This document shows, piece by piece, positions 1 to 64,000 of a DNA stretch of 64,000 bases (positions are counted from its first letter, which is position 1; each line of letters opens with the position of its first letter). Position numbers and translations under genes: made by a program. The stretch lies in NCBI GenBank assembly GCA_020279385.1, contig GCA_020279385.1_4762.2; one strand, given 5' to 3'. Under the pieces are notes generated by a model. It did no database searches. It was given only the letters and a program-made list of their open reading frames with translations, and was not told the DNA's origin. The DNA comes from a phage.

Positions 1-3000
1 GTCATTGCCGGATTAGACTGGTCAACAATGTATAAACCGCCTTGTTTCGCATACAGGTTACGACCTGCAATAAAGTCTCTATATGCTGTCGCGTCGCCAT
101 TGTGTTCCATAGCAAAGGCGTAATGCTCGACTAATCCACCATCATTGATTTTACCGAAAGCGATAGCATTACTATCAACAACTTGAGATGTTCCAGTGCC
201 ACCAACGATAATAGACCATGAGTTTTCCATACCTTCCGATGCGGTTGCGCCATGCAGAGTAATTCCGGTGTGACCGTCAACTCCACGCTCACCCAACACC
301 AGATGACCATTACTCGGATCATCAGTCGAGTTCTTAGTCACAAACAGAGTTTCAAAGGAACCTGATTTTAAGCACTCTAAATCGCCCTTCACGTTAACGT
401 TTTTATTAAACGTGTAATTGCTCTCAATGGTCTGGTCAATGTCTCTACGCGCCCATTTAGCGGCCTCTACGTCACCCAATTTCAAACTATTCTGAGCGGT
501 TGCCATCTTAGGTAAGAAATTAGCAAGTGCGTAGTTTAATCCTTTAGGGGTAACAGCAATTCCGTCATGCTGGTAGTTTCCTAGTTCTTGAGTAGAACCT
601 TGCAGATTGTCACCAACAAAACAGTTTTCCTGAGTAGCAACTTTCAAGAAACCACGACGAGCTTCGGTTGCTTTCCATGTATCCTCTGTCTGAACAACAT
701 ATTTGAAGTTCTTCGGAGAAATTGCTACATTAGCCAGTGTACCAGCCACGGTTTCGGCTTGAGTACCAACTCGGATAATACCTTCTTTACCTTCGGTGGC
801 CTTTTTGCCTTGCAGCTTTTTAGGAGTAATGATCGTAGCGTCATCTTCTCCTGCGTCTGTAAGCTGAGTAGTTGCAACTTTAGCGACACCTTTTGTATCT
901 TCGGTTGCATCAAGACCGCTGATCATGATACCCTGCCACAAGTCACCAGTAAGGTTAAGCCCCTGAGTCGGGTCTACTTTCAAACGCTGCGCATTCTCAA
1001 AGAAGGTTTTAATCTTCAATGGGGTAGAAATGCGAGCATCGTCAAGACCTGCGTCAAATTCCGGTTGAGTTGCAATTTCTGCTAAACCATGTAAAGTTTC
1101 CGTTGCGCGGCGAGTATGCAGCTTTTTAGGCGTGATGATATGGTTATCACTTTGACCTAAGTTTGTTTCTTCCTGAGTTGCAATTTCAGCGATACCAGTG
1201 CGCGATTCGGTAGCAGTACGTTTCGTTAGCGTGCGAGTCGTGATTAGTAAAGCATCTTGCGGGGTTGATTCTGTAGCCCCTTGCACTTCCGCGTCAGTTG
1301 CCAGATAACCAACACCACGGGAAGTTTCGGTCGCCTTGACTTCGTTGATGTTTTGTGGCGTAACAATTTTAACATGGTCGTTGATGTTATAGATCCCTGT
1401 ACCAGCTTCACCACGTCTAGCGGCAGCACTACCGCCAGCCTGAACAATTTCAGCAATACCAGCGAGATCTTCGGAAGCGCGACGTTCTTCTAATTTCTTA
1501 GGAGTAATAGCGCGGGTATCGTCTAAACCTTCATTGGTTTCTTGCTGGGTTGCAATTTCCATCACGCCACGACGGGCTTCGGTAGCAACACAATCATTTA
1601 ACTTTTTAGGCGTAACGATAACATCATCCAGGAAGCTGGAACCAGTATCTTGATGCGTTTCCGCTTGAGTTGCAATGCGAGCAATACCGCGTCGAGTTTC
1701 GTTGGCTGTTTTGTTAGCCAGAACCTTTGGAGTCACCGCAACTTCGTCGCTAGGATTATCTTCATGGTTTTTGTTTGTTTCATCCTGGGTAGCCAGTGCA
1801 ATTACACCAACACGATCTTTACGAGTCGGATCTACTCGTTCTACAATCGGGTGAGCATGTGCCACCAACCAGTATTTCTTACCATCATCACCTTCTGAAT
1901 AAGAGAACTCCAGATAAGGTACATAATCATTTGCAGCGTTGAAAGACAATTCAGACACTCCCGTCCATGTATCGGTCCCATTGAATGGGTACTCGCTACG
2001 CTTAGGAAACTGAACCATGTTTTTCTGAATAAGGATTTTTGTATCCTCTGTGGCGGTGATAATACGGCAATTCTGGTTTCCGTGCATATACTGCATAGAA
2101 ACTTGAATACGATCACCCGGCTCGACATTGGTTGGTAAAGTCAAGGTAACATCACGTTCACCAAATACTGCAACATAGCTATTAGGGGATAAGCGAGTAT
2201 CACTAATGATAGGATTCAAGCGAACAGACTGATCACCATCCCACAAACGCCATAAGTTTTCCGGTTTGTCAAATATGAATACACCATGACCGCTACGCTT
2301 ACCAACAATTTCTTTTACCCCGAAAGTACCGATCGATTGTTCTTGTGCACCTTCATGCACTTTTACCGTAACATGGTTGGTTGCAGTCAATCCGTCAAGA
2401 TCGGTAGTCTGGATCATATCACCGTTATTAGCAAACTTAGGAAGCATCAAAACAATGTTACCCAAAGAACTACGGCGGAATACCTGATCACCGTTTTGCA
2501 TCTGGATCGGGTCGATAGATGGTTGTGCATATACCCCGCGTGGCTCCGTTCCCGTCTGGTAAACGTGCCAGCGATTGCGAACAAAAATGAAGTAGTTCAT
2601 TGCATAAGGGGTAGTACAGTACCATTTGCGGTTGTTTACCACACCGTTATGATAGAACTCATGACCAGCCGCAAGGAACGATAACTCATTAACACCGCAC
2701 TTGCCACCGATATCTTTTACTGTTATAGTGTCGCCCTCTGCCGGATTAGTAGGCATTGAGAATGTCAAGTTTGCAAACTGACAGTCCGCTGCGATATAGT
2801 CACCGGACTTTAAAGGAGTATCGCCGGAAGTTGCTGCAACATAATCCCAACGTGGGTCCGTGCGCAGTGCTTGCCATTTAGTCGGGTCAAAGTCACCTGC
2901 TGGTTTTGCGATATCTTCTTTTGCATAATACGGACGGTTTTGATAGATTGTAGTGCCGTATTGATCATAACCGCGAGTTGTGTCATACTGAGTAATACCA

Positions 3001-3134
3001 TTATGGTAATTGAAAAATTCAACGTTGACCGCATCGGTGTTGACATTCTTATCAGCCAATGCTACATTGACGACCTTTTCATTACCAGCGTCAAAGCCAA
3101 ATGTGGCCTTGAAATGTTGAGAAAAATCTGCCAT
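1..3134 (-). CDS. 34: long tail fiber proximal subunit gp34 (partial; ORF continues beyond window start)
   Basis: Continuous minus-strand frame from ATG at 3132-3134 (RBS AGGAG upstream) to window edge; N-terminus MADFSQHFKATFGFDAGNEKVVNVALADK resembles T4 gp34; absent from ORF track because no stop in window. Confidence 0.8.
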   Translation of the reverse strand, partial: MADFSQHFKATFGFDAGNEKVVNVALADKNVNTDAVNVEFFNYHNGITQYDTTRGYDQYGTTIYQNRPYYAKEDIAKPAGDFDPTKWQALRTDPRWDYVAATSGDTPLKSGDYIAADCQFANLTFSMPTNPAEGDTITVKDIGGKCGVNELSFLAAGHEFYHNGVVNNRKWYCTTPYAMNYFIFVRNRWHVYQTGTEPRGVYAQPSIDPIQMQNGDQVFRRSSLGNIVLMLPKFANNGDMIQTTDLDGLTATNHVTVKVHEGAQEQSIGTFGVKEIVGKRSGHGVFIFDKPENLWRLWDGDQSVRLNPIISDTRLSPNSYVAVFGERDVTLTLPTNVEPGDRIQVSMQYMHGNQNCRIITATEDTKILIQKNMVQFPKRSEYPFNGTDTWTGVSELSFNAANDYVPYLEFSYSEGDDGKKYWLVAHAHPIVERVDPTRKDRVGVIALATQDETNKNHEDNPSDEVAVTPKVLANKTANETRRGIARIATQAETHQDTGSSFLDDVIVTPKKLNDCVATEARRGVMEIATQQETNEGLDDTRAITPKKLEERRASEDLAGIAEIVQAGGSAAARRGEAGTGIYNINDHVKIVTPQNINEVKATETSRGVGYLATDAEVQGATESTPQDALLITTRTLTKRTATESRTGIAEIATQEETNLGQSDNHIITPKKLHTRRATETLHGLAEIATQPEFDAGLDDARISTPLKIKTFFENAQRLKVDPTQGLNLTGDLWQGIMISGLDATEDTKGVAKVATTQLTDAGEDDATIITPKKLQGKKATEGKEGIIRVGTQAETVAGTLANVAISPKNFKYVVQTEDTWKATEARRGFLKVATQENCFVGDNLQGSTQELGNYQHDGIAVTPKGLNYALANFLPKMATAQNSLKLGDVEAAKWARRDIDQTIESNYTFNKNVNVKGDLECLKSGSFETLFVTKNSTDDPSNGHLVLGERGVDGHTGITLHGATASEGMENSWSIIVGGTGTSQVVDSNAIAFGKINDGGLVEHYAFAMEHNGDATAYRDFIAGRNLYAKQGGLYIVDQSNPAM
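640..1820. repeat. in-frame tandem repeat array (~120 bp period, about 8-9 units) inside gene 34
   Basis: Recurring nucleotide motif on plus strand (e.g. gttgcaatttc...ataccag...cttcggtagc at ~1180, ~1450, ~1550, ~1670); minus-strand translation gives repeated ATE(A/S)RRG(I/V)xEIATQ peptide units. Confidence 0.6.
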
Positions 3135-3161
3135 TATTGGGTCTCCTTTTATAGTATGTTC

Positions 3162-3169
3162 ATATTTAT
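3162..3169 (-). promoter_or_regulatory. T4-type late promoter TATAAATA for gene 34
   Basis: Plus-strand TATTTATA = minus-strand TATAAATA ~28 nt upstream of gene 34 ATG. Confidence 0.6.
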
Positions 3170-3179
3170 AAAATAAGGC

Positions 3180-3208
3180 TTGATAGAAACAAAAGAGGAT
3201 GATATATT
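3180..3208 (+). promoter_or_regulatory. possible sigma70-like promoter (TTGATA-17-TATATT) upstream of rnh region
   Basis: TTGATA at 3180-3185, TATATT at 3203-3208; -10 abuts the ATG of the 61-aa ORF, so function is uncertain. Confidence 0.3.
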
Positions 3209-3394
3209 ATGGTTAAATTTGATTTGTCAGAAGGTGCAAAATGGATAGTTGACAGAATACCTGATAAGGATTATAATTATTTTCGCGCAGAACTAAACAA
3301 TGCAATTCTGCGAGTTATGGAGAAATACGGGTATGATCGTGAAGTATCTAGCTCGTTTGATGAGTCTGTTGTTGTGAGAGTGGAGAGAACTTAA
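3209..3394 (+). CDS. hypothetical small protein (61 aa)
   Basis: ATG with RBS AAGAGGA upstream; ends just before rnh start. Confidence 0.4.
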   Translation: MVKFDLSEGAKWIVDRIPDKDYNYFRAELNNAILRVMEKYGYDREVSSSFDESVVVRVERT

Positions 3395-3396
3395 TT

Positions 3397-4344
3397 ATGA
3401 CGTATAACCCGTTTACAAAAACTACCGCTACACTTAATGATTTCTTCGATGCTCCAGAAGATAAACTGCCGGAAGGTGTGCATTTGATTGATATGTCGCA
3501 GCTTATGATTGCTACTATCTCGCATACCTTTAAACCGGAAGACCCTATTAGTGAAGGCATGATCCGTCATCTTATTCTTGACACCATGCGTTATAATATG
3601 ACAAAATTCAAAGAGCAATACCCAATTACGGTACTTGCCTTTGATTCAAGCAAAGGTTACTGGCGACGTGATATCGCCCCTTACTATAAACGCAACCGTA
3701 AGGAAAAACGAGACGCAGATCCGCGTGATTGGGAGATGATCTTTGCTGCGATCAATAAGATCACCGAAGAGTTTAAAGAGAACATGCCTTATCACGTTAT
3801 TAAGGTTGACAAAGTTGAAGCGGATGATATAATCGCTGTGTTAACTAAAAAGTTTTCTGTAGAAGGTCGCCAGGTGCTAATCAACTCCGGCGATGGTGAC
3901 TACACACAGTTGCACAAATACAAAAACGTGAAACAGTGGGCGCCAGTACAGAAAGCATGGAAGAAATGCAAATATGGTAGCCCTTACAAAGACCTTATGG
4001 TAAAATGTGTTAAGGGTGACGCAAAAGACGGTGTAGCTTCGATCAAGTGCCGTAGTGATTTCATTATCTCACGACTGGAAGGAGAACGAGCTAAACCAAT
4101 TGCAACCAAATGGTTAGAGCAAATTTTCGATGCCGAAGATCCAAAGTCTTTGATGACAGAGGAAGAAGCACGACGCTTTGACGAAAACCGCGAACTTATT
4201 GATTTTGAATTTATTCCTGATAACATCGAATATGAAATTTTGTTAGCATGGGAAAAATCTAAACCAGCACCACGCGGTAAAATTTATAACTATTTTGTAA
4301 CAAATGCGTTAGTTAAAATGTTGCAGAAAATTGGTGAGTTCTAA
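3397..4344 (+). CDS. rnh: RNase H (5'-3' exonuclease / flap endonuclease)
   Basis: 315 aa; motifs WRRDIAPYYKRNR, EADDIIAVL, GDGDYTQLHKY, PRGKIYNYF colinear with T4 RNase H. Confidence 0.9.
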   Translation: MTYNPFTKTTATLNDFFDAPEDKLPEGVHLIDMSQLMIATISHTFKPEDPISEGMIRHLILDTMRYNMTKFKEQYPITVLAFDSSKGYWRRDIAPYYKRNRKEKRDADPRDWEMIFAAINKITEEFKENMPYHVIKVDKVEADDIIAVLTKKFSVEGRQVLINSGDGDYTQLHKYKNVKQWAPVQKAWKKCKYGSPYKDLMVKCVKGDAKDGVASIKCRSDFIISRLEGERAKPIATKWLEQIFDAEDPKSLMTEEEARRFDENRELIDFEFIPDNIEYEILLAWEKSKPAPRGKIYNYFVTNALVKMLQKIGEF

Positions 4345-4354
4345 GGGTTGACAT

Positions 4355-4951
4355 ATGAAAGAACTTGAATTAAAATACTATGCACACTCACAAATTGGCG
4401 TCGAAACAATCTGTGATTTGTGGGTAGCAATGTATGACGGGTACAATATCGTAGATCATGCTAACACACTAAAACACGAATTTTATTATGATACCGAAGA
4501 ACATGCACTGCGTCGAAAAGGAATTTATGCTCGACTTGACGTTAATAGATCATTGATCATGGTCAAAATAGGTGATGGTGAATCTGGACTATTCAACCGA
4601 GAAGAAATTACTTTTTCAACAATGGATGATTTTTATCACTATGTTGATAGTCTAGGCGTAAACTCCGACCTTATCGTTCCTTTATTGCAAGTAATGACAT
4701 ACCGCAAGTCATTGACACTTGACCTTGAGGGTGCTATAGTGGAAATGTGCAAAGACACTTTATATTATTGCAAAGTCGGTGAAGGGATGGGCGATGCTCA
4801 CTATGAACTTGAGTTCGAGTTAAAATCAGGTGACGAAAAAGCACTTGACATTATCCGAGAAATGATGCTAAAATATGTTGGTGACGATTTACGTCCTAGC
4901 GAAATCTCAAAAGCTGAACGTGGTTTTCAATTAATGACTAAAGAGGGTTAA
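4355..4951 (+). CDS. CYTH-domain (triphosphate tunnel metalloenzyme / CyaB-like) protein
   Basis: 198 aa; N-terminal ExExK motif (KELELKYY), paired Arg (LRRKG), C-terminal acidic ExExE-like strand (YELEFELK); inserted between rnh and dsbA relative to T4. Confidence 0.55.
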   Translation: MKELELKYYAHSQIGVETICDLWVAMYDGYNIVDHANTLKHEFYYDTEEHALRRKGIYARLDVNRSLIMVKIGDGESGLFNREEITFSTMDDFYHYVDSLGVNSDLIVPLLQVMTYRKSLTLDLEGAIVEMCKDTLYYCKVGEGMGDAHYELEFELKSGDEKALDIIREMMLKYVGDDLRPSEISKAERGFQLMTKEG

Positions 4952-4955
4952 TATT

Positions 4956-5231
4956 ATGACTGAACAGAAAAAAGAAAAAGTAGTATTTGATGAAGCAGTA
5001 CACGGAAATACCCTGGCACAACTGATTAAAGAAGCCAGCGATCAGAAAACCATTCAAGAAGCATATGGCGATAAGATCAAAGAGATCAAACAGCGTGCTA
5101 AAGAAGAATTAGGCGTAGATGGTAAAATGTGGGGCATTCTGTTTAAACTGTATCACCAGCAACAGCGCGAAACCTTCGAAGCAGAACGCGACGAAGCGGT
5201 AGAACTCTATGATCGGGTGTTCAATGCTTAA
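4956..5231 (+). CDS. dsbA: double-stranded DNA-binding protein DsbA
   Basis: 91 aa; FDEAVHG...LAQLIKEASD...ELGVDGKM...ELYDRVF matches T4 DsbA pattern; RBS AAGAGGG. Confidence 0.85.
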   Translation: MTEQKKEKVVFDEAVHGNTLAQLIKEASDQKTIQEAYGDKIKEIKQRAKEELGVDGKMWGILFKLYHQQQRETFEAERDEAVELYDRVFNA

Positions 5232-5478
5232 TGAACATGCGGTAAAAGCCGCAAACAAAACAGCAAACGGTCTTGCAATCGAAAAACTGGTTGTTGAAGA
5301 GGGATTGACTTATCTTGAAGCGACAACGCAGTTTGTAGAGGAAAACTCTATCGAATATGGTCACTATCAGAAGTATATTCCGGTGTCCATTATTGACAAG
5401 ATCACACAAGAATGTATAGTAAATAGAACGCTCAGGAAGGGAGTGATCGACGAACCGACCAACACTCTCGATATTTAA
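5224..5478 (+). CDS. 33: late transcription accessory protein gp33
   Basis: IEKLVVEEGLTYLEATTQFVEENSI and C-terminal TNTLD resemble T4 gp33; start chosen at ATG 5224 (track start 5209 is also possible). Confidence 0.75.
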   Translation: MLNEHAVKAANKTANGLAIEKLVVEEGLTYLEATTQFVEENSIEYGHYQKYIPVSIIDKITQECIVNRTLRKGVIDEPTNTLDI

Positions 5479-5487
5479 GGGGTATGT

Positions 5488-6165
5488 ATGATCAGAAACC
5501 GTCTTCCTCCAGATCCAGATATGCGAATTAATGCTAAATCTGTGTATATGTTATATTGCATGATGAAAGCTCATATGAACGGGCGTTATGATTGCGTAAA
5601 ATATAATTGGAGGATGCGGTTGTCTGATGCCGCATTCAATAAACGCAGAGATAAGTATTATTTCGCAAAATTAGCGGAAAAGTACAATCTAAGAGAATTA
5701 TACTTCTTATTCCTAAGCAATCTGGTAGCCAATACCGATGCATGGGTAGGTGAAATCACCGATGTTGACGCATACGGCTTTTATATGGAATACATAGGAA
5801 AGATAACTGATGCAGCAACACGATTTGACGATGACATTAAAAGTCTGGTATACTTCTCAGAGAAACGCGGGGTTACTCTTAAAGAGCTAATTACATACAA
5901 TCCCGCAACCGAAACTAGCGGTATCTTTAAACTACTGCAAAATCGGATTATATCGTTTGAGTCGTTTATGTTGTTAGATAGCTTTCTAAATATAATCGAC
6001 GAACACGATAAGGTAGCCAAAGACTTGATTTGGCAAACTTATAGTGTTAAAATGAAGGCGTACAAGAAACTACTTGTTATTGACGCCGCAAAAGCAAGAG
6101 CATTATTTGTTAAAGTAGTTAAAGAGTGTAAAGAAATATCGAGGTTAAAAGGTGAAAACATATGA
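5488..6165 (+). CDS. 59: helicase loader gp59
   Basis: 225 aa; KSVYMLYCMMKAHMNGRYDCVKYNW...SNLVANTDAW...FKLLQNRIISFESFMLLDSFLNIID colinear with T4 gp59. Confidence 0.9.
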   Translation: MIRNRLPPDPDMRINAKSVYMLYCMMKAHMNGRYDCVKYNWRMRLSDAAFNKRRDKYYFAKLAEKYNLRELYFLFLSNLVANTDAWVGEITDVDAYGFYMEYIGKITDAATRFDDDIKSLVYFSEKRGVTLKELITYNPATETSGIFKLLQNRIISFESFMLLDSFLNIIDEHDKVAKDLIWQTYSVKMKAYKKLLVIDAAKARALFVKVVKECKEISRLKGENI

Positions 6166-6748
6166 TCCTGAATTGTATGCTCGTTGTCATGAACTCTTTA
6201 AATATGATAACGGTAAGCTGATTCGCAAGATATCGACAAACCGAAAGCATAAAGTCGGATCTAGAGCGGGTGGAGTTAATCCTAGTCATGGATACAGATT
6301 GGTGTGTATCGATGGTAAACATCATAAAGAGCATAGAATAATTTTCTTTATGCATCATGGATACATGCCAAAATACGTTGACCATGTTAACCGAATTATA
6401 ACAGATAATCGGATTGAAAACTTGAGAGATGCGAACGAGCAACAAAACTCAAGAAATATGGGTAAACAGAAAGGTCGATCGTCTGAATATATCGGTGTTA
6501 GTCTTTATAAACGAGATGGTAAATATGTTGCCAATATTCAGGTCGAAAGAAAGAAGTTGATATATTTGGGAATATATGTTCATGAGAAAGCGGCAGCACT
6601 TGCGAGAAACTTTGTTGCTGATGCTATAGACCCAAACTTTTTCAACAAAACAGAAGTAGTTGACATTTCTCCCGAAGAGATGTTAGAATTTGAAAATAGA
6701 AAGCCAAAACTGTTAGATATAATTGATAAAGTATTGACAAGCAATTAA
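6152..6748 (+). CDS. free-standing HNH homing endonuclease (HNH_3 + AP2-like DNA-binding domain)
   Basis: 198 aa; GTG start with GAGG RBS; HGYRLVCIDGKHHKEHRIIF...VDHVNRIITDNRIENLRDANEQQNSRN HNH motif; EYIGVS...KYVANI...IYLGIY...EKAAALARN AP2-like; inserted between 59 and 32. Confidence 0.8.
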   Translation: MKTYDPELYARCHELFKYDNGKLIRKISTNRKHKVGSRAGGVNPSHGYRLVCIDGKHHKEHRIIFFMHHGYMPKYVDHVNRIITDNRIENLRDANEQQNSRNMGKQKGRSSEYIGVSLYKRDGKYVANIQVERKKLIYLGIYVHEKAAALARNFVADAIDPNFFNKTEVVDISPEEMLEFENRKPKLLDIIDKVLTSN

Positions 6749-6808
6749 GTATCTGATATAGTATAAAACGTAAATTAATCAATAGTTAATGTATAAAGAG
6801 GTATAATT

Positions 6809-7783
6809 ATGAACATGTTTCGTCGTCAAGATAGCTCCAAACTGCAAGCTCAACTGGCCGCACTGAAAGGTGGCAACGGTTTCTCCAAAGAAGATCCGAA
6901 AGAGTGGAAGATTAAGACTGATGCAGCAGGTAACGGTGAAGCCCTGATTCGCTTCCTGCCGTCTAAGACAGAAGACGGTCTGCCGATTGTGAAACTGGTA
7001 AACCATTCCTTCAAAGTTAATGGTAAATGGTATTGGGAAAACTGCTCCAGCACCCACGGTGATTTTGATTCTTGCCCTGTGTGCAAATATATTAACGAAA
7101 AAGATCTGTACAATACCGATAAAACCGAATGGCAACTGATTAAGCGTAAAGCGTCTTACTACGCAAATATTCTGGTACTGAAAGATCCTCAAGCACCAGA
7201 AAATGAAGGTAAGGTATTCAAATTCCGCTTCGGTCAGAAAATTTATGATAAGATCGTTGCGATGGTGAACGTGAATACCGATATGGGCGAAGTTCCGGTA
7301 GATGTAACTTGTGTGTTCTCCGGTGCTAACTTCCTCCTGAAAGCTAAGAAGGTTGATAAACACCAGAACTATGATGATTCTCGTTTCATGCAGCAATCAC
7401 AGCTTCCGAAAATTGAAGACGAAGCATATCAGAAATATCTGATGGAAAACATGGTTGATCTGAGTGAGATTGTAGCGCCTAGCCAGTTTAAACCGTTCGA
7501 TGAACTGGAAACCAAATTTAAGAAAACTATGGGCGTTTCTATGGTAGCTGGTGCTGCGGCTTCCAGTGCCGCGGCAGCGATTAACAGCCAGCTTGACGAT
7601 TTTGACGCACAGATGAATGCATTCGATTCTGGTATGACCGCAGCTAGCACTGTAGTTGGTATTAACGCAGCTAGCACGGCGTTAGATTCTTCCGCTGATG
7701 ACCTGATGGCATCTCTGGATCTGGGTGGCGGTACTTCCTCCGCTTCTGATCTGGATGACCTGGATTCTCTGTTAGCGATGTAA
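6809..7783 (+). CDS. 32: single-stranded DNA-binding protein gp32
   Basis: 324 aa; LPSKTED...[23 protein letters not shown] (zinc site), [43 protein letters not shown], acidic C-terminus; strongly T4 gp32-like. Confidence 0.95.
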
Positions 7784-7795
7784 TGAATTTTACAG

Positions 7796-7820
7796 CCTCC
7801 CTTCGGGGAGGCTTTTTTAT
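7796..7820 (+). terminator. rho-independent terminator after gene 32
   Basis: Hairpin CCTCCC-TTCG-GGGAGG followed by CTTTTTTAT. Confidence 0.8.
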
Positions 7821-7845
7821 TGCCTAAATTTTTATGAAAAAGGTG

Positions 7846-7873
7846 TTGACATGCTGATGTTAGGATGTATAAT
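7846..7873 (+). promoter_or_regulatory. sigma70-type early promoter (TTGACA-16-TATAAT) with conserved leader
   Basis: TTGACA 7846-7851, TATAAT 7868-7873, leader acaaacatcgaaacaaaggagga before ATG 7904. Confidence 0.7.
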
Positions 7874-7903
7874 ACAAACATCGAAACAAAGGAGGATAAA
7901 ATT

Positions 7904-9082
7904 ATGTTAGTACGTCAAGCACATGAGATTCGTATAGAAATAAAAGGAAACACGAAAACTCCCTTCTATTGGGAAAATGTTGTAAAAAATTCATGTTTGG
8001 AAGTTGGTTATTCTTTCATGGGGTTTGTTGGAGAATGGTCTGGTCTCAAAACAAAAGCTCTTATATTATGTAATAACAAGCATGAATACACATCAACTCT
8101 AGCAAATATCAGGAAAAAAGTTTCGTGTAAGAAATGTGTGGTTGATTCTCAAAGATTAAACCTAAACCATGTGATAGAAAGAATAAAACAAGAAACAAAC
8201 GATGTATTTGTTGGTTTTGTTGGTGGGGAGTATAAAAATAGCAGAACAAGACTCATTATGAACTGTGCAAACGGACACACATACCAACCAACATATACAG
8301 ATTTCATTCATCAAAAAACAAGATGTCCTTTATGTAACGGTGGCAAGATGTATGATAAAGAAGATTCCTTATCTTATATAAATGAAAATAAAGGAGATTA
8401 TAAATTTTTGGGTATAATTGGGGAATGGAAAGGAACAAAAACTAAACTTAAATTTGAGTGTCCTAATAATCACATTTACGAACAAAGTTATGATAAGTTC
8501 AAACTAGGTCGTCGGTGTCACAAATGTAGCGGAACAGCACCAATAACAAAAAGTGACCGATTAAAACAAATTGAAAAAATATGCGAAACCAACAGACTAA
8601 AATTTATTGGGATTTCAGGAAAGTGGAAAGGTGCATTAACAAGAATACTTCTGACATGCGAACGTAACCATGAATGGGTTGTAACTATTGATAATTTTGT
8701 TAATCGCGGAACACGCTGCCCGTTGTGTTCTAAGCATGGTTATCAGGCATTAAAGACAGGAACTCTTTATATACAGAAATTAACCAACAATGATTCCTTT
8801 GTTGGCGTGAAATTTGGAATAACAAACAAAGAAACACATGAGCGCATGAGAAACCAATCTCGTGTTTCAAAGTTCGATCACGAGATCTTTTATGAATTGA
8901 CTTTACAAGATGGTCAAAAGATCTTAGAATTAGAAAACAAAATCAAGGAAGCGATGAAAGGTAAAACTTCCTATATCTCGAAAGAAGATATGCCGGATGG
9001 CTGGACAGAGACAGTAGCGCCGTCTGAATTGAGCACTATCATGTATATCGTAAAATCTTTTGAAAAAGAGTTGACAGCGTAA
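7904..9082 (+). CDS. protein with four tandem Zn-ribbon repeats and C-terminal GIY-YIG-like (T5orf172-type) domain
   Basis: Four ~50-aa repeats of form F(V/L)G..GEW.G.KTK...C...H.Y.......C..C; C-terminus LYIQKL...FVGVKFGITNKETHERMRN...DGWTE; start set at ATG 7904 (track start 7865 lies inside the promoter). Confidence 0.6.
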   Translation: MLVRQAHEIRIEIKGNTKTPFYWENVVKNSCLEVGYSFMGFVGEWSGLKTKALILCNNKHEYTSTLANIRKKVSCKKCVVDSQRLNLNHVIERIKQETNDVFVGFVGGEYKNSRTRLIMNCANGHTYQPTYTDFIHQKTRCPLCNGGKMYDKEDSLSYINENKGDYKFLGIIGEWKGTKTKLKFECPNNHIYEQSYDKFKLGRRCHKCSGTAPITKSDRLKQIEKICETNRLKFIGISGKWKGALTRILLTCERNHEWVVTIDNFVNRGTRCPLCSKHGYQALKTGTLYIQKLTNNDSFVGVKFGITNKETHERMRNQSRVSKFDHEIFYELTLQDGQKILELENKIKEAMKGKTSYISKEDMPDGWTETVAPSELSTIMYIVKSFEKELTA

Positions 9083-9098
9083 CGCAACAGTGTATAAT
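9071..9098 (+). promoter_or_regulatory. sigma70-type early promoter (TTGACA-16-TATAAT) with same leader as the 7846 promoter
   Basis: TTGACA 9071-9076, TATAAT 9093-9098, leader acaaacatcgaaacaaagagagg; overlaps 3' end of previous CDS. Confidence 0.7.
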
Positions 9099-9129
9099 AC
9101 AAACATCGAAACAAAGAGAGGATTATATT

Positions 9130-9459
9130 ATGTGGACAGTAGAAAAAATCGTAGACGAATCAACCGAAATTGTCTCATGCGGGACTATTGAAGAATGTCT
9201 TAACGCCGCTAACCGCGATTGTATTACGGTTTATGAATCTCGTCGCGGGGATGGCAGCTTAATTCAAAGTGATTATCGTTACACCGCACATAAAATTGTA
9301 TTCCGTTTCTGGGAAAACGGTGTTAATGTTGGTGTCAGCTTACTGAAAATGTGGCGTGATTATTCCGAACGCTATTATGTTTCTCCCGATGATGGTAATG
9401 AATTTAAAACCGAGATCACAGAAGAAAATGTAAACGAAAACTTCTTTAAACTGATTTGA
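9130..9459 (+). CDS. hypothetical protein (109 aa)
   Basis: ATG 9130 after promoter and RBS; no recognisable motif. Confidence 0.5.
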   Translation: MWTVEKIVDESTEIVSCGTIEECLNAANRDCITVYESRRGDGSLIQSDYRYTAHKIVFRFWENGVNVGVSLLKMWRDYSERYYVSPDDGNEFKTEITEENVNENFFKLI

Positions 9460-9473
9460 CAGGAGATTATATT

Positions 9474-10043
9474 ATGATTCAATGTGTATTTGCGATTGGT
9501 AACACTAAAATGTCGGATGAAAATTGGGCTTTTGGTTTTAAAGGTGGCTTACCGTGGGGTCGTCCAATCAAAAAAGATATGGAAAACTTTCAAATCCGCA
9601 CTATTGGTGAGGTTGATTTTTCTGCGGTAGTAATGGGACGCAATACCTTTGAAAGTCTGCCTAAAGCACTTTGGGGACGTTTGAATGTGGTTGTTAGCAC
9701 CGATACCAACAAGCCAGAACCGAAAGCTAAAAACGGCGACCAACCTGATGTGTATACTGGAATTGAATTGAAGGATCTGTTAAAAGCCCTAGAGAAAACG
9801 CAAGGTTTGGTAAGTGTTATCGGCGGACCTTCCCTGATTGAAAAAGCGGTTGACTTTGCGGACCGTATTGTGTTAACGTATGTTCAACGTTCAGGGATCA
9901 ACGATCCATTTGAATATGATGTTGGAATCTCTAAGGAAATGATTCAGGAATTATATTTTGACTTTGCAACAAAAGAAGAACATAGTTACTTCCTTGATGA
10001 TTACCTGATCAGCGAACAAATTTTAGAACGTAAGAAGGCGTAA
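9474..10043 (+). CDS. frd: dihydrofolate reductase
   Basis: GLPWGRPIKKDMENF, VVMGRNTFESLP, VSVIGGPSLIE DHFR motifs; ATG 9474 with RBS AGGAG (track start 9456 is TTG). Confidence 0.9.
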   Translation: MIQCVFAIGNTKMSDENWAFGFKGGLPWGRPIKKDMENFQIRTIGEVDFSAVVMGRNTFESLPKALWGRLNVVVSTDTNKPEPKAKNGDQPDVYTGIELKDLLKALEKTQGLVSVIGGPSLIEKAVDFADRIVLTYVQRSGINDPFEYDVGISKEMIQELYFDFATKEEHSYFLDDYLISEQILERKKA

Positions 10044-10044
10044 C

Positions 10045-10137
10045 ATGAAAATTCTGACAGATTATGAGTGCAAACATTGTGGTGAATCTTTGATGTTTGC
10101 TGGTAGTCGGTGTTTACACTGCGGACGGGAACAATAA
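10045..10137 (+). CDS. possible tiny Zn-ribbon protein (30 aa)
   Basis: MKILTDYECKHCGESLMFAGSRCLHCGREQ; CxxC...CxxC; start overlaps frd stop, stop overlaps next ATG (TAATG). Confidence 0.3.
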   Translation: MKILTDYECKHCGESLMFAGSRCLHCGREQ

Positions 10138-10400
10138 TGAAAATCAGTATTATTCGATTATGGTCGGCAACCCATGAAAACTACGCAGTAGCAGAAGATC
10201 TTTACGGGTTGCAATATCTCTATGATGAATCGAAAGCGTCATGGTTTCCTGTACAAGAAAATAGCGATATATCAAGACCTGTTACTGTATTCGGTCCAGA
10301 CGATATTTTTATTAACATTAGCGAGACAGTAGCAAAACTGCGTAAGAAAGCAAAGAAAAAGGGGAAGTGGGATGAAAGAATATTTGAAACTGTTACGTGA
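10137..10400 (+). CDS. hypothetical protein (87 aa)
   Basis: ATG 10137 coupled to upstream ORF; overlaps td start. Confidence 0.45.
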   Translation: MKISIIRLWSATHENYAVAEDLYGLQYLYDESKASWFPVQENSDISRPVTVFGPDDIFINISETVAKLRKKAKKKGKWDERIFETVT

Positions 10401-11607
10401 TGTTATTGATAATGGCTGGCCTCGTGAAGACCGCACGGGGGTAGGTACGCTCTCTAAATTCGGCGCAGAGATGCGAATTGATTTAAGCAAGGGTTTCCCC
10501 TTACTGACCACTAAAAAGATGGCTACAGCCTCTGTAATTGGCGAATTGCTATGGTTTATGGAGGGATCACTTGACCGCCGTCGCTTACAGGAAATTACAC
10601 GCGGCAAGTTTGACGAGGAAGCCTTTGATATTTGGCGCGGCAACTGTCTTGATATGAAAGAAAAGAATCCCTTGCGATTCAATGGTTATAATGTCGGCAA
10701 TATGTATGGTATGGCGTGGCGACGCAAACCGATTCATCCACACGGTGAAATCAAAATTAAGCGAGTTAAGAGCAAATATGCACATACATTTAAGCACCCG
10801 TGGGTAGAAGACTTTACGCCAACCAATGAAACAGAAGACCGTTTATGTGCTATCTGGCGTGGTATGCGTTATGAAGAGTTTGATTCTGAATATAATCAAT
10901 TCTTAGTAGCCGATCACTGGAAGACTCAATCTAATTTTGTTAATGATGCATATTGCTTGTGGGGATTCCAGGAATGGGTAGATGATGGTTATTTCGGTTA
11001 TCTGCTTGATAGTGATTATCTGGGTGGGGATATTTTAGCACCAGATACCACGATCTTTGCTAGTATGGACGTAGACACATCAAGCACTAAAGACGATGAA
11101 GAATATGTCTATCGCCCGAAGATTTGGGAAGACCAGTTACAAAAAGTTATTGACATGATCAAGAATGATCCGTATAGTCGTCGTATTATCATTGATTCAT
11201 GGAACGTACAGGAAACGCATAATGCTGTGTTAGGTGTATGTCATCCGATGGTACAGTTTTATGTTTCCAACGACAACAAATTGAGTTGTTTATTTTTCAT
11301 GCGTTCGAATGATCTCTTTTTAGGGAATCCGTTCAACGTAGCGAGCTATGCACTGTTAACGCATATCATCGCGAAGATTTGCGGGTTAGAAGTTGGCGAA
11401 CTGGTTTATCAGTGTGGGGATTGCCACATTTACAAAAACCATTTTGATCAAGTTATGGAACAGTTAAGCCGTGTTCCGTTTGATAAACCAACAATTGAGT
11501 TGCCGGAATTTAAGTCTTTAGATGAGGTATTGACAAAGACTCCGAAAGACTTTAAAATTCACAACTATCAAAGCCATCCAGCAATCACCGCTCAAATGGC
11601 AGTATAA
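10372..11607 (+). CDS. td: thymidylate synthase with ~110 aa internal insertion
   Basis: 411 aa; TS motifs RTGVGTL, LLWFMEG, PYSRRIIIDSWNV, CHPMVQFYV, FMRSNDLFLGNPFNVASYALL, GDCHIYKNH; extra segment between GMAWRR and DQLQKVI versus ~8 aa in E. coli ThyA. Confidence 0.9.
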   Translation: MKEYLKLLRDVIDNGWPREDRTGVGTLSKFGAEMRIDLSKGFPLLTTKKMATASVIGELLWFMEGSLDRRRLQEITRGKFDEEAFDIWRGNCLDMKEKNPLRFNGYNVGNMYGMAWRRKPIHPHGEIKIKRVKSKYAHTFKHPWVEDFTPTNETEDRLCAIWRGMRYEEFDSEYNQFLVADHWKTQSNFVNDAYCLWGFQEWVDDGYFGYLLDSDYLGGDILAPDTTIFASMDVDTSSTKDDEEYVYRPKIWEDQLQKVIDMIKNDPYSRRIIIDSWNVQETHNAVLGVCHPMVQFYVSNDNKLSCLFFMRSNDLFLGNPFNVASYALLTHIIAKICGLEVGELVYQCGDCHIYKNHFDQVMEQLSRVPFDKPTIELPEFKSLDEVLTKTPKDFKIHNYQSHPAITAQMAV

Positions 11608-11610
11608 ACA

Positions 11611-11627
11611 AAAGGGGGCGAAAGCCC
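11611..11627. other. GC hairpin (GGGGGCGAAAGCCCCC) between td and nrdA
   Basis: Perfect stem-loop; no plus-strand T tract, so probably an RNA structure rather than a strong terminator. Confidence 0.4.
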
Positions 11628-11676
11628 CCAATATGGAGGATAAACTTGTTCCTGCTAAAATATGAAGTGAGGTAAT

Positions 11677-13920
11677 ATGATTAAAAATGTTGTTAAGTCT
11701 TCCGGTCTGACTGTTCCGTTTGAAAAAGAAAAAGTAATGAAAATTCTGGAAGCGGCAGCCGAAGGTCATAACGTTGATCCATATGAATTGTTTGATATGG
11801 TTGAACCACTTCTGACAGAAGGTATGTCTACCAATGATATCCAGAAAGTATTGATTAAGGTCGCCGCAGATAACATTACTGTAGAAACTCCTGATTATCA
11901 ATATGTAGCAAGTAACCTTGCAATGTTCGCGCTTCGTAAATCAGTATACGGTCAATTCCAACCTATTGATTTTTATAGCCATATTGAGCGTAATATTGCA
12001 ACCGGAAAATATGATCGCGAAATTCTACAAAAGTATTCCCGTGAAGAAGTGGAATATCTGGAGAAATTCATCGACCATAAACTTGATTTTAAAATGACCT
12101 ATGCTGGTGCGATGCAGTTAAAAGAGAAATATCTTGTTCAGGATCGCAGCACTAAGAAAATCATCGAAACACCGCAATTTGCGTATATGCTGATCGGTAT
12201 GTGCTTACATCAAGAAGAGACAGAAAATCGACTTGAACATGTGATTGATTTTTATAATGCTGTTGCGAATAAGCAAATCTCTCTGCCTACTCCGATTATG
12301 GCAGGTGTGCGTACCCCAACACGCCAATTTAGTTCGTGTGTGGTGATTGAAAGTGATGACTCATTGCAGGGTATTAATGAAACCGCAAATGCAATCATTA
12401 AGTATATTAGCAAGCGTGCTGGTATCGGTATCAACGCTGGCATGATTCGCGCGGAAGGATCTAAGATCGGGCATGGTGAAGTTCGTCATACTGGCGTTAT
12501 CCCATTCTGGAAACATTTTCAGACTGCCGTTAAGTCATGCTCACAAGGCGGTATTCGTGGAGGGGCAGCTACTCTCTATTACCCAATGTGGCATTTAGAG
12601 TTTGAAAGTCTGATTGTGTTAAAGAACAATAAGGGGGTGGAAGATAACCGCATTCGTCATCTTGATTACGGCGTACAGATTAATAACCTGATGGTAGAGC
12701 GATTCCTTAAACGGGATTACATTACTCTGTTTAGTCCAGATGTTGCAGGTGGCTTGTTGTGGGATCTGTACTTCCGAGATGAGGAAGGTTTCCGCCAGCT
12801 TTACGAAAAACTGGAAAAAGATCCGAGTGTTCGTAAAACTCGTGTTAAAGCCGAAGACCTGTTTTTAGCGGTGGCAATTGAACGTTTTAACACTGGTCGA
12901 ATCTACCCAACATTCACAGACAACATGAACAATCACGGGGCGTTTATTCGTAATGTAGCACCAATTAAACAATCTAACCTGTGTTGTGAAATTGCTCTGC
13001 CTACTAAACCGATGGGGCGTGATGATTCAGAGATCAGCCTATGTACTTTGGCAGCATATGTTTTAGGTAATTTCGATATCGAAAACATGGAAGAAGTAGA
13101 ACGCATTGCTATGGTTATGGTGCGTGCACTTGACAACCTGTTAGATTATCAGGATTATCCTGTAGAACAAGCTCTGACAGCCAAAAAACGTCGCTCTCTG
13201 GGTGTTGGTGTTACTAACTTTGCGTCATATCTAGCGGATAATTTCTTCACATATGAAGACGCTAACGAGTTTACGCATAAAACGTTTGAACGCTTGCAAT
13301 ATGCTCTGATTAAGGCTAGTGTGCAACTGGCTAAAGAGAAGGGTGCTTGCGAACTGATGCACGAAACACGTTATGGACGCGGTGAACTGCCTATCGACTG
13401 GTACAAAAAGACAGTAGATGAACTGGTTGATCCTGTGTATGAGATGGATTGGGAAGAACTGCGCGAAGACCTGAAAAAATATGGCATTCGTAATAGTACG
13501 CTTTCGGCTCTGATGCCTTGTGAGTCGTCTTCTCAGGTATCTAACAGCACAAACGGTATTGAACCGCCTCGCGGGATTGTATCGGTTAAAGGATCGAAAG
13601 AAGGGCAATTTAATCAGGTTATTCCGAACGTAGAGAATAATGCTGATGTTATTGACCTGCTTTGGACACTGATCAAGAAAGGTAACAAGCCCTATCTGAC
13701 ACTGGCAGCGATCATGCAGAAGTTTGTAGATCAGGCGATTAGTTCCAATACATCCTATGATCCAAGCACTTATAAGACTGGTAAAGTCGATATTGCTGAT
13801 GTGTTAGATGATATGTTGTTCGCTCAACATTACGGTCTGAAAACCCTGTATTATGCGAACGTTCGCGACGGTGCAGATGGTACGGAAGACGCTAGCGAGT
13901 GCTCATCTTGCAAGCTGTAA
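11677..13920 (+). CDS. nrdA: ribonucleotide reductase large subunit
   Basis: 747 aa; class Ia RNR alpha features (active-site NLCCEI, C-terminal redox Cys pair ECSSCKL). Confidence 0.95.
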   Translation: MIKNVVKSSGLTVPFEKEKVMKILEAAAEGHNVDPYELFDMVEPLLTEGMSTNDIQKVLIKVAADNITVETPDYQYVASNLAMFALRKSVYGQFQPIDFYSHIERNIATGKYDREILQKYSREEVEYLEKFIDHKLDFKMTYAGAMQLKEKYLVQDRSTKKIIETPQFAYMLIGMCLHQEETENRLEHVIDFYNAVANKQISLPTPIMAGVRTPTRQFSSCVVIESDDSLQGINETANAIIKYISKRAGIGINAGMIRAEGSKIGHGEVRHTGVIPFWKHFQTAVKSCSQGGIRGGAATLYYPMWHLEFESLIVLKNNKGVEDNRIRHLDYGVQINNLMVERFLKRDYITLFSPDVAGGLLWDLYFRDEEGFRQLYEKLEKDPSVRKTRVKAEDLFLAVAIERFNTGRIYPTFTDNMNNHGAFIRNVAPIKQSNLCCEIALPTKPMGRDDSEISLCTLAAYVLGNFDIENMEEVERIAMVMVRALDNLLDYQDYPVEQALTAKKRRSLGVGVTNFASYLADNFFTYEDANEFTHKTFERLQYALIKASVQLAKEKGACELMHETRYGRGELPIDWYKKTVDELVDPVYEMDWEELREDLKKYGIRNSTLSALMPCESSSQVSNSTNGIEPPRGIVSVKGSKEGQFNQVIPNVENNADVIDLLWTLIKKGNKPYLTLAAIMQKFVDQAISSNTSYDPSTYKTGKVDIADVLDDMLFAQHYGLKTLYYANVRDGADGTEDASECSSCKL

Positions 13921-13928
13921 AATAAGTG

Positions 13929-13957
13929 TTGACGCGGGGAGAAATCCCCGCTATAAT
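13929..13957 (+). promoter_or_regulatory. sigma70-type promoter (TTGACG-17-TATAAT) with palindromic spacer
   Basis: Spacer contains inverted repeat CGGGGAGAAATCCCCG; leader acaaccatcaaaaacaagtgagga. Confidence 0.65.
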
Positions 13958-13988
13958 ACAACCATCAAAAACAAGTGAGGATTTTATT

Positions 13989-14156
13989 ATGACCAAATTA
14001 AAATGTGTTGCTGTAGATTTTGAGCTAGCTGATAGCTTTGTTGTCGGTGATGTATATGAGGCTCGATATGATGGGACTTGCTACTACGTTGAGGATGAAT
14101 ACGGCGTAGAATGGGCTATTCTTCCCGATGATAAATGTTTTGAGGTTGTAGGATAA
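13989..14156 (+). CDS. hypothetical small protein (55 aa)
   Basis: ATG 13989 downstream of promoter and RBS GTGAGGA; track start 13926 lies inside the promoter. Confidence 0.45.
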   Translation: MTKLKCVAVDFELADSFVVGDVYEARYDGTCYYVEDEYGVEWAILPDDKCFEVVG

Positions 14157-14329
14157 TGGCTACTGTATGGTTATTGATTGCAATAAGCAATTCAATGTAT
14201 AATTACGGAAATATGTCAAGCATTGAGTTTGCAACAAAGCAGGATTGCGTTAAAGCTCGCGAGATTATCCGTGAAGACAATAAACGCTTTATGAATCTAT
14301 ATTGCGTTGAAAAACAAAAGGTGAACTAA
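14156..14329 (+). CDS. hypothetical small protein (57 aa), tandem paralog 1
   Basis: MATVWLLIAISNS...; ATG overlaps previous stop (TAATG); below track length cutoff. Confidence 0.4.
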   Translation: MATVWLLIAISNSMYNYGNMSSIEFATKQDCVKAREIIREDNKRFMNLYCVEKQKVN

Positions 14330-14496
14330 TGGCTACATTATGGTTATTGCTTTCCGTTAGCGTAGGATCATATAATAAAGGAACTGTTACCAGCGTGGAG
14401 TTTTCATCACATCAAAGCTGTTTTGAAGCCGTGCAGGAATTGCAACAGGATAACGAAATAAACAGAAATACTAAGTTCTTTTGTGTTAAAAAGTGA
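14329..14496 (+). CDS. hypothetical small protein (55 aa), tandem paralog 2
   Basis: MATLWLLLSVSVGS... shares N-terminal MAT(V/L)WLL and central SxEF...C motif with preceding ORF. Confidence 0.4.
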   Translation: MATLWLLLSVSVGSYNKGTVTSVEFSSHQSCFEAVQELQQDNEINRNTKFFCVKK

Positions 14497-14511
14497 TAGT
14501 GAGGTGAATTA

Positions 14512-15699
14512 ATGAGCGTATTTAACCGCGAACATGTTGATATTATGAACGAACCGATGTTTCTGGGTAGTGGGTTGGGTATCGCTCGCTATGATATTCA
14601 GCGTCATCAAGTATTTGAAGAACTGATCGAAAAGCAATTGTCATTTTTCTGGCGTCCCGAAGAGATTTCACTTGCAACCGACCGCATACAATATCTTAAT
14701 ATGGGTGACGTTGAAAAGCGTTTCTTTACCGAAAACTTGAAGTATCAGACATTACTTGATTCTATTCAAGGTCGCGCACCGTCCGCAGCATTTGGTCCAA
14801 TTGTATCTGATCCAACTCTCGATACATGGTTGCAAACATGGACATTCAGCGAAACGATTCATAGCCGAAGCTATACACACATTATGCGTAACTGTTTCAT
14901 TGATCCGGCTAGTGAGTTCGACCAGATCATCGATAACCCTGCTATCATGAAGCGAGCGGAATCTATCGGGAAATATTATGATGATGTTCTTTATTGGATT
15001 CGTAAGTATGAGAATGCAAAAGAAGATCTCCGCTATTGGGAAGAAGAAGTTCTCCACCACTATTGGGAAGAACGAGACGATCAGACAGAATTAGATGATG
15101 CAAGAAGATTTTTTGAAGATACAAAACGAGATCTGATGGCTTCGATTTATCTGTGTGCACACTGCGTCAATGCACTGGAAGCAATCCGTTTTTATGTGTC
15201 CTTTGCATGTACTTTCAGCTTTGCCGAACGTGGTTTACTGGAAGGTAACGCGAAGATCATGAAATTTATTGCGCGTGATGAACAACTTCATTTAAAAGGC
15301 ACACAATACATTATTCGTCAATGGCAAACGGGGGGTGATGGTGATGAGTGGAAACAGATTGCGGAAGAACTTGAAGGCGAAGCAACGAAAATCTTTCTGG
15401 ATGTTGTCGAGCAAGAAAAAGAATGGGTAGACCACCTATTCGCAATGGGGGCAATTCCTAACCTGTCACCGGAAATTCTGAAAACCTATGTAGAATACCT
15501 GGCAGATTCCCGTATGCGTGCTGTCGGACTGAAAAGCCCGTTTAGTGTTCGTCGTCATCCGTTACCGTGGATGCGTAAGTGGTTAAACTCTGACGAAGTT
15601 CAAAACGCGGCGCAAGAAGTAGAGATTATGTATCTGGTGTCTCAGGTTAATACCGATTTAACAGACGATGACTACAACCGATTCGGTAAATATCTATGA
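14512..15699 (+). CDS. nrdB: ribonucleotide reductase small subunit
   Basis: 395 aa; di-iron/tyrosyl radical protein pattern (SETIHSRSYTHI, EAIRFYVSFACTFSF, ARDEQLH); uninterrupted ORF. Confidence 0.95.
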   Translation: MSVFNREHVDIMNEPMFLGSGLGIARYDIQRHQVFEELIEKQLSFFWRPEEISLATDRIQYLNMGDVEKRFFTENLKYQTLLDSIQGRAPSAAFGPIVSDPTLDTWLQTWTFSETIHSRSYTHIMRNCFIDPASEFDQIIDNPAIMKRAESIGKYYDDVLYWIRKYENAKEDLRYWEEEVLHHYWEERDDQTELDDARRFFEDTKRDLMASIYLCAHCVNALEAIRFYVSFACTFSFAERGLLEGNAKIMKFIARDEQLHLKGTQYIIRQWQTGGDGDEWKQIAEELEGEATKIFLDVVEQEKEWVDHLFAMGAIPNLSPEILKTYVEYLADSRMRAVGLKSPFSVRRHPLPWMRKWLNSDEVQNAAQEVEIMYLVSQVNTDLTDDDYNRFGKYL

Positions 15700-16172
15700 T
15701 ATATTTTGTCGATTTAGATTTTACGATCACAGATCCAACACATCGACTAGCAAAGATGCCAACCGAAAATCTTGATAAAGTCGAGTCATGGATCGAATAT
15801 AACAAGGCATGTGGGGGAGATTCCCCCATTTACGATGTAATTCGTGTTATTAATGCTCTTTCCGACAACGGGCATTTGATTTACATCCTCACCGGACGAA
15901 GTTCACATGCTTACATGGAAACAATTGATTGGTTAATTTCTAACGGGGTGTGTTTTGATAAAATCTTTATGAGAGGCCGTACCGATTCCCGTAAAGATTA
16001 TCACATCAAATTAGAGGTAATTAAATCCTTTGATAAAGATGAAGTTGTCGGAGTCTTTGAGGATAACCCAGAAGTGATTAAAGTTTTGCGTGAAAATGGT
16101 TATCGTGTCTTTGACGTAGGAAATCACAAAGATAAGACGCGAGCGGATATTGCAAATCACGGTCATGATTAA
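15696..16172 (+). CDS. HAD-superfamily phosphatase (nucleotidase-like)
   Basis: 158 aa; N-terminal DxDxT motif (FVDLDFTIT), later ILTGR and FEDNPE acidic motif; start overlaps nrdB stop (ATGA). Confidence 0.6.
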   Translation: MIYFVDLDFTITDPTHRLAKMPTENLDKVESWIEYNKACGGDSPIYDVIRVINALSDNGHLIYILTGRSSHAYMETIDWLISNGVCFDKIFMRGRTDSRKDYHIKLEVIKSFDKDEVVGVFEDNPEVIKVLRENGYRVFDVGNHKDKTRADIANHGHD

Positions 16173-16183
16173 TGTTTGTTCAA

Positions 16184-16211
16184 AGTCGCCCATAGTGGCG
16201 ACTTTTTTGTT
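16184..16211 (+). terminator. rho-independent terminator
   Basis: AGTCGCC-loop-GGCGACT hairpin followed by TTTTTTGTT. Confidence 0.75.
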
Positions 16212-16219
16212 ATTGGGTG

Positions 16220-16248
16220 TTGATAATCGGATCTTGCCATAGCATAAT
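16220..16248 (+). promoter_or_regulatory. sigma70-type promoter (TTGATA-17-CATAAT)
   Basis: Followed by leader cgcacatcgaaacggagga and ATG 16273. Confidence 0.6.
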
Positions 16249-16272
16249 ACGCACATCGAAACGGAGGAACAT

Positions 16273-16491
16273 ATGGAAACAGAAGAACAAGTCATTGCAT
16301 ATTTTCATCGTAAAAAGATGAAACTTAGAATCGAAAAACAGTACATCAATCACTATATTGACCGAGTCCACTTAACAAGTACACCTTACCTATTCCGGTT
16401 GATAAACCCTCGAAAACGGTGGGATAAGTTGGATAGAAACACAAAAATAATTGATAAGCTCACTCAATGGTGGAATGAATACAACAAGTAA
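16273..16491 (+). CDS. hypothetical protein (72 aa)
   Basis: Promoter + RBS GGAGGA + ATG. Confidence 0.5.
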   Translation: METEEQVIAYFHRKKMKLRIEKQYINHYIDRVHLTSTPYLFRLINPRKRWDKLDRNTKIIDKLTQWWNEYNK

Positions 16492-16498
16492 AAAGTAG

Positions 16499-16527
16499 TT
16501 GACACTGAATAACGGGGGTAGTAATAT
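16499..16527 (+). promoter_or_regulatory. PeSL-like promoter cassette (TTGACA-17-TAATAT) with hairpin spanning -10
   Basis: Inverted repeat GGGGGTA...TACCCCC around -10; leader catcgaaacgaaacaaaggagaatcaaa; near-identical copy at 16780. Confidence 0.7.
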
Positions 16528-16560
16528 ACCCCCATCGAAACGAAACAAAGGAGAATCAAA

Positions 16561-16779
16561 ATGAAATTTACTTGCACCGACTCTATCAGCAAACACTTTG
16601 TAGTAGGAGAAGTATACGAATCTACTACCATTCGCCAGCGTGACCTGATGGGTCGCCTTTACAATCAGCCAGTATTCATTATTGGTGAAGAATTGTTCTA
16701 CATTGAAAACCGTCCGTGGGTTGCTTTCAATAAACGAGGACGCAAGGTAGCAAAATTCGAACTTGTCATTAAAAAGTAG
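16561..16779 (+). CDS. hypothetical protein (72 aa)
   Basis: ATG after conserved leader. Confidence 0.5.
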   Translation: MKFTCTDSISKHFVVGEVYESTTIRQRDLMGRLYNQPVFIIGEELFYIENRPWVAFNKRGRKVAKFELVIKK

Positions 16780-16808
16780 TTGACAGCATGAAACGGGGGT
16801 AGTAATAT
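16780..16808 (+). promoter_or_regulatory. PeSL-like promoter cassette (TTGACA-17-TAATAT), copy of 16499 cassette
   Basis: Same hairpin/-10 and leader as the 16499 cassette. Confidence 0.7.
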
Positions 16809-16849
16809 ACCCCCATCGAAACGAAACTAACTTACTAAGGAGTATCAAG

Positions 16850-17248
16850 ATGATTAAATTTCAAACTCGCAAAGACGTTCTGGACTTCGTTAAAGTTTTC
16901 GGTTACGCTGCATTGCAACATGCAATGGACAAAATGACCATCTCCCCAGATCAGACTATGCTGATCCGTATGGTTAAAGCAACCGCCTACAAAAACGACA
17001 TTACCCTCTCAGAAATCAACGACGGTAATAATGTCCGCGAGGTAATTGTTTCTTTCGAATCACCGAAAATTGGCGGTTTTCATACCACGATGTTAGGTGA
17101 AATCACTGTCACTGTATACGGGCAAGGTGGCGGAGTGTTTACCGTCAAAGAAGCAATGGAAAACGGAACACTGAACAAAGAAAAACTGGAATTTGTCCTG
17201 AAAATCATCAAGGAGCGTAACGAAGCTCGCGATATTCTGGAAAGTTAA
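16850..17248 (+). CDS. hypothetical protein (132 aa)
   Basis: ATG after cassette leader and RBS AAGGAG. Confidence 0.5.
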   Translation: MIKFQTRKDVLDFVKVFGYAALQHAMDKMTISPDQTMLIRMVKATAYKNDITLSEINDGNNVREVIVSFESPKIGGFHTTMLGEITVTVYGQGGGVFTVKEAMENGTLNKEKLEFVLKIIKERNEARDILES

Positions 17249-17255
17249 TAAGGTG

Positions 17256-17280
17256 GGCGGGAGAAATCCCGCCTTTGTTG
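17256..17280 (+). terminator. rho-independent terminator
   Basis: GGCGGGA-GAAA-TCCCGCC hairpin followed by TTTGTTG. Confidence 0.7.
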
Positions 17281-17298
17281 TGACGTGAGGAAAGGATA

Positions 17299-17760
17299 AT
17301 GATTAATGAGCTAATAGAAAACTATGGATTCGTTAAATATTCATGTTTAGAGTGTAAAGATGGTGATGTGATTCTACCGCCTCAGAAGAACCGTTTAAAT
17401 GTTCTTTACGCTATTGTGGTTGATGATGAACTGGTATATATTGGTCAGACTGTTAATCTCAGAAAGCGGATCAATTATTACCGGACTAGCATTAACAGAC
17501 AGACACCAACGGCGGATACTCGCAAGAGTAAGAATATTCATAAGGCGCTAGAGGAAGGGAAGACAGTAACATTCTATTACCGCCAGTGCTTTGAGTTATA
17601 TATTGAGAATCCAACGGGTAAAGATATTATAAGCACTGCCGATATCGAAGAACCTGTTTTGATCACCAAATTTAAACCAGAATGGAACACAAATTATGTC
17701 AACAAAAGAAAACAACAAAAAAGTTTTAGCATTGTTCAAAAATCTGATGGCACTATGTGA
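17299..17760 (+). CDS. denA: endonuclease II (GIY-YIG nuclease)
   Basis: VLYAIVVDDELVYIGQTVNLRKRINYYRT GIY-YIG core closely resembles T4 EndoII; lies between nrdB and rnlA as in T4. Confidence 0.8.
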   Translation: MINELIENYGFVKYSCLECKDGDVILPPQKNRLNVLYAIVVDDELVYIGQTVNLRKRINYYRTSINRQTPTADTRKSKNIHKALEEGKTVTFYYRQCFELYIENPTGKDIISTADIEEPVLITKFKPEWNTNYVNKRKQQKSFSIVQKSDGTM

Positions 17761-18865
17761 CGGATCTGATACGTTCTATTACAAAGATGAAATTACGGCG
17801 ATGCAAACCCGTATGCGCATTTTTAGCTATCTGTACTTGAGCAAACCGGAAATGTGGAATAAACCAGATGCGTTAGAGTGTCGCGGGATCATGTTTGAAA
17901 TTGACGATAAAGGTCGTCCGGTCCGCATCGCATCTCGTCCTATGGAGAAGTTTTTTAATTTGGGCGAGAATGATCGCGCTCGCTTTAAGCCGGAAGATGT
18001 GGAAATGGTCATGGACAAAATGGACGGTAGTCTAGTAAGCACATACATTGATAACGGCTATGTTCAGTTGAAGTCTAAAGCGGCCTTGTACTCAAGCCAG
18101 GCAGAGAGAGCAAACGGTCTTCTGTATTCAGAGAAGTATGCGGATCTACGCGCTAAGATTGCTGATATTGGGTCTGATTATACTTTCAACTTTGAATATA
18201 CAGCACCCAGCAACCGAATTGTTGTAGAATATTCTGAACCGTCGCTAACACTTCTGAATGTACGCCATAACGTCACAGGAGAGTACGTACCGCATCAAAT
18301 GCTATTTGCTGACGCAATCCTACGTCCTCATCTGGTAAATGCGTTACAGGTTGATTCAGCGCGTTTTAGCAATATTCTTGATGAAGTTAGGATCGCAGAA
18401 GGTATCGAAGGAATTGTTGCCCGCACTAAAGACGGTCAAATGTTCAAAGTGAAGAGTGAATGGTATATTGGTGTGCACAACATTAAAAACACATCGATGT
18501 TTCCTAATAACCTGATCTACTATGTCGTAGAAAGCGAAACCGATGATTTGCGTGCTGCATATGAAGGCGAACCGGAAGCAATGGAACGAATCGAGCTATT
18601 CGAGGAAGCATTCAGGTCTATTCTTCGCAATGCCTTCACGACAGCAACAGAATTTTATAACGCACACGCGGGAGAAGACAGAAAGACATATGCATCAAAT
18701 GCGACTATCGAATCACGTAAACACGGTGATGCACAAGCATATATTTTCATGTGTCTGATGATTGCATTTGATGGTCTTGATTATGACCGTATTATGGATT
18801 CAATGAAAACTTACTATCTACGGAATTATAAGAAACTTATTCCGGCTGATAAGATTGATTGGTAA
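17696..18865 (+). CDS. rnlA: RNA ligase 1
   Basis: 389 aa; ALECRGIMFE, IASRPMEKFFNLGEN, KMDGSLVSTY (ligase lysine motif), NFEYTAPSNRIV, NIEGIVA, KRKTYA colinear with T4 Rnl1 (gp63). Confidence 0.9.
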   Translation: MSTKENNKKVLALFKNLMALCDGSDTFYYKDEITAMQTRMRIFSYLYLSKPEMWNKPDALECRGIMFEIDDKGRPVRIASRPMEKFFNLGENDRARFKPEDVEMVMDKMDGSLVSTYIDNGYVQLKSKAALYSSQAERANGLLYSEKYADLRAKIADIGSDYTFNFEYTAPSNRIVVEYSEPSLTLLNVRHNVTGEYVPHQMLFADAILRPHLVNALQVDSARFSNILDEVRIAEGIEGIVARTKDGQMFKVKSEWYIGVHNIKNTSMFPNNLIYYVVESETDDLRAAYEGEPEAMERIELFEEAFRSILRNAFTTATEFYNAHAGEDRKTYASNATIESRKHGDAQAYIFMCLMIAFDGLDYDRIMDSMKTYYLRNYKKLIPADKIDW

Positions 18866-18871
18866 TAATAA

Positions 18872-18896
18872 GCGGGGCTAGTTCCCCGCCTTTTGT
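18872..18896 (+). terminator. rho-independent terminator
   Basis: GCGGGG-CTAGTT-CCCCGC hairpin followed by CTTTTGT. Confidence 0.75.
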
Positions 18897-18909
18897 CGTT
18901 GGGGGTAAT

Positions 18910-19233
18910 ATGTCAAAGCTGATATACATTGTTATCATATCTGTATTGCTGGGGGTGGGTGGCAATATGTGGTGGGAAAATAAAAAAGAGGTAGATCGAC
19001 TGAATCAGGAATTTACAGAATATAAGAAAAAGACAGATGAAAAGATGAAGGTCGTAGACTCACTACAAAAGGAGATGTACGGAATAAGAACTAAGTTTGC
19101 AGAAGAACAAAACAAAGCAATGAAAGACGCTACACGAGGCTATGTAGTAGCACAAAAACCCAAGTTGGTAGAGAAACAGCTTAATGATTCATTTAAGGAG
19201 TTTACCGAAGAATTAAAGGAGGCGACTAAATGA
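18910..19233 (+). CDS. membrane-anchored coiled-coil protein (i-spanin-like candidate)
   Basis: N-terminal TM helix (LIYIVIISVLLGVGG) then charged helical region; ATG 18910 after terminator; occupies the T4 alc position. Confidence 0.4.
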   Translation: MSKLIYIVIISVLLGVGGNMWWENKKEVDRLNQEFTEYKKKTDEKMKVVDSLQKEMYGIRTKFAEEQNKAMKDATRGYVVAQKPKLVEKQLNDSFKEFTEELKEATK

Positions 19234-19682
19234 GCATAGAAATATTGTCTACGCAAGAGCAGATAAACAATTTTAATCTTGTTGATTATCTGGGGATAGG
19301 TGCAAGCATTATTATCCTGATGGTGTTTTCAATTTTCGTGATACACTGGATGTTTAAGAAAGCACATAAGAATTTTCAGACCGCCATAATCCATGTCTTC
19401 GCTGTGCCTATTGTATTTGCGCTTTCTTCGTGTACAATGGACCATTATTCACAGGAACCGAAATTACATCCTCCACTACCAGCACCAATAGAAAAAGTTG
19501 ACATTGACCTGAAAGTGGATACAATAGACGGTAAACCTAGAGTTTCTATGTCGTGGGAGGACTCCCAAAAATTCAGAGTCTGGCTTGCGGATATTAAGAG
19601 ATATACACTTGAAAGTAAGTTGATCATGTGTTATTATCGAAAAGAACTTAATGAGGAACGGTGCAAACCGAAGGAGAAATAA
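19230..19682 (+). CDS. membrane protein with internal lipoprotein-like signal (o-spanin-like candidate)
   Basis: Strong RBS AAGGAGG; hydrophobic segment; internal MFKK...VFAVPIVFALSSC resembles signal peptide + lipobox; proline-rich PPLPAP follows. Confidence 0.35.
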   Translation: MSIEILSTQEQINNFNLVDYLGIGASIIILMVFSIFVIHWMFKKAHKNFQTAIIHVFAVPIVFALSSCTMDHYSQEPKLHPPLPAPIEKVDIDLKVDTIDGKPRVSMSWEDSQKFRVWLADIKRYTLESKLIMCYYRKELNEERCKPKEK

Positions 19683-20560
19683 TGCCGAAATGTGAAGTGA
19701 TTTTAACCGTTGGTTGTTCTGGGTCCGGTAAAACTACATGGGCTATGGAAACATGTAAAAGGTTTAGTAATTATCGTAATGTGAATCGTGATGACCTTCG
19801 TCTTATGTTGTTTGGTGTTGACTCACTTTTGAAATACAAATATACTAAGGAAAAGGAAAAGCTGGTAGAGTCTATTCAGAGAATGATTGCTCGCGAGACT
19901 CTATCACGCGGATTGAGTATCATTATCTCTGATACCAACCTGAAAGAAAAACATCGTGTATTCTACAAAGAACTTGCAAAAGAATTTAACGCGGTGTATA
20001 CTGAACAAGTGTTCAATGAACCGTTTGAGACACTAAAGAAACGTAATTTCTATCGCGGCGAGAAAGCAATTCCACTTTCTCATTTGCGTAACCAATTTTA
20101 TCTGATGCAGGAATATATGGGTCAAGAAGTATACAAACCGAATACTATGCTGCCAAAGGCAGTGATCTTTGATATTGATGGAACATTAGCGGATAAGGGC
20201 GGTCGTCATCCGTTTGACTGGACAAAGGTCAAAGAAGATAAACCACGTCAGCAAGTGGTCGAAATGCTTAAACTGTATCGTGATAATGGTTATCGTATCA
20301 TTACATGCTCAGGGCGTGAGGATGTTTGCGAAGAAGATACTCTGCAATGGTTGCGTGAACAGGGTATTGAACCTAGTGATCACTTTCAACGTGAAACTAA
20401 TGATCGTCGTCCTGATCATGAAGTGAAGAAAGAGATCTTCTTCTCTGAAATTGCACCGCGTTATCATGTTGTTTTGGCGGTAGATGACCGTGATCAAGTG
20501 GTTGACATGTACCGCGCAATTGGTGTAGAATGTTTTCAGGTTAACTACGGAGACTTTTAA
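19682..20560 (+). CDS. pseT: polynucleotide kinase / 3'-phosphatase
   Basis: 299 aa; Walker A GCSGSGKTTWA, NRDD, phosphatase DxDGT (IFDIDGTLA), SGRE, DDRDQVV, C-terminal GVECFQV..GDF as in T4 Pnk. Confidence 0.9.
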   Translation: MPKCEVILTVGCSGSGKTTWAMETCKRFSNYRNVNRDDLRLMLFGVDSLLKYKYTKEKEKLVESIQRMIARETLSRGLSIIISDTNLKEKHRVFYKELAKEFNAVYTEQVFNEPFETLKKRNFYRGEKAIPLSHLRNQFYLMQEYMGQEVYKPNTMLPKAVIFDIDGTLADKGGRHPFDWTKVKEDKPRQQVVEMLKLYRDNGYRIITCSGREDVCEEDTLQWLREQGIEPSDHFQRETNDRRPDHEVKKEIFFSEIAPRYHVVLAVDDRDQVVDMYRAIGVECFQVNYGDF

Positions 20561-20763
20561 TGTTTACCGATAAACTCAAGCAATTAGGCGAAGCACTTGC
20601 TAAACGTGGTTTTAATGTTGAAATTGAACCCGCACCAGTTAACCCGTTTAGCGATGAGCGTCGTAGTGTATATGTCATTATGAGCAATGGTCATGGCGTG
20701 AATACATTCAATGTAAAACAGTATAGCGACGGATCAGTAGAATACTTTCGCGTATACGGTTAA
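20560..20763 (+). CDS. hypothetical protein (67 aa)
   Basis: ATG overlaps pseT stop (TAATG). Confidence 0.45.
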   Translation: MFTDKLKQLGEALAKRGFNVEIEPAPVNPFSDERRSVYVIMSNGHGVNTFNVKQYSDGSVEYFRVYG

Positions 20764-20784
20764 TTAATATGTGAGGATTATATT

Positions 20785-21291
20785 ATGTTGTCACAAACTT
20801 ACATGCAGATCGCCTATCTGATCGCAAAGAACTCTAAATGTGTTTCGTGGAAGGTAGGCGCACTGATCGAAAAAGACGGGCGAATCATTTCTACTGGATT
20901 TAACGGAACTCCAGCAGGGCAAGTAAATTGTAGCTGTCATGCACATAAAAACGGTTGGCTGGATGATGACGGCAAAATGATCCCAGAAAAACGACCAGAG
21001 CATAGTGCATGGTCACAGAAAAACGAGATCCATGCTGAATTAAATGCTATTTTGTTTGCTGCCCGTAGCGGTGTATCGATTGAAGGCGCTAGTATGTGGT
21101 GTACTGCTTCACCGTGTCCAGATTGCGCTAAAGCAATTGCAAACAGTGGTATTAAACATCTATACTATTGCGATACATACGACCGAAATGGTGGGCGTGA
21201 TTGGGCTGATATTTTGGATAAAGCCGACATTACGGTTACGCGTATTCCAAAAGCATTATTGACTGATTTGAAGGGTATTGATAATGACTGA
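20785..21291 (+). CDS. cd: dCMP deaminase
   Basis: 168 aa; zinc-binding HAELNAI and PCPDCAKAI deaminase motifs. Confidence 0.85.
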   Translation: MLSQTYMQIAYLIAKNSKCVSWKVGALIEKDGRIISTGFNGTPAGQVNCSCHAHKNGWLDDDGKMIPEKRPEHSAWSQKNEIHAELNAILFAARSGVSIEGASMWCTASPCPDCAKAIANSGIKHLYYCDTYDRNGGRDWADILDKADITVTRIPKALLTDLKGIDND

Positions 21292-21598
21292 ACAAATTGA
21301 TAATATCGCACTTCGTGAAGCACTAAAGAAAATGCTTGCTGTAGGTACTCACTCTTTACAGTTTACTAAGAAAGATGGTACTGTCCGTGAGATGTTCGCC
21401 ACGCGAGATCCGGCACTGATGCCGTTTGAAACATACGAAAAGTGGTTAGTTCCTAATGTTGAAAAACCGCGTAAAGAATCAGAAACATCTTTGCCAGTAT
21501 ATGAAATTGCAGTTGAAGGTTTCCGTAGTTTTGGGCTTGATAGTCTGATTAATGTAGACGGGCTGACTCCAGCGCAGATCGTCGAAATTTATAAATAA
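21284..21598 (+). CDS. hypothetical protein (104 aa)
   Basis: ATG 21284 with RBS GAAGGG (track start 21278 is TTG). Confidence 0.5.
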   Translation: MTEQIDNIALREALKKMLAVGTHSLQFTKKDGTVREMFATRDPALMPFETYEKWLVPNVEKPRKESETSLPVYEIAVEGFRSFGLDSLINVDGLTPAQIVEIYK

Positions 21599-21640
21599 TT
21601 CATCATTAAACTGTATTGATTTGAAGAGGTAATAAAAATT

Positions 21641-21964
21641 ATGACCGTTAAAACTCCTAAAGCACTTGGTGATTATGTAATTATCGAAGCTAAAGCAGAA
21701 AGCGCAGGGACCGAAGTAAAAAGCTCTATGGGGATCATTATTGAGCAAAAGCGCACTATGGGTGAGATTCCGCTGGTAGGTAAGATTATTGATATTGGTG
21801 AAACGGTAGATAAAGAATTGCTGGGTAAAACTGTTCTACTGCCACACGGAAAGATGAATAAAGTTCCTCATCCAGACGTTATTAACGGCGTTAAGAAGGA
21901 AGAAGAGATCGACCTGAAATGGACTGTAACACACAAACAGAATATTGTGGTAGTTTACGGTTAA
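21641..21964 (+). CDS. 31: co-chaperonin gp31 (GroES analogue)
   Basis: 107 aa; position between cd and DNA ligase and GroES-like pattern (GDYVIIEA, mobile-loop-like SSMGIIIEQ, VPHPDV). Confidence 0.65.
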   Translation: MTVKTPKALGDYVIIEAKAESAGTEVKSSMGIIIEQKRTMGEIPLVGKIIDIGETVDKELLGKTVLLPHGKMNKVPHPDVINGVKKEEEIDLKWTVTHKQNIVVVYG

Positions 21965-21975
21965 TGATTTTAAAC

Positions 21976-22002
21976 GGCGGGATTATTTCCCGCCTATATT
22001 TT
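21976..22002 (+). terminator. rho-independent terminator
   Basis: GGCGGGA-TTATT-TCCCGCC hairpin followed by TATATTTTGG. Confidence 0.7.
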
Positions 22003-22046
22003 GGCTATATGATTTTGTAAGTTATTGATTATTAAGGAATTTTATT

Positions 22047-22211
22047 ATGAAAACTATGAATGTAAACATCCACGAAATCCATACCGAAGTATTCACCGAA
22101 GAAGACCAGTTTGGTGTATGGGTAAATCCTCATTCGATTACTATCGATATTCCTAATGACGATTATGATCCGTTCTCTCTGATTAGCGAGATTAGTTTCA
22201 ATGACTTCTGA
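22047..22211 (+). CDS. hypothetical small protein (54 aa)
   Basis: ATG 22047; acidic; below track cutoff. Confidence 0.35.
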   Translation: MKTMNVNIHEIHTEVFTEEDQFGVWVNPHSITIDIPNDDYDPFSLISEISFNDF

Positions 22212-22680
22212 AATTGATATCTATGCGGGTGGACCTTATCCATCTGGTGAATTGAGTAATTTCAATAAAAGACCATTCCGTCTATTTGGTTGCGATATTA
22301 ACAGCACAGAAGGATTTTTACAGGGGCTAAGATTTAAGAACCCTCAGAGACAAAGAGAAATCTTTTTGATGCACGGTGGCAAAGCAAAAAGAACCGGAAG
22401 AACTGAAAAGATTGAGAATCACATGTTATATTTTCAGGGTCGCCCGATTCATCGAATGAGTGAGCATTATTACAGACTGGTACATCTGGCATTTGTTACG
22501 ATGGCACGGAATAACCCAGAATTTTGTAAAGCATTACTCGCTACCGGAAATAAGAAATTACGTCATAGCATAGGTGGAACTGATCCGTTAAAGACTATAT
22601 TGACTGAATCGGAATTTTGTAGTATCCTCAATGATATTCGTGAACGTTTAACAAAACGAGGTGAAAATGTCAATTCTTAA
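22201..22680 (+). CDS. NADAR / YbiA-like domain protein (putative ADP-ribosyl- or N-glycoside hydrolase)
   Basis: 159 aa; ELSNF...F......STEGFLQGLRF resembles the YbiA/NADAR FSNF...TSEHYFQA.KF core; LLATG and GGTDP segments also align with YbiA-like proteins. Confidence 0.5.
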   Translation: MTSEIDIYAGGPYPSGELSNFNKRPFRLFGCDINSTEGFLQGLRFKNPQRQREIFLMHGGKAKRTGRTEKIENHMLYFQGRPIHRMSEHYYRLVHLAFVTMARNNPEFCKALLATGNKKLRHSIGGTDPLKTILTESEFCSILNDIRERLTKRGENVNS

Positions 22681-24163
22681 TATCATTAACCAGCTTGCAG
22701 CGACCGACAAAACATCGCTGAAAGAAAAGATTCTGAAAGAATCCGCGAGCAATGAAACGCTGAAAGAATGCTTTTATCTGGCATATTGCAAACAGGTTAC
22801 GTTTGGCGTAAAGAAATACGATAAACCATCGCGCTATTCGTCTGTATTGTCTTTATCCGGTGCATTACAGGTCTTTAAAAATAAACTTGCCACGCGTCAA
22901 GTAACTGGTAATGCAGCATTACAGCTAGTTACCGATACTCTGACTTGCTTGTCAGAGGATGATGCTAAAGTTGCAATGATGGTCCTGAATCGTGATCTGG
23001 AATGCGGTTGTTCCGCCACCACTGCAAACAAGGTATGGAAGAAACTGATCCCCCAGCAGCCGTGTCACCTTGCATCGTCATATTCTGATAAGGCTATTGC
23101 TAATATCAAGTATCCGGCGTATGCACAACTTAAAAGCGATGGTGCTCGTGGTATGGCTGATATTGACGGGGAAACATTAGCAATCTATACCCGTTCAGGT
23201 AATACCTATCAGGGACTTGATGATTTGTTTGCGGTTTTAGAGCGTCTACGAGGCCGTGGAATTGTTCTAGATGGCGAATTGGTATATATGCCTACCCTTT
23301 CGCAAACACCAGCGCAGAACTTCGTTGAGAGCGTTTATGATGGTACTCTGTCATGGATATTTGAAGAAGAGGAAATGCCATTAACGCCAGTAGCGGAAGC
23401 AGTAAAAGAATCCGTTGTTGCAGACCGTCAGACCGGAAATGGTATCCTCAACAAATCACTTAAAGGAACTATTCCAAAAGAAGAAGCCCAATGTATTGTT
23501 TATACTGTCTGGGATGTTATCGACCGTGATGTGTATTACGGAAACGAGAAAGCAACGAAGCAATATAAAGATCGATTCGAAGAACTAAAACAGATTGTTG
23601 AAGAACTTAACGATCCTCGTGTTCAGATAATCGAAAATACTGTAGTTAACAATATCGATGAAGCTCGCGAAGTATATCATCGCTATGTAAACATGGGCTT
23701 AGAAGGTATTATCCTTAAAAATTTACATGGTGTATTTGAAGATCGTCGCAGTAAAGATCAGGTTAAATTTAAAGAAGTGATTGACTTCGACGCTGAAATT
23801 GTTGATGTATATCCGCATAGTAAAGATCCTAATAAGGTAGGCGGTTTTACTGTCCGTAGTGCGTGCGGACGAATGATGACTAACACCGGATCGGGATTAA
23901 CCGACACCACAACCGAAAAAGGTGATGATGGTATTGAACGTGTAATTCCGTTCGATCGTCGAAATGAACTCGACCGAGAAATGTTATGGGCTGACCGTCA
24001 TAACCTGATTGGAAAAGTCATTGAGATGACATGCAACGGGTACATTCGCAGCAAATCACGTAAAGAAGATGAACCGGAGTTCTCTTTATTTCTCCCGATC
24101 ATCAAACGTATTCGCTACGACAAGACCACTGCAAATACAGTAAAAGAGGTATTCGATGTGTGA
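22667..24163 (+). CDS. 30: ATP-dependent DNA ligase
   Basis: ~498 aa; KSDGAR adenylation lysine motif, LDGELVY, NGILNKSLKGTIPKEEAQC, GLEGIILKN, KFKEVID, GGF; colinear with T4 DNA ligase; ATG 22667 after RBS GAGGTG. Confidence 0.9.
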   Translation: MSILNIINQLAATDKTSLKEKILKESASNETLKECFYLAYCKQVTFGVKKYDKPSRYSSVLSLSGALQVFKNKLATRQVTGNAALQLVTDTLTCLSEDDAKVAMMVLNRDLECGCSATTANKVWKKLIPQQPCHLASSYSDKAIANIKYPAYAQLKSDGARGMADIDGETLAIYTRSGNTYQGLDDLFAVLERLRGRGIVLDGELVYMPTLSQTPAQNFVESVYDGTLSWIFEEEEMPLTPVAEAVKESVVADRQTGNGILNKSLKGTIPKEEAQCIVYTVWDVIDRDVYYGNEKATKQYKDRFEELKQIVEELNDPRVQIIENTVVNNIDEAREVYHRYVNMGLEGIILKNLHGVFEDRRSKDQVKFKEVIDFDAEIVDVYPHSKDPNKVGGFTVRSACGRMMTNTGSGLTDTTTEKGDDGIERVIPFDRRNELDREMLWADRHNLIGKVIEMTCNGYIRSKSRKEDEPEFSLFLPIIKRIRYDKTTANTVKEVFDV

Positions 24164-24632
24164 TAATGAAGGGGCGAAAGCCCCTAAACCTAAAAAATTG
24201 TCAAAGAAAGAGCAACGCCAGATCCTGAAAATGAAATACGGTGGACGTTGTGCCTATTGTGGCGAGGAACTAGGGGATCGCTGGCACGCAGACCACATCA
24301 AACCAGTATTGCGACGCTCAAAAGTAGTCTATGATGAAAATGGACGAATTGCCCGTAATGATGATGGATCGTGGAAGTATAAGGTTGTAGGAATGCATAA
24401 ACCGGAACATGATATACTTGATAACATGAATCCGTCGTGTGTGCAATGCAATCTTTATAAAAGCTGTATGGGCTTAGAATACTGGCGTAAGTGTATACGC
24501 GAGAACTTCCAGAAATACATTCAGCGCAATATGGGGTTGCGAGCGGCTAAACGCTTTGGCTTACTGTCAATCCACGACCAGCCAGTAGAATTTTATTTCG
24601 AAAAGTATGAGCGCGAGCATCAAGAAAAATAA
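24156..24632 (+). CDS. HNH endonuclease
   Basis: 158 aa; CAYCGEELGDRWHADHIKPV...NMNPSCVQCNLYK HNH zinc-finger nuclease motif; start overlaps ligase stop. Confidence 0.75.
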   Translation: MCDNEGAKAPKPKKLSKKEQRQILKMKYGGRCAYCGEELGDRWHADHIKPVLRRSKVVYDENGRIARNDDGSWKYKVVGMHKPEHDILDNMNPSCVQCNLYKSCMGLEYWRKCIRENFQKYIQRNMGLRAAKRFGLLSIHDQPVEFYFEKYEREHQEK

Positions 24633-24645
24633 TTCAAAAAAGTTG

Positions 24646-24674
24646 TTGACAGGGGATCACCGATCCCCTATACT
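24646..24674 (+). promoter_or_regulatory. PeSL-like promoter cassette (TTGACA-17-TATACT)
   Basis: Palindromic spacer GGGGATCACCGATCCCC; leader acacataccgaaacgaactaggagaatcaa. Confidence 0.7.
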
Positions 24675-24708
24675 ACACACATACCGAAACGAACTAGGAG
24701 AATCAATT

Positions 24709-24888
24709 ATGAACTTCAACGAAATCATCGCTAAAATCCGCTACAACGAAGAAACCATTGAACTGATGCAAAACAATATCACCAATGGTTATATGATTGC
24801 AGCGTCACAAGAAATCATTGATTTGACGGTAGCAGAAAATGCTCAGTTGAAACATCAACTTTCAACGGCTGGCGTGATTGTTATGTAA
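24709..24888 (+). CDS. hypothetical small protein (59 aa)
   Basis: ATG 24709 after cassette leader; track start 24607 precedes the promoter. Confidence 0.45.
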   Translation: MNFNEIIAKIRYNEETIELMQNNITNGYMIAASQEIIDLTVAENAQLKHQLSTAGVIVM

Positions 24889-24905
24889 TAAAGAGAGGTG
24901 ACTAA

Positions 24906-25208
24906 ATGGCAAAAGTTAAGGTAGGCGAGGTCTTCAAAATGGAAGACCACACCGTGGAAGAGATGAAAGGCGCAGTATTGAAAGTAACTAATTCAATGTG
25001 TCGTAGTGTGCTTTACATCAACTTTATAGACGGTGATGTGTGGTGGGCTAGCGATAGCGATAAATGGGATATCAAGTTCTACAAAGGTCATACTCACTGG
25101 TTAGGAACAGAGGATGTTGTAGAAGTTCTGGCGGTTGATGTTATGCCAGGCGAGATCGAAAGTCTTAGCGGAACCGCAAAAGAAGCATTGACACGCCATT
25201 TTGTGTGA
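24906..25208 (+). CDS. small protein, HxHW-LAVDV paralog family member
   Basis: 100 aa; C-terminal KGHTHWLGTEDVVEVLAVDV motif shared with five neighbouring ORFs. Confidence 0.5.
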   Translation: MAKVKVGEVFKMEDHTVEEMKGAVLKVTNSMCRSVLYINFIDGDVWWASDSDKWDIKFYKGHTHWLGTEDVVEVLAVDVMPGEIESLSGTAKEALTRHFV

Positions 25209-25214
25209 TATAAT
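25188..25214 (+). promoter_or_regulatory. possible sigma70-like promoter (TTGACA-15-TATAAT)
   Basis: TTGACA 25188-25193, TATAAT 25209-25214; short spacer, followed by hairpin GGGAG...CTCCC. Confidence 0.35.
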
Positions 25215-25265
25215 ATAACAATCATTGGGAGGGGTAATACTCTCCCACAAATTGAGGATAATATT

Positions 25266-25457
25266 ATGTGTGGTCTTAAAATGGTTGCTGAATATAAGCG
25301 AACTGGTAATATTATTATGTATCGACGCAATGCCAACGAAGACTGGAAACCTTCCAACCGCATTAAATCCATCCAGACGTTTATGAATAACATCAAAGAA
25401 AACCTTTTCGTTAAGCGTGTTGGCGCTGAACATTGGGAAGTTTACGAAGCTGTATAA
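25266..25457 (+). CDS. hypothetical small protein (63 aa)
   Basis: RBS GAGGA + ATG. Confidence 0.45.
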   Translation: MCGLKMVAEYKRTGNIIMYRRNANEDWKPSNRIKSIQTFMNNIKENLFVKRVGAEHWEVYEAV

Positions 25458-25473
25458 TTTTGAGGAAAATATT

Positions 25474-25776
25474 ATGGAACGTACCAATTTGTTTGTAACC
25501 GAACCTTTCGTTGAAGGAAACAAGAACCTTGCTAATACGGTTATTCTTTACGAAGATTGGATCTTTTACATCGATGAGAATTTAGATGTATATTGTCGTC
25601 CAACCCCAAATGACTCATTCTATATCGAAGAAAACGATACCCATAATCATTGGTATGACGGAAACGACGAAACCGATCTTGCTATTGTTCTCGAATCCGG
25701 CGTAGAATCGGAACATGCCGATGAAGTAGCAGACAAATTTATGAAATACGCATATAAAGATAAAGTTGAAGAATAA
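25474..25776 (+). CDS. small protein, HxHW paralog family member
   Basis: 100 aa; WIFYIDENLDVY and THNHWYDG...LAIVLE motifs; ATG 25474 (track start 25417 is inside previous gene). Confidence 0.5.
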   Translation: MERTNLFVTEPFVEGNKNLANTVILYEDWIFYIDENLDVYCRPTPNDSFYIEENDTHNHWYDGNDETDLAIVLESGVESEHADEVADKFMKYAYKDKVEE

Positions 25777-25784
25777 AAAAGTTG

Positions 25785-25813
25785 TTGACAGGGGATCGGT
25801 GATCCCCTATAAT
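25785..25813 (+). promoter_or_regulatory. PeSL-like promoter cassette (TTGACA-17-TATAAT)
   Basis: Palindromic spacer GGGGATCGGTGATCCCC; near-identical to cassettes at 29045 and 31421. Confidence 0.75.
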
Positions 25814-25846
25814 GCACACATACCAACGAGATATAGGAGAATCAAA

Positions 25847-26014
25847 ATGTTCCAGACTAAAGCAGAATGCGAAGCATACATTGTAGCAAACCACGGTGAA
25901 GACTACCTGAAATTCGATATCGTAGTAGCACAGAAGATCACCGGAATGGTTGCAAAATATCTAGGTGTTAAAGAAGGTTACTATCCAAGCAACGCACCAG
26001 AAATTAACAAATAA
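25847..26014 (+). CDS. hypothetical small protein (55 aa), paralog of the 29107 ORF
   Basis: MFQTKAECEAYIVANHGEDYLKFDIVVAQK... about 85% identical to the 29107 product. Confidence 0.5.
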   Translation: MFQTKAECEAYIVANHGEDYLKFDIVVAQKITGMVAKYLGVKEGYYPSNAPEINK

Positions 26015-26017
26015 TAG

Positions 26018-26046
26018 TTGACAATGATTAAAGGGAGTAGTAAGAT
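26018..26046 (+). promoter_or_regulatory. PeSL-like promoter cassette (TTGACA-17-TAAGAT)
   Basis: Hairpin GGGAGTA...TACTCCC spans -10; leader catcaagacaacaaacggagaatcaaa. Confidence 0.6.
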
Positions 26047-26078
26047 ACTCCCATCAAGACAACAAACGGAGAATCAAA

Positions 26079-26258
26079 ATGAAAGCTATCGAAGTTCAGA
26101 AGTACATGGAACTCATCATTGAAGGTAAAGCACATACAGTATTGACTACCAACGTAGGATATGATAAAAATGTGCATATGCTGGTAGACAATATCGGCTG
26201 GATGAAGTTTAATCCTAATGAGAATGTACAAGCTCAAGAAATGACCATCCCTTTCTAA
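26079..26258 (+). CDS. hypothetical small protein (59 aa)
   Basis: ATG after cassette leader; below track cutoff. Confidence 0.4.
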   Translation: MKAIEVQKYMELIIEGKAHTVLTTNVGYDKNVHMLVDNIGWMKFNPNENVQAQEMTIPF

Positions 26259-26270
26259 GAGGAATATATT

Positions 26271-26549
26271 ATGATGCGAATTACTGCAACGCTGGATAAG
26301 ACACACAAAGAAAGATTTTTCGGTATGATCTTAAAAACGCCGATTTTCGATAATTACCTTTATGTTGACTATGAAGGCCATATTAGCTATAAATGTAAAA
26401 ATGATATTCGTGATTCCTTTGGTGATAAATCACAAGCTGATATTCACGATCATTGGTGGACCTTCGACGAACCTTTACGGATTATCGCAGTTGATGTAAA
26501 AACAATAAAAGAAGCTGATAAGGTAGTTAACGATTATGAGCAAATTTAA
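26271..26549 (+). CDS. small protein, HxHW-LAVDV paralog family member
   Basis: 92 aa; YLYVDYEGHISY and IHDHWWTFDEPLRIIAVDV. Confidence 0.5.
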   Translation: MMRITATLDKTHKERFFGMILKTPIFDNYLYVDYEGHISYKCKNDIRDSFGDKSQADIHDHWWTFDEPLRIIAVDVKTIKEADKVVNDYEQI

Positions 26550-26745
26550 AGACTATAAAGCATATCAACAGATCCTGCGAGTATACGCACCAGAGTTCGC
26601 CGAAAAGATGATGGAAGATGCATCAAAATGCCCGTCCTTTTCTGGAAACAAAAACCATTATTCGACTGGTATTGTGTCATGGAAAGAAACCGCATATACT
26701 CAACAATGGATAGATGTGTTTTCAAAAACTCTTGAGTGGTGTTAA
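26536..26745 (+). CDS. hypothetical small protein (69 aa), tandem paralog A
   Basis: MSKFKDYKAYQ... shares N-terminus and Cys/Trp pattern with next ORF. Confidence 0.5.
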   Translation: MSKFKDYKAYQQILRVYAPEFAEKMMEDASKCPSFSGNKNHYSTGIVSWKETAYTQQWIDVFSKTLEWC

Positions 26746-26747
26746 TT

Positions 26748-26963
26748 ATGAGCAAATTTAAAGATTATCGAGCATATAAAGCGATCTGCGATATATTCGA
26801 TGAAAAGACCGCTCATGAAATGATGGAAGATGCAGAACAATATGAATCATTCGTCAATTCCAAAGATTGCACAGTAAACGGGATTGTGTGCTGGAAAGAT
26901 ACAAAGTATGAAGAAAAATGGATTACCGTGTATTACGGAGAACTAGAATATGAAATTAACTAA
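26748..26963 (+). CDS. hypothetical small protein (71 aa), tandem paralog B
   Basis: MSKFKDYRAYK...; ATG 26748. Confidence 0.5.
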   Translation: MSKFKDYRAYKAICDIFDEKTAHEMMEDAEQYESFVNSKDCTVNGIVCWKDTKYEEKWITVYYGELEYEIN

Positions 26964-27270
26964 AAAGATTTTCCCAGAATTGCGTAACTGTCTGTTATTG
27001 GTTACTGAATATAAGCCGTATACGATCTACTTGTATGTTGATGAAAATCTGAAAATCCGTTACTATGATTATACGTCTCCAGTGATGAAATCATTTGCTC
27101 ACTCGATAGCAAATAACTGTATGAATCACAATCATTGGGTATCAGAAACGGATGACGATGCGTCAGAAGTTGTAGTGGTTGCATGGAATCTATCACCAGC
27201 GGAAGCAGATCAAGCACGCATTAAGCATTATGCGAAAAACAATTGGTTTGACCTTATAAGTGAGGACTAA
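26950..27270 (+). CDS. small protein, HxHW paralog family member
   Basis: 106 aa; IYLYVDENLKIRYYDY and NHNHWVSE...VVVVAWN. Confidence 0.5.
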   Translation: MKLTKKIFPELRNCLLLVTEYKPYTIYLYVDENLKIRYYDYTSPVMKSFAHSIANNCMNHNHWVSETDDDASEVVVVAWNLSPAEADQARIKHYAKNNWFDLISED

Positions 27271-27274
27271 TATT

Positions 27275-27553
27275 ATGTTCAAAGTAGGTGATAAGTTTAT
27301 TCTTAGTCGTGATATTCTCCCTAATCTGAAAGGTTGTATCATCAATCCTAGTAAAAATTCATGGTTTTATCTGTTTATCGACGACAAACTGAATGTACGC
27401 GCAGAATATAAAGAAGGTCTTCGTACTGGTCTAGGTTTCTTTCACGATCATGATCATAGCCATTGGTTAAACGGTGGATTCGAAGCAACGGTGCTAGCGG
27501 TTGACGTGACCTACACAAACATCATAGAAAAATATCAAAAAATTATTTTATAA
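27275..27553 (+). CDS. small protein, HxHW-LAVDV paralog family member
   Basis: 92 aa; WFYLFIDDKLNV and HDHSHWLNGGFEATVLAVDV; ATG 27275 with RBS GTGAGGA. Confidence 0.5.
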   Translation: MFKVGDKFILSRDILPNLKGCIINPSKNSWFYLFIDDKLNVRAEYKEGLRTGLGFFHDHDHSHWLNGGFEATVLAVDVTYTNIIEKYQKIIL

Positions 27554-27559
27554 AAAGTG

Positions 27560-27588
27560 TTGACACCGGATCGGGGATATAGCATAAT
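27560..27588 (+). promoter_or_regulatory. PeSL-like promoter cassette (TTGACA-17-CATAAT)
   Basis: Hairpin GGGGATAT...ATATCCCC spans -10; leader catcgaaacgagataca...aggagaatcaaa. Confidence 0.7.
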
Positions 27589-27634
27589 ATCCCCATCGAA
27601 ACGAGATACACTTTCTAACTAGGAGAATCAAATT

Positions 27635-27922
27635 ATGGCATACATTACTATCACTCTGAAAGTTAACAAATTTGCTCACGCTGCACACGAAACAGACAAT
27701 GCAATCCGTAACAACAAGTTCGCACGTCTGGTACGCGATGCAGTAGCTAAAGAGTTCAACTTCAAATTTGCAGACGGTAAAGTTATCACTAAATGGACTC
27801 ATGACGGAGAAACTAAAGTAGAACTTGCTGATAACTTCGCAAATCAGGAATATGCACACCGTCGCATTAATGAAATTATCAGCGATGAACTCTACTACGG
27901 TGTACAGGAAGGACTGTTTTAA
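27635..27922 (+). CDS. hypothetical protein (95 aa)
   Basis: ATG after cassette. Confidence 0.5.
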   Translation: MAYITITLKVNKFAHAAHETDNAIRNNKFARLVRDAVAKEFNFKFADGKVITKWTHDGETKVELADNFANQEYAHRRINEIISDELYYGVQEGLF

Positions 27923-27927
27923 TATAC

Positions 27928-27952
27928 GGGGCGTTAAGCCCCACCCCTTTTC
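27928..27952 (+). terminator. rho-independent terminator
   Basis: GGGGC-GTTAA-GCCCC hairpin then ACCCCTTTTCAT; same hairpin recurs at 31705. Confidence 0.65.
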
Positions 27953-27975
27953 ATCCAACTATTGAGGATAATACT

Positions 27976-28284
27976 ATGAAAGATAATATCTTTGAATTTA
28001 CCCGCGAAAATCTCCCAATGTTCCGAAAGTCTCTGCTTAAACTAGAGAACAGCAATTACAACGTATATTTTTACATCACCGAAGACCTAGAGATCCTTTA
28101 CGCAGATTATCCAGGTCCGATCCGTACCTTCGAAGAAGCATCGCAGTATAAAAATGTTCACGGTCATGAGCACTGGTTACGAGAAAACCCAGGTCGCAAG
28201 AAAGCACGCGTTAAAGTGTTGGCGATTGACATAACACCAGCATACGCCGACCGGATTGCACTGAATGATTATTTGTCTAAATGA
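27976..28284 (+). CDS. small protein, HxHW-LAxD paralog family member
   Basis: 102 aa; VYFYITEDLEILYADY and HGHEHWL...KVLAIDI. Confidence 0.5.
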   Translation: MKDNIFEFTRENLPMFRKSLLKLENSNYNVYFYITEDLEILYADYPGPIRTFEEASQYKNVHGHEHWLRENPGRKKARVKVLAIDITPAYADRIALNDYLSK

Positions 28285-28292
28285 TTTCATTA

Positions 28293-28320
28293 GCCGACCT
28301 TAGTGTCGGCTTTTTTATTT
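28293..28320 (+). terminator. rho-independent terminator
   Basis: GCCGAC-CTTAGT-GTCGGC hairpin followed by TTTTTTATTT. Confidence 0.8.
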
Positions 28321-28339
28321 CCAAAAATTAAAAAAGTTG

Positions 28340-28368
28340 TTGACACCTGATCACGCCTATAGCACAAT
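28340..28368 (+). promoter_or_regulatory. PeSL-like promoter cassette (TTGACA-17-CACAAT)
   Basis: Same architecture and leader (acacatcgaaacgagataccacttaggagaatcaaa); -10 slightly degenerate. Confidence 0.55.
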
Positions 28369-28408
28369 ACACACATCGAAACGAGATACCACTTAGGAGA
28401 ATCAAACA

Positions 28409-28678
28409 ATGGCACTGACTAAAACCACTACCAACTTTGCAAAACGTCACGGCTTCGACCTTGAAATCAATAGCTTTAACGATTACACCCTTCTGTGTGT
28501 ATATGAAATCGAAAATGATTGCGAGTGGATGTTCAGCTATCGCGTAAACGAAGACGGATCTTTCACTTGGAACGGAAATATCTATCTTGCACAGGAAGTA
28601 AAAGAAGAACTTCCGGCGACTATCAAAGATGAGAAACATTTACGTCAAGTTTTAAAATTTATTTCTGAAAATATCTAA
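28409..28678 (+). CDS. hypothetical protein (89 aa)
   Basis: ATG after cassette. Confidence 0.5.
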   Translation: MALTKTTTNFAKRHGFDLEINSFNDYTLLCVYEIENDCEWMFSYRVNEDGSFTWNGNIYLAQEVKEELPATIKDEKHLRQVLKFISENI

Positions 28679-28686
28679 AAAAGTTG

Positions 28687-28715
28687 TTGACACCAAAGTA
28701 AGAACATAGCATAAT
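28687..28715 (+). promoter_or_regulatory. PeSL-like promoter cassette (TTGACA-17-CATAAT)
   Basis: Leader acacataccgaaacgaactggagaatcaaa. Confidence 0.65.
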
Positions 28716-28748
28716 ACACACATACCGAAACGAACTGGAGAATCAAAA

Positions 28749-29030
28749 ATGAAATTCATCAAAGCAACCGAAATCCTGAAAAACAAAGAAGCATACATCG
28801 GAAACATCGTTGGTATGAACATTCGCGGCGCTGGTAGCCAGTGGACCAAACTGGTTGATGTTAAAGCTAAAGGCGATAAAATTGAGTTCACTGTAAAAAT
28901 GCTTACTCATAACGCACATATGGGTATCAAGACAAAAACGATGGCCGCAGATAAAAGCATCAACTATCAAGATCTGGGCGATTGGTTGAACTGGTGCAAA
29001 ATGCACAACATCGAAACTAATCACGAATAA
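28749..29030 (+). CDS. hypothetical protein (93 aa)
   Basis: ATG after cassette. Confidence 0.5.
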   Translation: MKFIKATEILKNKEAYIGNIVGMNIRGAGSQWTKLVDVKAKGDKIEFTVKMLTHNAHMGIKTKTMAADKSINYQDLGDWLNWCKMHNIETNHE

Positions 29031-29044
29031 TTTTAAAAAAGTTG

Positions 29045-29073
29045 TTGACGGGGATCGGGAGATCCCCTATAAT
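29045..29073 (+). promoter_or_regulatory. PeSL-like promoter cassette (TTGACG-17-TATAAT)
   Basis: Palindromic spacer GGGATCGGGAGATCCCC; copy of the 25785 cassette. Confidence 0.7.
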
Positions 29074-29106
29074 ACACACATAACGAAACGAAATAGGAGA
29101 ATCAAA

Positions 29107-29274
29107 ATGTTCGAGACTAAAGCAGCATGTGAAGCATATATCATTGAAACCCACGGCGAAGATTATCTGAAATTTGACATTGTAGTAGCACAGAAGATTG
29201 TAGGGATGGTTGCGAAATACCTCGGAGTTAAAGAAGGTTACTATCCTAGCAACGCACCAGAAATTAACAAATAA
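29107..29274 (+). CDS. hypothetical small protein (55 aa), paralog of the 25847 ORF
   Basis: MFETKAACEAYIIETHGEDYLKFDIVVAQK...; below track cutoff. Confidence 0.5.
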   Translation: MFETKAACEAYIIETHGEDYLKFDIVVAQKIVGMVAKYLGVKEGYYPSNAPEINK

Positions 29275-29288
29275 TTTTATAAAAAGTG

Positions 29289-29317
29289 TTGACAGGGGAG
29301 GATAACTCCCCTACAAT
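29289..29317 (+). promoter_or_regulatory. PeSL-like promoter cassette (TTGACA-17-TACAAT)
   Basis: Palindromic spacer GGGGAGGATAACTCCCC; leader caaccatcaagacgagataccacttaggagaatcaaa. Confidence 0.65.
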
Positions 29318-29357
29318 ACAACCATCAAGACGAGATACCACTTAGGAGAATCAAACA

Positions 29358-29609
29358 ATGGCTAACATCGAAACCGCAAAGAAAATCGCTAAAGACCTGA
29401 ACGTTAAAGGCTTCCGTAAACTGAAATTACAGCGTGTACGCTACACCATCGGCAAACAGTGCTCTTTCATGAGCGAAGAAGTTGCTAACAGCCTCATTGA
29501 TAACCTGATTGCGGCTGGCTGGGAAGTTGCGGATCTGAAAACTTGCCGCGAACTGGCTAACAAAGGTCTTTTAGATTCTGTTACTATCAAACCAATGGGG
29601 GCAGCGTGA
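29358..29609 (+). CDS. hypothetical protein (83 aa)
   Basis: Starts MANIE, sharing its first 16 nt with the 31486 ORF. Confidence 0.5.
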   Translation: MANIETAKKIAKDLNVKGFRKLKLQRVRYTIGKQCSFMSEEVANSLIDNLIAAGWEVADLKTCRELANKGLLDSVTIKPMGAA

Positions 29610-29851
29610 AAAGAAAATTAATTAAACGCAATAAGGAATTTCTTAATAACTGCATTAAGGCCGCTAATGGTTGGCCTTTGTTCCTCTTCCTTTATGATTG
29701 GTATTCTAAACAATCGGTAGAGGAAACACGACACTATAAGAAGATCAGAAAAGAATCATATACAAAACAAGGCCGCATTAACGGACTTTACTTAATGTGG
29801 CACGGCAAAGAACCTTCTAAAATCTGTGTTGGATTAAAGGGGCGTATATGA
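29606..29851 (+). CDS. hypothetical basic protein (81 aa)
   Basis: GTG start overlapping previous stop; Lys/Arg-rich; uncertain. Confidence 0.35.
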   Translation: MKRKLIKRNKEFLNNCIKAANGWPLFLFLYDWYSKQSVEETRHYKKIRKESYTKQGRINGLYLMWHGKEPSKICVGLKGRI

Positions 29852-30564
29852 AACAAAAATTAATATTCTGCAACTTTGACGGATCGGGGATAATGGGGCT
29901 AGAATGGGCTAAAGCAGGTCATAAGGTGATCTGCTTTAATGCTGACGATGGCGACCACGGCACATACAAAAAGTATAATACCCGATTTGAACATCCAAAC
30001 ATTACCTATGTAAACACATGGATTGATTTGAACTGGCTGGAAAGAGCAATGGACCTTGAATGGGGGAAACCGGATATTATCTTTGCATTCCCACCGTGCA
30101 CCAATTTAGCTGTTAGTGGCGCTGCACACTTTGAACGAAAGAAACGAGAACAAGGACCATTGATTCAAGTTCATGATGTAAGGGCAGCTAAAATAACCGC
30201 TTATTTGGGTGAATGGCTAGGAGTTCCCTACATGATAGAGAATCCTGTAAGCGTTATCTCTAGCATGTGGCGTAAGCCTGATTATATGTTCCATCCGTGG
30301 GAATATGGTGGTTATTTGCCGGAAGATGATAAGCATCCTACGTTTCCTGAGTATATTGCCGCCCGTGATATGTACCCGAAAAAGACTTGCTTATGGACCG
30401 GACAAGGCTTTATGATGCCAGAAAAGAAACCTTTGCAGATTAATAAAGGGTACAGTAAACAGCATTCTAAGCTAGGCGGGAAAGGAACGAAAACAAAGAC
30501 TATAAGGTCACTTACCCCGCGAGGATTCGCAAAGGCAGTATTTGAAGCCAATAAGGATCTATGA
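29848..30564 (+). CDS. C5-cytosine methyltransferase-like protein (compact, no obvious target-recognition domain)
   Basis: 238 aa; motif I-like IFCNFDGSGIMG, motif IV-like FPPCTNLAVSG (Pro-Cys), motif VI-like ENPVSV, motif X-like RSLTPRGFAKAVF. Confidence 0.5.
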   Translation: MKQKLIFCNFDGSGIMGLEWAKAGHKVICFNADDGDHGTYKKYNTRFEHPNITYVNTWIDLNWLERAMDLEWGKPDIIFAFPPCTNLAVSGAAHFERKKREQGPLIQVHDVRAAKITAYLGEWLGVPYMIENPVSVISSMWRKPDYMFHPWEYGGYLPEDDKHPTFPEYIAARDMYPKKTCLWTGQGFMMPEKKPLQINKGYSKQHSKLGGKGTKTKTIRSLTPRGFAKAVFEANKDL

Positions 30565-30893
30565 TGAGATTGTTTAAGTATTCGCTAACGTCAAATTACG
30601 ATAAACAAGGTCATTGCATCCGTTGCCCTGATTGTCATAGCCATAACATCGAAAGCAAGATCACCGATCATATTGATGGACTTTGGTCGCCAGCAAGTGA
30701 AATAGAATACTATTGCTCTGATTGTGGAATTGTAGTAGCATATTGGGCATACGGATCATATGATCCATACTTCCAGATGGGAGAGCGTTCAATCCCTGCG
30801 CTCATCTGGAGAATTAAGAACAATATCCGCCATTCATGGGATGAGTTCTTAAAAGATATTGATTTACGTGATGATCCATTCAGGAGACTATAA
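30561..30893 (+). CDS. Zn-ribbon protein (110 aa)
   Basis: CIRCPDCHSH ... CSDCG; two CxxC pairs; translationally coupled to flanking genes. Confidence 0.5.
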   Translation: MMRLFKYSLTSNYDKQGHCIRCPDCHSHNIESKITDHIDGLWSPASEIEYYCSDCGIVVAYWAYGSYDPYFQMGERSIPALIWRIKNNIRHSWDEFLKDIDLRDDPFRRL

Positions 30894-30894
30894 C

Positions 30895-31413
30895 ATGAAC
30901 CGTTTAACGCCTAAACGCCGCTACTATACCAATACTAAAAACTTTGTTATCTCTGTTTACGAAGCATGGTTAGAAGATGGCTATATCAACATGAACCCAG
31001 ATTATCAGCGTCCTTTAGTATGGGACACCGAAAACAAACGTATGTTTATTGAAAACCTGATTAATGATTTTCCGGTTGGTGCTATCGCAATGGCTAAGAT
31101 TGATGATGGCTCTCGCTATGAGATCGAAATCGTGGACGGTAAACAGCGTTTAAACGCAATATTCTCCTTTATGAAGGATGAGTTTAGCATTGCCGGTAAT
31201 GATGATTCTATGTTGTATTACAGTGATTTTACGCCAGCAGAAAAGCGACGTTTCCGAAATCTCGGACTACCCGCGATCATGATGGAAGAGAGCACACGAG
31301 AAGACCGATTAGAGTATTTCTACAAAACAAACTTTTTCGGTGTGCCTCAATCGGAAGAACATCGCCAGCATGTGATTGCCCTATTGCAAGATGAGCAATT
31401 AAAAAATAACTAA
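30895..31413 (+). CDS. DUF262 / ParB-like domain protein (DGQQR-type motif)
   Basis: ~173 aa; NPDYQRPLVW and EIVDGKQRLNAIFSF resemble the DUF262 DGQQR signature; ATG 30895 with RBS CAGGAGAC. Confidence 0.55.
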   Translation: MNRLTPKRRYYTNTKNFVISVYEAWLEDGYINMNPDYQRPLVWDTENKRMFIENLINDFPVGAIAMAKIDDGSRYEIEIVDGKQRLNAIFSFMKDEFSIAGNDDSMLYYSDFTPAEKRRFRNLGLPAIMMEESTREDRLEYFYKTNFFGVPQSEEHRQHVIALLQDEQLKNN

Positions 31414-31420
31414 AAAGTTG

Positions 31421-31449
31421 TTGACAGGGGATCGGTGATCCCCTATAAT
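31421..31449 (+). promoter_or_regulatory. PeSL-like promoter cassette (TTGACA-17-TATAAT)
   Basis: Spacer GGGGATCGGTGATCCCC identical to the 25785 cassette. Confidence 0.75.
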
Positions 31450-31485
31450 GCACACATACCGAAACGAACTACTAAGGAGTATCAA

Positions 31486-31698
31486 ATGGCTAACATCGAA
31501 ATCATCATTACCGACGTAACTTATGACCGCATTAACGAAATCGGTACTGCATTACTGGAAGATGGAACAACTCGTACCATCAACTACGCAGAATACGTTG
31601 AAATGCGTGGTTGTATTAAACGAGTAGGAAAATATACCCTGATTGAAAAAGACTATTCAGGATACACCTTAGAGCAATTGCTTGATGGTGCATTATAA
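31486..31698 (+). CDS. hypothetical protein (70 aa)
   Basis: ATG 31486 after cassette; starts MANIE like the 29358 ORF; track start 31435 lies in the promoter. Confidence 0.5.
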   Translation: MANIEIIITDVTYDRINEIGTALLEDGTTRTINYAEYVEMRGCIKRVGKYTLIEKDYSGYTLEQLLDGAL

Positions 31699-31704
31699 TA
31701 AAAA

Positions 31705-31728
31705 GGGGGCGTTAAGCCCCGTTTTCAT
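31705..31728 (+). terminator. rho-independent terminator
   Basis: GGGGGC-GTTAA-GCCCC hairpin followed by GTTTTCAT. Confidence 0.7.
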
Positions 31729-31766
31729 AAATATAGGTTTATAGGTTATCAACTAGAGGATATAAA

Positions 31767-33818
31767 ATGTTTAACTTAGAAATCGACGATCTAATGATTG
31801 AATCTTTCGAGAAATGGCTGTTGACGGAAGAGGAAGAAAACTTTGGCAGTATTGCTCCTGTACAGTGCTTAAAGCCTAAGCAGAATCCTAAACAGCTTTT
31901 TGCAGTACAGACACGCGATAAAGATGTGATTGTCCGTCTTTGCAACTTCACCAACAAAACACCTAAAATCATTCGTATGGGCGACAAGACCGCACATGTT
32001 GTACTGTGCGAAATGAACAAAAGCGGTCGTATTGTACAGCTTAAAAATGGTCTAGGCGATAACCCGATTGCAGTCATGGCAAGTGCTTTTGATGTGGTTA
32101 TGGAAACAGCCCGTAAAGCGCAATTAGACGCTGTTATGTTCCGTTTTAACGTATCCCGCATGAAAGGTAAGACCGAACTGATTAAGCGCGTTATAGAGCG
32201 TTTGGTGCGTCGTACACCGAAGTTTGAAGTATTCCAGCAGGAAGTAATGACCAGCAAAAAGATCGCTTTAGTTGTTGTCAAGCGTCGCGGGATAGCGATT
32301 GATAAGATTAAAGGGATTAAACTTGATGAATCCTTGTTCACTAAAGTAGAAAGTGATTTAGGTGATCGCTGGGTATCTAAGGCTACTGGTGAATCTCTGA
32401 CTAAAGATGAAGCGTATGCGGCTAGTCTTGTGTCAGAAGAAGAACGAAACGCGGAAGCAGAACAACGCGTAGCGGCTAAATCTCGTTTGACTAAAGAAGA
32501 AATGCTGAAAACTCAAGCGACCTATAACAGCGACTATGTGAATCATCCAGAAAAAATTAATCTTAAACCGGAAGAAGATATCACCGAAGCCGAACCTAAG
32601 AAACAGTTTAATACTCTGATTGACCGTCAAGCCTTAGAACGTTCAACCGCCCGTTCTCTGAATGACTGGACAAGTGATATTATCACTCGCTATGGTTTCA
32701 TGCGTACTATTTTTGAAAGCGAAGCCGATGCAAAATACGCAGTAAGCGAACTGGTAAAAGTTCAGGATCAATATGATCCGTTGTCTGCGGAAGTTATCGC
32801 AGCATCAATCAAACGCTTAAAAGAAATCATGAGCGAGGAAGTATTCGAAAACAAGATCACCGCCCTGGCAATGGATCGAGTAGACCAGTCTATGCCAGCA
32901 GATGTAAAAGCTGAAATGCTGCGTAGTCATATCACCCAGATTAAAACCGATGCCCTACGTAATGTTGCTTCCGGTATGTTTGAAGCAATTGCTAGCAACA
33001 TGGGTGAAATGATGGCAGATATTGATCTTGATCTGCCAGGTGCGGAAGGTTTTGTGTTGAGCGAATATGCGGATGCAGCATACATCAATATGAACAACTT
33101 CCTAACCGACCGTAAGCTGGAAGAATTTGATGGTATCGCAGATCCAGAAGAATTGGTCAAGATGTGCGATGCACTGGATAATGCCTTCTCTAACTATGGT
33201 GTTAAACTTGATCCGGGTACTATTCTGTATCGTGGTATGGACTTCCGGTCTCAAATGTGGGAAACTGCACGTAAGCAAAAAGCGTTTTACTTTAAAAACT
33301 ATGTGAGCACTTCCCTTGCACCTAACATTTTTGGCGGCTGGAATGCAAACGTGGCTAGTGCCGTTGCTGGTGTTGATTCTATGGCTGGCTCTCGCGGTGA
33401 AGGTGGCGCTAATGTTGCTTTCTCCATTGCTGGCGCGGAAAACATCCCTGTATTGCCAGTAGGTAACAAAGCATTTGCTTACAAAGAATGCGAGATTTTA
33501 CTTCCTCGCGGTGTTGTGTTATCCTTTGATACGGTAACTCGTGCTACGGCATCGACGGATTCACAAGAAACTTATTACATTGAGGCACATATTATGAACA
33601 AAAATGAACTGGCAGCATTACAAGAATCTGGCGAGATGATCGCGGACGGTGATGCATTCATCCGTGAAGGTGTTGTTAAACCTGCTTCTGACCTGTCTTT
33701 CTCCAGCTTTATTACCGAAGCTAAAACCGAACGTAAGAAAGCAGATAAGGCAACTCTACGTCAGCTTATCGCTGATCTGGTATCTGTAGACGCAATGCCA
33801 GATAAATTTAAAATGTAA
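31767..33818 (+). CDS. alt: ADP-ribosyltransferase Alt
   Basis: 683 aa (T4 Alt ~682 aa); C-terminal R-S-ExE ART triad (LYRGMDF, YVSTSL, KECEILLPRG); position next to ligase region and gene 54 as in T4. Confidence 0.75.
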   Translation: MFNLEIDDLMIESFEKWLLTEEEENFGSIAPVQCLKPKQNPKQLFAVQTRDKDVIVRLCNFTNKTPKIIRMGDKTAHVVLCEMNKSGRIVQLKNGLGDNPIAVMASAFDVVMETARKAQLDAVMFRFNVSRMKGKTELIKRVIERLVRRTPKFEVFQQEVMTSKKIALVVVKRRGIAIDKIKGIKLDESLFTKVESDLGDRWVSKATGESLTKDEAYAASLVSEEERNAEAEQRVAAKSRLTKEEMLKTQATYNSDYVNHPEKINLKPEEDITEAEPKKQFNTLIDRQALERSTARSLNDWTSDIITRYGFMRTIFESEADAKYAVSELVKVQDQYDPLSAEVIAASIKRLKEIMSEEVFENKITALAMDRVDQSMPADVKAEMLRSHITQIKTDALRNVASGMFEAIASNMGEMMADIDLDLPGAEGFVLSEYADAAYINMNNFLTDRKLEEFDGIADPEELVKMCDALDNAFSNYGVKLDPGTILYRGMDFRSQMWETARKQKAFYFKNYVSTSLAPNIFGGWNANVASAVAGVDSMAGSRGEGGANVAFSIAGAENIPVLPVGNKAFAYKECEILLPRGVVLSFDTVTRATASTDSQETYYIEAHIMNKNELAALQESGEMIADGDAFIREGVVKPASDLSFSSFITEAKTERKKADKATLRQLIADLVSVDAMPDKFKM

Positions 33819-33835
33819 TTTTTAAGAAATAATGG

Positions 33836-33864
33836 TTGACTCAAACGGGGACTAGTTTTATACT
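33836..33864 (+). promoter_or_regulatory. sigma70-type promoter (TTGACT-17-TATACT); its hairpin may also terminate alt
   Basis: Imperfect hairpin CGGGGACTAG...CTAGCCCCG followed by TTTTCTGTT. Confidence 0.55.
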
Positions 33865-33896
33865 AGCCCCGTTTTCTGTTATATGGGAGGTTTAAA

Positions 33897-34721
33897 ATGT
33901 TCAAACAATTACAGGATTTTCGTCTTTCAGAAGAATCACGCGAATCAATGATGGAACGTATGGACAATTATATTGAAACATATGACATTGAGGGGATTAA
34001 TGGTTACATGATCACTGAGATGATCAGCGATCAGATTAACTTTGATGATTATGTGAAGGTTATCCGCTTCCTTGAGCGTGAGACACAAGATTATGGATTT
34101 GTCAAGAAAATCATTAATGTGATGTATGAAGTACACTCCGAAGACTTTGGAGATAATGTATTCAAACATTACAAACATAACAACATAACCCCAGCAGAAT
34201 ATAATGCAATCTGTGATTATGTATCTGAACAATACGAATGGGTAAATGGTGCTCTCTTAGGGGAAGAAGACATGACCGATGAGATATCAGAGATTGTCGA
34301 TTTGATGGATTGCGTCATGGATAAAACCGAAAAGTTAAACGGTACTCTTTATCGCGGTCAACATCTTGACATTCAGACAATAGAGCGCATCATTGAAGAT
34401 AAGGAGTTTACCTTTAAAAACTTTGTATCGACCAGCATGACACCGATCATCTTTGGAGGATGGCTATCAAACAGCACTAGCCTTTATTGTGAGAATCGAT
34501 ATGAATCAATGACCGGAAAGATGCAACATTCTTGTAATGTATCATGGGTAATTGACGTAAAAGATCATAAAGGTTTTGTTGTTGGGTCAATTGCATGGAA
34601 CCCTTGCGAATGTGAAGTAATTTTACCGCGCGGGACTTGCGTCAAGGTAAACGACGTAGTAGAATCTTTCGGCGATGAGAATCGTAGACAATTTACAATT
34701 TTCGGTGAGGTGACTAAATGA
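33897..34721 (+). CDS. Alt/Mod-like ADP-ribosyltransferase (second ART paralog)
   Basis: 274 aa; R-S-ExE triad (TLYRGQHL, FVSTSMTPIIFGGW, CECEVILPRG) parallels Alt C-terminus. Confidence 0.65.
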   Translation: MFKQLQDFRLSEESRESMMERMDNYIETYDIEGINGYMITEMISDQINFDDYVKVIRFLERETQDYGFVKKIINVMYEVHSEDFGDNVFKHYKHNNITPAEYNAICDYVSEQYEWVNGALLGEEDMTDEISEIVDLMDCVMDKTEKLNGTLYRGQHLDIQTIERIIEDKEFTFKNFVSTSMTPIIFGGWLSNSTSLYCENRYESMTGKMQHSCNVSWVIDVKDHKGFVVGSIAWNPCECEVILPRGTCVKVNDVVESFGDENRRQFTIFGEVTK

Positions 34722-35203
34722 AAATGATTAAACTGATTGGTCTTGCGGCTGCATTCATGCTTACTGGTTGTGCCAACATGGAAGCTATGATGAATGCTAA
34801 ATCAGATCCGGTTTTCTTGCTTCGTGAATGTAAAGCAGCATATGCAAGTGATGATCAGATCGAATCGTGCTTTATTTCTAAAATGGAACGTCGAGACGTG
34901 GATCGCGTTAAAGTTGGTTTAGCACCACAAACGCAGATGTTCAAGGATGCAATCAAAGAAGCGCGGGAAGAGAAAGCACAAGAAGAAAAGAAGCGTCAAG
35001 AAGAATTGCGCAAGCAGAAAGAAGAGTCTATACAACTTGAGAAGATGAAAGCACGGGATCGCTGTATTATCATGTCTGACATGCAGATAGAGCAAGAAGC
35101 AAGAAAGGCAGCATTAAACGGTGATTATGACCGTTATGAAGAACTTAACAGCGCAGAATTTCAAACTAAGGCACTAAAATATTGCAATGATTTAGCAAAA
35201 TAA
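34718..35203 (+). CDS. predicted lipoprotein with charged coiled-coil region
   Basis: 161 aa; signal peptide + lipobox MKMIKLIGLAAAFMLTGC; KEAREEKAQEEKKRQEELRKQKEE helical segment. Confidence 0.6.
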   Translation: MKMIKLIGLAAAFMLTGCANMEAMMNAKSDPVFLLRECKAAYASDDQIESCFISKMERRDVDRVKVGLAPQTQMFKDAIKEAREEKAQEEKKRQEELRKQKEESIQLEKMKARDRCIIMSDMQIEQEARKAALNGDYDRYEELNSAEFQTKALKYCNDLAK

Positions 35204-35206
35204 AAA

Positions 35207-35230
35207 GGCGGGGGATAATCCCCGCCTTTC
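35207..35230. terminator. bidirectional rho-independent terminator between convergent genes
   Basis: GGCGGGG-ATAAT-CCCCGCC hairpin flanked by A run on plus (T run for minus) and TTTCGCTT. Confidence 0.75.
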
Positions 35231-35235
35231 GCTTA

Positions 35236-36168
35236 TCAGAACCAGTTAGTGACAGTATTCACCACACGCCCACCAACGCCATTTAGACGCGATAAAGCAT
35301 TACCAGCAGCAGATAACCCACTATCAAGTAAATTATTGCCGAAAGTGTTTGTTATTGCGTTTATTGCCTTATCCTCAATCCATTCTCGCGCGGCTTGCTC
35401 TCCTACAGCACCAGTTTGCATAGAACGATATGCGAAAGTAACATCGAATGTTGTGATTTCGTTGTTGTTTTCATAGTTTAATTCCGGTGCACTCACACCA
35501 ACAGGAACACAACCATTAAACATCATGATCGTGTGAGGAACTCCCATTCGGTTATGTAAGTTGACCTGAATATCTGCTTCAACGTCAACAGGAAGCGCAC
35601 GAAGCCCTGTAACGGGGTCTTCCACTGAGTTAACCCAATCCTGCATTGCTCTATAGTTTGATGCGCTAGAGTCCATTCTAAAGCTCAATACAAGCGGATC
35701 AAAATCACGTCCGGTAATTCGAATGTTTGGCGCATTGTGGTTACGGTCCATTTCATAATTCAATCTGTTTTCTGGAACCTTAACAGCATACACCAGAAGA
35801 CCGCTTGTCTTATATGCCATATTGAACCAGTCAAGAGCATACGTACCAACATCAAATTGCCCCAGAAGAGATTGAACTACGCGGGATGACATTGCACCTA
35901 AAAGATACTTTTTGACACCGGATGAATCAACAGCACGCCTAACACCCTGTACAGCAAGATTTGTTAATGCGTCAGTATAATCACCACGAGTAATCCCGAA
36001 ATAGTCATTTAATGCATTTGGTATAATATCATATACCGCACCGCCCATACTTTCTAGGATCGCTTGTGTCTTATTACTTGGAGTGGTGGCAAATGCCACA
36101 CTGAATAAGTTCGATCGCTGAAAGTCAAGGTTAGCGGCTTGTTCGTTAAAGTCATTTAAATCAAACAT
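35236..36168 (-). CDS. 54: baseplate tail-tube initiator gp54
   Basis: 310 aa; synteny (54-48-29-28-27-51) and length. Confidence 0.75.
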   Translation of the reverse strand: MFDLNDFNEQAANLDFQRSNLFSVAFATTPSNKTQAILESMGGAVYDIIPNALNDYFGITRGDYTDALTNLAVQGVRRAVDSSGVKKYLLGAMSSRVVQSLLGQFDVGTYALDWFNMAYKTSGLLVYAVKVPENRLNYEMDRNHNAPNIRITGRDFDPLVLSFRMDSSASNYRAMQDWVNSVEDPVTGLRALPVDVEADIQVNLHNRMGVPHTIMMFNGCVPVGVSAPELNYENNNEITTFDVTFAYRSMQTGAVGEQAAREWIEDKAINAITNTFGNNLLDSGLSAAGNALSRLNGVGGRVVNTVTNWF

Positions 36169-37226
36169 TATGCCGCACTCCCAAATATAGTACCACGGGA
36201 AAGTGTCAAGATCTCTCTAAATGATACTTCCAGAACAAAGGTACTCGGCAAGTTAGGAGAAATAGCAAGGCCATTAAACTTACCATCAGGCGACTTGTCC
36301 AGACGTACACTTGAGATCTGAGCGGGACCAAATGCATCGCTACGCCCTTCAAACGATGTACGCTTGCCGAAGTTAGAGATCATCCATATTGTCGGGTTAG
36401 ATACAGTAATTACGTTTGATAGAAAATCGGTGATCCCTTCAAACAGCGTATCATTTCTCTTTGCCTCGGCTGGAGTGGATTTGCTCAATAGTGTATTTTT
36501 ATACCACGCATCAACTTCCGCTTTTAATTCTTTTGCTGTGCTGGAAATACCACTAGAACCATAAGACAACTCTAAAAACGTTTCGTATATGATCAGAATA
36601 TTGCGAAGGTCTTCAATACTACGTGGGGTTAGATGCCATACGTAGTTTTTCGTTCGTGCGTCAGCACCCGCATACATGCTTCGCGCAGTATTATAAATCT
36701 GTTCACCGTGATCGGCAAGGTATCCACCAGTAATACTTTCGATACCACCAAAAACGGCAGTAGATGCCATATTAGAAAGAGCACCGCCTAAAGTACCACC
36801 GCCGCGAGAAATAACAGATTCACCAACATCATTAAACTTATGGCTGGCAGCGTCAACGTCAGATTGACTACGAGGAAGAAGAATATTAGCAATTGCCTCG
36901 CGGTCAAACGCAGCATTTCTCCCTCCCAAATTTAAATCAAAACCAGCGATATTAACGCTACCGCCAAAACCGCTAGCAACATTTTTCTTTTTCCTGAAAT
37001 CACGCAGCGATCCAGTAGTACGAGATGTGTAATCGTATGCAGTGAATAACAGACCATTATTATATAAGTCGTTGATATAATAACCGCTAGCATCATTACC
37101 GCTAGCACGTTCAGCGGGGAATTGAGCGGTTAATGTTTTCCCTTTATTTTTTGAGGTAAAACCAGCGGAGGTTTTAACCCCCGCTTTAAAGCTATCAACG
37201 GCATCATTGATAACACTAATTTTCAT
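36168..37226 (-). CDS. 48: baseplate tail-tube cap gp48
   Basis: 352 aa; synteny/length; start overlaps gp29 stop. Confidence 0.75.
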   Translation of the reverse strand: MKISVINDAVDSFKAGVKTSAGFTSKNKGKTLTAQFPAERASGNDASGYYINDLYNNGLLFTAYDYTSRTTGSLRDFRKKKNVASGFGGSVNIAGFDLNLGGRNAAFDREAIANILLPRSQSDVDAASHKFNDVGESVISRGGGTLGGALSNMASTAVFGGIESITGGYLADHGEQIYNTARSMYAGADARTKNYVWHLTPRSIEDLRNILIIYETFLELSYGSSGISSTAKELKAEVDAWYKNTLLSKSTPAEAKRNDTLFEGITDFLSNVITVSNPTIWMISNFGKRTSFEGRSDAFGPAQISSVRLDKSPDGKFNGLAISPNLPSTFVLEVSFREILTLSRGTIFGSAA

Positions 37227-38959
37227 TAAAAGTTCCCCATATTAATTGTACCGGGGGCATCAATTCTAGTTGTTGGTGCACCCTGTTTAATAGTTCTATT
37301 GTTTGTTACAATTTGTGTATTATTTACGTTTGAGGTCTGATTTGTCGTTTGTTGCTGGATTGCAGCTTGTTTCTGCATTTGTTCAGTACGCTCCGCTTGT
37401 TTTGCTGTTTCCGTTTCAGTTGCAGGAACAGGTTTAGCTGGAACCACACCCTTAGTTTTATCGGTATACATCTCATCAAATTTTTCAATAAGACGCTCTA
37501 ACTGAGAACGATCACTTTCAACTAATGTAGGATCTTGAACTTGCTCACGGTAAACATCAATATCCTTTTTCAACTCTTCCATTCTTTCTTTGTCATAGTC
37601 ACCGCTCAAATTCTCCATAACTTCATTAATATTATTGATCGCTCCCTCGCTTTTAATTCTAAGTTTACGACTAGCAGATCGTTGTTCAGCAGAAACAGAC
37701 TTATATTCTCCGCGTTTTAATTCTTCTTGTCGTTTCTCTGCGTCAACATCCTTTTGATCTCTCCAGCCCAGACTAACAAGACCTTCGTTAACTTTATCCT
37801 TAATAGATTCGCCTATGGCCTCGCCAATATCACGGGCTTTTCCGGTCCAGCCAGTACGCTCCCCGTATTTGTCCTCTTCGTGTTCAGACTCGACCTTATC
37901 CATTAATTCGAGTTCTCTTTCATTTGGCGTATAGCCTTGAGCGACAGCAGATTTTAAAGCACCATATTCTAACTTATCGGCATAATCACCCATACCAGGG
38001 ATCATGCGAAGAATTTTAGCAATACCCGTAGTGATAATTCGATCAAGTTGGATAAAGGTTTTATAGAATGCATCACCAATACCCATAACAAGAGATTTAA
38101 TTAATTCTCCATATTCACCTTTAGACCAATAATCTCGAACTTGACGAATAGTTGTTAGAATATCACTAATTGGTCCAGCCCATTCTCCGGCCTTATCCAT
38201 AAATTCATCGAATTTTGTTTCGAATAAATCACTCCAATATCTGAAATGAATCATAAGGGTGTCGATGGCAAAAACAATACCCATCAAAATAGCGCCCCAT
38301 TTTGCGGCTTCTGCCATAGCGGTCAAGGTGATCTTAAATAACATCCCTAAGACCTTATTAGAGATACCTATGGTTTCTTTAAATCCTCCACGAACAACTT
38401 TAAGAAGATTTTCCATAGAATCCGCATTGCGCTTATCTGCGGCGTTCTTCTTCTTCCGTTCCTCAACATCTGGTTTTTTCTTTGGAAGACCTTGATAGTT
38501 GTCATTATTAGGCTGTTCCGGTACAATAGGCAAAACTGGCTGAGGTGATGGCATTGTTTGCGGTTGTTCCGGTTTTTTCAGTGCTTCTTCAATCGCACCA
38601 ATACCGCTAGCCATTTTACTGACAACACCAAATCTACGTTCCATCATAACACCAAAACCACGTAATTTCTCATTCATCTGAGAAGAGAAATTATTGAGTT
38701 TTTGCAATTCTTCATAAGTTTTTTGGGTATTGCCAGCGGTAGATTGGGTATTCTCTGCCGTCAATTCATTGGCTGCGGTGTTATCCTCTACCGCACCAAC
38801 AACTTCATTAGATTTTTGTTCTACTGTCTCCGCCACCAATTCGGTAGCGGCTTGCAAATTATCAATAGAATCAAGTTTATCTAACTTGTTAAGTTTATCA
38901 ATCGGATTTTCTTCCGCTTCCTTGCGCATCCCGCGAAATGATGTTAATGCGTCATTCAT
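37226..38959 (-). CDS. 29: baseplate hub / tail length determinator gp29
   Basis: 577 aa; synteny/length; coiled-coil rich with Pro-rich segment. Confidence 0.75.
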   Translation of the reverse strand: MNDALTSFRGMRKEAEENPIDKLNKLDKLDSIDNLQAATELVAETVEQKSNEVVGAVEDNTAANELTAENTQSTAGNTQKTYEELQKLNNFSSQMNEKLRGFGVMMERRFGVVSKMASGIGAIEEALKKPEQPQTMPSPQPVLPIVPEQPNNDNYQGLPKKKPDVEERKKKNAADKRNADSMENLLKVVRGGFKETIGISNKVLGMLFKITLTAMAEAAKWGAILMGIVFAIDTLMIHFRYWSDLFETKFDEFMDKAGEWAGPISDILTTIRQVRDYWSKGEYGELIKSLVMGIGDAFYKTFIQLDRIITTGIAKILRMIPGMGDYADKLEYGALKSAVAQGYTPNERELELMDKVESEHEEDKYGERTGWTGKARDIGEAIGESIKDKVNEGLVSLGWRDQKDVDAEKRQEELKRGEYKSVSAEQRSASRKLRIKSEGAINNINEVMENLSGDYDKERMEELKKDIDVYREQVQDPTLVESDRSQLERLIEKFDEMYTDKTKGVVPAKPVPATETETAKQAERTEQMQKQAAIQQQTTNQTSNVNNTQIVTNNRTIKQGAPTTRIDAPGTINMGNF

Positions 38960-39474
38960 GATAGGCGATCCAATATGTTAATTCCACCATAGATAGTGCC
39001 TTCCGGCGTATCCAGCGCAATAGTTTTTCTTAATCCTGTAGCCCAATCCATAATAAAAGCTGGGAAATCATGGAAGTCTACGCTAGGATCGTGATAATGA
39101 TGACTCAAGAAATCAGCGTCATCGATAATGGGGTCAGAAGTATACATTGGATTTTTAAATTTAAAGACTTTACCATTTAAAGTAAATTCAGTCTCTGTAC
39201 AAATATACACATCAGACAGCTTAAGACCATCTTTTTCTTCCAGACACTTACCATTAAACGCACAAAGGTTAAGCATAACCAATTCCGACTCGGCAGCGTT
39301 TAACCCAGGACAGATTGAATCAAGAAGAATCTTTAATGTTTCATCACAGCTACGAACATCTTTTAATAATCGATGTTGCTTAATCCCCATTTTTGGGATC
39401 TTGATATGTTTCCCGTTTATCTCTAAAGTTTTTACAGGAACAACAAATTTTAGCATAGGTTTAGTTTCTGTCAT
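38956..39474 (-). CDS. 28: baseplate distal hub subunit gp28
   Basis: 172 aa; synteny/length. Confidence 0.7.
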   Translation of the reverse strand: MTETKPMLKFVVPVKTLEINGKHIKIPKMGIKQHRLLKDVRSCDETLKILLDSICPGLNAAESELVMLNLCAFNGKCLEEKDGLKLSDVYICTETEFTLNGKVFKFKNPMYTSDPIIDDADFLSHHYHDPSVDFHDFPAFIMDWATGLRKTIALDTPEGTIYGGINILDRLS

Positions 39475-40583
39475 TATATCTTACCTTCAAATTTGACTTC
39501 CTGTAATTCTTCGCTGTTACCGATCATATACAGGTGAGTTAATGATTGTTCTCGGCTAATTTCATGCACCACTTCATCAACAATAAAATCATTGCGTGCT
39601 TGTTGCTTCTCATCAAAGAATCGAATAACCATACCAGGGCGCAACGAAAAATTACCATGACACACGGCGGTAGCATATGAATCATATTGTTCTATTGTGG
39701 CAAGTTTAGAACCTTCCAAAAATGCATTCTTATAAGTCAACTCCCCATAAGCGCCACCATGTGCAAAATGAGCAATGTTATCCCCGTTACCAACAACAAT
39801 TTTATTATACTGCTTAGTAACAAAATCAATAGTCGTGTATGTCACATTGTTAAATGAATTTTTAACTTTAGCATTGCTCTTAGTCTGCCACTCGAAATTA
39901 AAAACCATCAGATTAGGTGACATATCAATAAATTGCCCCATGAGTCTAGGCTCACAGATTATAGCTGGTATTGGCTCATTTTTTAATATTGTATCGTGTC
40001 CGGCTATAGTTATACCATCAAAATCTTCCCAGCAATACACGAAAGACTCGGTTTCTACGCTTTGCCCGTATGCCCTCACAAAATCCATATAGTCATTTAT
40101 GGTACTAACCCACGGACAACGAGGAATAACAACGTTATCACCTTTTATGGTTGGTTTCCATAAAGGAACTTCTTTATAGATAGCGTCAATCATGCTGGTT
40201 ACGTTATTAACAGCGTTATTTGTCAATGCGCGAGAAAATTTAAGGTTTAGTGTTTCGTGATAGCTCTTTAACTGGAATGTTAAAATGTTGTCGGATTTTT
40301 GGTCAATCGTTACATTACTATGAGAGATCCCATAGATTCGGTTGAACACTTCATCTGTGTTGGCAGTAGATAACGAAATCTGAATGATCTCCCGCCCGTT
40401 TAATTTTGTATGCATCGCTTTATTATCATAGAATTGCAACAATCCTTCGTTCACCCCACGAATCGAATCACGCAGAGTCATTGTAACAAAGGTAGCACCC
40501 AATTCTATAAAGCGATGATTTAGAAACGCCTCATAATCCTGATAAAGTTTTATTGAGACATTAGGAAACCCCGTTCTTTGCAT
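39474..40583 (-). CDS. 27: baseplate hub subunit gp27
   Basis: 369 aa; synteny/length. Confidence 0.75.
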   Translation of the reverse strand: MQRTGFPNVSIKLYQDYEAFLNHRFIELGATFVTMTLRDSIRGVNEGLLQFYDNKAMHTKLNGREIIQISLSTANTDEVFNRIYGISHSNVTIDQKSDNILTFQLKSYHETLNLKFSRALTNNAVNNVTSMIDAIYKEVPLWKPTIKGDNVVIPRCPWVSTINDYMDFVRAYGQSVETESFVYCWEDFDGITIAGHDTILKNEPIPAIICEPRLMGQFIDMSPNLMVFNFEWQTKSNAKVKNSFNNVTYTTIDFVTKQYNKIVVGNGDNIAHFAHGGAYGELTYKNAFLEGSKLATIEQYDSYATAVCHGNFSLRPGMVIRFFDEKQQARNDFIVDEVVHEISREQSLTHLYMIGNSEELQEVKFEGKI

Positions 40584-41331
40584 TGTTTGCCTCTTTTACG
40601 TCTTTCTCGACCAGTGTCAGTGCAATGTTTCTCTCGACGGGTAACATTTCCATAAGATCACTGATAGAATAATTTGATTTTGCCAACAGATGATTTATTC
40701 GATAAAATATGAATAACTCATCTGGATTCAACAACAATTTGAATAATGGAAGAAGACCTATGTATTTCAGGTCATGACTTTCACAACAAGATATCTTTTG
40801 TTCGATCTTGATCGTGTGCATTTGTTTAACAACTTCTTCAAATTCAGCAAACGAGATTGAATCGATAACCTGTTCTCTAACTTCTTCCGGTAATTCGGTC
40901 CACAGATAATCATTAACACCATCAGATACACGCTCTATCGCATCTAGAAACGTTTTTGCATAGTCGGTTGATGGTTTCACATACCGGAAAGTTATTTTAA
41001 GCCCTGCGGCCTCCAGAACGATTGGTTTTAGTGCTTCGACCTGTAAGTTGAGCAACATTTTTCTTTCTTTGTTGCAAGTCGGGCAAGTAAAGCAAAGCGG
41101 TATCTTTGTTTTACCTATTGAGCTAGTAAAAACGTTCAGGAAAATATATTCACGAAATGCAGGGTCTACGTCTGGATATATTTCTTCTAGTAGCTCATCC
41201 AGGATAGTTTGTTCTTCTTCTGGATTCATCTTAATTTCAGTTGACACCAGAAGGAAATCTCTGTAATCTTTAACAGTGAAAGGTTTAAATCGCTGTACAC
41301 CTTCCGGTAGTTTTATTCGTATAATATTCAT
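40561..41331 (-). CDS. 51: baseplate hub assembly protein gp51
   Basis: 256 aa; synteny; CxxC pairs. Confidence 0.65.
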   Translation of the reverse strand: MNIIRIKLPEGVQRFKPFTVKDYRDFLLVSTEIKMNPEEEQTILDELLEEIYPDVDPAFREYIFLNVFTSSIGKTKIPLCFTCPTCNKERKMLLNLQVEALKPIVLEAAGLKITFRYVKPSTDYAKTFLDAIERVSDGVNDYLWTELPEEVREQVIDSISFAEFEEVVKQMHTIKIEQKISCCESHDLKYIGLLPLFKLLLNPDELFIFYRINHLLAKSNYSISDLMEMLPVERNIALTLVEKDVKEANNAKNGVS

Positions 41332-41351
41332 GGTATAATCCCCCTTTCGGG

Positions 41352-41359
41352 TATTTATA
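41352..41359 (-). promoter_or_regulatory. T4-type late promoter TATAAATA for gene 51 operon
   Basis: Plus TATTTATA in divergent 51/26 intergenic region, ~20 nt upstream of gene 51 ATG. Confidence 0.55.
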
Positions 41360-41401
41360 AAATACTAAATAATTCTATGTGTTTATAAAGGGTGTTTTAT
41401 T

Positions 41402-42031
41402 ATGCAATACTTTTTCAAGTTCCAAATAGGCGAAAAGTTGATACACGCCCGTGCTTTCACCTTCGGCGAATTTCAAAAACTAGTAGCAGCAAAAGAGACT
41501 GGCAAGCTGTCAGAGGTTGTTATAGAGATCATACATGAATGTACGGGGATCAATGCATTAGAGCTAGAGAAATGCGAAGCAGAATATATTTTTCTTCTCT
41601 TATGGTGTCACAGCCTCAATAAGATGAAAATTGATGCTACTTGGGTGTGTGGTGTATGCAATAAAGAGAAAGTATACTCTCTTGATGTTTCACGCACACA
41701 GATACCAGAAGTTGAACCGTATATTCTGGACGTAGGACAAGTAAAAATCAAGTTTCGTCAACCTAAGTTTACAGAAGATGTTGATATTATGCAGATGGTA
41801 ATTGCATGTATCGAATATATCGTGATCGGCGATCAGCAATTCAATATAGACGACCTGAACGCACAGGACTTTGACCGCGTGCTGGATATGCTTACCACGG
41901 ATAAAGTGGAAGAAGTGATCGACGAGCTAACAAGAAATCAAATCACGCTGGCAGTACCGATCAAGTGCGAATGCGGGGAATCTGGTGTATATTCATTATC
42001 AGGTCTATCCAGTTTCCTTAAAATTCTTTGA
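41402..42031 (+). CDS. 26: baseplate hub subunit gp26
   Basis: 209 aa; divergent from 51, upstream of 25. Confidence 0.65.
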   Translation: MQYFFKFQIGEKLIHARAFTFGEFQKLVAAKETGKLSEVVIEIIHECTGINALELEKCEAEYIFLLLWCHSLNKMKIDATWVCGVCNKEKVYSLDVSRTQIPEVEPYILDVGQVKIKFRQPKFTEDVDIMQMVIACIEYIVIGDQQFNIDDLNAQDFDRVLDMLTTDKVEEVIDELTRNQITLAVPIKCECGESGVYSLSGLSSFLKIL

Positions 42032-42039
42032 GGTATAAC

Positions 42040-42426
42040 ATGGCAACTATTAATCAGATGTATACCGATTTGGATCTCAATATATCCAGATCGTGGAATA
42101 ACGACGTTAAAAAGAACATAGGGATTAAAGCGGTTAAGGATTCTATTCTACTGATCGTTACTACTCGCAAGGGATCTCGTCCATTTGATCCACTGTTTGG
42201 ATGCGATCTCAATAAATCTTTGTTTGAGAACATGAACCCACTGACGGTGGATACCTTATCAAAAAACATCAATGAGGCGATCCGAAACTATGAACCACGG
42301 GTCCGAAACCTGACAGTAGAAGTAACTCCGCAGTACGACGATAACTCAATCATAGTATCAATCTACTTTTCAGTAATAGATAACCCGGATGATCTTGAAC
42401 AACTACGCATAAGACTTGCAAAGTGA
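42040..42426 (+). CDS. 25: baseplate wedge subunit gp25
   Basis: ATG 42040; TTRKGSRPFDPLFGCDL, NYEPRV, FSVIDNPDD closely match T4 gp25. Confidence 0.9.
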   Translation: MATINQMYTDLDLNISRSWNNDVKKNIGIKAVKDSILLIVTTRKGSRPFDPLFGCDLNKSLFENMNPLTVDTLSKNINEAIRNYEPRVRNLTVEVTPQYDDNSIIVSIYFSVIDNPDDLEQLRIRLAK

Positions 42427-42473
42427 TTTTGTGTGTGATATGATATAGGTCTTAGTGTGAATAAGGGGATATT

Positions 42474-42881
42474 ATGGACCTAAACGATTTGAAAGAACAA
42501 TTAGAAGCTGACATGAAGATCGATGCGACTAAGTTGCAATGGGAGGCGCTGAATAATCCGGTAGTATACTCAAAGTGGTTAAGGATTTACAGCGAGGCGA
42601 AGCGAGAGACGATTGCACTTGAGGCTAAAAAGAAAAAGGCTATGAAAAATCGTCTTGACTTTTACACTAACCGTAGTGATGACTGGTGTCGCGCTGAATA
42701 TGAGAAATCAGAATTGAAAGTTGTCATGGCAGCAGACGACGAGATCTTACCGCTTGATACGAAAATTGCATATTACCAGATGGTAATGGATTTCGCTGGT
42801 CGCGCACTTGATATCGTTAAATCTCGTGGATTTGCGATCAAGAATGCTATAGAATTGCGTATGCTGGAATCTGGTCGCTAA
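42474..42881 (+). CDS. uvsY: recombination mediator UvsY
   Basis: 135 aa; KLQWEALNNPVVYSKWL, YEKSELK, KSRGFAIKN colinear with T4 UvsY. Confidence 0.85.
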   Translation: MDLNDLKEQLEADMKIDATKLQWEALNNPVVYSKWLRIYSEAKRETIALEAKKKKAMKNRLDFYTNRSDDWCRAEYEKSELKVVMAADDEILPLDTKIAYYQMVMDFAGRALDIVKSRGFAIKNAIELRMLESGR

Positions 42882-42901
42882 ATACATGCAGGAGGAATTT
42901 T

Positions 42902-43078
42902 ATGAAAATCTGTATTTGTTGTAAACAACCTGTCGAGGATGCGTTAGCCGTCCAGACAGAAAACGGCGTTGTTCACACTGGCTACTGCTTACAGCTAGTA
43001 ACAGAACGTTCGATTAGTGAAGATGCGAACGGCGAAGAACAAGAACAACTCGTAGAGCAAACAATGCTGTTAATGTAA
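42902..43078 (+). CDS. possible small Cys-rich protein (58 aa)
   Basis: RBS GGAGGA + ATG; MKICICCKQP...; below track cutoff. Confidence 0.35.
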   Translation: MKICICCKQPVEDALAVQTENGVVHTGYCLQLVTERSISEDANGEEQEQLVEQTMLLM

Positions 43079-43111
43079 TTTGTTGATAACCGATTTTAAT
43101 TGGTTTATTTT

Positions 43112-43137
43112 GCCCCATCATTGATGGGGCTTTTTTA
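43112..43137 (+). terminator. rho-independent terminator (plus-strand uvsY operon)
   Basis: GCCCCATC-ATT-GATGGGGC hairpin followed by TTTTTTATAT. Confidence 0.8.
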
Positions 43138-43141
43138 TATC

Positions 43142-43378
43142 TTAAAAATCCTCTTCCGGCTCCTCTTCTGGCTCGTTGTCCGCTTCCAATTGCTTACGGC
43201 GTCCAGCGATGGCATCACGGATCGAAATATCATCAGCAGGTTTCAATTCTGTTTCTTTCTTGCGCTTCTCATAATATGCCTCAAGTTCATTTAATCCCTC
43301 GATAGTATTACAAGAATAAATCTTACGCATGAAACCGTCAATAGCGGCCTCAACCAAAAAACGTTTAAAGCTAATCAT
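43142..43378 (-). CDS. uvsW.1: UvsW.1-like small acidic protein
   Basis: 78 aa immediately downstream of uvsW; acidic C-terminus; RBS GGAG. Confidence 0.55.
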   Translation of the reverse strand: MISFKRFLVEAAIDGFMRKIYSCNTIEGLNELEAYYEKRKKETELKPADDISIRDAIAGRRKQLEADNEPEEEPEEDF

Positions 43379-43395
43379 TTTTAATCTCCGTAGAA

Positions 43396-43418
43396 TAAAG
43401 GGGCATTAAAGCCCCTAT
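43396..43418 (-). terminator. hairpin/attenuator between uvsW and uvsW.1
   Basis: Minus-strand GGGGCTTTAATGCCCC followed by TTTATTC. Confidence 0.45.
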
Positions 43419-43421
43419 TTA

Positions 43422-44924
43422 TTAGATCTCGATTGTTTTCGTGACATATTCGAATCGATCGGTGTTGTAAATTTTTATTCTTTCAAGGGCATGTTTAAGA
43501 GCATAATTAAGGTGGCTAAACTGTTTCTTAGCATTCTTGCTCTTTGTCTTAACCGCCAAATGATCGATAAGATCCCAGACCGTTGCAATGTCTTTCGAAC
43601 CATGTTTACGCAATGCACGACCGATACTCTGACGAACGATAGTTGATTCCTTCACTGGATGACCGAAAATAACATGATGCAAATTCTTAATTGAAACACC
43701 AGTAGAGAATACACCATAAGACGCAACACAAATGATCCCGGTGTCACCCTCCGCCATTTTCTTAAATTCATCACGTTCTTCTGTCTTAACTCCACCGTCA
43801 ATATAATAAACCTTGTCATGTACCTTCTGTAACGCGTCATACATAAGTTTTCCGTGCTTAGTATTGCGGAACATCAGGAATACGTTTTCGCCCTTCTTAG
43901 CGAGTTTTAGCGCCAAATTACAAGCAAACTTATTTCGTCGTGGGTTAGACGTAATATACTTGATCTCTTCCGCATATTCTCTCCCCTTAACCGCGCTACA
44001 TTCCTCATCGGTATAACGAAGGAAAAGACAGTTAATTTTCAGTTTTGTCACCTGCCCTTCTTCCATCAGGCGGTCAATACTCACGATCTTAGAAATATCA
44101 CCGAAAAGCCCGACATACTGCATCATGTTAGCTTTCCCATCACGAGGGGAACCAGTCATGCCGATCTTAAATTGGCAATGATCCATATCAGTAACGATGT
44201 TTAGCAGGTTTTTAGCAGTGGCCTTGTGACATTCATCAACAATTACCATCCCAAATTGCTGGAACCACTCACGAGGTTGTTTACATGCAGATTGCCACGT
44301 ACTAACAACGATCAGGCGATCACCTACGTGTTTACTAGTACCGCTCATGATAGTATGAATTGCTTCATAAGGAAACTGGCGATAATCAACAAAGTCATCA
44401 CGCATTTGCAGCACTAGCGACGTGGTAGGAACGATGATCAGCACTTTCCCTTCGTAGTTCTCTAAGTACCAGCGAGACAACATACAAGCAATCGCAGATT
44501 TACCAGCGGACGTAGGCAAAACTAACATACGGCGTTTATGATGAATACCTTCAAAGACAGCCTTTGATTGATACCAATGCGGGGTGATCCTGTTAGCACC
44601 GGAATATAATTCTAAGTCATTACACCATTTTGTAATTTCTTCTTCTGTAACTTGTTCTTTTTCGAATAAGCGAGGATCTACCCATACGCTATAGCCCATA
44701 TTTTTAGCGAAGATTCCCACGGTTTTAGTTAGGCCGATTGGCAGCTTTCCGTTGTAATCTAAAAGACGAATACGCCCATCCCATCCACCATACTTAAATC
44801 TTTTTTGAAACCGCGCTCTCTCGACTTCAAAACTAAAATAATCTCGCATTTCTAATAAAATTGAATCGCTACATTCAATTTGAACATGGGAGTAGTTCAG
44901 AAAGTGAATTTTAATATCTTGCAT
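43422..44924 (-). CDS. uvsW: SF2 DNA helicase UvsW
   Basis: ~500 aa; Walker A PTSAGKS, DECH box, GRALRKHGSK; colinear with T4 UvsW; ATG at 44922-44924 with RBS GAGG. Confidence 0.9.
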   Translation of the reverse strand: MQDIKIHFLNYSHVQIECSDSILLEMRDYFSFEVERARFQKRFKYGGWDGRIRLLDYNGKLPIGLTKTVGIFAKNMGYSVWVDPRLFEKEQVTEEEITKWCNDLELYSGANRITPHWYQSKAVFEGIHHKRRMLVLPTSAGKSAIACMLSRWYLENYEGKVLIIVPTTSLVLQMRDDFVDYRQFPYEAIHTIMSGTSKHVGDRLIVVSTWQSACKQPREWFQQFGMVIVDECHKATAKNLLNIVTDMDHCQFKIGMTGSPRDGKANMMQYVGLFGDISKIVSIDRLMEEGQVTKLKINCLFLRYTDEECSAVKGREYAEEIKYITSNPRRNKFACNLALKLAKKGENVFLMFRNTKHGKLMYDALQKVHDKVYYIDGGVKTEERDEFKKMAEGDTGIICVASYGVFSTGVSIKNLHHVIFGHPVKESTIVRQSIGRALRKHGSKDIATVWDLIDHLAVKTKSKNAKKQFSHLNYALKHALERIKIYNTDRFEYVTKTIEI

Positions 44925-44960
44925 AGCGAATAGCCTCACTCAATAAATACAGTATACAAA

Positions 44961-44968
44961 TATTTATA
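44961..44968 (-). promoter_or_regulatory. T4-type late promoter TATAAATA upstream of uvsW
   Basis: Plus TATTTATA ~40 nt upstream of uvsW ATG. Confidence 0.5.
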
Positions 44969-44994
44969 CAAACACCCCCAATCAGGAGAATAAC

Positions 44995-45720
44995 ATGTTT
45001 GATAAAGAATATTTCGAAGAACTCCGCGCTATTGCGGCGTCCGACGACAAAGAAGCACAGAAAACAGCTAAAACAGAATTAGCTGACTACGCAAAACAAT
45101 TTGATATTAAGGTCAAAAAGACGCTCTCGTTAGAGAACATGATCGAGTTCGTAGAAACCGAATTAACTAAACTGGCTTCCGAAATGGAAGAAGAAACTCC
45201 GGCAGAAGGAACCAGTATTAACGATCTTATTCTGGCAGCAGACACCGCAGATGATAAAGTGGTATTCGACGAAGTTGATCCGTCTCTGGTTGAAGCAATG
45301 AAAGAACCTGAGATCGTCATTGAAGAAACAAAAGAAGAATCTCCAGCAGTTGAACCAGTGGTCGAAGAAGTTAAGTCAGATGTTGAAGAAGCACCGGAAG
45401 TTAAAGTGGAATCTCCGGCAGCCAACATTTTCTCTGACGAAGCAGAACATCGTTCTCCAGCACATAACACTGATTCATTTTGCGATCTTACTGGCTTCCG
45501 TCCGACCATTTGCTTGATCGGTGGCGGTCGTGGTTACTACTCCTGCCCGTGGTGGATTTTCGACTGGATCGTTAATACTCCAGATTGGAAGAAGTATCCA
45601 GAGCGTTTCCCGCACGCGTATGTACACGACACCCTCAAGTCACTGATCTATTATATCAAACGCGATGGGTCTGTCAAGGTGAGAGAGACTAAACATAGCC
45701 AATTCCACACACTCAAGTAA
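44995..45720 (+). CDS. acidic protein, possibly Inh-like by position (between uvsW and hoc)
   Basis: 241 aa; long E/P/V-rich acidic region then Cys/Trp-containing C-terminal domain; assignment by synteny only. Confidence 0.4.
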   Translation: MFDKEYFEELRAIAASDDKEAQKTAKTELADYAKQFDIKVKKTLSLENMIEFVETELTKLASEMEEETPAEGTSINDLILAADTADDKVVFDEVDPSLVEAMKEPEIVIEETKEESPAVEPVVEEVKSDVEEAPEVKVESPAANIFSDEAEHRSPAHNTDSFCDLTGFRPTICLIGGGRGYYSCPWWIFDWIVNTPDWKKYPERFPHAYVHDTLKSLIYYIKRDGSVKVRETKHSQFHTLK

Positions 45721-45985
45721 TTTTTGGGTGATAAAAGTTGTGAAATATTTGTTATAATTTTAATTGTAGTTCCGTTATGCAATTAAAAAGAGGATACTAC
45801 ATGTCTAACAAAATCAATGTATTACATCAAACAGAACAAATACCCAGACGAGATCGATACTATTTCGTCCTCGTTGCATCACTATTCTAATACTCATGTA
45901 TTGGAATCTCGCAATGGTTATCTGGTTGATGGCAATCAACTATTTCAATTAATTAAATTCGGATTTTCTATGGGAGTGGCTTTAT

Positions 45986-47200
45986 ATGGCTTTCACAGTA
46001 TCAATACAATCTAACAAAAGATGTTTTCTTGCTGGTGATGGTTTCACCTTAACGGCGACTGTAGCGGGTGACGAACCATCACCCAGCAATTTGACATATA
46101 CATGGACAAAAGACGGCAAACCGCATGAAAATAAGACAGCTACGCTAACTGTAGAAGGCGCAACAAGTGAAAATGCGGGTAGCTATAAAGTAACGGTACA
46201 AGATACCGATACGACGGAATCAGTAGAATCTGAAGTTTTCCTCATGGAAGAAGCGGAATTAATCGTAAATATCACCGAACCGCCGCATTTCTACGTATCA
46301 TCACAAAAAGACGTAGAATTACATGCAACAGTAAAATTTTCGGGTGGGAAGACTCCAGCAGACAACTATGAACTACATTATAGTTGGAGTAAGGGCGAAG
46401 AAGTTATAGACACAAAACAGAATATTACAATCCAAAAATTTACAGCAGATAAAAACGGCGTGTATACTGTAAAAGTGTGGGGCGAGTCGGAAAATTCAGC
46501 CGATAGCGCATCGACTAAAATCATGCTGGCAACAATGAACGTAGATCAGGATGTGGTGGAATCAAAGACCGTGGCACTAGGTAATGAGATCTTACTTAAT
46601 TATGTTGTGTCAGAGGACATTGTAGGCGATTCTAGCGGTATGCCTGAATTGACGATCAAACATAACTGGTATTTGCAGCGCGAAGGGCAACTGTCACCGA
46701 CTCTGATCGGTAATGAGGTCGGCGAAGCACTGGAAGGATTTTCTATCACTCCAGACGGTCATCTGTTCAAAGAGAGTGCTACTTACGATGACACAGCCAA
46801 ATTCTGGTGTGTTGCTAAACTATATCAACAGATTGAAGATGAACCAGTAGAAGTTGCAACAAGTACAAGTAGAAAATGTTCAATGGAAGTTGTTAAAATG
46901 TTTCGTTACGTACACCCGATCCCGTGGCGCAAAACTTCATTTATCTACATTGGATGGTGGGTATTTGACGAGATTGTTAAATTCAATGAGGCTGGGTTAG
47001 AGTGGCGTGACCGAGAAGTTTATTCTACCAGCAAGTACGCCAAAGATCTGGAGACAATCGCGGCAGCGGAAGAAAAATATAGTGATTGCACTTGCATGGA
47101 ATCTCGCAATGGTTTCATGTATCATTCCAAAGAGTTACATAAACTGGACCGAGATACGTTAGAGCGAGTTCTACGCATTCGTGAAACGCATCCTGCTTAA
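45986..47200 (+). CDS. hoc: Hoc-like outer capsid protein with Ig-like domains
   Basis: 404 aa; repeated Ig-like strand patterns (TLTATVAGDEPSPSNLTYTWTKDGKP, GSYKVTV, YSWSKGEEV, GVYTVKV); position as T4 hoc. Confidence 0.65.
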   Translation: MAFTVSIQSNKRCFLAGDGFTLTATVAGDEPSPSNLTYTWTKDGKPHENKTATLTVEGATSENAGSYKVTVQDTDTTESVESEVFLMEEAELIVNITEPPHFYVSSQKDVELHATVKFSGGKTPADNYELHYSWSKGEEVIDTKQNITIQKFTADKNGVYTVKVWGESENSADSASTKIMLATMNVDQDVVESKTVALGNEILLNYVVSEDIVGDSSGMPELTIKHNWYLQREGQLSPTLIGNEVGEALEGFSITPDGHLFKESATYDDTAKFWCVAKLYQQIEDEPVEVATSTSRKCSMEVVKMFRYVHPIPWRKTSFIYIGWWVFDEIVKFNEAGLEWRDREVYSTSKYAKDLETIAAAEEKYSDCTCMESRNGFMYHSKELHKLDRDTLERVLRIRETHPA

Positions 47201-47211
47201 TGAAATCTATC

Positions 47212-47240
47212 AGCCATCCTTCGGGGTGGCTTTTTTGTTT
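47212..47240 (+). terminator. rho-independent terminator after hoc
   Basis: GCCATCC-TTCG-GGGTGGC hairpin followed by TTTTTTGTTTTT. Confidence 0.75.
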
Positions 47241-47247
47241 TTAGTGC

Positions 47248-47275
47248 TTGACAGAGCGATTTAGATGCCTATAAT
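47248..47275 (+). promoter_or_regulatory. sigma70-type promoter (TTGACA-16-TATAAT)
   Basis: TTGACA 47248-47253, TATAAT 47270-47275. Confidence 0.6.
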
Positions 47276-47402
47276 GACACGCATCGACATGCTACTGTCC
47301 ATAGTGAGGCGAAGAAAATATTATGAATATGGGGTTGAAAATGGCGTTGATAACTGTTACTGTATTATTCGTTGTTGTGTTTATGAATGTATGAGGTGAA
47401 GT

Positions 47403-47600
47403 ATGAATGAGATTGTACGATTGATCAAAGAAGCACCAATCGAGATGTATTTTCTGGCTTTGGTTGCAACAATGGTCTATCAGCTAGTCGCATGTCATGT
47501 GTGGAAGTCGGAAAATGCGTTTATCCGGTTTTTTGGTACTGTCATGATCCAGTTTCCGGTACTGATCACTATCCTGTTAATCGTCAATGGGGCGAAGTGA
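47403..47600 (+). CDS. small membrane protein (65 aa)
   Basis: Two hydrophobic segments; RBS GAGGTGAAG. Confidence 0.4.
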   Translation: MNEIVRLIKEAPIEMYFLALVATMVYQLVACHVWKSENAFIRFFGTVMIQFPVLITILLIVNGAK

Positions 47601-47875
47601 TGGACAAGAAAACAGCGTTAATGGTTTACATGCTACGCGAAGACCACGGTCTTAATTTTGTTGATATTGCTAAGAAGATTGGCGGTATCAGCGGACAAGA
47701 TGCGGCTAAGGCATGGTTGATGGTAAAAGATGCACGCGAGGCTTACGCCAACCGTGAAAAGGTTGTTTATCGTAAACACCACATCAACAAAAAATTTAAA
47801 AATAAAGTTCAAAAACGTGTTGACAAGCCAAATAACACTGTTATAATGGACGCATTCAAACGGGCAATGTCCTGA
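47600..47875 (+). CDS. hypothetical basic protein (91 aa)
   Basis: ATG 47600 overlapping previous stop (ATGA). Confidence 0.4.
   Translation: MDKKTALMVYMLREDHGLNFVDIAKKIGGISGQDAAKAWLMVKDAREAYANREKVVYRKHHINKKFKNKVQKRVDKPNNTVIMDAFKRAMS
47820..47847 (+). promoter_or_regulatory. sigma70-type promoter (TTGACA-16-TATAAT) inside 3' end of preceding ORF
   Basis: TTGACA 47820-47825, TATAAT 47842-47847. Confidence 0.55.
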
Positions 47876-47921
47876 TTTGTAATTAATATTCTGAATAACT
47901 AATCAATAGAGGTGACTAATT

Positions 47922-48359
47922 ATGAAATTCCGTAAAAACCACGTAGCAATGAAAAAGGCAATGTTCGAAGCATTCAAAGCAGTTGATCAGGGCGGTGTTA
48001 CTCTGATTGAGCAAATTAATGTTGATGTTTGGCAATCTCCGGCGATCACCTGCTCCCGTCTTGCTACGGCTGGCCTTCTGAAAGTTCACAGCTCTACCGC
48101 ATACGACGAAGCATTGCAAGTTATTAAGGCTTTTGCTGGAGACGTTACCAGCAAGTGGGTCTATGAGAATAAAGGTGAAATTGCGGTTGCTCACGTAGGC
48201 AACAATATCCAGATGGAAATCAAGATTAAGGAAGGGTCTAAACGCAATCAGATGCTTGTTCGCTTCCAGCCATACAAAACTAACGTAGTGCCGGATGATC
48301 TGATCATCTCTAAGAGTAATGTTACCATTCGCCGAAATCAGATCGTTATCAACAAATAA
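47922..48359 (+). CDS. hypothetical protein (145 aa)
   Basis: RBS AGAGGTG + ATG. Confidence 0.5.
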   Translation: MKFRKNHVAMKKAMFEAFKAVDQGGVTLIEQINVDVWQSPAITCSRLATAGLLKVHSSTAYDEALQVIKAFAGDVTSKWVYENKGEIAVAHVGNNIQMEIKIKEGSKRNQMLVRFQPYKTNVVPDDLIISKSNVTIRRNQIVINK

Positions 48360-48368
48360 TTAACATTA

Positions 48369-48393
48369 GCCGTCCTTCTGGGCGGCTTTTTTG
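48369..48393 (+). terminator. rho-independent terminator
   Basis: GCCGTCC-TTCT-GGGCGGC hairpin followed by TTTTTTG. Confidence 0.75.
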
Positions 48394-48773
48394 TATCTGT
48401 TATTAACATAATTTTAGTTTACATGTGCACAATATTAATACTGTTTGATTAAATTATGATCAAAACGAAGAAAGATCTTTAGAACATAGAAAATGTATCT
48501 TTGGTTAATTATTAATCACTACATATTGTAACACAAATGTTATACTCCGTAGGAGTTCGCGAAGCGATATCCTTTTGTGTAGTTTTTACATGTATGATTA
48601 AATTATGATCAAAACGAAGACTTATCTTATAGAATAATAAAAATTTGTTTCGAACATTTATTAATCAATTACTGGAAGTGTTTTTATTGCTCGCTGTGCT
48701 CGCTTCCGCTACGCGGATACTTGTATTTGTTATTAACTTGTAGTATGATATTGCTTTCTATGGAGGAAATATT
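48394..48773. repeat. AT-rich noncoding region with imperfect direct repeats
   Basis: TTGTAT(C/T)TGTTATTAAC at 48391 and 48721; TTACATGT..TGATTAAATTATGATCAAAACGAAGA at ~48420-48475 and ~48585-48620. Confidence 0.6.
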
Positions 48774-49361
48774 ATGTTTGACCAGTTACAAGATCTATTT
48801 GGAGTAAAACCACTTCGTAGATGTGCTTTAATAGGCTCTAGAAAAGCGCCTAGCGACATTTTGATAATGGCTAGTACCATTGGGAGGGTATTGTCAGAAA
48901 ATCGCGTTGTAGCGCATTCTGGAGGGGCTTACGGTATGGACAATGCTTTCATGAAGTATTACGATCCAGATTATAGAAAAATTTTCATTCCAAATTGGAA
49001 GTTTTATGACCACAAGCATAACGGTCATGATGTTATTGCATGGCAAACATTAGAACAAAAAAATCTGGCGATGGATGAATTAGAACATGTTTATGATAAT
49101 CCTCGTTCTATACCGTTATACATGCAAAATCTGTTTTCTAGAAATGTTGCTCAAGTCTTAGGTGAGACACTTGATGATCCTGTAGATTGTGTGATATTCT
49201 GGGCGAAAGAAGTTAATGGAATCGTTTCGGGAGGAACTAGAATTGCTGTTTATGTTGCCCGTAGACATGGGATACCATGTTTTAACTTATATCATCAAGA
49301 AAATAGATCCGCCGTCGAAAAAATCTTGGGCGGATCTGACTTGTCTTGGTTAGATATTTAG
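48774..49361 (+). CDS. DprA/SLOG-like Rossmann-fold protein (putative)
   Basis: 195 aa; CALIGSRKAPSD...MASTIGRVLSENRVVAHSGGAYGMDNAF resembles the DprA/Smf GSR...SGGARGID core. Confidence 0.4.
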   Translation: MFDQLQDLFGVKPLRRCALIGSRKAPSDILIMASTIGRVLSENRVVAHSGGAYGMDNAFMKYYDPDYRKIFIPNWKFYDHKHNGHDVIAWQTLEQKNLAMDELEHVYDNPRSIPLYMQNLFSRNVAQVLGETLDDPVDCVIFWAKEVNGIVSGGTRIAVYVARRHGIPCFNLYHQENRSAVEKILGGSDLSWLDI

Positions 49362-50603
49362 TTAAGCGTTGTCAATCTCAAGCGGTGGCAGTTCGATTCC
49401 TAAAATGTAGGACATTTCTGAACGTCCAGCCATTTTACCCCAATCGTCACCCTTGATGACCTGGTGTTCTTCCTGATCAACTTTTGATGTGTATGGGTTG
49501 ACAGAGAGTGAATAACGATTCATAATAGCTACATGATGCTGGAAGCTATTGGGGTCAATTACACTCTTATACGCGCCAGCGCCGTCGGCTTCTGTATATG
49601 GGGAGTAGAACAGAGAACCTACACTCTCCATATCACCGATCATGTGCTTACAACCAACGAGCATATAATCGAAAGGTGTTGTCGTGTCTGCGTACACTTC
49701 CAGACCGCAACGTAGACGACCTTCGCTTAGAGCATTGTCGGTTTCTTCCATCCAACCGGAAGATTGCAGGAGGCCAACCACGCGAGAAGACGCCAAAACG
49801 TATGTACCAGCAAAGGAGGAAGTCCGCAACATTTGATTGCTCATTTCGCAAGCATAGCGGTAAAGTTCACGCGCTTGTGCTGGTGCATCCTGAACGCTAA
49901 CGAGAGAAAGTACGCCGTCAGGGGTGATCCCTTTAATTTTATAGCGAGATGATACAGTGATCAACTTCTGAATAATATCTTTGTTGATCTCTTCGGAAGC
50001 GATCGTAGCCAGAAGATCAATTACAGAGTTTTCAGAGTTGATTTGGCTTGCCTCAAGATCCTGCATCAATTCGGTCGTGAATGAGGTTTTCAGTTTACGA
50101 GAACCTACATTAACCTGCCATTTATCAAACTGCATAGAGGTAGACGAAATTTCGGTGTTTTTATCTTCAAAGTATTCTACCGATGCACAATCGCTATAGA
50201 AACGAATTTTGTTTGTCATTACGCCTTTAAAGATTGCGGCTTCTGGAGTTTCGGCATCTTCACCGACTGTACCAGCGGTCACAACTTCGTATACAACATC
50301 GCCTGATTTGAATAGTGCGCCTTCGTCATAAGATTTTTCTTTTGAAAACTCTTCAATCTCTGTGCGATCACCAGCCGCGCCACCGTAGGTTGTAGCAGTT
50401 CGGAAAGTCATCTGACCATCACGATTAAGATAACGTAGTCCGTACAATGCAGATACTGGTTGATCCGTTGGCTGGATTGCTACCAGATCAGAGAAAATCA
50501 GGTTGTTTACCGCGCGAGTTAATGATAATAGTTGCGGTCGCGCTGTCTGGTTAGCTACTGAGGAAGTAGATTCCCGCAACAGTTCAGTAAAAATATGAGT
50601 CAT
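49362..50603 (-). CDS. 24: head vertex protein gp24
   Basis: Start set at ATG 50601-50603 (MTHIFTELLRES... parallels T4 gp24 MAKINELLREST); ATTYGGAAG, KWQVNVGSRKLKT, SNPYT motifs. Confidence 0.85.
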   Translation of the reverse strand: MTHIFTELLRESTSSVANQTARPQLLSLTRAVNNLIFSDLVAIQPTDQPVSALYGLRYLNRDGQMTFRTATTYGGAAGDRTEIEEFSKEKSYDEGALFKSGDVVYEVVTAGTVGEDAETPEAAIFKGVMTNKIRFYSDCASVEYFEDKNTEISSTSMQFDKWQVNVGSRKLKTSFTTELMQDLEASQINSENSVIDLLATIASEEINKDIIQKLITVSSRYKIKGITPDGVLSLVSVQDAPAQARELYRYACEMSNQMLRTSSFAGTYVLASSRVVGLLQSSGWMEETDNALSEGRLRCGLEVYADTTTPFDYMLVGCKHMIGDMESVGSLFYSPYTEADGAGAYKSVIDPNSFQHHVAIMNRYSLSVNPYTSKVDQEEHQVIKGDDWGKMAGRSEMSYILGIELPPLEIDNA

Positions 50604-50640
50604 GTTTATGAATCCTGTATTTGCCTTAATGGATATATCA

Positions 50641-50648
50641 TATTTATA
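50641..50648 (-). promoter_or_regulatory. T4-type late promoter TATAAATA for gene 24
   Basis: Plus TATTTATA ~37 nt upstream of gene 24 ATG, just downstream of a minus-strand terminator. Confidence 0.6.
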
Positions 50649-50649
50649 C

Positions 50650-50677
50650 AAAAAGAAAAAGGAATCCGAAGGATTCC
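50650..50677 (-). terminator. rho-independent terminator between gene 23 region and gene 24
   Basis: Minus-strand hairpin GGAATCC-TTCG-GATTCC followed by TTTTTCTTTTT. Confidence 0.7.
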
Positions 50678-50687
50678 AAAAATAAAC

Positions 50688-50840
50688 TTACTTCTTCCTA
50701 GAAACATTATCAACGCTACGGTTAACTTTGTTTACCAGATTAATTGCATGGTCAGAACGAATAATTGCATAAGCTAATGCTAACATCAATTCGTTGTATT
50801 CCTTACGAGTCATAACATAGCTGTTTTCTTTCTTACTCAT
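50688..50840 (-). CDS. possible small protein (50 aa) between genes 23 and 24
   Basis: ATG with strong RBS GGAGGA; MSKKENSYVMTRKEYNELMLALAYAIIRSDHAINLVNKVNRSVDNVSRKK; not in track. Confidence 0.3.
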   Translation of the reverse strand: MSKKENSYVMTRKEYNELMLALAYAIIRSDHAINLVNKVNRSVDNVSRKK

Positions 50841-51105
50841 GCATTTCCTCCTTATGGAGAATTTGGGGTTAATTCAGGGAACAGCGTACCAAAACCAAAA
50901 TTACCGCTAGCGTCACGCTGAAATGTCATAACAAGGCAGATCTGTATATCTACCAAATCTATCCGACCTAATATCAACATGAACGCTCATTTCATTCATT
51001 GGTCCTTTGCCATGCAGTTACTACGAAAATTTGTGGAATTGTTTGTTGTGTGTATCTATTTTCGCTCCCAATAGAATATAGGCTTGCAACCCTATTTATA
51101 TACGC

Positions 51106-51134
51106 AAAAAGGGAAGACCCTTTCGAGTCTTCCC
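51106..51134 (-). terminator. rho-independent terminator after gene 23
   Basis: Minus-strand hairpin GGGAAGAC..GTCTTCCC followed by TTTTT. Confidence 0.7.
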
Positions 51135-51218
51135 TTTGGAATTAACACTTTACACTGTCATAAGGTTTATGATAAGTCGGGCATTGCACCCGACAGGAGT
51201 TTTCAGGAATGGCTTATA

Positions 51219-52805
51219 TTAGCAACCTTTAACCCATACACGACGGAAGTATGCGTTTTTACCTACGCTGTCTTTGCTCAACATACCGGAGGTGATGCGA
51301 GCGGACGGTGCCTGGGATTTGCTGTCTGCAAACGGGTTAATACCGATGCCGTAGCGAGTCTTGAAGCCCAGAACCGGGTGGAAAGACTGCGGATCAGTTG
51401 CACGCAGCGGAGTCAGAGCAACATACGGAGCATAGTAGATACCAGCATCCATTTCGTTGTCGCCTTTGTAACCTACGGTGAAGTAGTCCTGACGAGCATA
51501 CTGGTCGATGAATACTTTGTACTTACCAGCCAGAACACCAGCGAAAACAGCTTTAGTGGTGTCGGTATTCAGACCTTTTGCAGCACCCTGCATAGCAAGA
51601 CTGATACCCTGATCAGCAGAAGCCAGAATGTTTACAACGTTACGGGAAGCGATAACAAAGTTACCAGCACCGCGACCAGTCTGACGAGCGATTTCAGCAG
51701 CTTCTTTGTCGATCTGGTAGATCAGAGATTTGAAGGATTCACCAGCCCAACGAGCACCGCGAGTATCGATCGGGTCTTGCAGGTCAAATACACCAGCTTT
51801 AGAACCAACGGTCTGAGTCATACCAGTCTTACCCACCTGAGCGGTAAAGTTGATAACGTCAACGATTTCACGGTTGATTTCCAGCAGAACTTCGTTAGCT
51901 AGGATAGCATTCAGTTCAGCGTCAGCGTCCATACCGTGTACAGCACGCAGATCCTGCGCAACTTCGATAGAATAACGAGCTTTCAGTTGGCGAGATTTCG
52001 CTTCAACAACCTGTTTGTCAATACGCATTGACATTTCAGCCCACGGGTTATTGCTGGAACCGTTAAAACCTTCCTGAATTTCGGCAATGGAAGTAGCCAT
52101 ACCATAAGCGATTTCAGCCAATTTACCTTCTTCCATCAGCTTCATAACAGTTTCGTCTGCGGTTTCTTGACCTGCTTTGGTAGGGGTTACTGCGTCTGCG
52201 GTAACGTTTTGCAGATATGCAATACCAGTTTCTGCGAAGGTGTGGTGAACAATATCACCAGCTGCAATCTGAGTACCGATTTCCAGTTTAGCAAACGGAG
52301 TACCAGTCGGGGAACCAGTGGTTGCACCTTTAGCAGCCAGAGAGCTATGGAACACATCAGGCGCATACATCGGATGGAATGCTTCTTTCGCCTGAGATGC
52401 CAGCGGGTTAGGACCGTATACAGAACGGATTGCAAAGATCTGGCTAGTCGGAGTGCTCATCGGCTGAACGCCACAAATATCAAATGCGATCAGGTTAGGG
52501 ATAGCACGGCGAACCATACCGATAACAGCCGGACCTACGTTGGTGATTGCACCAGTAGTCTGACCAGACGCGATATTAGATGCGTCATAACCGTGGTCGC
52601 CAGCAACTTCGGCTTCTGCGATAAAGCCACCGAATGCTTCAACAACTTTTTCATCCTTATAGATCGGGTCTACAGCAAAATCCGCTTCCTGAGATTCCAG
52701 AATTTTAGCAACCAGTTTCTGCTTAGACGCAGTTGCGATTTCCGGCAGTTTTTCGTTCTCCAGCAGCGGGGACCATTTTTCCATCAGTTCTTTGGTAGTT
52801 TTCAT
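51219..52805 (-). CDS. 23: major capsid protein gp23
   Basis: 528 aa; very close to T4 gp23 (VRRAIPNLIAFDICGVQPM, EAFHPMY, DKQVVEAKSRQLKA, GRGAGNFVIASRNV, GIYYAPYVALTPLR, NAYFRRV). Confidence 0.95.
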   Translation of the reverse strand: MKTTKELMEKWSPLLENEKLPEIATASKQKLVAKILESQEADFAVDPIYKDEKVVEAFGGFIAEAEVAGDHGYDASNIASGQTTGAITNVGPAVIGMVRRAIPNLIAFDICGVQPMSTPTSQIFAIRSVYGPNPLASQAKEAFHPMYAPDVFHSSLAAKGATTGSPTGTPFAKLEIGTQIAAGDIVHHTFAETGIAYLQNVTADAVTPTKAGQETADETVMKLMEEGKLAEIAYGMATSIAEIQEGFNGSSNNPWAEMSMRIDKQVVEAKSRQLKARYSIEVAQDLRAVHGMDADAELNAILANEVLLEINREIVDVINFTAQVGKTGMTQTVGSKAGVFDLQDPIDTRGARWAGESFKSLIYQIDKEAAEIARQTGRGAGNFVIASRNVVNILASADQGISLAMQGAAKGLNTDTTKAVFAGVLAGKYKVFIDQYARQDYFTVGYKGDNEMDAGIYYAPYVALTPLRATDPQSFHPVLGFKTRYGIGINPFADSKSQAPSARITSGMLSKDSVGKNAYFRRVWVKGC

Positions 52806-52863
52806 GTTCTTTAAACCTTGTTTGTTGTTAACCTAAAGTATTTATTAGTAGATTTGAATTGCA

Positions 52864-53658
52864 TTAGATGAAATTCAGGTAGCGAGATACGCCGGAATCT
52901 ACAGTTGCTTTTTTCTCTGATTCTTCGACAGCTTCTGCAATAACATTCAGCTTGTCGGCATCAGTATTTAGTGATTCTTCAATCTTCGCTGGTTTGTCTT
53001 CTTTCTTAGCCACCATTTCGACAATTGTAGTTAATTTCTTATCGAAAGTTTCGCTATATTCCAGACCTTCAATCAGCGCGGTTACTTTTTCTTTCTGAGT
53101 ATCGGAAAGATCACGAGTGCTTTCATTGATCGCTTGTTCGCGCTTCATGCCACGAATTTCGCTTTCAAGTTGCAGTTTGGCATCAAAGAGTTCGGAGGTT
53201 TTTTCTTTTTCTTCTTTGAGTGCTTCGTCAAGTTCAGCAACAACGTCTACAGATTCTTCCGGTACTACAACATTGTGAGTAACGAAAACATCTTTCAGAG
53301 AACCAATCAGGGATTCGCACAGATCCGCTTTAATATTACGGGTGACGGCTTCTTTATTTTCTGCCAGCCATTTAGCGCCTAAGTGATTCAGGAATTTATC
53401 TGCATCTTCGTACAGTTTGGTTTCAATCTCGGTGCGTGCTTCTTCGACCTTTGATTCTACCAGTTCATCGGCTTTAGCGGCGATTTTTTCAATGTGGCTT
53501 TCTGCCAGTGCAACAGCATTAGCTTTTACCGCCTGAGCGTAGATAGTACCAAAATTTTCTTTTACTTCCGGCGACAGTTCGACGGATTCAAACAGGTCAT
53601 CGAGAGCAACGTCTACGGTGATCTGTTTTGCTTCTTCGAGCAGCATTTCTTTAAGCAT
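52864..53658 (-). CDS. 22: prohead core scaffold protein gp22
   Basis: 264 aa acidic coiled-coil protein; synteny and length. Confidence 0.8.
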   Translation of the reverse strand: MLKEMLLEEAKQITVDVALDDLFESVELSPEVKENFGTIYAQAVKANAVALAESHIEKIAAKADELVESKVEEARTEIETKLYEDADKFLNHLGAKWLAENKEAVTRNIKADLCESLIGSLKDVFVTHNVVVPEESVDVVAELDEALKEEKEKTSELFDAKLQLESEIRGMKREQAINESTRDLSDTQKEKVTALIEGLEYSETFDKKLTTIVEMVAKKEDKPAKIEESLNTDADKLNVIAEAVEESEKKATVDSGVSRYLNFI

Positions 53659-53689
53659 GGTTATAACCTTCTTGTTGATAACGACGTTA

Positions 53690-54385
53690 TTATTTATAGC
53701 GTTTAGATAACGCTTCTGCGAGCGCCATAAACGCGCTATTATTCGATTCTACGATGTTTTGTTGTGAGACTGTAGGGTTAATCACTTTTTCGGTTTTATC
53801 GCTTTCTGGTGCGTCTGACGCGCTAGAATCGCTATCCGTTGACTCAACCACAGGAGTTACCCACGCATCCGGTGCGCTCGGACCCCAAACAACATCAACA
53901 CCAACCGTCAACACAAAACCTTCCTGTACAATATTGTATCCGCGACCAGAGTCTTTCAACCGACCCAACCCACGGGAGGAAACGCCAGGAATCCAGCCAG
54001 CGCGAATCAGTGCCGCAAGTTTATCACCTGCGCCTTTATCCCCTTCAATAACACGGGCTTTACCCATCACGTTATTACCTTCCCACCATAATTTTTCAAT
54101 TATGATGCAAGCATTAGATGGGTCTGGCATTGCTCTTGCTGGGTGATTAAGTTCGCCTAGAGCTTGATGTGTCTCAACTTGTTCATGTATGTATTTAGTA
54201 ACCGCATTTTCTAGAACACTGCGAGGATACCAGCGTTTATTGCGGTTTACCGTTTCGGCTTGCAGGAAAATCCCTTGAATATAGAGATTTCCTGTAGCCT
54301 TATCATCAAATGATTCAAGCAATGACGAACTACCGCGAGCACAAGGAACGCCCCATTGTTCGATCAGTAATTCGTTCTTTTCCAT
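53690..54385 (-). CDS. 21: prohead core protease gp21
   Basis: 231 aa; QALGELNHP, IRAGWIPGVSSRGLG, VWGPSAPDAWVTP match T4 gp21. Confidence 0.9.
   Translation of the reverse strand: MEKNELLIEQWGVPCARGSSSLLESFDDKATGNLYIQGIFLQAETVNRNKRWYPRSVLENAVTKYIHEQVETHQALGELNHPARAMPDPSNACIIIEKLWWEGNNVMGKARVIEGDKGAGDKLAALIRAGWIPGVSSRGLGRLKDSGRGYNIVQEGFVLTVGVDVVWGPSAPDAWVTPVVESTDSDSSASDAPESDKTEKVINPTVSQQNIVESNNSAFMALAEALSKRYK
53691..53698 (-). promoter_or_regulatory. T4-type late promoter TATAAATA for gene 22
   Basis: Plus TATTTATA ~32 nt upstream of gene 22 ATG, inside 3' end of gene 21. Confidence 0.55.
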
Positions 54386-54396
54386 GTTGTTTCCTG

Positions 54397-54804
54397 TTAT
54401 AATCCTAACGCCTTACGTTTACGCATTGCTTTTTTGCGCTTACGTTCCGCATGACGTTCGATAGATGGATTTGCGCGTTTGGTTTTTGCAGCACGACGGG
54501 CAATTTGACGGCGTTTAGCTTTGCTTAGGCCAGTAGTCATGTAAGCATTACGCTCACGGGTTTTGCGATCTTTCTTACGTGCAACTTCCCCGCGTGCGTT
54601 TACATGTTTAACCATTGCTTCATTTACAGTAATTCCGTCGATGATAGACAGCATTGCTACCGCCAGTTCCGGCTCATCCTCGGAGATACCTTCAACGATT
54701 TTCAATAGTTCTTCTGACTCAAACATAGCCAACATGTCCAATTTTTCCTGTGCTTCCGGCAGAAAAGTTTCTAAGTCAGCTTTAGGAGTAAAATCTTTAA
54801 TCAT
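54397..54804 (-). CDS. 68: prohead core protein gp68
   Basis: 135 aa; basic C-terminus; synteny. Confidence 0.6.
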   Translation of the reverse strand: MIKDFTPKADLETFLPEAQEKLDMLAMFESEELLKIVEGISEDEPELAVAMLSIIDGITVNEAMVKHVNARGEVARKKDRKTRERNAYMTTGLSKAKRRQIARRAAKTKRANPSIERHAERKRKKAMRKRKALGL

Positions 54805-54816
54805 GTTGGCTTCCTA

Positions 54817-55059
54817 TTATTCGTCGTCTTCTTTGTCTTTTTTATCGTCTTTGCGATCTTCGTCTTCGTCGTCCTCATCATCCATATCTTTTTCATCATC
54901 GCGGTCTTTTTCTTCTTCACCTTCGATCATGATACTGGATGCGATTTCGACACGCTGGGATTCGATGATCTGGGCTTTTTTAGCCTCCATGATCTTATCA
55001 AATTCTTTTTCGATCAGCGTTAGATCGCGAGTTTTAATTGCTTCGATAAATTGTTTCAT
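54817..55059 (-). CDS. 67: prohead core protein gp67
   Basis: 80 aa; highly acidic C-terminus; synteny. Confidence 0.6.
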   Translation of the reverse strand: MKQFIEAIKTRDLTLIEKEFDKIMEAKKAQIIESQRVEIASSIMIEGEEEKDRDDEKDMDDEDDEDEDRKDDKKDKEDDE

Positions 55060-56625
55060 TTAAAAATCCTCTATTTCATCGGGAGTTTGTTTAAAGCGCG
55101 GATCGTTCGCTTCTTCTTCGATCTGTTTCTTCTCGGTGTCCATCTGGTCATCGGTATATTTCAGAATGTCACGCATCACTGTCTGGTTAGAGAAATATTT
55201 ACCAATGTAAGGTGTAATACGTTCGATTAGACCGATTCGACGTTCTAAAATTTCCGCGTCTTTAACTTCTGTATAGTAAGAGTCCCGATGGAAAACCACC
55301 TTGATATTATTTATTTCACGATCCCAATCGTCTTCCGTAATTACATTTTTGAGAATCAGATTATATTTCAGAGGATCGCGCAATACTTCCGAAAACTGTG
55401 ATTGCAGAGTTCTAATGAATTTCGAAAATTCCAACTCATCGCGAGTAATTTCTGAACCGTCACCACCGATCACCATATTAGCATCGGAGAGATTACTGCG
55501 TGACAATGGTACACGCAACGCTTCATACAATTTACGGTTAAAGTAGCGAATATCATCGATATCACTCATACCGGATGCACCGGGTAAAGTAGTAACGTCG
55601 GTGATTGCTTTACCATCTCGACGCTGTAACCAGTAGTCCTCTGTCATTGATAGATTTGCTTGCTGGTTTTTAAGTTTACCAGTCGATGCATCATAAACAA
55701 CGCGGTTTTTAAAAGACTGTGCCACTGAGTTCATGTGCTGTGCAGCCTTGCGGTTGTTCATGTTTCCGGTATCAATAAAGAACACTCGGCGTTCCGGTGC
55801 ACGCGTGATACGATAAACGACCATTGCGTCTTCCAACAATTTAAGCTGGTTTGCTGGCTTAACAGCCCGATGCAAATAACCAATGATATATTTATCATCA
55901 CAATCCATCAAGCCGCTGTGAGCGTATGTAATAGCACTACGCGGGATTTTAACGCGACTATTAGGAGAGAATACTTGACCACCCGCGCAATAAGAACTAT
56001 TGCCTACGGTGTAAATGAAATATTCTTTCGTTGCTTTATAAATTTTACCTTCCGGTGTGTCTTCTGTAATGATCTCGCGAACATATTCAAGATTACGTGG
56101 GTCAAGCTGGCGTAATTCTACGATACCATCTTTTGGATTTTTGCCGATGATTTTATGGAAGAAAATACGCGAATCGACATACCAGCGACGGAACATATCC
56201 TGACCGCGCCTATCAAACTGGATAGTGTTTAAAAGATCTTTAAATTCTTCATGAATGCGCTCTTTTACAGATTCACTAAAGCCAGTCGCCTCAAGATTTA
56301 ATGAAACAACTTCATGACCTTCTTCAAATACAATCGCATCGTTAACGATATTTTGTACAGCGTTTTCGACTTCATGGTTATTCATCAAACCGCGATATGT
56401 GTTAACTAATTGCTTAGTTGTGCTGATTTTCTGGTCGGTGCTGTAAAATTGCTGGGTAAGAGAGTTCCACGAGCTAGCCGGAGAATTATCATTAATTTCT
56501 ACTTCCGTAGCACCATCATTGTTTTTAGGTGCGGCGATAGACTCTGCTTTATCTTTAATTTGTTCTTCGTATTTGTCGTTGTCAAAATCAGCCCAACGCG
56601 CAAGCATTTTTAATCTACTAAACAT
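55060..56625 (-). CDS. 20: portal vertex protein gp20
   Basis: 521 aa; FRRWYVDSRIFFHKII, IGYLHRAVKPANQLKLLEDA, MTEDYWLQRRDGKA, EILERRI colinear with T4 gp20. Confidence 0.9.
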   Translation of the reverse strand: MFSRLKMLARWADFDNDKYEEQIKDKAESIAAPKNNDGATEVEINDNSPASSWNSLTQQFYSTDQKISTTKQLVNTYRGLMNNHEVENAVQNIVNDAIVFEEGHEVVSLNLEATGFSESVKERIHEEFKDLLNTIQFDRRGQDMFRRWYVDSRIFFHKIIGKNPKDGIVELRQLDPRNLEYVREIITEDTPEGKIYKATKEYFIYTVGNSSYCAGGQVFSPNSRVKIPRSAITYAHSGLMDCDDKYIIGYLHRAVKPANQLKLLEDAMVVYRITRAPERRVFFIDTGNMNNRKAAQHMNSVAQSFKNRVVYDASTGKLKNQQANLSMTEDYWLQRRDGKAITDVTTLPGASGMSDIDDIRYFNRKLYEALRVPLSRSNLSDANMVIGGDGSEITRDELEFSKFIRTLQSQFSEVLRDPLKYNLILKNVITEDDWDREINNIKVVFHRDSYYTEVKDAEILERRIGLIERITPYIGKYFSNQTVMRDILKYTDDQMDTEKKQIEEEANDPRFKQTPDEIEDF

Positions 56626-56683
56626 TATTCACCTCGAATTGGGAGAAATTAGGCGGGGAACTTCTCCCCGCATGATAATATAT

Positions 56684-57178
56684 TTATTCTACCCAATCGA
56701 TAGCAAAAGTAACTTCAAACGTTTCAACTTCGTTGTTTTGTTCCCAATCGAGGGTTACTTCACCAACGTTGGTCGGGAAAATACCGTACAATGTTTTTTC
56801 GCTAGTTGATTCGGTGTTACGGTTAAGTTGACGAACAATAGCTTGTTTCTTATATTGTGCAGGAGTTGCACCAGTGATTGCCGAACCAGTGCCATGTGTC
56901 TGATCGCTCCATGCAACGATAGCATCACGGATCTTGTGTGCGTCATCGTTGAATACAGTGATGGTCCAGTCGTCGTATACACGGTCGCCAGCGATGTTAA
57001 TTTTACGGTTTTGATAGCCTACAGCAATTTTTTCTACGGTAGCAGCCGGGACAGTAGCAGCCTTACACATCAGCTTAAAGTTTTGCCCCAGATATGGGAT
57101 CTCAACTTCAAACAGGTTAGGACGAGCAAAATCGCCAGACTCGAAACCGCGTGTAATATCATTCAAATCGAGTGCCAT
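56684..57178 (-). CDS. 19: tail tube protein gp19
   Basis: 164 aa; FESGDFARPNLF, NRKINIAGDR, PTNVGE, NNEVETFEVT match T4 gp19. Confidence 0.9.
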   Translation of the reverse strand: MALDLNDITRGFESGDFARPNLFEVEIPYLGQNFKLMCKAATVPAATVEKIAVGYQNRKINIAGDRVYDDWTITVFNDDAHKIRDAIVAWSDQTHGTGSAITGATPAQYKKQAIVRQLNRNTESTSEKTLYGIFPTNVGEVTLDWEQNNEVETFEVTFAIDWVE

Positions 57179-57251
57179 AATTGATATTCCTTAATAGAGC
57201 GGGGATTTTCTCCCCGCTTGATTTAACTTTTAATCTATGCTAATTTACTGA

Positions 57252-59261
57252 TTATGCCTGGTTAGCTGGACCGATAATTTCGTCAAAGTCAGCACCAGTT
57301 GCAACAGCAGTGAAATTGAGCATGATATAGTTGATCGATTTTGCTGGTTTGATGAACATACTAGCAACAAATTCATTACGATCAATTACATCCGGCGTGT
57401 TGTTCGTGGTGTCGCATTGTACTCGGAAGTCATAAATGCCGCCCAGAGAGCGAATCGTGCTGAGATATTGCGAAACCTCCATACGGAAGGAAGCGCGAGT
57501 AAAGTTATCGTTGTTTTCAAACAGTTTGTATTTGCTTGAATCGCCGATATTCTTTTTCAGCATGTTAAACAGACGACGAACGTTAATTCGGTCAAACGGG
57601 CTAGGAACAGTCGTAGCGGTTTTATCACCCATCAGGATAAACCCTTCACCACCAGCACCGATCACCGGGTTAATTGCGGCCTGATACAGACGATCGCGGT
57701 GCGCCTTGCGAGGCTCAATTGCCAGTTTAACCACGTTCATGATCTGACCACGGTTATAACCTGCCGGACTCATCCACGGCTGGGATACAGCATCAGTACG
57801 AGCGCACAAACCAGCAATATCAGCAGCCAACGGAACCCAACGGTTTACGTCGTTGTATTTGTCATACTGATATTTGTAGTTACCATCAATAACCGCGTAA
57901 GTGGTATTAATGTTCATGTTGTTTTCATTATAGTTTCCTGAACCTTCGCGCCATGCAATCAGGTTATCAATTGCGGTAGTCACCGGAATATTAACAACAG
58001 TGCTACGCGGCGGAGAAACCATTACTAAGCAATCCTGACGCTCATCACCGATGGAAACAGCATGTTTCTGTACGGTAGAGAACGCATCGCCTTCGCCAGC
58101 ACATGCACCAGCGATCAACAGGTTTACGTGAATAGATTCACGTTCAGCAAACAGATCCCAACCTTGCATCATCGCACCGATGAACGGATCAGCACCAACT
58201 CCACCAGTCGTTGCTTCGTTAGCAGAAACACCACCAGCAAGAGAGATAATACCACTGAAACCATCTACCCACCCTTGAGCGGTTGCATAGATGTACTGGC
58301 TAGAACCACGAGCAAAGAAGTCGTCCATGTAGATAGAATTTCCGTATACGTCTTTATCCCCTTTCAGAGTAGACAGTACATAGGATTCTACCACAACACC
58401 ATCGCGACGAACAATAAATGCATATTGATTATCATTCTGCGGTGCATATGGAATCAGGTTGCGTGCTGCGGCACGAGTTCCGCCGAACGGATACATAGTT
58501 AATTCAGGTGCTACCGCGCCACTGAACGCGCTACGTGCCAGAATTTCAACTTCCAGCGAGTTGCCAATCTCACCAGCATAGATCGCGCTTACCGCTGGCA
58601 TATCATACTTCTGGAGTTTAGTCAAGAAAGTCTGATTTGTGATATTGGCGCGGGAAGTTTCCAGATCCGTTAACAGAAGACCGGAATCAGTAACAATTTT
58701 AGTTACTGACAGCGCCGCACTACCGTTACCTGACGAAGAAGTGAACTCTGCCGTCCAACCGCCATCAAGTTCTGGATATACACCGATTGCTTTAGCGTGA
58801 GCGATAATTTTACCAGTTGGGATAAATACGCCCTTAACTTTACCATCACCATCACCATCAACTTTAGTTACTTTACCAGCCGTTTCAATATCTTGACGGT
58901 TATGTTTAATCTTGATGGTATCGCCTACTTCATAGTTTGAACCTTCGTTTGTGATTTCAAACTCTACGTTACCAGCTAGGGCAGTTGCGTTTTTTGCTTT
59001 TTCTTTATTGAGTACACGAACAACACGCAGGTCATTGCCATACTGGAGGAAGTTAGCCCCGCTCATGAAATAGTCTGCGGTGTTATTATCCGGCTGACCA
59101 AATTTATTAACTAATTCAACTTCATTAGTTACTTGAACAATCTGGAAAGCTGGACCCCATTGAAATTTACCTACCAGCGCCGCGCGACCAGTCGCAGATT
59201 GCACAATGGTAGTGGAGAGAGTAGTTTCTTTCGTTTCGAAACCCGGTGATAATAGAGTCAT
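57252..59261 (-). CDS. 18: tail sheath protein gp18
   Basis: 669 aa; synteny and length (T4 gp18 ~659 aa). Confidence 0.85.
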   Translation of the reverse strand: MTLLSPGFETKETTLSTTIVQSATGRAALVGKFQWGPAFQIVQVTNEVELVNKFGQPDNNTADYFMSGANFLQYGNDLRVVRVLNKEKAKNATALAGNVEFEITNEGSNYEVGDTIKIKHNRQDIETAGKVTKVDGDGDGKVKGVFIPTGKIIAHAKAIGVYPELDGGWTAEFTSSSGNGSAALSVTKIVTDSGLLLTDLETSRANITNQTFLTKLQKYDMPAVSAIYAGEIGNSLEVEILARSAFSGAVAPELTMYPFGGTRAAARNLIPYAPQNDNQYAFIVRRDGVVVESYVLSTLKGDKDVYGNSIYMDDFFARGSSQYIYATAQGWVDGFSGIISLAGGVSANEATTGGVGADPFIGAMMQGWDLFAERESIHVNLLIAGACAGEGDAFSTVQKHAVSIGDERQDCLVMVSPPRSTVVNIPVTTAIDNLIAWREGSGNYNENNMNINTTYAVIDGNYKYQYDKYNDVNRWVPLAADIAGLCARTDAVSQPWMSPAGYNRGQIMNVVKLAIEPRKAHRDRLYQAAINPVIGAGGEGFILMGDKTATTVPSPFDRINVRRLFNMLKKNIGDSSKYKLFENNDNFTRASFRMEVSQYLSTIRSLGGIYDFRVQCDTTNNTPDVIDRNEFVASMFIKPAKSINYIMLNFTAVATGADFDEIIGPANQA

Positions 59262-59292
59262 TAGAATTTCCTCATCTTTTTATGCATTATCG

Positions 59293-61613
<2,321 letters not shown>

Positions 61614-61626
61614 AATAAATTACCTC

Positions 61627-62460
61627 TTAAAATTCTCTTACAATACGTGGACCCGGTGGAGTCGGTGCAACTGGTATTGGAATATCACTAGAATATGATT
61701 CTTTGATAGTTCCGTCCCAATCTTCTTGCTCGACGTCACGTTTAACGACCTCGTGATCCACTGATTCAAAATTACCGCTAGGATTCAATTCACGAGAATT
61801 GGCATGAAAATCAAGATAAATCGTTCTGATTTCCCCCTTAACGTCGGTAGCTGGAGGATATATAAACCCGATAAATTCGAACATAATGGTCCACTCAAGA
61901 CGACGACGAGAAAACTTATCTTCGCCTACCTGTTCATCTGGAGTAATAGAACTAATTGTGACCTGAATATCTCGATCAATCCATACATCATTACCGTGTA
62001 GTTCTTTAATCTTACAGTTAAAATGAGGCTGGAAGTAAGGAAGAATCTGTTCAATTATTTGAAACATATCATCTTCGTTACGCGTATAAATCCCTAACTC
62101 GAAAGTAAACTTATATGGTACAGGATTATATTGTGTTACGCTCCTGATTCCATCAGCCGTATATTTTGGTACTGTCTTATTTGCAATATTGGTTTTAAAG
62201 TTCTGGGCGTATGTCATATCAATCAAAGAAAGACACATACGCGGTAAAATAGTTTCTACCTTTGCTACGTCTTCCTCACTTGAGATATTGTTATATTTGT
62301 CCAGACTCATCATGAATTTTTCTTTCTTTGCGTAGGTGATAGGAACTTTAATAAACCGCTCACCGTCACTACGCACCCTTTTAATTTGTACGCCGGAGAA
62401 TAAATTACCCAGCAATACAATATACCGTCTAATTGACGAATTGTAAAAATGTGAAAACAT
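61627..62460 (-). CDS. 15: tail completion / sheath stabiliser gp15
   Basis: 277 aa; synteny and length. Confidence 0.75.
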   Translation of the reverse strand: MFSHFYNSSIRRYIVLLGNLFSGVQIKRVRSDGERFIKVPITYAKKEKFMMSLDKYNNISSEEDVAKVETILPRMCLSLIDMTYAQNFKTNIANKTVPKYTADGIRSVTQYNPVPYKFTFELGIYTRNEDDMFQIIEQILPYFQPHFNCKIKELHGNDVWIDRDIQVTISSITPDEQVGEDKFSRRRLEWTIMFEFIGFIYPPATDVKGEIRTIYLDFHANSRELNPSGNFESVDHEVVKRDVEQEDWDGTIKESYSSDIPIPVAPTPPGPRIVREF

Positions 62461-63216
62461 TTATTCATATCTCCATGTAGGAAACTTATCTGAGAGAAGT
62501 CTAGCTTTAACCGTTTTATAACTTATACCAAACATTTTAGCTGCATCACTCAAAATATAAAATTCCATATCGTCGATGAAGAATCTTTTTGCCCTAAAGT
62601 GTTGTTTTCCTCTCGGTGTATTTTGCGTTATTGCTGCCACATGTTCTGGGGGTAGTTTTCTCCCTGTTAATTTTGCCGCAACCTTCTCTCCTATATCTGG
62701 TCGTTTCTTTCCTCGCCACGTTTTACCTATTTTGAACTTGTGTTCTTCTGTGAACTTTCTTCCTGTGTTTGCCTTCTTTAGCGCGTCTATCTGCTTCTGT
62801 GATAGCTTATGACCTTTGAATCTTGCGCTAACCTTATCTCTAGATTCTTGCTTCCATACTCTATTTCGGTTTGCTTCTGCGTGTCTTTCGCTTGCAAGTT
62901 TTCTTCGTTCTTCGCTCATCCCAGCGTGAGTATTTCCACCTTGTCCACCAACCGAAACATTATAGGTATCTTCTCTTTTTACAAATTCCTCTGTAACTAT
63001 TTCTCTTTCTGCTTTCCTTGCCTCTTTCCATGAGTCAAACGTTTTGAGAATTGTTTTTGTGAAGTTTTCTATCCCGTTCTTTTTAATAGACCTCTTAAGA
63101 GTCAATCCACTACCCATATAAGGATCTTGACTTATGTCACCATCATACCCACGAATGCCAACATATATCTTACCATTTATATTGTTCTTTATTTCGTATA
63201 GATAATAGTTTTTCAT
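62461..63216 (-). CDS. free-standing GIY-YIG homing endonuclease (Seg-like) between genes 15 and 14
   Basis: 251 aa; N-terminal YLYEIKNNINGKIYVGIRG GIY-YIG motif; basic repeat region; ends with HTH-like module. Confidence 0.75.
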   Translation of the reverse strand: MKNYYLYEIKNNINGKIYVGIRGYDGDISQDPYMGSGLTLKRSIKKNGIENFTKTILKTFDSWKEARKAEREIVTEEFVKREDTYNVSVGGQGGNTHAGMSEERRKLASERHAEANRNRVWKQESRDKVSARFKGHKLSQKQIDALKKANTGRKFTEEHKFKIGKTWRGKKRPDIGEKVAAKLTGRKLPPEHVAAITQNTPRGKQHFRAKRFFIDDMEFYILSDAAKMFGISYKTVKARLLSDKFPTWRYE

Positions 63217-63256
63217 AAGTCATTAGATCCTTATATTATATCAATACAAGTATTTA

Positions 63257-63997
63257 TCAAAAATCGGCGAAAGGTGAACCCTTGCCATTAATAGGATCAA
63301 ACGGATCAATAAAATCTTGTCCTTCGATTCTGAATTGCTTATCTTCTTTGTACTGATCTAAGTTGATATCTGTTAACCCGTCCAGATTAGTGATCGGTGC
63401 AAGATCCAGATCCGCAAACTCATCAACATTAATTCCCTCATTGCGTTGTAATTCTGGTCGCAATTCCTCACCGCTATACACGAATTTCTCTGCAATAATT
63501 TTACGCATGGCATTTTTGCCAGCCTGAAAAAACGGCTGATATGGCTCGACGTAATTGATTTCAAAGAGATCATTACTCATTGGAATATAAATTAAGTCAC
63601 CTGATTTTGGCTCTTGATCATCTACTTGATGCTTGAATAGGTTGGGGTTAACCGTAAAAGTTAATTCATCATTAGCTTGATACCCGAAACTAGAGAAGAA
63701 ATTACCCGCTCCTTCATACCCATCAAATGAGTTAATATAAGCCGCAAATTTCCATGCTTTAGTAAATTTGCTTTGAACATCCTCACCAAAGATCATATCT
63801 GGTTTGACAAATTCACGAGGGATGTAATATAATTCTACACCTCGCATCTGAATAGCTTCGGCGACCATAACGTCGGCTAACGTCTGGGTGTTTGTATGAC
63901 GGTTGAAATTTACGTAAGGATTGAGAATCTCGGTTTGTCGTGTATTCTCATAATCCTTTTGCGATTCAAGGCGAGCAAAAAGAGTGTTGTTAAACAT
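63257..63997 (-). CDS. 14: neck protein gp14
   Basis: 246 aa; [39 protein letters not shown] colinear with T4 gp14. Confidence 0.85.
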
Positions 63998-64000
63998 ATG

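Follow-up and report, generated by a model that had tools for sequence, protein, structure and literature searches.

Promoter-early stem-loop elements (PeSLs) have been described in phages RB49 and phi1 at the same loci as those considered here (Arbiol, Comeau, Kutateladze, Adamia and Krisch, 2010, Genome Biol Evol 2:140, PMC2839356); a second source is Comeau, Arbiol and Krisch, 2014 (PMC4122927). Promoter activity was tested on PeSL206/205 (~13,000 Miller units) and on PeSL193/192 (PMC2839356), and terminator activity on the stem-loop of PeSL211/210 (RB49/phi1 literature). Mini-circles occur in RB49/phi1, and ones containing ORFs 191-194 have been detected (PMC2839356).

The window analyzed here, a stretch of 64,000 nucleotides of phage DNA, comes from an RB49-like T4-type coliphage of the genus Krischvirus; 59 Krischvirus records match the region at 94-97% identity, and it is collinear with ORFs 185-213 of RB49/phi1/GEC-3S. 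The stretch highlighted by the earlier sequence-only reading lies in hyperplastic region 3 (HPR3), which is flanked by DNA ligase/HNH and alt and made up of a row of early small genes, many of them with a PeSL ahead (Table 1). Genus and region (HPR3, ORFs 185-212) are thus those of the published elements, as is the anatomy (AT tract, TTGACA-17-TATAAT, G(n)-loop-C(n) stem, SD, and the ATG of an ORFan), and in both cases indels between genomes are tied to the elements. The repeats at this locus represent a small early gene in two old copies, with one described PeSL ahead of each: the PeSL of paralog A is homologous to PeSL206/205, the element with measured promoter activity, and ORF191, the ortholog of paralog B, belongs to the published ORF191-194 mini-circle. 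Promoter, terminator, and mini-circle activity are transferred from RB49/phi1 to the present phage.

Table 1. Positions in the window of the features discussed.
Feature	Position	Strand	PHROG	Details
Tandem pair 14156-14329 / 14329-14496, 57 and 55 aa	14156..14496	+	phrog_5579 (both)
PeSL before ORF209 homolog (ATG 24709)	24633..24708	+		GGGGATC...GATCCCC subtype, as in 55-aa cassettes
PeSL before paralog A (RB49 PeSL206/205)	25774..25846	+		12/12 promoter match; -14.1 kcal/mol; A-rich tract; -35 TTGACA 25785-25790; stem-loop GGGGATC-GGT-GATCCCC 25791-25807; -10 TATAAT 25808-25813; SD GGAGAATCAAA 25836-25846
55-aa ORF, paralog A (RB49 ORF205 ortholog)	25847..26014	+	phrog_8009	99.4% to RB49 ORF205
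DNA between repeat blocks	26015..29033	+		RB49 ORF204-ORF193 homologs: 11 small ORFs, four further PeSLs
PeSL before ORF204 homolog	26015..26078	+		Stem-loop GGGAGTA...TACTCCC overlapping -10; -13.9 kcal/mol, z -4.4
ORF202/ORF201 homologs, tandem pair 26536-26745 / 26748-26963	26536..26963	+	phrog_8471 (both)
PeSL before ORF198 homolog	27554..27634	+		Stem-loop overlapping -10
Intrinsic terminator (28292-28311), then promoter without stem-loop, before ORF194 homolog	28292..28408	+
Promoter cassette without stem-loop before ORF193 homolog	28679..28748	+
PeSL before paralog B (RB49 PeSL193/191 position)	29031..29106	+		11/12 promoter match; -14.9 kcal/mol, z -2.9; -35 TTGACG 29045-29050; stem-loop GGGGATC-GGGA-GATCCCC; -10 TATAAT 29068-29073; SD GGAGAATCAAA 29096-29106
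55-aa ORF, paralog B (RB49 ORF191 ortholog)	29107..29274	+	phrog_8009
PeSL before ORF190 homolog	29275..29357	+		Stem GGGGAG...CTCCCC, -19.4 kcal/mol; 5'UTR identical to that of ORF194
ORF190 homolog, 83 aa	29358..29609	+	phrog_14908	Start ATGGCTAACATCGAAA
PeSL before ORF185 homolog	31414..31485	+		Core 93% identical to PeSL at 25784
ORF185 homolog, 70 aa	31486..31698	+	phrog_10679	Start ATGGCTAACATCGAAA

Paralogous genes and their promoters

The duplicated gene-plus-promoter cassette reported by the sequence-only reading is confirmed as a 242-bp direct repeat (25774-26015 versus 29034-29275), whose copies align without gaps at 84% identity. In each block, a sigma-70-type promoter, whose spacer harbors a G/C stem-loop, is followed by a Shine-Dalgarno sequence and an ORF of 55 codons; the homology runs from the A-rich tract ahead of the -35 box to one base past the stop codon (TAAT). 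The two ORFs, both assigned to the same PHROG, are identical at 143/168 nt (85%) and 49/55 aa (89%; BLASTP E 1e-34), so that the ~85% previously given for the proteins is right for the nucleotides, the protein identity being higher. Identity is not confined to the promoter and spans the entire coding sequence of the 205/191 pair. The differences are mostly synonymous, as claimed (18/25 nt; Nei-Gojobori dN 0.055, dS 0.94, omega 0.06), and given this omega, strong purifying selection acts on both copies, both of which are retained. The tandem pairs at 26536/26748 and 14156/14329 are real as well, with 46% aa identity over 68 aa (E 4e-19) in the former and 40% (E 2e-13) in the latter, where the first stop overlaps the second start (TAATG); each pair falls into one PHROG.

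The near-identical palindromic promoters noted ahead of the two copies both exist, each matching TTGACA-17-TATAAT at 11-12 of 12 positions with a 7-8 bp G/C stem-loop within the spacer (-14 to -15 kcal/mol), but their likeness is not specific to the pair. PeSLs throughout the locus comprise an A-rich tract, a near-consensus sigma-70 promoter spaced by 17 nt, a G/C-rich stem-loop within or adjoining this promoter, a short leader, and the SD GGAGAATCAAA, amounting to 70-90 nt of near-repeated sequence per element. Seven predicted promoters with at least 11/12 matches lie within 7 kb, each of them intergenic and on the + strand. Folding of nine promoter elements gave stem-loops in seven (-13.8 to -19.4 kcal/mol) and none in the other two; the structure is conserved and the sequence variable (GGGGATC/GATCCCC, GGGGAG/CTCCCC, GGGAGTA/TACTCCC, GCGGGGA/TCCCCGC). 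The SD GGAGAATCAAA itself occurs eight times, and the degenerate form that includes it, GGAGRAYMRAA, nine times versus 0.64 expected. The promoter core at 25784 is 93% identical to the core at 31420 and only 86% to that of its paralog at 29044, and the 5'UTRs of two unrelated genes (28409 and 29358; ORF194 and ORF190 homologs) are 100% identical. By these sequence comparisons, promoter likeness is therefore to be taken as the mark of a genome-wide PeSL family and not of co-duplication. Only the SD-to-ATG stretch ATAGGAGAATCAAAATG and the ORF are specific to the pair.

Age and origin of the second copy

Across 11 genomes, dS between A and B is 0.90 versus 0.088 (A-A) and 0.107 (B-B) between orthologs. 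Since the paralog value is about nine times the ortholog values (0.09-0.11), the duplication is old, and the ORF205 and ORF191 homologs are paralogs that arose when a PeSL-plus-ORF unit was duplicated long ago. The same ratio, with no recent in-situ event visible, would also fit a xenologous second copy, that is, a diverged allele that came from another phage and entered a resident PeSL through recombination between PeSLs. Insertion of foreign cassettes via PeSLs is the published model (PMC2839356), and the gene family moves horizontally: homologs in single copy (44-68% aa) are found in unrelated E. coli and Salmonella siphoviruses, the swi2 homolog lacks a PeSL (one siphovirus locus inspected), and another homolog lies on a non-Krischvirus metagenomic contig. 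Nevertheless, A and B are mutually closest among known relatives (89% aa to each other versus 66-68% to the siphovirus proteins and 78% to the metagenomic protein, with nothing above 78% outside the genus), have in common the SD-ATG stretch specific to this pair, are identical at the 3' end including the stop context, and occupy positions fixed in 52/59 records. We regard the xenolog as an unlikely origin.

At dS ~0.9, the copies no longer record in which direction or how the duplication took place, and acquisition of one copy from a diverged relative would leave the same picture as duplication within the genome. The preferred duplication of a PeSL-plus-ORF unit may have proceeded either by unequal exchange between PeSLs or by re-integration of a PeSL mini-circle, once excised, at a different PeSL.

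Natural recombinants and the mode of exchange

Both 55-aa copies are present at the same positions in 52 of the 59 Krischvirus records, and seven records contain one copy. The chance that the pair reflects an assembly or sequencing artefact or chance similarity is negligible: such an account is ruled out by the 52 records with orthologous positions, the BLASTP score, and codon-structured substitutions, and no point was found in its favor.

The proposal that gene-plus-promoter cassettes recombine was borne out by the related genomes, in which the junctions sought were found (Cognac, FL04, MIZ4, Brandy, UPWr_E1, and JK32). In Cognac and FL04, the 3.26 kb between the copies are gone and a single chimeric 55-aa cassette is kept, giving the order ORF206 flank, chimeric cassette, ORF190; the loss corresponds to 26015..29033 plus one repeat copy, i.e., 3,260 bp, which is the repeat spacing. 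The crossover intervals differ, extending from the SD to codon 2 in Cognac and lying in the stem-loop in FL04. These exchange points are uncertain because the intervals were set against present-day sequences and PeSLs are mosaic, as illustrated by Skers, where the ORF191 copy already bears a 205-type leader; the two deletions might have a common origin followed by conversion. Brandy, UPWr_E1, and JK32 are without ORF191 and have a chimeric PeSL that switches just 3' of the -10 box. MIZ4 and MIZ5 have one copy each; in MIZ4, the one inspected, ORF191-ORF186 are missing and the switch is in AAAAAGTTGTTGAC, at the -35 box. Gene-conversion patches, i.e., contiguous runs of paralog-type diagnostic sites, were observed in Brandy, MIZ2, W115, Sf20, G2494, ECD7, and Cognac, and a variant private to MIZ2 is present in both of its copies.

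Other genomes have additional genes at these elements: ORF210 (and ORF211) at the PeSL of the ORF209 homolog, ORF195-196.1 ahead of ORF194 (RB49, Brandy, UPWr_E1, and MIZ2), and, in many genomes, ORF186 at the PeSL of the ORF185 homolog. PeSLs, which constitute ~12% of the sequence, hold 7/13 structural differences in 7.7 kb (rough binomial P 3e-4). As the remaining 6/13, including a microhomology deletion in a metagenomic contig, are located elsewhere, PeSLs are not the sole route of structural change.

Taken as a whole, an old PeSL-plus-ORF duplication, with both copies under selection and exchange by homologous recombination in the Krischvirus HPR3, is a highly probable explanation. The very active homologous recombination system of the phage would act between PeSLs and between the 205/191 copies, where 168 nt at 85% identity add to the PeSL homology; exchange between cassettes would follow from these shared sequences. 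The outcomes are deletion, insertion, or replacement of cassettes and conversion patches between copies, and recombination between the copies removes the whole 3.26-kb interval.

The distribution of junctions over all shared sequence (-35 box, stem-loop, just after the -10 box, SD to codon 2) points to general homologous recombination. It argues against site-specific exchange, in which a dedicated phage protein would recognize the GGGG...CCCC stem-loop and excise and insert cassettes in an integron-like manner. That possibility was raised, together with the integron comparison, by the authors of PMC2839356; the stem-loop structure is kept though its sequence varies, and in FL04 as well as in one published mini-circle (PMC2839356) the junction falls inside it. 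Conversion tracts, however, lie deep within the ORF, distant from any stem-loop, two promoter cassettes devoid of stem-loops are still at indel boundaries (28293-28387), and RB49/phi1 have no integrase or recombinase beyond the T4-type machinery according to PMC2839356. A dedicated recombinase is thus very improbable, and cassette exchange would rest on general recombination, not on a site-specific process.

The sequence-only reading noted that the ORFs at 29358 and 31486 share their first 16 nt (encoding MANIE), and took this to suggest that recombination junctions extend into the first codons. The shared start is real and non-random: ATGGCTAACATCGAAA is present exactly twice, with ~0.06 matches expected even when two mismatches are allowed, and is invariant in both genes in 16/16 genomes checked. 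No recombinant with a junction at the 16-mer was found among the related Krischvirus genomes compared. The block lost in MIZ4 is the segment between the two 16-mer ORFs plus ORF191, but its junction is at the -35 box. Junctions can nonetheless reach the first codons where homology allows, because the Cognac interval runs from the SD into codon 2.

The 16-mer may be a recombination scar, and an ancient first-codon exchange is mechanistically plausible in view of the Cognac interval; a 13-nt identity past the ATG in unrelated genes has a chance of ~4^-13 per pair, or ~6e-5 over ~4,000 gene pairs. Somewhat short of an even chance, in our estimate, goes to its being no scar and instead a translation-initiation sequence that arose by convergence or is under selection, or PeSL leader sequence recruited into the coding region. 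Invariance in 16 genomes fits functional constraint, and the embedded CATCGAAAC is a conserved PeSL leader motif (10 copies versus 0.9 expected, seven of them in PeSL leaders). Several early ORFs in the region begin with ATGGC, the leaders ahead of the two ATGs are not alike, being 69% identical and unequal in SD spacing, the ORF190 and ORF185 proteins are unrelated and belong to different PHROGs, and the lack of a junction at the 16-mer in any genome favors the same reading.

Comparison with known systems

The cassette system is real and largely accounted for by the RB49/phi1 publications (PMC2839356), a link that the sequence-only reading did not recognize. The natural junction classes (-35/AT tract, loop, -10-to-ATG, and SD region) match the published crossover classes of mini-circles (PMC2839356). 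The words paralog, duplication (of a gene), and gene conversion are absent from PMC2839356 and PMC4122927. New relative to these two papers are the recognition of ORF205/ORF191 as paralogous PeSL cassettes, the 3.26-kb deletion between the 242-bp repeats in natural isolates, and the conversion tracts between the copies, all based on 59 genome records, none of which existed in 2010.

The conserved SD may be cleaved by RegB, as GGAGAATCAAA agrees with the RegB/S1 consensus GGAGRAYARAA (Durand et al., 2006, PMC1702504) at 10/11 positions and is placed like RegB sites in translation initiation regions of early genes; position 8 is C, whereas the consensus strongly prefers A. The published alignment of RegB cleavage sites from T4-related phages includes RB49 (PMC1702504).

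Lambdoid-phage morons, as cited in PMC2839356 (Hendrix et al., 2000), are likewise small single accessory genes with their own promoter and terminator between resident genes. As portrayed there, they are believed to spread through illegitimate recombination, and their control elements do not mediate this movement, whereas here the promoter cassette supplies the homology; the cassette genes here are, moreover, co-oriented with their neighbors. Integron cassettes, an analogy drawn by the authors of PMC2839356, are likewise arrayed small ORFs served by a promoter, which can leave the array as circles and be inserted again at a conserved site. Integrons differ in that no integrase or attC-type site was reported in RB49/phi1 (PMC2839356), each cassette here has its own promoter in place of a single common Pc, and junctions are spread over the shared sequence rather than set at one cleavage point.

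Repeated pair and its genomic context

In a database search, many Escherichia and Shigella phages of the genus Krischvirus matched the whole of segment 25400-29700 at 94-96% identity, the best match being phage ELT4 (96.3%). Krischviruses are RB49-like T4-type myoviruses. A wider query (24100-31800) matched 59 records, many as joined pieces with partial coverage, and the region is thus highly mosaic. As annotated in RB49, phi1, and GEC-3S, it is flanked by DNA ligase gp30 and an HNH endonuclease, and by the alt ADP-ribosyltransferase gene. This hyperplastic region corresponds to RB49/phi1 ORFs 185-212 and is collinear with ORFs 185-213; all of its genes are on the + strand, and the GEC-3S annotation already marks a promoter ahead of many small ORFs. 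Identity to phage vB_EcoM_Skers is 100.0% in the nrdA-nrdB-denA segment (13400-17300) but only 96.1% in the ligase-alt region, which makes the source genome a mosaic of different Krischvirus lineages. The alt homolog has a paralog in the ADP-ribosyltransferase gene downstream of it (31% over 170 aa, E 1e-12), as annotations of related phages already reflect.

The repeat finder detected a two-copy family of 242 nt with 84% identity. In the ungapped alignment, the similarity begins in the A-rich tract 5' of the -35 box, spans the promoter, leader, Shine-Dalgarno (SD) sequence, and entire ORF, and ends one base past the stop codon (…AACAAATAAT), beyond which the copies are followed by different promoter cassettes. 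The identity therefore covers the complete ORF and not the promoter alone, as the sequence-only reading had held. The two 55-aa ORFs, copies A (25847-26014) and B (29107-29274), have 25 nucleotide differences in 168 nt and 6 residue differences in 55 (BLASTP E 1e-34). The identity of ~85% that the reading gave for the proteins is correct as a DNA figure; the proteins are 89% identical over 55/55 residues and share one PHROG (phrog_8009). Nucleotide alignment with dN/dS estimation (Nei-Gojobori) bore out the claim that the differences are mostly synonymous (18 synonymous, 7 non-synonymous; dS 0.94, dN 0.055, omega 0.06). Copy A is 99.4% identical at the nucleotide level to RB49 ORF205, and copy B is the ortholog of ORF191; hence the pair sits on the very loci that defined the promoter-early stem-loops (PeSLs). 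The two tandem paralog pairs proposed in the same reading were also recovered, each within a single PHROG of unknown function (table). A 42-nt unit is found five times in 1059-1700 (62-74% identity to the reference copy) at spacings of 108, 120, 252, and 120 nt. Each spacing is a multiple of 3; the units look like repeats within one protein-coding gene and have no relation to the cassette pair.

The PHROG of the 55-aa protein has no known function; a Pfam search gave no match, and only 5 clusters of homologs were found in a 5.8-billion-protein search. AlphaFold modeled it as a helical hairpin with low confidence (pLDDT 66).

Positions of the repeated pair, PeSL-family elements, and other features in the window
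Feature	Position	Strand	Remark
Two-copy family	25774-26015, 29034-29275	+	copies A and B
Tandem pair	26536, 26748	+	46% identity, E 4e-19
Tandem pair	14156, 14329		40% identity, E 2e-13
PeSL-family elements	7845, 9070, 13928, 16498, 16779, 24645, 25784, 26017, 27559, 28339, 28686, 29044, 29288, 31420		GTTGAC scan
GGGGATC-nnn-GATCCCC stems	24652-24668, 25791-25807, 29050-29066, 31427-31443		commonest PeSL stem
GGAGAATCAAA, exact copies	16550, 25836, 26068, 27622, 28396, 28737, 29096, 29345	+	ahead of early ORFs
CATCGAAAC	7879, 9104, 12162, 16254, 16533, 16814, 27594, 28374, 29009, 29366		PeSL leader motif
Canonical terminator	28292-28311		precedes the 28339 element
ORF194 and ORF190 homolog leaders	28364-28411, 29313-29360	+	compared in the text
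alt homolog	31767-33818		
ADP-ribosyltransferase gene	33897-34721		downstream of alt

Anatomy and shared segments of the promoter cassettes

A PeSL consists of an AT-rich tract, a sigma-70 consensus promoter, a G(n)-loop-C(n) stem-loop placed at any of five positions with respect to the promoter, an SD, and the ATG of an ORFan, and approximately 50 such elements per genome, mainly in hyperplastic regions, were described in RB49 and phi1 (PMC2839356). The cassettes of the pair carry all sequence-level features that define PeSLs. Their promoters score 12/12 and 11/12 against TTGACA, a 17-nt spacer, and TATAAT; the AT-rich tracts TAAAAAAGTTG and TTTTAAAAAAGTTG directly follow the upstream-gene stops at 25776 and 29030 and adjoin the -35 box; the spacers contain a stem of 7-8 bp (-14.1 and -14.9 kcal/mol); and both ORFs are preceded by GGAGAATCAAA(A)ATG. 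Strong promoter activity was measured for PeSL206/205 (~13,000 Miller units), activity was also measured for PeSL193/192, and terminator activity was shown for the stem-loop of PeSL211/210 (PMC2839356). Core sequence homologous to the assayed PeSLs is present in the window, and promoter, terminator, and mini-circle activities, published for these homologous elements, are predicted for the window's own.

A scan for GTTGAC with context yielded about 14 related elements in the window. Seven matches to TTGACA-17-TATAAT at ≥11/12 lie in 24-34 kb, all of them intergenic and on the + strand. Seven of the nine folded elements form a 7-8 bp G/C stem (-13.8 to -19.4 kcal/mol) in the spacer or overlapping the -10 box, and folding gave no stem-loop for the other two (28339 and 28686). 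The stem sequence varies while pairing is kept (GGGGATC/GATCCCC, GGGGAG/CTCCCC, GGGAGTA/TACTCCC, and GCGGGGA/TCCCCGC); the commonest stem contains two GATC (Dam) sites, one per arm. No known RNA families were found in 13-34 kb.

The SD block GGAGAATCAAA occurs in eight exact copies, and the degenerate pattern GGAGRAYMRAA that covers it has 9 matches vs 0.64 expected. The target of the T4 RegB/S1 endoribonuclease is the 11-nt single-stranded sequence GGAGRAYARAA overlapping the SD of early genes (PMC1702504), with which GGAGAATCAAA agrees at 10 of 11 positions, having C at position 8. This similarity suggests that the cassettes may be built for RegB-mediated shut-off of early mRNA. A second conserved element, the leader motif CATCGAAAC, occurs 10 times in the window vs 0.9 expected. 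Seven of its copies lie in PeSL leaders just 3' of the -10 box. Two are within coding sequence: the one at 29009 is at the ORF193 homolog's 3' end, and the one at 29366 covers codons 3-5 of the ORF190 homolog. Both may be pieces of leader that were built into ORF ends.

Comparison of the cassettes across the region shows that their segments do not follow the genes. The 56-nt promoter core at 25784 is 93% identical to the core at 31420, which precedes an unrelated gene, and only 86% identical to the paralog's core at 29044; the latter is 88% identical to the core at 24645. The ORF194 and ORF190 homologs are unrelated, yet their leaders are 100% identical, starting just past the -10 box and continuing through ATGGC; the promoter cores ahead of them are 71% identical. 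PeSLs are thus mosaics of exchangeable sub-segments, shuffled independently of the ORFs. The pair-specific portion is ATAGGAGAATCAAAATG plus the ORF. Promoter likeness was rejected as proof that promoter and gene were duplicated together, because each core resembles some other PeSL as closely as, or more closely than, its paralog's core; judged by these alignments, the promoter is not demonstrably part of the duplication.

The shared start ATGGCTAACATCGAAA was confirmed, with exactly two occurrences in the window, both at the ORF starts (29358 and 31486) where the reading had placed them; even with two mismatches allowed, ~0.06 matches are expected. The ORF190 and ORF185 homologs share (A)ATGGCTAACATCGAAA in 16/16 genomes examined. 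Apart from this start, the two proteins show no relationship and fall into different PHROGs, their upstream leaders differ, and one CATCGAAAC copy is embedded in the 16-mer. The identity is too long for chance; it could reflect an ancient junction left by exchange, a fragment of leader that was co-opted, or an initiation sequence under selection.

Divergence of the copies and natural recombinants

In every fetched two-copy genome, identity to the window's first copy is 95-99% for the copy at the 205 position and ~85% for that at the 191 position. Among 11 two-copy genomes, mean dS is 0.088 for A-A, 0.107 for B-B, and 0.90 for A-B comparisons (dN 0.055), so the duplication, or acquisition of the second copy, is approximately an order of magnitude older than the sampled diversity of the genus. 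Recent duplication and strong concerted evolution were both rejected, since the copies group by position across genomes with dS of 0.90; conversion between copies is limited to short tracts. Both frames are unbroken in the window and in the 10 fetched two-copy genomes analyzed, and both copies are under strong purifying selection.

Copies A and B are 89% identical in amino acid sequence, whereas the closest protein outside the genus, a single metagenomic one in a non-Krischvirus context, is 78% identical. Single-copy homologs in unrelated siphoviruses span 44-68% and include genes of the E. coli and Salmonella siphoviruses swi2, SeSz-2, and Pu29 (66-68%), as well as of Salmonella phage Sasha and E. 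coli phage PDP46. These single-copy homologs indicate that the small gene moves between phage groups, and the second copy might accordingly be a xenolog acquired from elsewhere; in vB_EcoS_swi2 (fetched locus L013, 2501-2656), the one such context read, the upstream region is different and contains no PeSL. The acquisition is less favored, as the copies are each other's closest relatives, which argues for a probable duplication within the lineage. Strong purifying selection on both copies is a good reason to study the function of the 55-aa protein, which unrelated siphoviruses also encode.

A blastn survey queried with the 168-nt ORF (113 places in 61 records) found two copies in 52 of 59 Krischvirus records and one copy in the remaining 7, which fall into three classes (Cognac and FL04; Brandy, UPWr_E1, and JK32; MIZ4 and MIZ5). 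In Cognac and FL04, the ORF206 homolog is followed by one 168-nt ORF and then by the ORF190 homolog, one repeat copy and everything between the copies (3.26 kb) being gone. The surviving copy is a chimera in both phages. Cognac has the 205-type flank, stem-loop, and leader with 191-type coding sequence from codon 3, the switch being placed in 20 identical nucleotides, ATAGGAGAATCAAAATGTTC; FL04 has the 205-type left stem arm and the 191-type loop, leader, and ORF. Their junction haplotypes differ, as do their other cassettes, which suggests that the two deletions may be independent events; the differences could possibly also come from later conversion. Brandy, UPWr_E1, and JK32 lack ORF191 only, and their ORF193-ORF190 PeSL is of the 193/191 type through the -10 box and of the 191/190 type from the leader on. 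MIZ4 and MIZ5 have a single copy each; in MIZ4, examined of the two, ORF191 through ORF186 are absent, including a DNA methyltransferase, with the switch inside AAAAAGTTGTTGAC.

The junctions that were to be sought in related genomes are thus present in Cognac, FL04, Brandy, UPWr_E1, JK32, and MIZ4. The suggestion that they extend into the first codons may hold for the Cognac switch, whose interval reaches codon 2; none of the genomes examined has a junction at the 16-mer, and the MIZ4 deletion, comprising the block between the two ORFs with the 16-mer plus ORF191, ends at the -35 box.

At 25 sites separating the A and B consensus, several copies show contiguous runs of the other paralog's state. 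The sole copy of Brandy has the pattern a…bbbbbb…a, A-type 3' ends are found in the B copies of MIZ2, W115, Sf20, G2494, and ECD7 and also in the Cognac chimera, and a variant private to MIZ2 (CTT) is present in both MIZ2 copies. These runs are gene-conversion tracts within coding sequence.

Between the window and 17 related loci (24.1-31.8 kb), 13 structural differences were counted. Seven of them fall in PeSLs, which constitute ~12% of the sequence (rough binomial P 3e-4), and six lie outside, including gene-internal replacements and one microhomology deletion. A search of IMG/VR for further single-copy or recombinant genomes returned two loci only, one with the two-copy layout of ECD7 and the other with the non-PeSL microhomology deletion just counted. 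In the latter, the metagenomic Krischvirus contig UViG_3300045988_033703 (fetched locus L018, 6590-6650), ~1.97 kb (ORF198-ORF191) is absent relative to window positions 27476 and 29446. The junction lies in coding sequence at ~7 nt of imperfect microhomology, CCAT[T/C]GG, so that ORF199, an H-x-H-W gene, is joined to ORF190. The loss is not PeSL-mediated and could be an assembly artefact.

Proposed mechanism and known systems

On the reading best supported by these data, each cassette would act as an autonomous early transcription unit with a strong host-type promoter, its stem-loop attenuating read-through from upstream and its SD possibly doubling as a site of RegB/S1 cleavage. Cassette sequence, being repeated, would serve as a substrate for the general homologous recombination of the phage, and either unequal PeSL-PeSL exchange or the re-insertion of a mini-circle may have produced the original duplication. 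Excision and insertion of ORFan cassettes through PeSL-PeSL recombination were proposed previously, and mini-circles of ORF191-194, ORF192-193, and ORF210 were detected in RB49/phi1 by inverse PCR (PMC2839356); our data show only the reciprocal products of such exchange, namely genomic deletions.

Whether the exchange is homologous or site-specific was a question left by the original authors (PMC2839356). The junctions occupy at least four different positions, and conversion tracts are found inside the ORF. Because the junctions scatter over every shared segment and the conversion tracts are far from the stem-loops, a single site-specific cleavage point is disfavored, and the pattern favors ordinary homologous recombination over a dedicated site-specific system.

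We also consider, as a long shot, that the pair is maintained because it brackets 3.26 kb with eleven accessory early genes and forms a recombination switch, the block being looped out as a mini-circle with measurable frequency in each burst and then lost or re-captured; or else that the stem-loops are read by a phage protein in an integrase-less cassette system. If the switch existed, long and short genotypes would coexist in each lysate, the short form being fixed in Cognac and FL04, and the phage population would be bet-hedging for host-specific accessory genes.

The PeSL type, its location, and its role in the shuffling of small early genes have been known for this phage group since 2010. 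Paralogs, gene duplication, and gene conversion go unmentioned in both PeSL papers (PMC2839356, PMC4122927), and nothing relevant on an ORF205/ORF191 paralogy turned up in a literature search. The increment added here is modest but concrete, comprising this paralogy, natural deletions of 3.26 kb, tracts of conversion, and the scatter of junctions. The main value is the confirmation that PeSL cassettes can be recovered by a blind reader working from raw sequence. Moreover, the 59 Krischvirus genome records constitute a natural experiment for the PeSL model, with an ancient duplicated pair, apparently two separate between-copy deletions, patchy gene conversion, and three further PeSL-to-PeSL deletions.

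With respect to other modular systems, the PeSLs resemble integron cassettes and morons by analogy only. Integron cassettes depend on a tyrosine-recombinase integrase and on attC/attI sites with a single defined crossover point; RB49 and phi1 are reported to have no integrase (PMC2839356), and such a single crossover point is absent from the PeSL pair.

Follow-up and report, generated by a model that had tools for sequence, protein, structure and literature searches.

The Dcm-like C5 cytosine methyltransferase of phage K42 is the trigger of retron Ec86 (Eco1), and its gene is the ortholog of the one encoding Dcm in phage KarlJaspers (Bas06). When K42 Dcm was expressed alone from pBAD, the level of 5mC on the Ec86 msDNA was raised, as measured by LC-MS, and the retron was triggered; a quadruple mutant at C82/E128/K175/K176 produced neither the rise in 5mC nor retron triggering. 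In that paper, the CCWGG specificity was carried over from E. coli Dcm as an assumption, its sole backing being mutation of the msDNA site. A search of the literature on cytosine methylation in Krischvirus, or on CCWGG methylation in Drexlerviridae, found nothing beyond the retron paper.

The second described system is the promoter/stem-loop (PeSL) cassette of phages RB49 and phi1 (PMC4122927). The DNA analyzed here (the window, 64,000 nucleotides) belongs to an RB49-like phage of the genus Krischvirus, with 98.9% identity to RB49, and encodes a relative of the K42 and KarlJaspers enzymes within such a cassette. The locus is probably an ordinary PeSL-bounded early cassette of five genes, comprising a self-sufficient C5-methyltransferase (MTase) and unrelated accessory neighbours, rather than a single three-protein machine.

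Organization of the Early Cassette

A promoter scan together with reading of the sequence placed a tight chain of five genes, all on the plus strand (29358–31413), between two PeSL early promoters. The upstream one (29289–29317, plus strand) is formed by TTGACA, the stem-loop GGGGAG-GATAA-CTCCCC, and TACAAT (scan score 11/12), and the next one, which marks the end of the cassette (31421–31449, plus strand), by TTGACA, the stem-loop GGGGATC-GGT-GATCCCC, and TATAAT (match 12/12). Both flanks are near-consensus sigma-70 promoters with embedded stem-loops, matching the PeSLs of RB49 and phi1 (PMC4122927). The cassettes described in the hyperplastic region of these phages (Arbiol 2010; Comeau 2014) likewise carry, on either side, TTGACA-N17-TATAAT with a hairpin of the form G(n)-loop-C(n), and PeSL indels among close relatives are a further shared trait: RB49p186 is found in some and missing from others, and phage SAP has a PeSL duplication of 79 bp. 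The present locus looks like a typical example, with nothing notable to set it apart, and its upstream promoter would drive a five-gene early cassette in the hyperplastic region of an RB49-like phage.

The first two genes, known from their open reading frames and the RB49 annotation, are up1 (29358–29609; 83 aa, RB49p190) and up2 (29606–29851; 81 aa, RB49p189.1, phrog_7065), joined by a GTGA overlap. The three open reading frames that an earlier note on this DNA had listed downstream are present and are equivalent to RB49p189, RB49p188, and RB49p187: an MTase gene (29848–30564; 238 aa), which overlaps up2 through ATGA (29848–29851), a putative Zn-ribbon gene (30561–30893; 110 aa), and a DUF262 gene ending at 31413 (30895–31413; 172 aa). 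The MTase and Zn-ribbon genes overlap, as the note had indicated, in an ATGATG (30561–30566), and the RB49 RefSeq record starts the Zn-ribbon gene at the second ATG (30564), which yields 109 aa. A single nucleotide separates the Zn-ribbon stop (30893) from the DUF262 ATG (30895), and the AGGAGA Shine-Dalgarno sequence of the DUF262 gene sits within the end of the Zn-ribbon gene. A DUF262 start farther upstream, inside the Zn-ribbon gene, was considered and rejected; the ATG at 30895 was retained (compare the RB49p187 annotation). The note's observation is confirmed, but the chain comprises five genes and not a trio.

A Compact Dcm-like C5-Methyltransferase

The third gene of the cassette would encode a compact, self-sufficient C5-cytosine MTase of the phage Dcm-like family. 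Its product matches phrog_757 over residues 1–237 (E 2e-90), and its counterparts in RB49, kvi, TB34, and other phages carry existing annotations of ‘DNA methyltransferase’, ‘Dcm’, or ‘C-5 cytosine DNA methylase’. The match to the Pfam C5-MTase family PF00145 fell below the gathering threshold (14.6 bits, cutoff 22) and covered residues 10–100 only. No match was obtained in NCBIfam, and none among PDB chains, either with the single sequence or with the family profile, even at E<=10. Alignment of the family profile to E. coli Dcm with hhalign was confined to 23 columns at motif IV (E 0.26), where the PPC of the phage protein fell on the PC of the E. coli enzyme, and showed no sequence homology to the E. 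coli Dcm/M.EcoRII orthologs extending to the target-recognition domain (TRD). The idea that the short recognition segment is a cut-down version of the E. coli Dcm TRD was dropped, as the hhalign alignment covers motif IV alone.

Comparison of 33 family members (56–64% identity) revealed invariant residues at F10-x-G12-S13-G14, P82-P83-C84-T85, and E131-N132-P133, as well as at the C-terminal I219-R220-S221-L222, R225, and G226, with T223 and P224 conserved in at least 90% of members. Motif I (FDGSG, 10–14), the catalytic PPC (82–84), ENP (131–133), K178/K179, and RSLTPR (220–225) are thus located. The earlier assignment of C5-MTase-like motifs I, IV, and VI stands, but RSLTPRGFAKA, read there as motif X, resembles instead motif IX, which we take from M.HhaI to be R-x-L-x-P-R-E-x-A. 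Motif X is presumably at most a vestige following RSLTPR, with a near-invariant N235. The predicted fold superposes on solved C5-MTases, and with the catalytic Cys and Glu intact, the assignment of the 238-aa protein to the SAM-dependent C5-MTase fold, as first proposed from the sequence, is supported.

The protein shares with canonical C5-MTases (PF00145: M.HhaI, M.HaeIII, E. coli Dcm; the DNMT3A/3B catalytic domain) the Rossmann MTase fold, motif I FxGxG, motif IV PC, motif VI EN(V/P), and the motif IX-like R-x-L-x-P-R. However, bacterial type II C5-MTases exceed it in length by ~100 residues, and its motif X is presumably reduced to a C-terminal helix. Between the last core strand and RSLTPR lies a recognition segment of ~35–40 residues (186–224), short in every member examined; DNMT3 also has only a short one. 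The suggestion that so small a TRD makes this an abnormal enzyme did not hold up, as the best 120 of 7301 homologous clusters are all 219–259 aa long and the K42 ortholog was reported to make 5mC in vivo on its own.

The protein is 55% identical over its full length to KarlJaspers bas06_0055 (E 2e-91; 236 vs 238 aa), and residues C82/E128/K175/K176 of K42 correspond to C84/E131/K178/K179 here. In K42 and KarlJaspers, as in the present phage, the gene stands alone among replication and early genes. By homology with these enzymes, the MTase most likely flips the target cytosine, with Cys84 attacking C6, Glu131 protonating N3, and SAM donating the methyl group, and the conserved mini-TRD (about 186–224) would give sequence recognition. 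The MTase is a member of an already annotated family with an experimentally studied relative, and little in it is new.

Target Site and Modification State of the DNA

One difference from the described enzymes lies in the variable loop before LGGK, which is of the YSxQH type here (GYSKQH) and of the NPGW type (DNPGW) in K42 and KarlJaspers. The present phage also differs from KarlJaspers in CCWGG avoidance, strong in the former and lacking in the latter. The window contains 22 CCWGG sites against 74 expected (O/E 0.30), and no other 5-mer palindrome for which a substantial number was expected is as depleted there, whereas KarlJaspers shows no depletion (O/E 1.04). Carriers of the YSxQ loop tend to avoid CCWGG (median O/E 0.67) and carriers of NPGW do not (1.08). 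This correlation, though indirect evidence, suggests at least two specificities in compact Dcm-like methylases, and the YSxQH subtype may have a target other than CCWGG.

The MTase could plausibly serve in anti-restriction: the enzyme probably methylates, early in infection, a short motif of low frequency in the genome, blunting type II restriction. Both its catalysis and its purpose are proposed by analogy with the homolog, and the Krischvirus target may not be CCWGG. Given the split of loop subtypes and the depletion of CCWGG here and not in KarlJaspers, the target of such a role is uncertain, and palindrome statistics show avoidance in the window phage too broad to pick out one protected site.

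Krischvirus phage TB34 carries the same MTase, Zn-ribbon, and DUF262 genes; no modified nucleosides were detected in its DNA by HPLC/MS, and BrxU does not act on this DNA. HpaII and NheI both cut the DNA of RB49. With TB34 showing no bulk modification and RB49 open to both enzymes, methylation would be site-specific rather than bulk. The same TB34 result could also indicate that in Krischvirus the protein does not function as a DNA methylase and that it acts on RNA or a nucleotide, uses another cofactor, or is a decaying passenger gene; the literature treats RB49 as unmodified, and CCWGG is avoided as though unprotected. We regard this as improbable, since the catalytic residues are all invariant, the open reading frame is intact in every Krischvirus record, and the homolog makes 5mC in DNA. 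In addition, methylation of a rare site would lie below HPLC detection, amounting to an estimated ~0.2% of cytosines if the site were CCWGG.

Another proposal starts from phage SAP, a Krischvirus reported with 5-hmdC and glycosylated derivatives through a pathway called unknown (PMC13390438), although the genus lacks a dCMP hydroxymethylase. The MTase might then be the entry to an unrecognised post-replicative hypermodification of cytosine, a route for which the C5-MTase and TET pathways to hypermodified cytosine of other phages offer a precedent (PMC8256090). This explanation is extremely improbable. The coding sequences of the three genes are identical in SAP and the unmodified TB34, the sole local difference being the 79-bp promoter duplication downstream, so the locus is not the cause of the reported difference in modification. 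A full complement of modified cytosine would also be hard to achieve for a site-specific enzyme. Moreover, the SAP profile groups with seven Tequatrovirus phages of the same collection, and SAP DNA was the one least cut by BrxU; a mixed DNA preparation is therefore, in our reading, the simpler explanation of the SAP result.

The DUF262 and Putative Zn-Ribbon Proteins

Downstream of the MTase, the putative Zn-ribbon protein (30561–30893, phrog_2993) carries the motifs CxxCxxC...CxxCG, SNYDK, and YWAYG. Cysteines C18/C21/C24 and C51/C54 are conserved with a Nonagvirus homolog, and all Pfam and NCBIfam zinc-ribbon matches fell below the cutoffs.

The last protein of the cassette (30895–31413) had been read as DUF262-type, a reading confirmed by its match to PF03235, GmrSD_N (E 5e-20, 72.9 bits, cutoff 33.2), and by the motifs YQRPLVW, DGKQRL, and NFFGVPQSEEH; NCBIfam returned no match. 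It ends at residue 172, and a DUF1524/HNH nuclease or other domain is absent. A word-indexed search retrieved only 7 relatives, and an exhaustive HMMER search was used instead; none of the best 150 relatives exceeds 344 aa, and ten of these, checked in Pfam, had no second domain. The DUF262-only subfamily is made up of proteins of 160–340 aa, and the identity of the 172-aa protein as a stand-alone DUF262 domain is supported. It shares with the GmrSD_N enzymes (GmrSD, BrxU, SspE, DndI) a PF03235 match above threshold, the DGxQR motif, and the ParB/Srx fold, but differs from them in having no effector domain, in being phage-encoded, and in its own invariant C-terminal GVPQSEEH. The protein is probably an NTP-binding switch of the ParB/Srx type without a nuclease.

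Co-occurrence of the Three Genes

Homologs of the three proteins were found in very different numbers of phage records (MTase 1524, Zn-ribbon 286, DUF262 325, the last including RB43-like phages), with the same ~57 Krischvirus records in each set. Both partner genes lay within 6 kb of the MTase at one of 80 IMG/VR MTase loci, the Krischvirus locus itself, and at the other 79 neither a Zn-ribbon nor a DUF262 homologue was found nearby. Elsewhere among phages, the MTase often has a helicase or primase gene close by, and the closest MTase outside Krischvirus (63% identity) has HNH and SIR2 neighbours. KarlJaspers differs from the present phage in having no homolog of either partner. Around 33 DUF262-only loci (110 neighbours), MTase families are absent from the 25 commonest Pfam families, and in RB43 the DUF262 homolog is not preceded by a Zn-ribbon gene, the gene at that place having no Cys motif and no tblastn match.

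Contig L148, from a diverged relative, has homologs of up1, up2, the Zn-ribbon gene, and the DUF262 gene at 56–72% identity, and the MTase is missing. Its up1 homolog, 72% identical, heads this MTase-less cassette, and up2 overlaps the Zn-ribbon gene through an ATGA junction at the place occupied by the MTase in the present window. Contig L147, like L148, breaks the trio, and up2 is absent from L090, a Krischvirus-like contig.

The earlier note had proposed a three-gene DNA-modification or anti-restriction module and a co-occurrence check across phages. That module is not upheld: it appears at 1 of 80 MTase loci, KarlJaspers lacks the partners, L148 lacks the MTase, and in relatives outside the genus the three genes were never found together. 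The differing record counts, the single co-occurrence, the missing MTase enrichment, and L148 argue for the independence of the three genes. Under the reading of an ordinary cassette, the Zn-ribbon and DUF262-only genes would be separate accessory genes placed beside the MTase by PeSL-mediated shuffling. They adjoin in two lineages, Krischvirus and L148, and their joint persistence in both could reflect a functional link that also takes in up1 and up2.

Fusions of ParB domains to MTases are common in phages, and by analogy the Zn-ribbon protein, the DUF262 protein, or both could load onto DNA, or guide to its target, a methylase with too small a TRD of its own, the three forming one DNA-modification machine. 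Their genes overlap or abut with coupled starts and are all kept in the ~57 Krischvirus records. However, Krischvirus genomes are 97–99% identical, so conservation within the genus weighs little; the K42 homolog acts when expressed alone, family members share a strongly conserved mini-TRD, both partners are missing at 79 of 80 MTase loci, and the L148 cassette does without the MTase. Such a machine is very improbable.

Alone or together with the Zn-ribbon protein, the DUF262 protein might instead serve in counter-defence against type IV enzymes of the GmrSD family (GmrSD, BrxU, SspE-like), poisoning or decoying them as a nuclease-less mimic of their NTPase domain. It consists of the DUF262 domain alone, with YQR, DGKQR, and GVPQSEEH invariant and no nuclease; its early gene adjoins the MTase; RB43-like phages with homologues are reported to have a C5-methylase and no hmC pathway; and BrxU cleaves many cytosine modifications. 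We still consider this role unlikely, as most MTase carriers at the IMG/VR loci have no DUF262 gene, L148 has DUF262 without the MTase, DUF262-only genes show no MTase enrichment (33 loci), and TB34 DNA, unmodified in bulk, is no BrxU substrate anyway. A version in which the Zn-ribbon and nuclease-less DUF262 proteins act as a pair against the NTPase/sensor domain of GmrSD-family enzymes, with the YSxQH loop possibly reading a motif other than CCWGG, is likewise doubtful.

Implications for Krischvirus and Related Phages

If the DUF262 protein were such a decoy, a phage with a 5mC methylase would escape modification-dependent restriction, and if it acted in counter-defence together with the Zn-ribbon protein, the Krischvirus cassette would pair ‘modify’ with ‘escape modification-dependent restriction’. 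Beyond this genus, compact Dcm-like phage methylases make up thousands of clusters and occur in more than 1500 phage records, and DUF262 proteins without a nuclease are a phage family of considerable size.

Organization and Modularity of the Cassette

The region 29600-31700 shares 98.9% identity with Krischvirus RB49, and its identity to ~57 other Krischvirus records is 97-99%. Reading of the ORFs confirmed the three genes named in the earlier note, encoding a methyltransferase (MTase; 29848-30564; RB49p189, 'DNA methyltransferase', 238 aa), a putative Zn-ribbon protein (30561-30893; RB49p188, 109 aa), and a DUF262 protein (30895-31413; RB49p187, 172 aa). Counterparts of RB49p189 are labelled 'Dcm', 'putative C-5 cytosine DNA methylase', or 'putative methyltransferase' in other records, and the DUF262 gene is labelled 'DUF262 domain protein' in one. 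The junctions are tight, with an ATGA overlap between upstream gene up2 and the MTase gene, an ATGATG overlap between the MTase and Zn-ribbon genes, and a DUF262 start (ATG 30895) 1 base past the Zn-ribbon stop, preceded by AGGAGA. However, the trio is not the whole unit, as five abutting genes occupy 29358-31413, beginning with up1 (29358-29609, RB49p190) and up2 (29606-29851, RB49p189.1). On the 5' side of this cassette is a promoter (29289-29317, TTGACA-GGGGAGGATAACTCCCC-TACAAT) that is close to consensus and contains a hairpin, and a second promoter of the same hairpin type lies on the 3' side (31421-31449). Both are PeSL elements (early promoters with an embedded stem-loop) known from RB49/phi1, through which cassettes are shuffled in hyperplastic regions (PMC4122927).

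The proposal that the trio forms a functional module was not supported. The families differ widely in distribution, with the compact MTase found in 1524 phage records (tblastn), the Zn-ribbon protein in 286, chiefly Felixounavirus and Nonagvirus, and the DUF262 protein in phages that include Krischvirus, RB43-like, and Slopekvirus myoviruses; only ~57 Krischvirus records are common to all. A Zn-ribbon or DUF262 homolog lay within 6 kb of the MTase gene in one of 80 IMG/VR loci, itself the Krischvirus locus, and neither was found within the 50 kb searched in the T1-like phage KarlJaspers (Bas06). The RB43 DUF262 homolog is placed amid unrelated small genes, the Nonagvirus Zn-ribbon gene is likewise isolated, and the nearest non-Krischvirus MTase gene (63% identity, 152-kb contig) neighbours an HNH gene, a gene for a 217-aa product, and a SIR2 gene. 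No MTase family was among the 25 commonest Pfam families near DUF262-only genes (110 neighbours, 33 loci). Most tellingly, in a 2.5-kb metagenomic contig (L148), up1 (72% identity), up2 (69%), Zn-ribbon (66%), and DUF262 (56%) genes follow the order of the window, with an ATGA overlap joining up2 directly to the Zn-ribbon gene and no MTase gene, which identifies the MTase gene as a separable insertion (or deletion) in the cassette. The remaining cassette genes have stayed together in two lineages or more. A 46-aa ORF separates the Zn-ribbon and DUF262 genes there (L148:841-981), as against 1 nt in the window. A Krischvirus-like contig (L090) lacks up2, as predicted by PeSL-type modular shuffling.

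Other differences occur around these promoters. In the RB49 RefSeq record, a gene for a 59-aa product (RB49p186) separates RB49p185 from the DUF262 gene; the window lacks it (31413-31486; L001:4815-5133), a ~248-bp indel at a PeSL. Krischvirus phages SAP and TB34 are 99.96% identical and are reported to differ in cytosine modification (PMC13390438); their sole substantial difference in the 5.4-kb region is a 79-bp tandem duplication, in SAP, of the same downstream PeSL promoter (L089:3302-3380), creating a new small ORF, the rest being single-base indels. RB49p185 (31486-31698; 70 aa, phrog_10679), directly downstream of the cassette, has homologs in KarlJaspers (bas06_0050, 48% identity, ~3 kb from dcm; L008:35455-35646) and in a second MTase locus (L032:3642-3833). 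It is followed by a 683-aa Alt-like ADP-ribosyltransferase (31767-33818; phrog_802, E 2e-179) and an adjoining 274-aa paralog resembling the C-terminal half of Alt (33897-34721; phrog_15144). Upstream, three small tandem, paralog-like ORFs (26950-27270, 27260-27553, and 27976-28284; 106, 97, and 102 aa), each preceded by a PeSL-like promoter, have in common a 'Y-x-Y/F-(V/I)-D/E-(E/D)-x-L-x-(I/V)' stretch and an H-x-H-W motif.

The Compact Methyltransferase Family

The Pfam C5-MTase model matched only residues 10-100 of the 238-aa protein, below threshold, and PHROG 757 ('DNA methyltransferase') matched its full length (E 2e-90). Its AlphaFold model was confident (pLDDT 88.9). The proposed SAM-dependent MTase fold is a sound assignment, so the refuting outcome of a placement outside that fold did not arise. 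The family comprised 7301 clusters at 90% identity, the best 120 of which were 219-259 aa long. Invariant in 33 members (56-64% identity) were FxGSG (10-14), PPCT (82-85), ENP (131-133), W141-R142, K178, T180, LGG (209-211), and, C-terminally, I-R-S-L (219-222), R225, and G226. The segment formerly called motif X may instead be a motif IX like that of M.HhaI (R-x-L-x-P-R), with a short helix after it at the C terminus.

The short target-recognition region had been regarded as an oddity, but it proved to be normal for a family already known, one member of which is active in experiments. Mutants of K42, a KarlJaspers relative, that escape retron Ec86 carry mutations in a 711-bp dcm gene; expression of this gene by itself increased the 5mC content of msDNA (LC-MS) and set off the retron, and the C82A/E128A/K175A/K176A mutant did neither (10.1101/2023.08.16.553469). 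The mutated residues correspond to C84/E131/K178/K179 in the window MTase, and KarlJaspers dcm (bas06_0055, 711 bp) encodes a protein 55% identical to it over the whole length (E 2e-91). The compact architecture is therefore that of an active, self-sufficient enzyme family.

Methylation State and Site Avoidance

HpaII and NheI both cleave the DNA of RB49, which the literature regards as unmodified. Phage TB34 carries the same trio (proteins 96-99% identical to those of the window), and a 2026 paper detected no modified nucleosides in it by HPLC/MS, which rules out cytosine methylation or hypermodification in bulk. A methylated motif that is rare would be compatible with that result; CCWGG as target would involve ~0.2% of cytosines, as estimated from window counts.

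The CCWGG specificity of K42 Dcm was borrowed from E. coli Dcm, its sole support being an msDNA site mutation (10.1101/2023.08.16.553469), and no similarity of the compact family to E. coli Dcm was detectable beyond motif IV. Of the 5-mer palindromes with substantial expected counts in the window, CCWGG shows the strongest depletion (22 vs 74 expected, O/E 0.30), whereas KarlJaspers shows no avoidance of it (123 vs 118). The family divides by a variable loop before LGGK (window 30400-30480; L009-L088) into 'YSxQH' (the window phage), 'NPGW' (K42-like), and others. Among IMG/VR loci, CCWGG O/E was at least 0.9 in 23 of 25 NPGW carriers (median 1.08) and below 0.9 in 29 of 35 YSxQ carriers (median 0.67), a difference (Mann-Whitney p ~1e-6) drawn from loci of ~12 kb or shorter that are not phylogenetically independent. 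The loop subtypes may reflect differing specificities, and this correlation hints, only suggestively, that the Krischvirus MTase may protect something other than CCWGG. RB49 is commonly propagated on E. coli B, and Ec86 is present in the B derivative BL21(DE3) (10.1101/2023.08.16.553469), which fits weakly with a Krischvirus MTase that does not trigger the retron.

Across the whole window (1-64000), GAATTC (0 vs 20 expected), TCCGGA (0 vs 23), AAGCTT (0 vs 14), GGATCC (0 vs 13), GGCC (26 vs 67), and GGSCC (0 vs 8) are scarce or missing, and GATC occurs about as often as expected (367 vs 343). Palindrome avoidance is thus very broad, and the phage seems to escape type II restriction mainly by site loss. 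Endonuclease II, encoded by denA, degrades cytosine-containing DNA in its T4 version. The gene is annotated in RB49 (L145, NC_005066 130528-130989; ~window 15500-16000), a phage with ordinary cytosine in its own genome. A speculation in one review is that the C5-methylase might help to spare the genome from denA (PMC8056088).

The Zn-Ribbon and DUF262 Proteins

The putative Zn-ribbon protein belongs to phrog_2993, and its CxxCxxC...CxxCG, SNYDK, and YWAYG motifs are kept in the Nonagvirus homolog. The 172-aa protein carries a genuine DUF262/GmrSD_N domain (Pfam), as had been claimed, in which YQR..VW, DGKQRL, and N-x-x-GVPQSEEH are invariant. The model of this protein (pLDDT 71) can be superposed on ParB-N, PadC, SspE, KorB, DndI, and BrxU, and a search of the PDB with the family profile found BrxU and DndI. 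Members of the DUF262-only subfamily, collected by exhaustive HMMER search, are either ~160-190 aa or 250-340 aa long, the longer ones bearing extra N-terminal sequence that has no annotation; none of the best 150 relatives exceeds 344 aa, and the ten of these checked in Pfam carry no nuclease domain. A decoy role against GmrSD-family enzymes is a conceivable but unlikely reading of this nuclease-less DUF262 protein.

Follow-up and report, generated by a model that had tools for sequence, protein, structure and literature searches.

In the 64,000-nucleotide stretch of DNA analysed here (the window), three adjacent genes are probably organized as two transcription units: a late one consisting of alt, whose product would be packaged, and an early one in which a short Alt-family ADP-ribosyltransferase (ART) is followed by a lipoprotein that would act in exclusion or receptor masking. 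We regard this as the best explanation and hold it with moderate confidence. The window is the genome of a Krischvirus (an RB49-like, T4-type coliphage) with 98.5-98.9% identity to 59 sequenced phages, and the three open reading frames are RB49p184 (alt), RB49p183 and RB49p182. All three genes are already annotated (RB49p182 as hypothetical, and as "putative lipoprotein" in one record), and the paralogy of alt and the short ART gene has been published, RB49 ORF183 being described as a paralogous duplication of alt (Nolan et al. 2006). The new detail is modest and mainly confirms existing annotation; what is added is the predicted regulatory split, a late alt versus an early ART-lipoprotein operon, and data on linkage and variability. 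A literature search for Krischvirus expression, virion-proteome or enzymatic data, or transcript maps, gave nothing usable. The features of the region are as follows.

31706..31734, plus strand: hairpin terminator (GGGGCGTTAAGCCCC and a T-run, 31706-31720), then a late-promoter-like CATAAATA (31727-31734)
31767..33818, plus strand: alt, full-length Alt ortholog, 683 aa, RB49p184 (phrog_802, PF03496, T4 Alt BLASTP, synteny)
33819..33896, plus strand: PeSL-type composite element in the alt-to-ART spacer (sequence, fold, covariation)
33897..34721, plus strand: short Alt-family ADP-ribosyltransferase, 274 aa, RB49p183, its ART core preceded by a helical N-terminal part
34718..35203, plus strand: lipoprotein gene, 161 aa, RB49p182, phrog_16112 (function unassigned)
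35203..35230, no strand assigned: bidirectional terminator hairpin (AAAGGCGGGGATAATCCCCGCCTTT), annotated as a terminator in phage TB34

The preliminary description of this DNA, made from the letters alone, had called the 683-aa frame an Alt homolog, and database comparison bears this out; all three frames lie precisely where that description placed them. The 683-aa protein has the complete Alt layout of an N-terminal Tevenvirinae ADPRT region, ART domain and C-terminal tail: it matches the Alt profile phrog_802 over its full length (E 2e-179, residues 16-683 covered) and T4 Alt with 27% identity across 695 columns (E 4e-61, residues 15-679 aligned), ends in the shared ...MPDKFKM tail, and is encoded next to gene 54, in synteny with T4 alt. 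Its ART domain (approximately residues 425-610) is recognized by Pfam PF03496 (E 2.3e-9, 37.3 bits, above the 23.4 cutoff) and carries the triad R489 / S514-T-S516 / E574-x-E576 in the motifs LYRG, YVSTS and KECEILLPRG. Antisense frames within alt (e.g., 31739-32341, minus strand, 200 aa) were set aside as spurious. The motif CATAAATA lies 33 nt 5' of the alt ATG; in this window NATAAATA lies 31-37 nt 5' of the gp18, gp22, gp23, gp24 and alt starts, and 55 nt in the case of gp20. A hairpin and AATAAATA are arranged alike ahead of alt in a distant relative (L010), and no sigma-70-like promoter was seen between the upstream terminator and alt. These signals suggest that alt is a late gene. Alt would be a head-packaged protein that enters the cell along with the DNA, as T4 Alt does, and there it may mono-ADP-ribosylate arginines on host proteins, e.g., the RNA polymerase alpha subunit.

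The spacer downstream of alt contains an AT-rich stretch, a -35 box (TTGACT, 33836), a 17-nt spacer and a -10 box (TATACT, to 33864); the hairpin GGGGACTAG..CTAGCCCC, with GTTTTCT, overlaps this sigma-70 promoter and is followed by the SD sequence GGGAGG. The RNA fold has an energy of -20.9 kcal/mol (z -2.6), and across five divergent lineages 91.7% of cells are paired, with compensatory changes at three pairs. The element is kept even in relatives in which the second ART is a protein of only 43-48% identity. The PeSL elements described for RB49 and phi1 (PMC2839356) occupy intergenic spacers and combine an AT-rich region, a sigma-70 consensus promoter and a G/C-tract stem-loop; published elements were shown to work as strong promoters and as terminators. 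We infer that the short ART and lipoprotein genes are expressed early, the timing of both this unit and alt being read from promoter motifs only. The lipoprotein start overlaps the short ART stop (ATGA), an arrangement that marks the two genes as a translationally coupled operon; the pair is kept in lineages L010, L014, L018, L019 and L020, and the hairpin at 35203..35230 is common to this operon and the convergent gene 54 operon.

The short protein carries the triad R153 / S178-T-S180 / E238-x-E240 (motifs LYRG, FVSTS and CECEVILPRG) at the same spacing as Alt, with 25 residues from R to S and 60 more to the first E. It matches PF03496 (E 4.3e-16, 59.3 bits, cutoff 23.4) and aligns to Alt by BLASTP with 37% identity over 109 aa (E 1e-16), so that the tandem ART paralogs with an R-S-ExE triad proposed at the outset are upheld. 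Both catalytic glutamates survive alignment of the ART domains: R153, S178, T179, S180, E238 and E240 are invariant among nine sequences of 24-84% identity. Structure prediction gives a confident ART model, with Tre1 and Lmo0066 as the best structural matches. An E-x-E motif in the R-S-E clade indicates arginine specificity, and the protein is a predicted arginine-specific mono-ADP-ribosyltransferase. The first ~330 residues of Alt are missing from it, because its alignment to the 674-position profile phrog_802 covers positions 330-602 only, which agrees with the earlier remark that most of the Alt N-terminus is missing; the conserved C-terminal tail of Alt (~90 residues) is absent as well, as is a signal peptide. 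All 59 isolates have the frame uninterrupted, at no less than 96.7% identity, and its dN/dS is 0.05; the gene is under purifying selection.

Sequence comparison points to the short ART as an old paralog of alt with an Alt-type catalytic module. Its score is better with the T4 Alt catalytic domain (88 bits, E 3e-23; 31.5% identity over 181 aa) than with the neighbouring Alt (67 bits, E 4e-16), and alt-ART pairs are present in lineages at ~45% identity; on both grounds an origin by recent tandem duplication of the neighbouring alt was rejected. Membership of the Mod family, which the preliminary description had left as a possibility, must be given up: BLASTP gave E 4.6 against T4 ModA and no match to ModB, and a separate modB homolog (RB49p014, tblastn with T4 ModB E 1.4e-7) lies beside srd elsewhere in the genome. 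Because the phage has this ModB homolog of its own, the short ART is assigned to the Alt family, not the Mod family. A non-packaged enzyme that is Mod-like in role is consistent with the sequence; such an enzyme would be newly made in the cytoplasm during early infection and may widen the host (or phage) targets beyond those of the injected Alt and the ModB homolog.

Alternatively, the short ART could be a second packaged internal head protein, injected like Alt rather than acting as an early intracellular enzyme. The gene adjoins alt and lies near virion genes, and the N-terminus contains an L-x-E (MFKQLQDFRLSE/E, L10-S11-E12) that resembles T4 prohead-protease (gp21) sites and the capsid-targeting sequence MKTYQEFIAE/. 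By eye, an [LI]-x-E is found in the first ~15 residues of each ortholog, but such motifs are frequent in acidic helical proteins, with a chance occurrence estimated at ~0.2 per N-terminus, and conservation of the capsid-targeting sequence (CTS) is reported for IPII and IPIII only (PMC9958956). Although a survey finds many phage ARTs in packaging-associated contexts (PMC9503650), we consider packaging unlikely here, given that neither of the Alt-specific parts, the ~330 aa at the N-terminus or the conserved tail at the C-terminus, is present, that a conserved sigma-70 promoter stands behind a terminator, and that NATAAATA is absent within 80 nt 5' of the ATG. The short ART might also be what is left of a tandem alt duplication, decaying and functionless in the manner of T4 alt.-1 and alt.-2, since T4 has N-terminal Alt fragments at the equivalent place and Nolan et al. 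(2006) group RB49 ORF183 with them. The intact frames and low dN/dS, the catalytic residues that stay invariant down to 24% identity, the gene's own conserved promoter and the confident ART model speak against decay, and the conservation data effectively refute it; we give it almost no credence. An early intracellular enzyme remains our preferred reading of the short ART.

The third gene had been described as encoding a lipoprotein with an LTGC lipobox and a charged helical region, and both parts of this description hold. The signal sequence MKMIKLIGLAAAFMLTGC combines a basic n-region (K2, K5), a hydrophobic stretch of 10 residues and, at L-T-G-C18, the lipobox; MKMIKLIGLAAAFMLTGC18 conforms to an n-region/h-region/lipobox test (lipobox [LVI][ASTVI][GAS]C, Cys at position 15-35). 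A PROSITE-PS51257-style rule holds for 48 of 50 family members, the two exceptions being a member whose lipobox has N at position -2 and a gene call that is truncated; the aligned alleles all share L15, G17 and C18. Residue +2 is Ala in the window's protein and Ala or Ser, never Asp, in the members inspected. Under the E. coli Lol rule, by which the +2 residue governs outer-membrane sorting, the protein would leave through Sec, receive its lipid at C18 and be carried by Lol to the outer membrane. The mature part is modelled as all-helical (AF2, mean pLDDT 86), and residues 78-113, of which 61% are E/K/R, fall inside a predicted 62-residue helix (72-133). Four cysteines (C38, C51, C116 and C156) are invariant across the aligned alleles, and the protein may consist of two disulfide-braced helical lobes with the charged spacer helix between them.

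A HMMER search of 1.84 billion proteins with the lipoprotein profile returned 11 representatives: nine of 155-174 aa, one 103-aa fragment, and one marginal 1252-aa protein (E 5e-5) whose match is probably compositional, as probably is a marginal PADLOC match (E 0.005). The gene lies downstream of the short ART gene in every recoverable context and was found only there. Pfam, NCBIfam, PHROGs and PADLOC gave nothing informative on function, no PDB structure matched in Foldseek at an E below 0.5, and BFVD contained the protein's own family only; among the databases searched, this is a phage-only family without a relative of known function or fold.

The lipoprotein gene is the fastest-diverging gene locally. 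Identity of the mature protein falls to 24-38%, while gp54 and gp48 hold 76-87%, and in the same phages the lipoprotein is at ~30% identity and the short ART at 97-100%. Gene-wide dN/dS is nevertheless 0.12; the lipoprotein is under purifying selection, and because this value is well below 1, positive selection is not supported and no sign of an arms race is seen at the gene-wide level. Within the gene dS is 0.2 on the left and 0.8-1.6 on the right, and the sharp drop in identity is largely a recombination junction inside the gene. Lipoprotein alleles are replaced together with the tail-tube/hub genes (gp54, gp48, gp29).

Most likely, to judge by analogy, the lipoprotein alters the envelope of the infected cell through superinfection exclusion or receptor masking, shutting out superinfecting phage or covering a receptor in the way known for T5 Llp and TraT. 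The hint of envelope conflict comes from two observations: tblastn of T4 Imm and Sp against the RB49 record (positions 100001-105006 covered through the near-identical window instead) gave no credible match, and the mature lipoprotein diverges relative to gp54 and gp48. The receptors of RB49-like phages are OmpA or O antigen (PMC9569957). According to published receptor use, Whisky and RB49/Cognac share the same O-antigen/OmpA receptors despite their different lipoprotein alleles, which argues against allele-specific receptor masking.

Other roles must be weighed against exclusion or masking. A predicted outer-membrane anchor and a modelled helix of ~60 residues could extend in the direction of the peptidoglycan, in loose analogy to Lpp or spanins, and no function is assigned in any database searched, so the protein might act in lysis, in lysis timing (spanin-like or as a lysis-inhibition accessory) or in envelope stabilisation. 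We find this distinctly unlikely, as RB49 has an annotated spanin pair (pseT.2/pseT.3) elsewhere, the gene stands behind an early-type promoter away from t, rI and the endolysin gene, and the mature part of Rz1 is short and proline-rich, unlike this protein. Identity as an o-spanin (Rz1-type) was rejected on account of the pseT.2/pseT.3 pair and of the upstream partner here, an ART. Strict co-inheritance and translational coupling in all lineages examined could also be taken to mean that the ART and the downstream protein are a toxin-immunity-like or physically interacting pair, as are Tre1-Tri1 and Lmo0066 with its partner. Such a pairing is very improbable: the conserved Sec/lipobox signal implies that the lipoprotein leaves the cytoplasm, and the ART has no signal peptide; the lipoprotein lacks an ARH, macro or Tri1-like fold; and ~30% identity in one protein against 97-100% in the other is the opposite of what co-evolving partners show. 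More speculatively, the coupled genes might be one early module defending the infected cell against competitors on two fronts: inside, the ART would disable a factor of the host or of a rival phage, and at the envelope the lipoprotein, which would represent a new fold family, would block entry. We think this improbable; if it were true, co-replacement with gp54, gp48 and gp29 would reflect the penetration machinery of the incoming phage, not the receptor.

The textbook case of host reprogramming by viral ADP-ribosylation is that of T4 Alt, ModA and ModB; the last of these was recently reported to attach RNA to proteins. The ART set of RB49-like phages differs from that of T4 in comprising Alt, one Mod and a stand-alone Alt-type enzyme, and the targets of the short enzyme would reveal how flexible the host-takeover toolkit is. 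RB49-like phages are common therapy candidates, and a lipoprotein that excludes other phages would matter for cocktails containing them.

Compared with T4 Alt (gpAlt, R-S-E clade, PF03496), the 683-aa protein is a full-length ortholog whose gene likewise adjoins gene 54 and has a late-promoter-like signal. In the 274-aa protein the catalytic module and triad recur, but the N-terminal ~330 residues and the C-terminal tail are missing; it also has its own early-type promoter and differs by a family-specific conserved segment, FGGWxxNSTSLYCENRY, after the STS motif. Like the early, non-packaged T4 ModA and ModB it is a small stand-alone R-S-E ART, presumably with an early promoter, and its role may match theirs, whereas its sequence and genomic position differ. 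A second alt-derived gene directly after alt is recurrent in T4-type phages, as seen in T4 alt.-1/alt.-2 and in ORF187c/188c of Aeromonas phage 44RR (Nolan et al. 2006); the T4 genes are short N-terminal fragments, whereas here the catalytic half is kept and is under purifying selection.

The intergenic element has the layout of the PeSL cassettes of RB49 and phi1 (Arbiol et al. 2010; Comeau et al. 2014), matched by description, and its stem-loop likewise overlaps the -10 box; at this site it parts a putatively late gene from a putatively early operon and is conserved across lineages far more than the flanking coding sequence. As in T5 Llp, Cor of phi80/N15 and TraT of the F plasmid, a small lipoprotein is encoded by an invading element, and its early-type promoter recalls Llp. 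F-plasmid TraT interferes with OmpA-specific phages. The lipoprotein described here is about twice the size of Llp, has no sequence or fold likeness to Llp, Cor or TraT, is not encoded next to a receptor-binding protein gene, and is distinguished in the model by an all-helical build with four Cys and an E/K/R-rich spacer helix.

By megablast, 59 phage records match window positions 31767-35203, with query coverage of at least 80% in all of them and identities of 95-99% (among the 30 of these 59 matches that were listed, coverage is 100% and identity 98.5-98.9%). All 59 are Krischvirus (RB49, phi1, JSE, GEC-3S and relatives), with E. coli or Shigella as hosts. The three open reading frames lie exactly where the preliminary description had placed them, and with their regulatory signals they are as follows.

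Genes and signals at 31706-35203 of the window
31706-31720, plus strand: G/C hairpin with T-run, upstream of alt
31726, plus strand: late-promoter-like CATAAATA, after the hairpin and 33 nt before the alt ATG
31767-33818, plus strand: alt, 683 aa (RB49p184 in the RB49 reference record)
33819-33896, plus strand: PeSL-type element (composite terminator/sigma-70 promoter), TTGACT-17-TATACT, overlapping hairpin, GTTTTCT, GGGAGG, then the short-ART ATG
33897-34721, plus strand: short ADP-ribosyltransferase (short ART), 274 aa (RB49p183, labelled 'ADP-ribosyltransferase; similar to C-terminal part of T4 Alt protein' in the RB49 record)
34718-35203, plus strand: lipoprotein gene, 161 aa (RB49p182, hypothetical in the RB49 reference record)

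The lipoprotein reading frame is labelled 'putative lipoprotein' in phage W115, and one homolog is named 'Lipoprotein' in UniRef; further along, genes 54, 48 and 29 are encoded on the other strand, an arrangement shared with T4. Nolan et al. 2006 listed RB49ORF183c, 44RRORF188c and T4 alt.-1/alt.-2 as paralogous duplications of alt (PMC1524935). Given this list and the RB49 annotation, the core observation already stands in databases and literature: the ART paralogy is known and annotated, and the lipoprotein is a catalogued orphan with no function assigned. The new points are a conserved split between late and early regulation, a strict linkage of short ART and lipoprotein, and recombination junctions inside the lipoprotein gene; the preliminary observation is confirmed, and its interpretation holds in part and has been refined.

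Alt and the short ART both exceed the gathering score of Pfam PF03496, and share 37% identity over 109 residues (E 1e-16). The R-S-ExE triad reported for both is indeed present with identical spacing (R489 / S514-T-S516 / E574-x-E576 in Alt; R153 / S178-T-S180 / E238-x-E240 in the short ART), and its residues, the catalytic glutamates included, are invariant in an alignment spanning 84% to 24% identity. The short protein had also been said to lack most of the Alt N-terminal region; matching the Alt family profile only at positions 330-602 of 674, it is the catalytic half of Alt, missing both the first ~330 residues and the conserved tail at the C-terminus (...MPDKFKM), which full-length and some shorter Alt-like proteins have in common. 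Two N-terminally shortened, metagenomic Alt-like proteins, P0048 (415 aa) and P0049 (316 aa), keep this tail (...YDGDxLxETG...MPxKF..), so Alt occurs in several distinct truncation forms; Alt-specific behaviour, for instance packaging, might be linked to the tail. Right after the STS motif of the short ART lies the segment FGGWLSNSTSLYCENRY (residues 186-198, window ~34452-34490), almost invariant among orthologs down to 43% identity and mostly modelled at very low confidence (pLDDT <50 for residues 188-210), which may be a family-specific substrate-recognition loop.

Judged by sequence similarity, the short ART is a member of the Alt family. It aligns with the T4 Alt catalytic region at 31.5% identity over 181 aa (88 bits), scoring lower against its neighbouring Alt (67 bits), and shows no similarity to T4 ModA and ModB. 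RB49 carries a separate ModB homolog (RB49p014, adjoining srd as in T4), and no modA is annotated in it. The suggestion of a Mod-like enzyme therefore fails as a statement of family, and the term can describe role only. The alt/short-ART pair also occurs in metagenomic relatives, where each protein is ~45% identical to its window copy and gp54 and gp48 are at 81% identity; retention of the pair at ~45% identity indicates that the duplication is old.

The two ART genes are preceded by signals of different kinds. With gene names taken from the corresponding positions of the RB49 record, NATAAATA stands 31-37 nt before the start codons of gp18, gp22, gp23 and gp24 (in gp23 as the variant AATAAATA), and gp20 has AATAAATA at 55 nt upstream of its start codon; by these shared distances the motif before alt fits the late-promoter layout of this phage. 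In the relative L010 the same hairpin precedes alt, followed by AATAAATA. We infer that alt is probably a late gene, which would fit a packaged protein. Late-promoter-like motifs in this phage often differ from TATAAATA at the first base (minus strand at 52846, 56688 and 63258; plus strand at 31726), AATAAATA lying upstream of major capsid gene 23 and portal gene 20, GATAAATA upstream of a 251-aa ORF (probably gene 14), and CATAAATA upstream of alt; these deviating motifs are 31-37 nt from the ATG, except at gene 20 (55 nt).

Between alt and the short ART, the hairpin arms GGGGACTAG...CTAGCCCC overlap the TTGACT-17-TATACT promoter, and the element has a fold energy of -20.9 kcal/mol (z -2.6). 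It corresponds to the PeSL cassettes published for RB49 and phi1; for representative cassettes of this class, strong promoter activity and terminator activity have both been shown (PMC2839356). Five further lineages, with short ARTs at 43-63% identity, retain the element; the -35 box, the -10 core and the T-run do not vary among them, 91.7% of stem cells are paired, and compensatory changes occur at three of the pairs. This arrangement suggests that the short ART and the lipoprotein gene form an early operon. Packaging of the short ART itself in the virion is unlikely: its N-terminus, MFKQLQDFRLSE followed by E, carries an L-x-E motif recalling T4 capsid-targeting and gp21 cleavage sites, and orthologs have similar N-terminal motifs by eye, but acidic helices often contain motifs of this kind, and the promoter evidence opposes packaging. 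In the relative L018 the metagenome gene caller began the short ART at an ATG within the PeSL hairpin (1530); the conserved Shine-Dalgarno sequence and MF... N-terminus place the true start 12 codons downstream.

A perfect sigma-70 consensus, TTGACA-17-TATAAT, with a hairpin (GGGGATC..GATCCCC) in its spacer lies at 31421-31449 (plus strand), a further PeSL-type cassette driving a small ORF at 31486-31698 (RB49p185). Before it, three overlapping early genes occupy 29848-31413.

Early genes upstream of alt
within 29848-31413, plus strand: DNA methyltransferase-like protein (phrog_757; RB49p189)
within 29848-31413, plus strand: 110-aa zinc-ribbon protein
within 29848-31413, plus strand: 172-184-aa protein with the GmrSD N-terminal (DUF262) domain only (Pfam PF03235, E 5e-20; PADLOC NsnA, E 1e-20)

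The last is one half of a type IV restriction/defence protein, carried here by a phage, and could serve as a decoy or a DNA-modification-sensing factor.

The lipoprotein ATG overlaps the short-ART stop codon (ATGA), a tight junction found also in L010, L014, L018, L019 and L020. A full HMMER scan of 1.84 billion representative proteins with the lipoprotein profile gave 11 matches (nine of 155-174 aa, one 103-aa fragment and one marginal 1252-aa protein); all eight further representatives retrieved have a lipobox, and the three whose context was looked up each lie behind either a short ART or a truncated ORF compatible with being one. The lipobox and charged helical region of the preliminary description both hold up: conservation in the family is highest in the signal peptide and lipobox (with L15, G17 and C18 invariant), 48 of 50 members satisfy a PS51257-style rule, and the all-helical model (pLDDT 86) has a 62-residue helix at 72-133, within which residues 78-113 are 61% E/K/R and vary in length among alleles. 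Position +2 holds Ala or Ser, for which the E. coli Lol rule predicts sorting to the outer membrane, and C38, C51, C116 and C156, invariant in aligned alleles, suggest two periplasmic disulfides. Searches of Pfam, NCBIfam, PHROGs and PADLOC returned no informative match; with Foldseek, the model found nothing below E 0.5 in PDB and its own family alone in BFVD.

Lipoprotein identity drops to ~30% in 8 of the 59 isolates, with alt and the short ART still at 97-100%; in three of the eight that were examined, gp54, gp48 and gp29 fall to 87%, 76% and 53%. Lipoprotein alleles are sorted as A (RB49), B (PTE-Eco09) and C (Whisky and JK32). Against the relative L020, dS is 0.20-0.24 for alt and the short ART and 0.2-0.36 for the lipoprotein signal peptide and N-lobe, and 0.8-1.6 for the rest of the lipoprotein, gp54, gp48 and gp29; in phage Whisky, identity switches exactly at the lipobox. 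Recombination junctions that separate the early block from the baseplate-hub block thus recur inside the lipoprotein gene. These junctions (window 34770-35203; L004 4501-5010; L020 6001-6486) fall at the lipobox in Whisky and after the N-lobe in L020. The mature lipoprotein diverges faster than any neighbour, gp29 included; the gene is functional and fast-evolving, and positive selection is not supported by its gene-wide dN/dS of 0.12.

Exclusion or envelope modification is the single most likely role of the lipoprotein, though less likely than not. Receptor blocking by an early-expressed lipoprotein has precedents in T5 Llp and TraT. No homologs of Imm or Spackle were detectable in RB49 by tblastn, which makes an alternative exclusion device conceivable. 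As to the receptor blocking proposed earlier, RB49, Cognac and Whisky have O-antigen/OmpA receptor use in common (PMC9569957), which, given their different lipoprotein alleles, argues against allele-specific receptor masking. A part in lysis or envelope stability is a long shot. An o-spanin is ruled out, pseT.2/pseT.3 being annotated elsewhere, as is a cytoplasmic immunity protein for the short ART.

A decaying remnant like T4 alt.-1/alt.-2 was rejected for the short ART, with dN/dS of 0.05 against a diverged relative and at least 96.7% identity in all 59 isolates. The two cases also differ in the part kept: the short ART is the catalytic half of Alt, whereas the T4 ORFs downstream of alt (L007 5817-6202) are N-terminal pieces of a second Alt copy, alt.-1 beginning MELITELFD... 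as Alt does and alt.-2 matching residues 77-126 of the window Alt. Tandem alt duplication with differential decay is accordingly recurrent in T4-type phages, as Nolan et al. 2006 also stated (PMC1524935).
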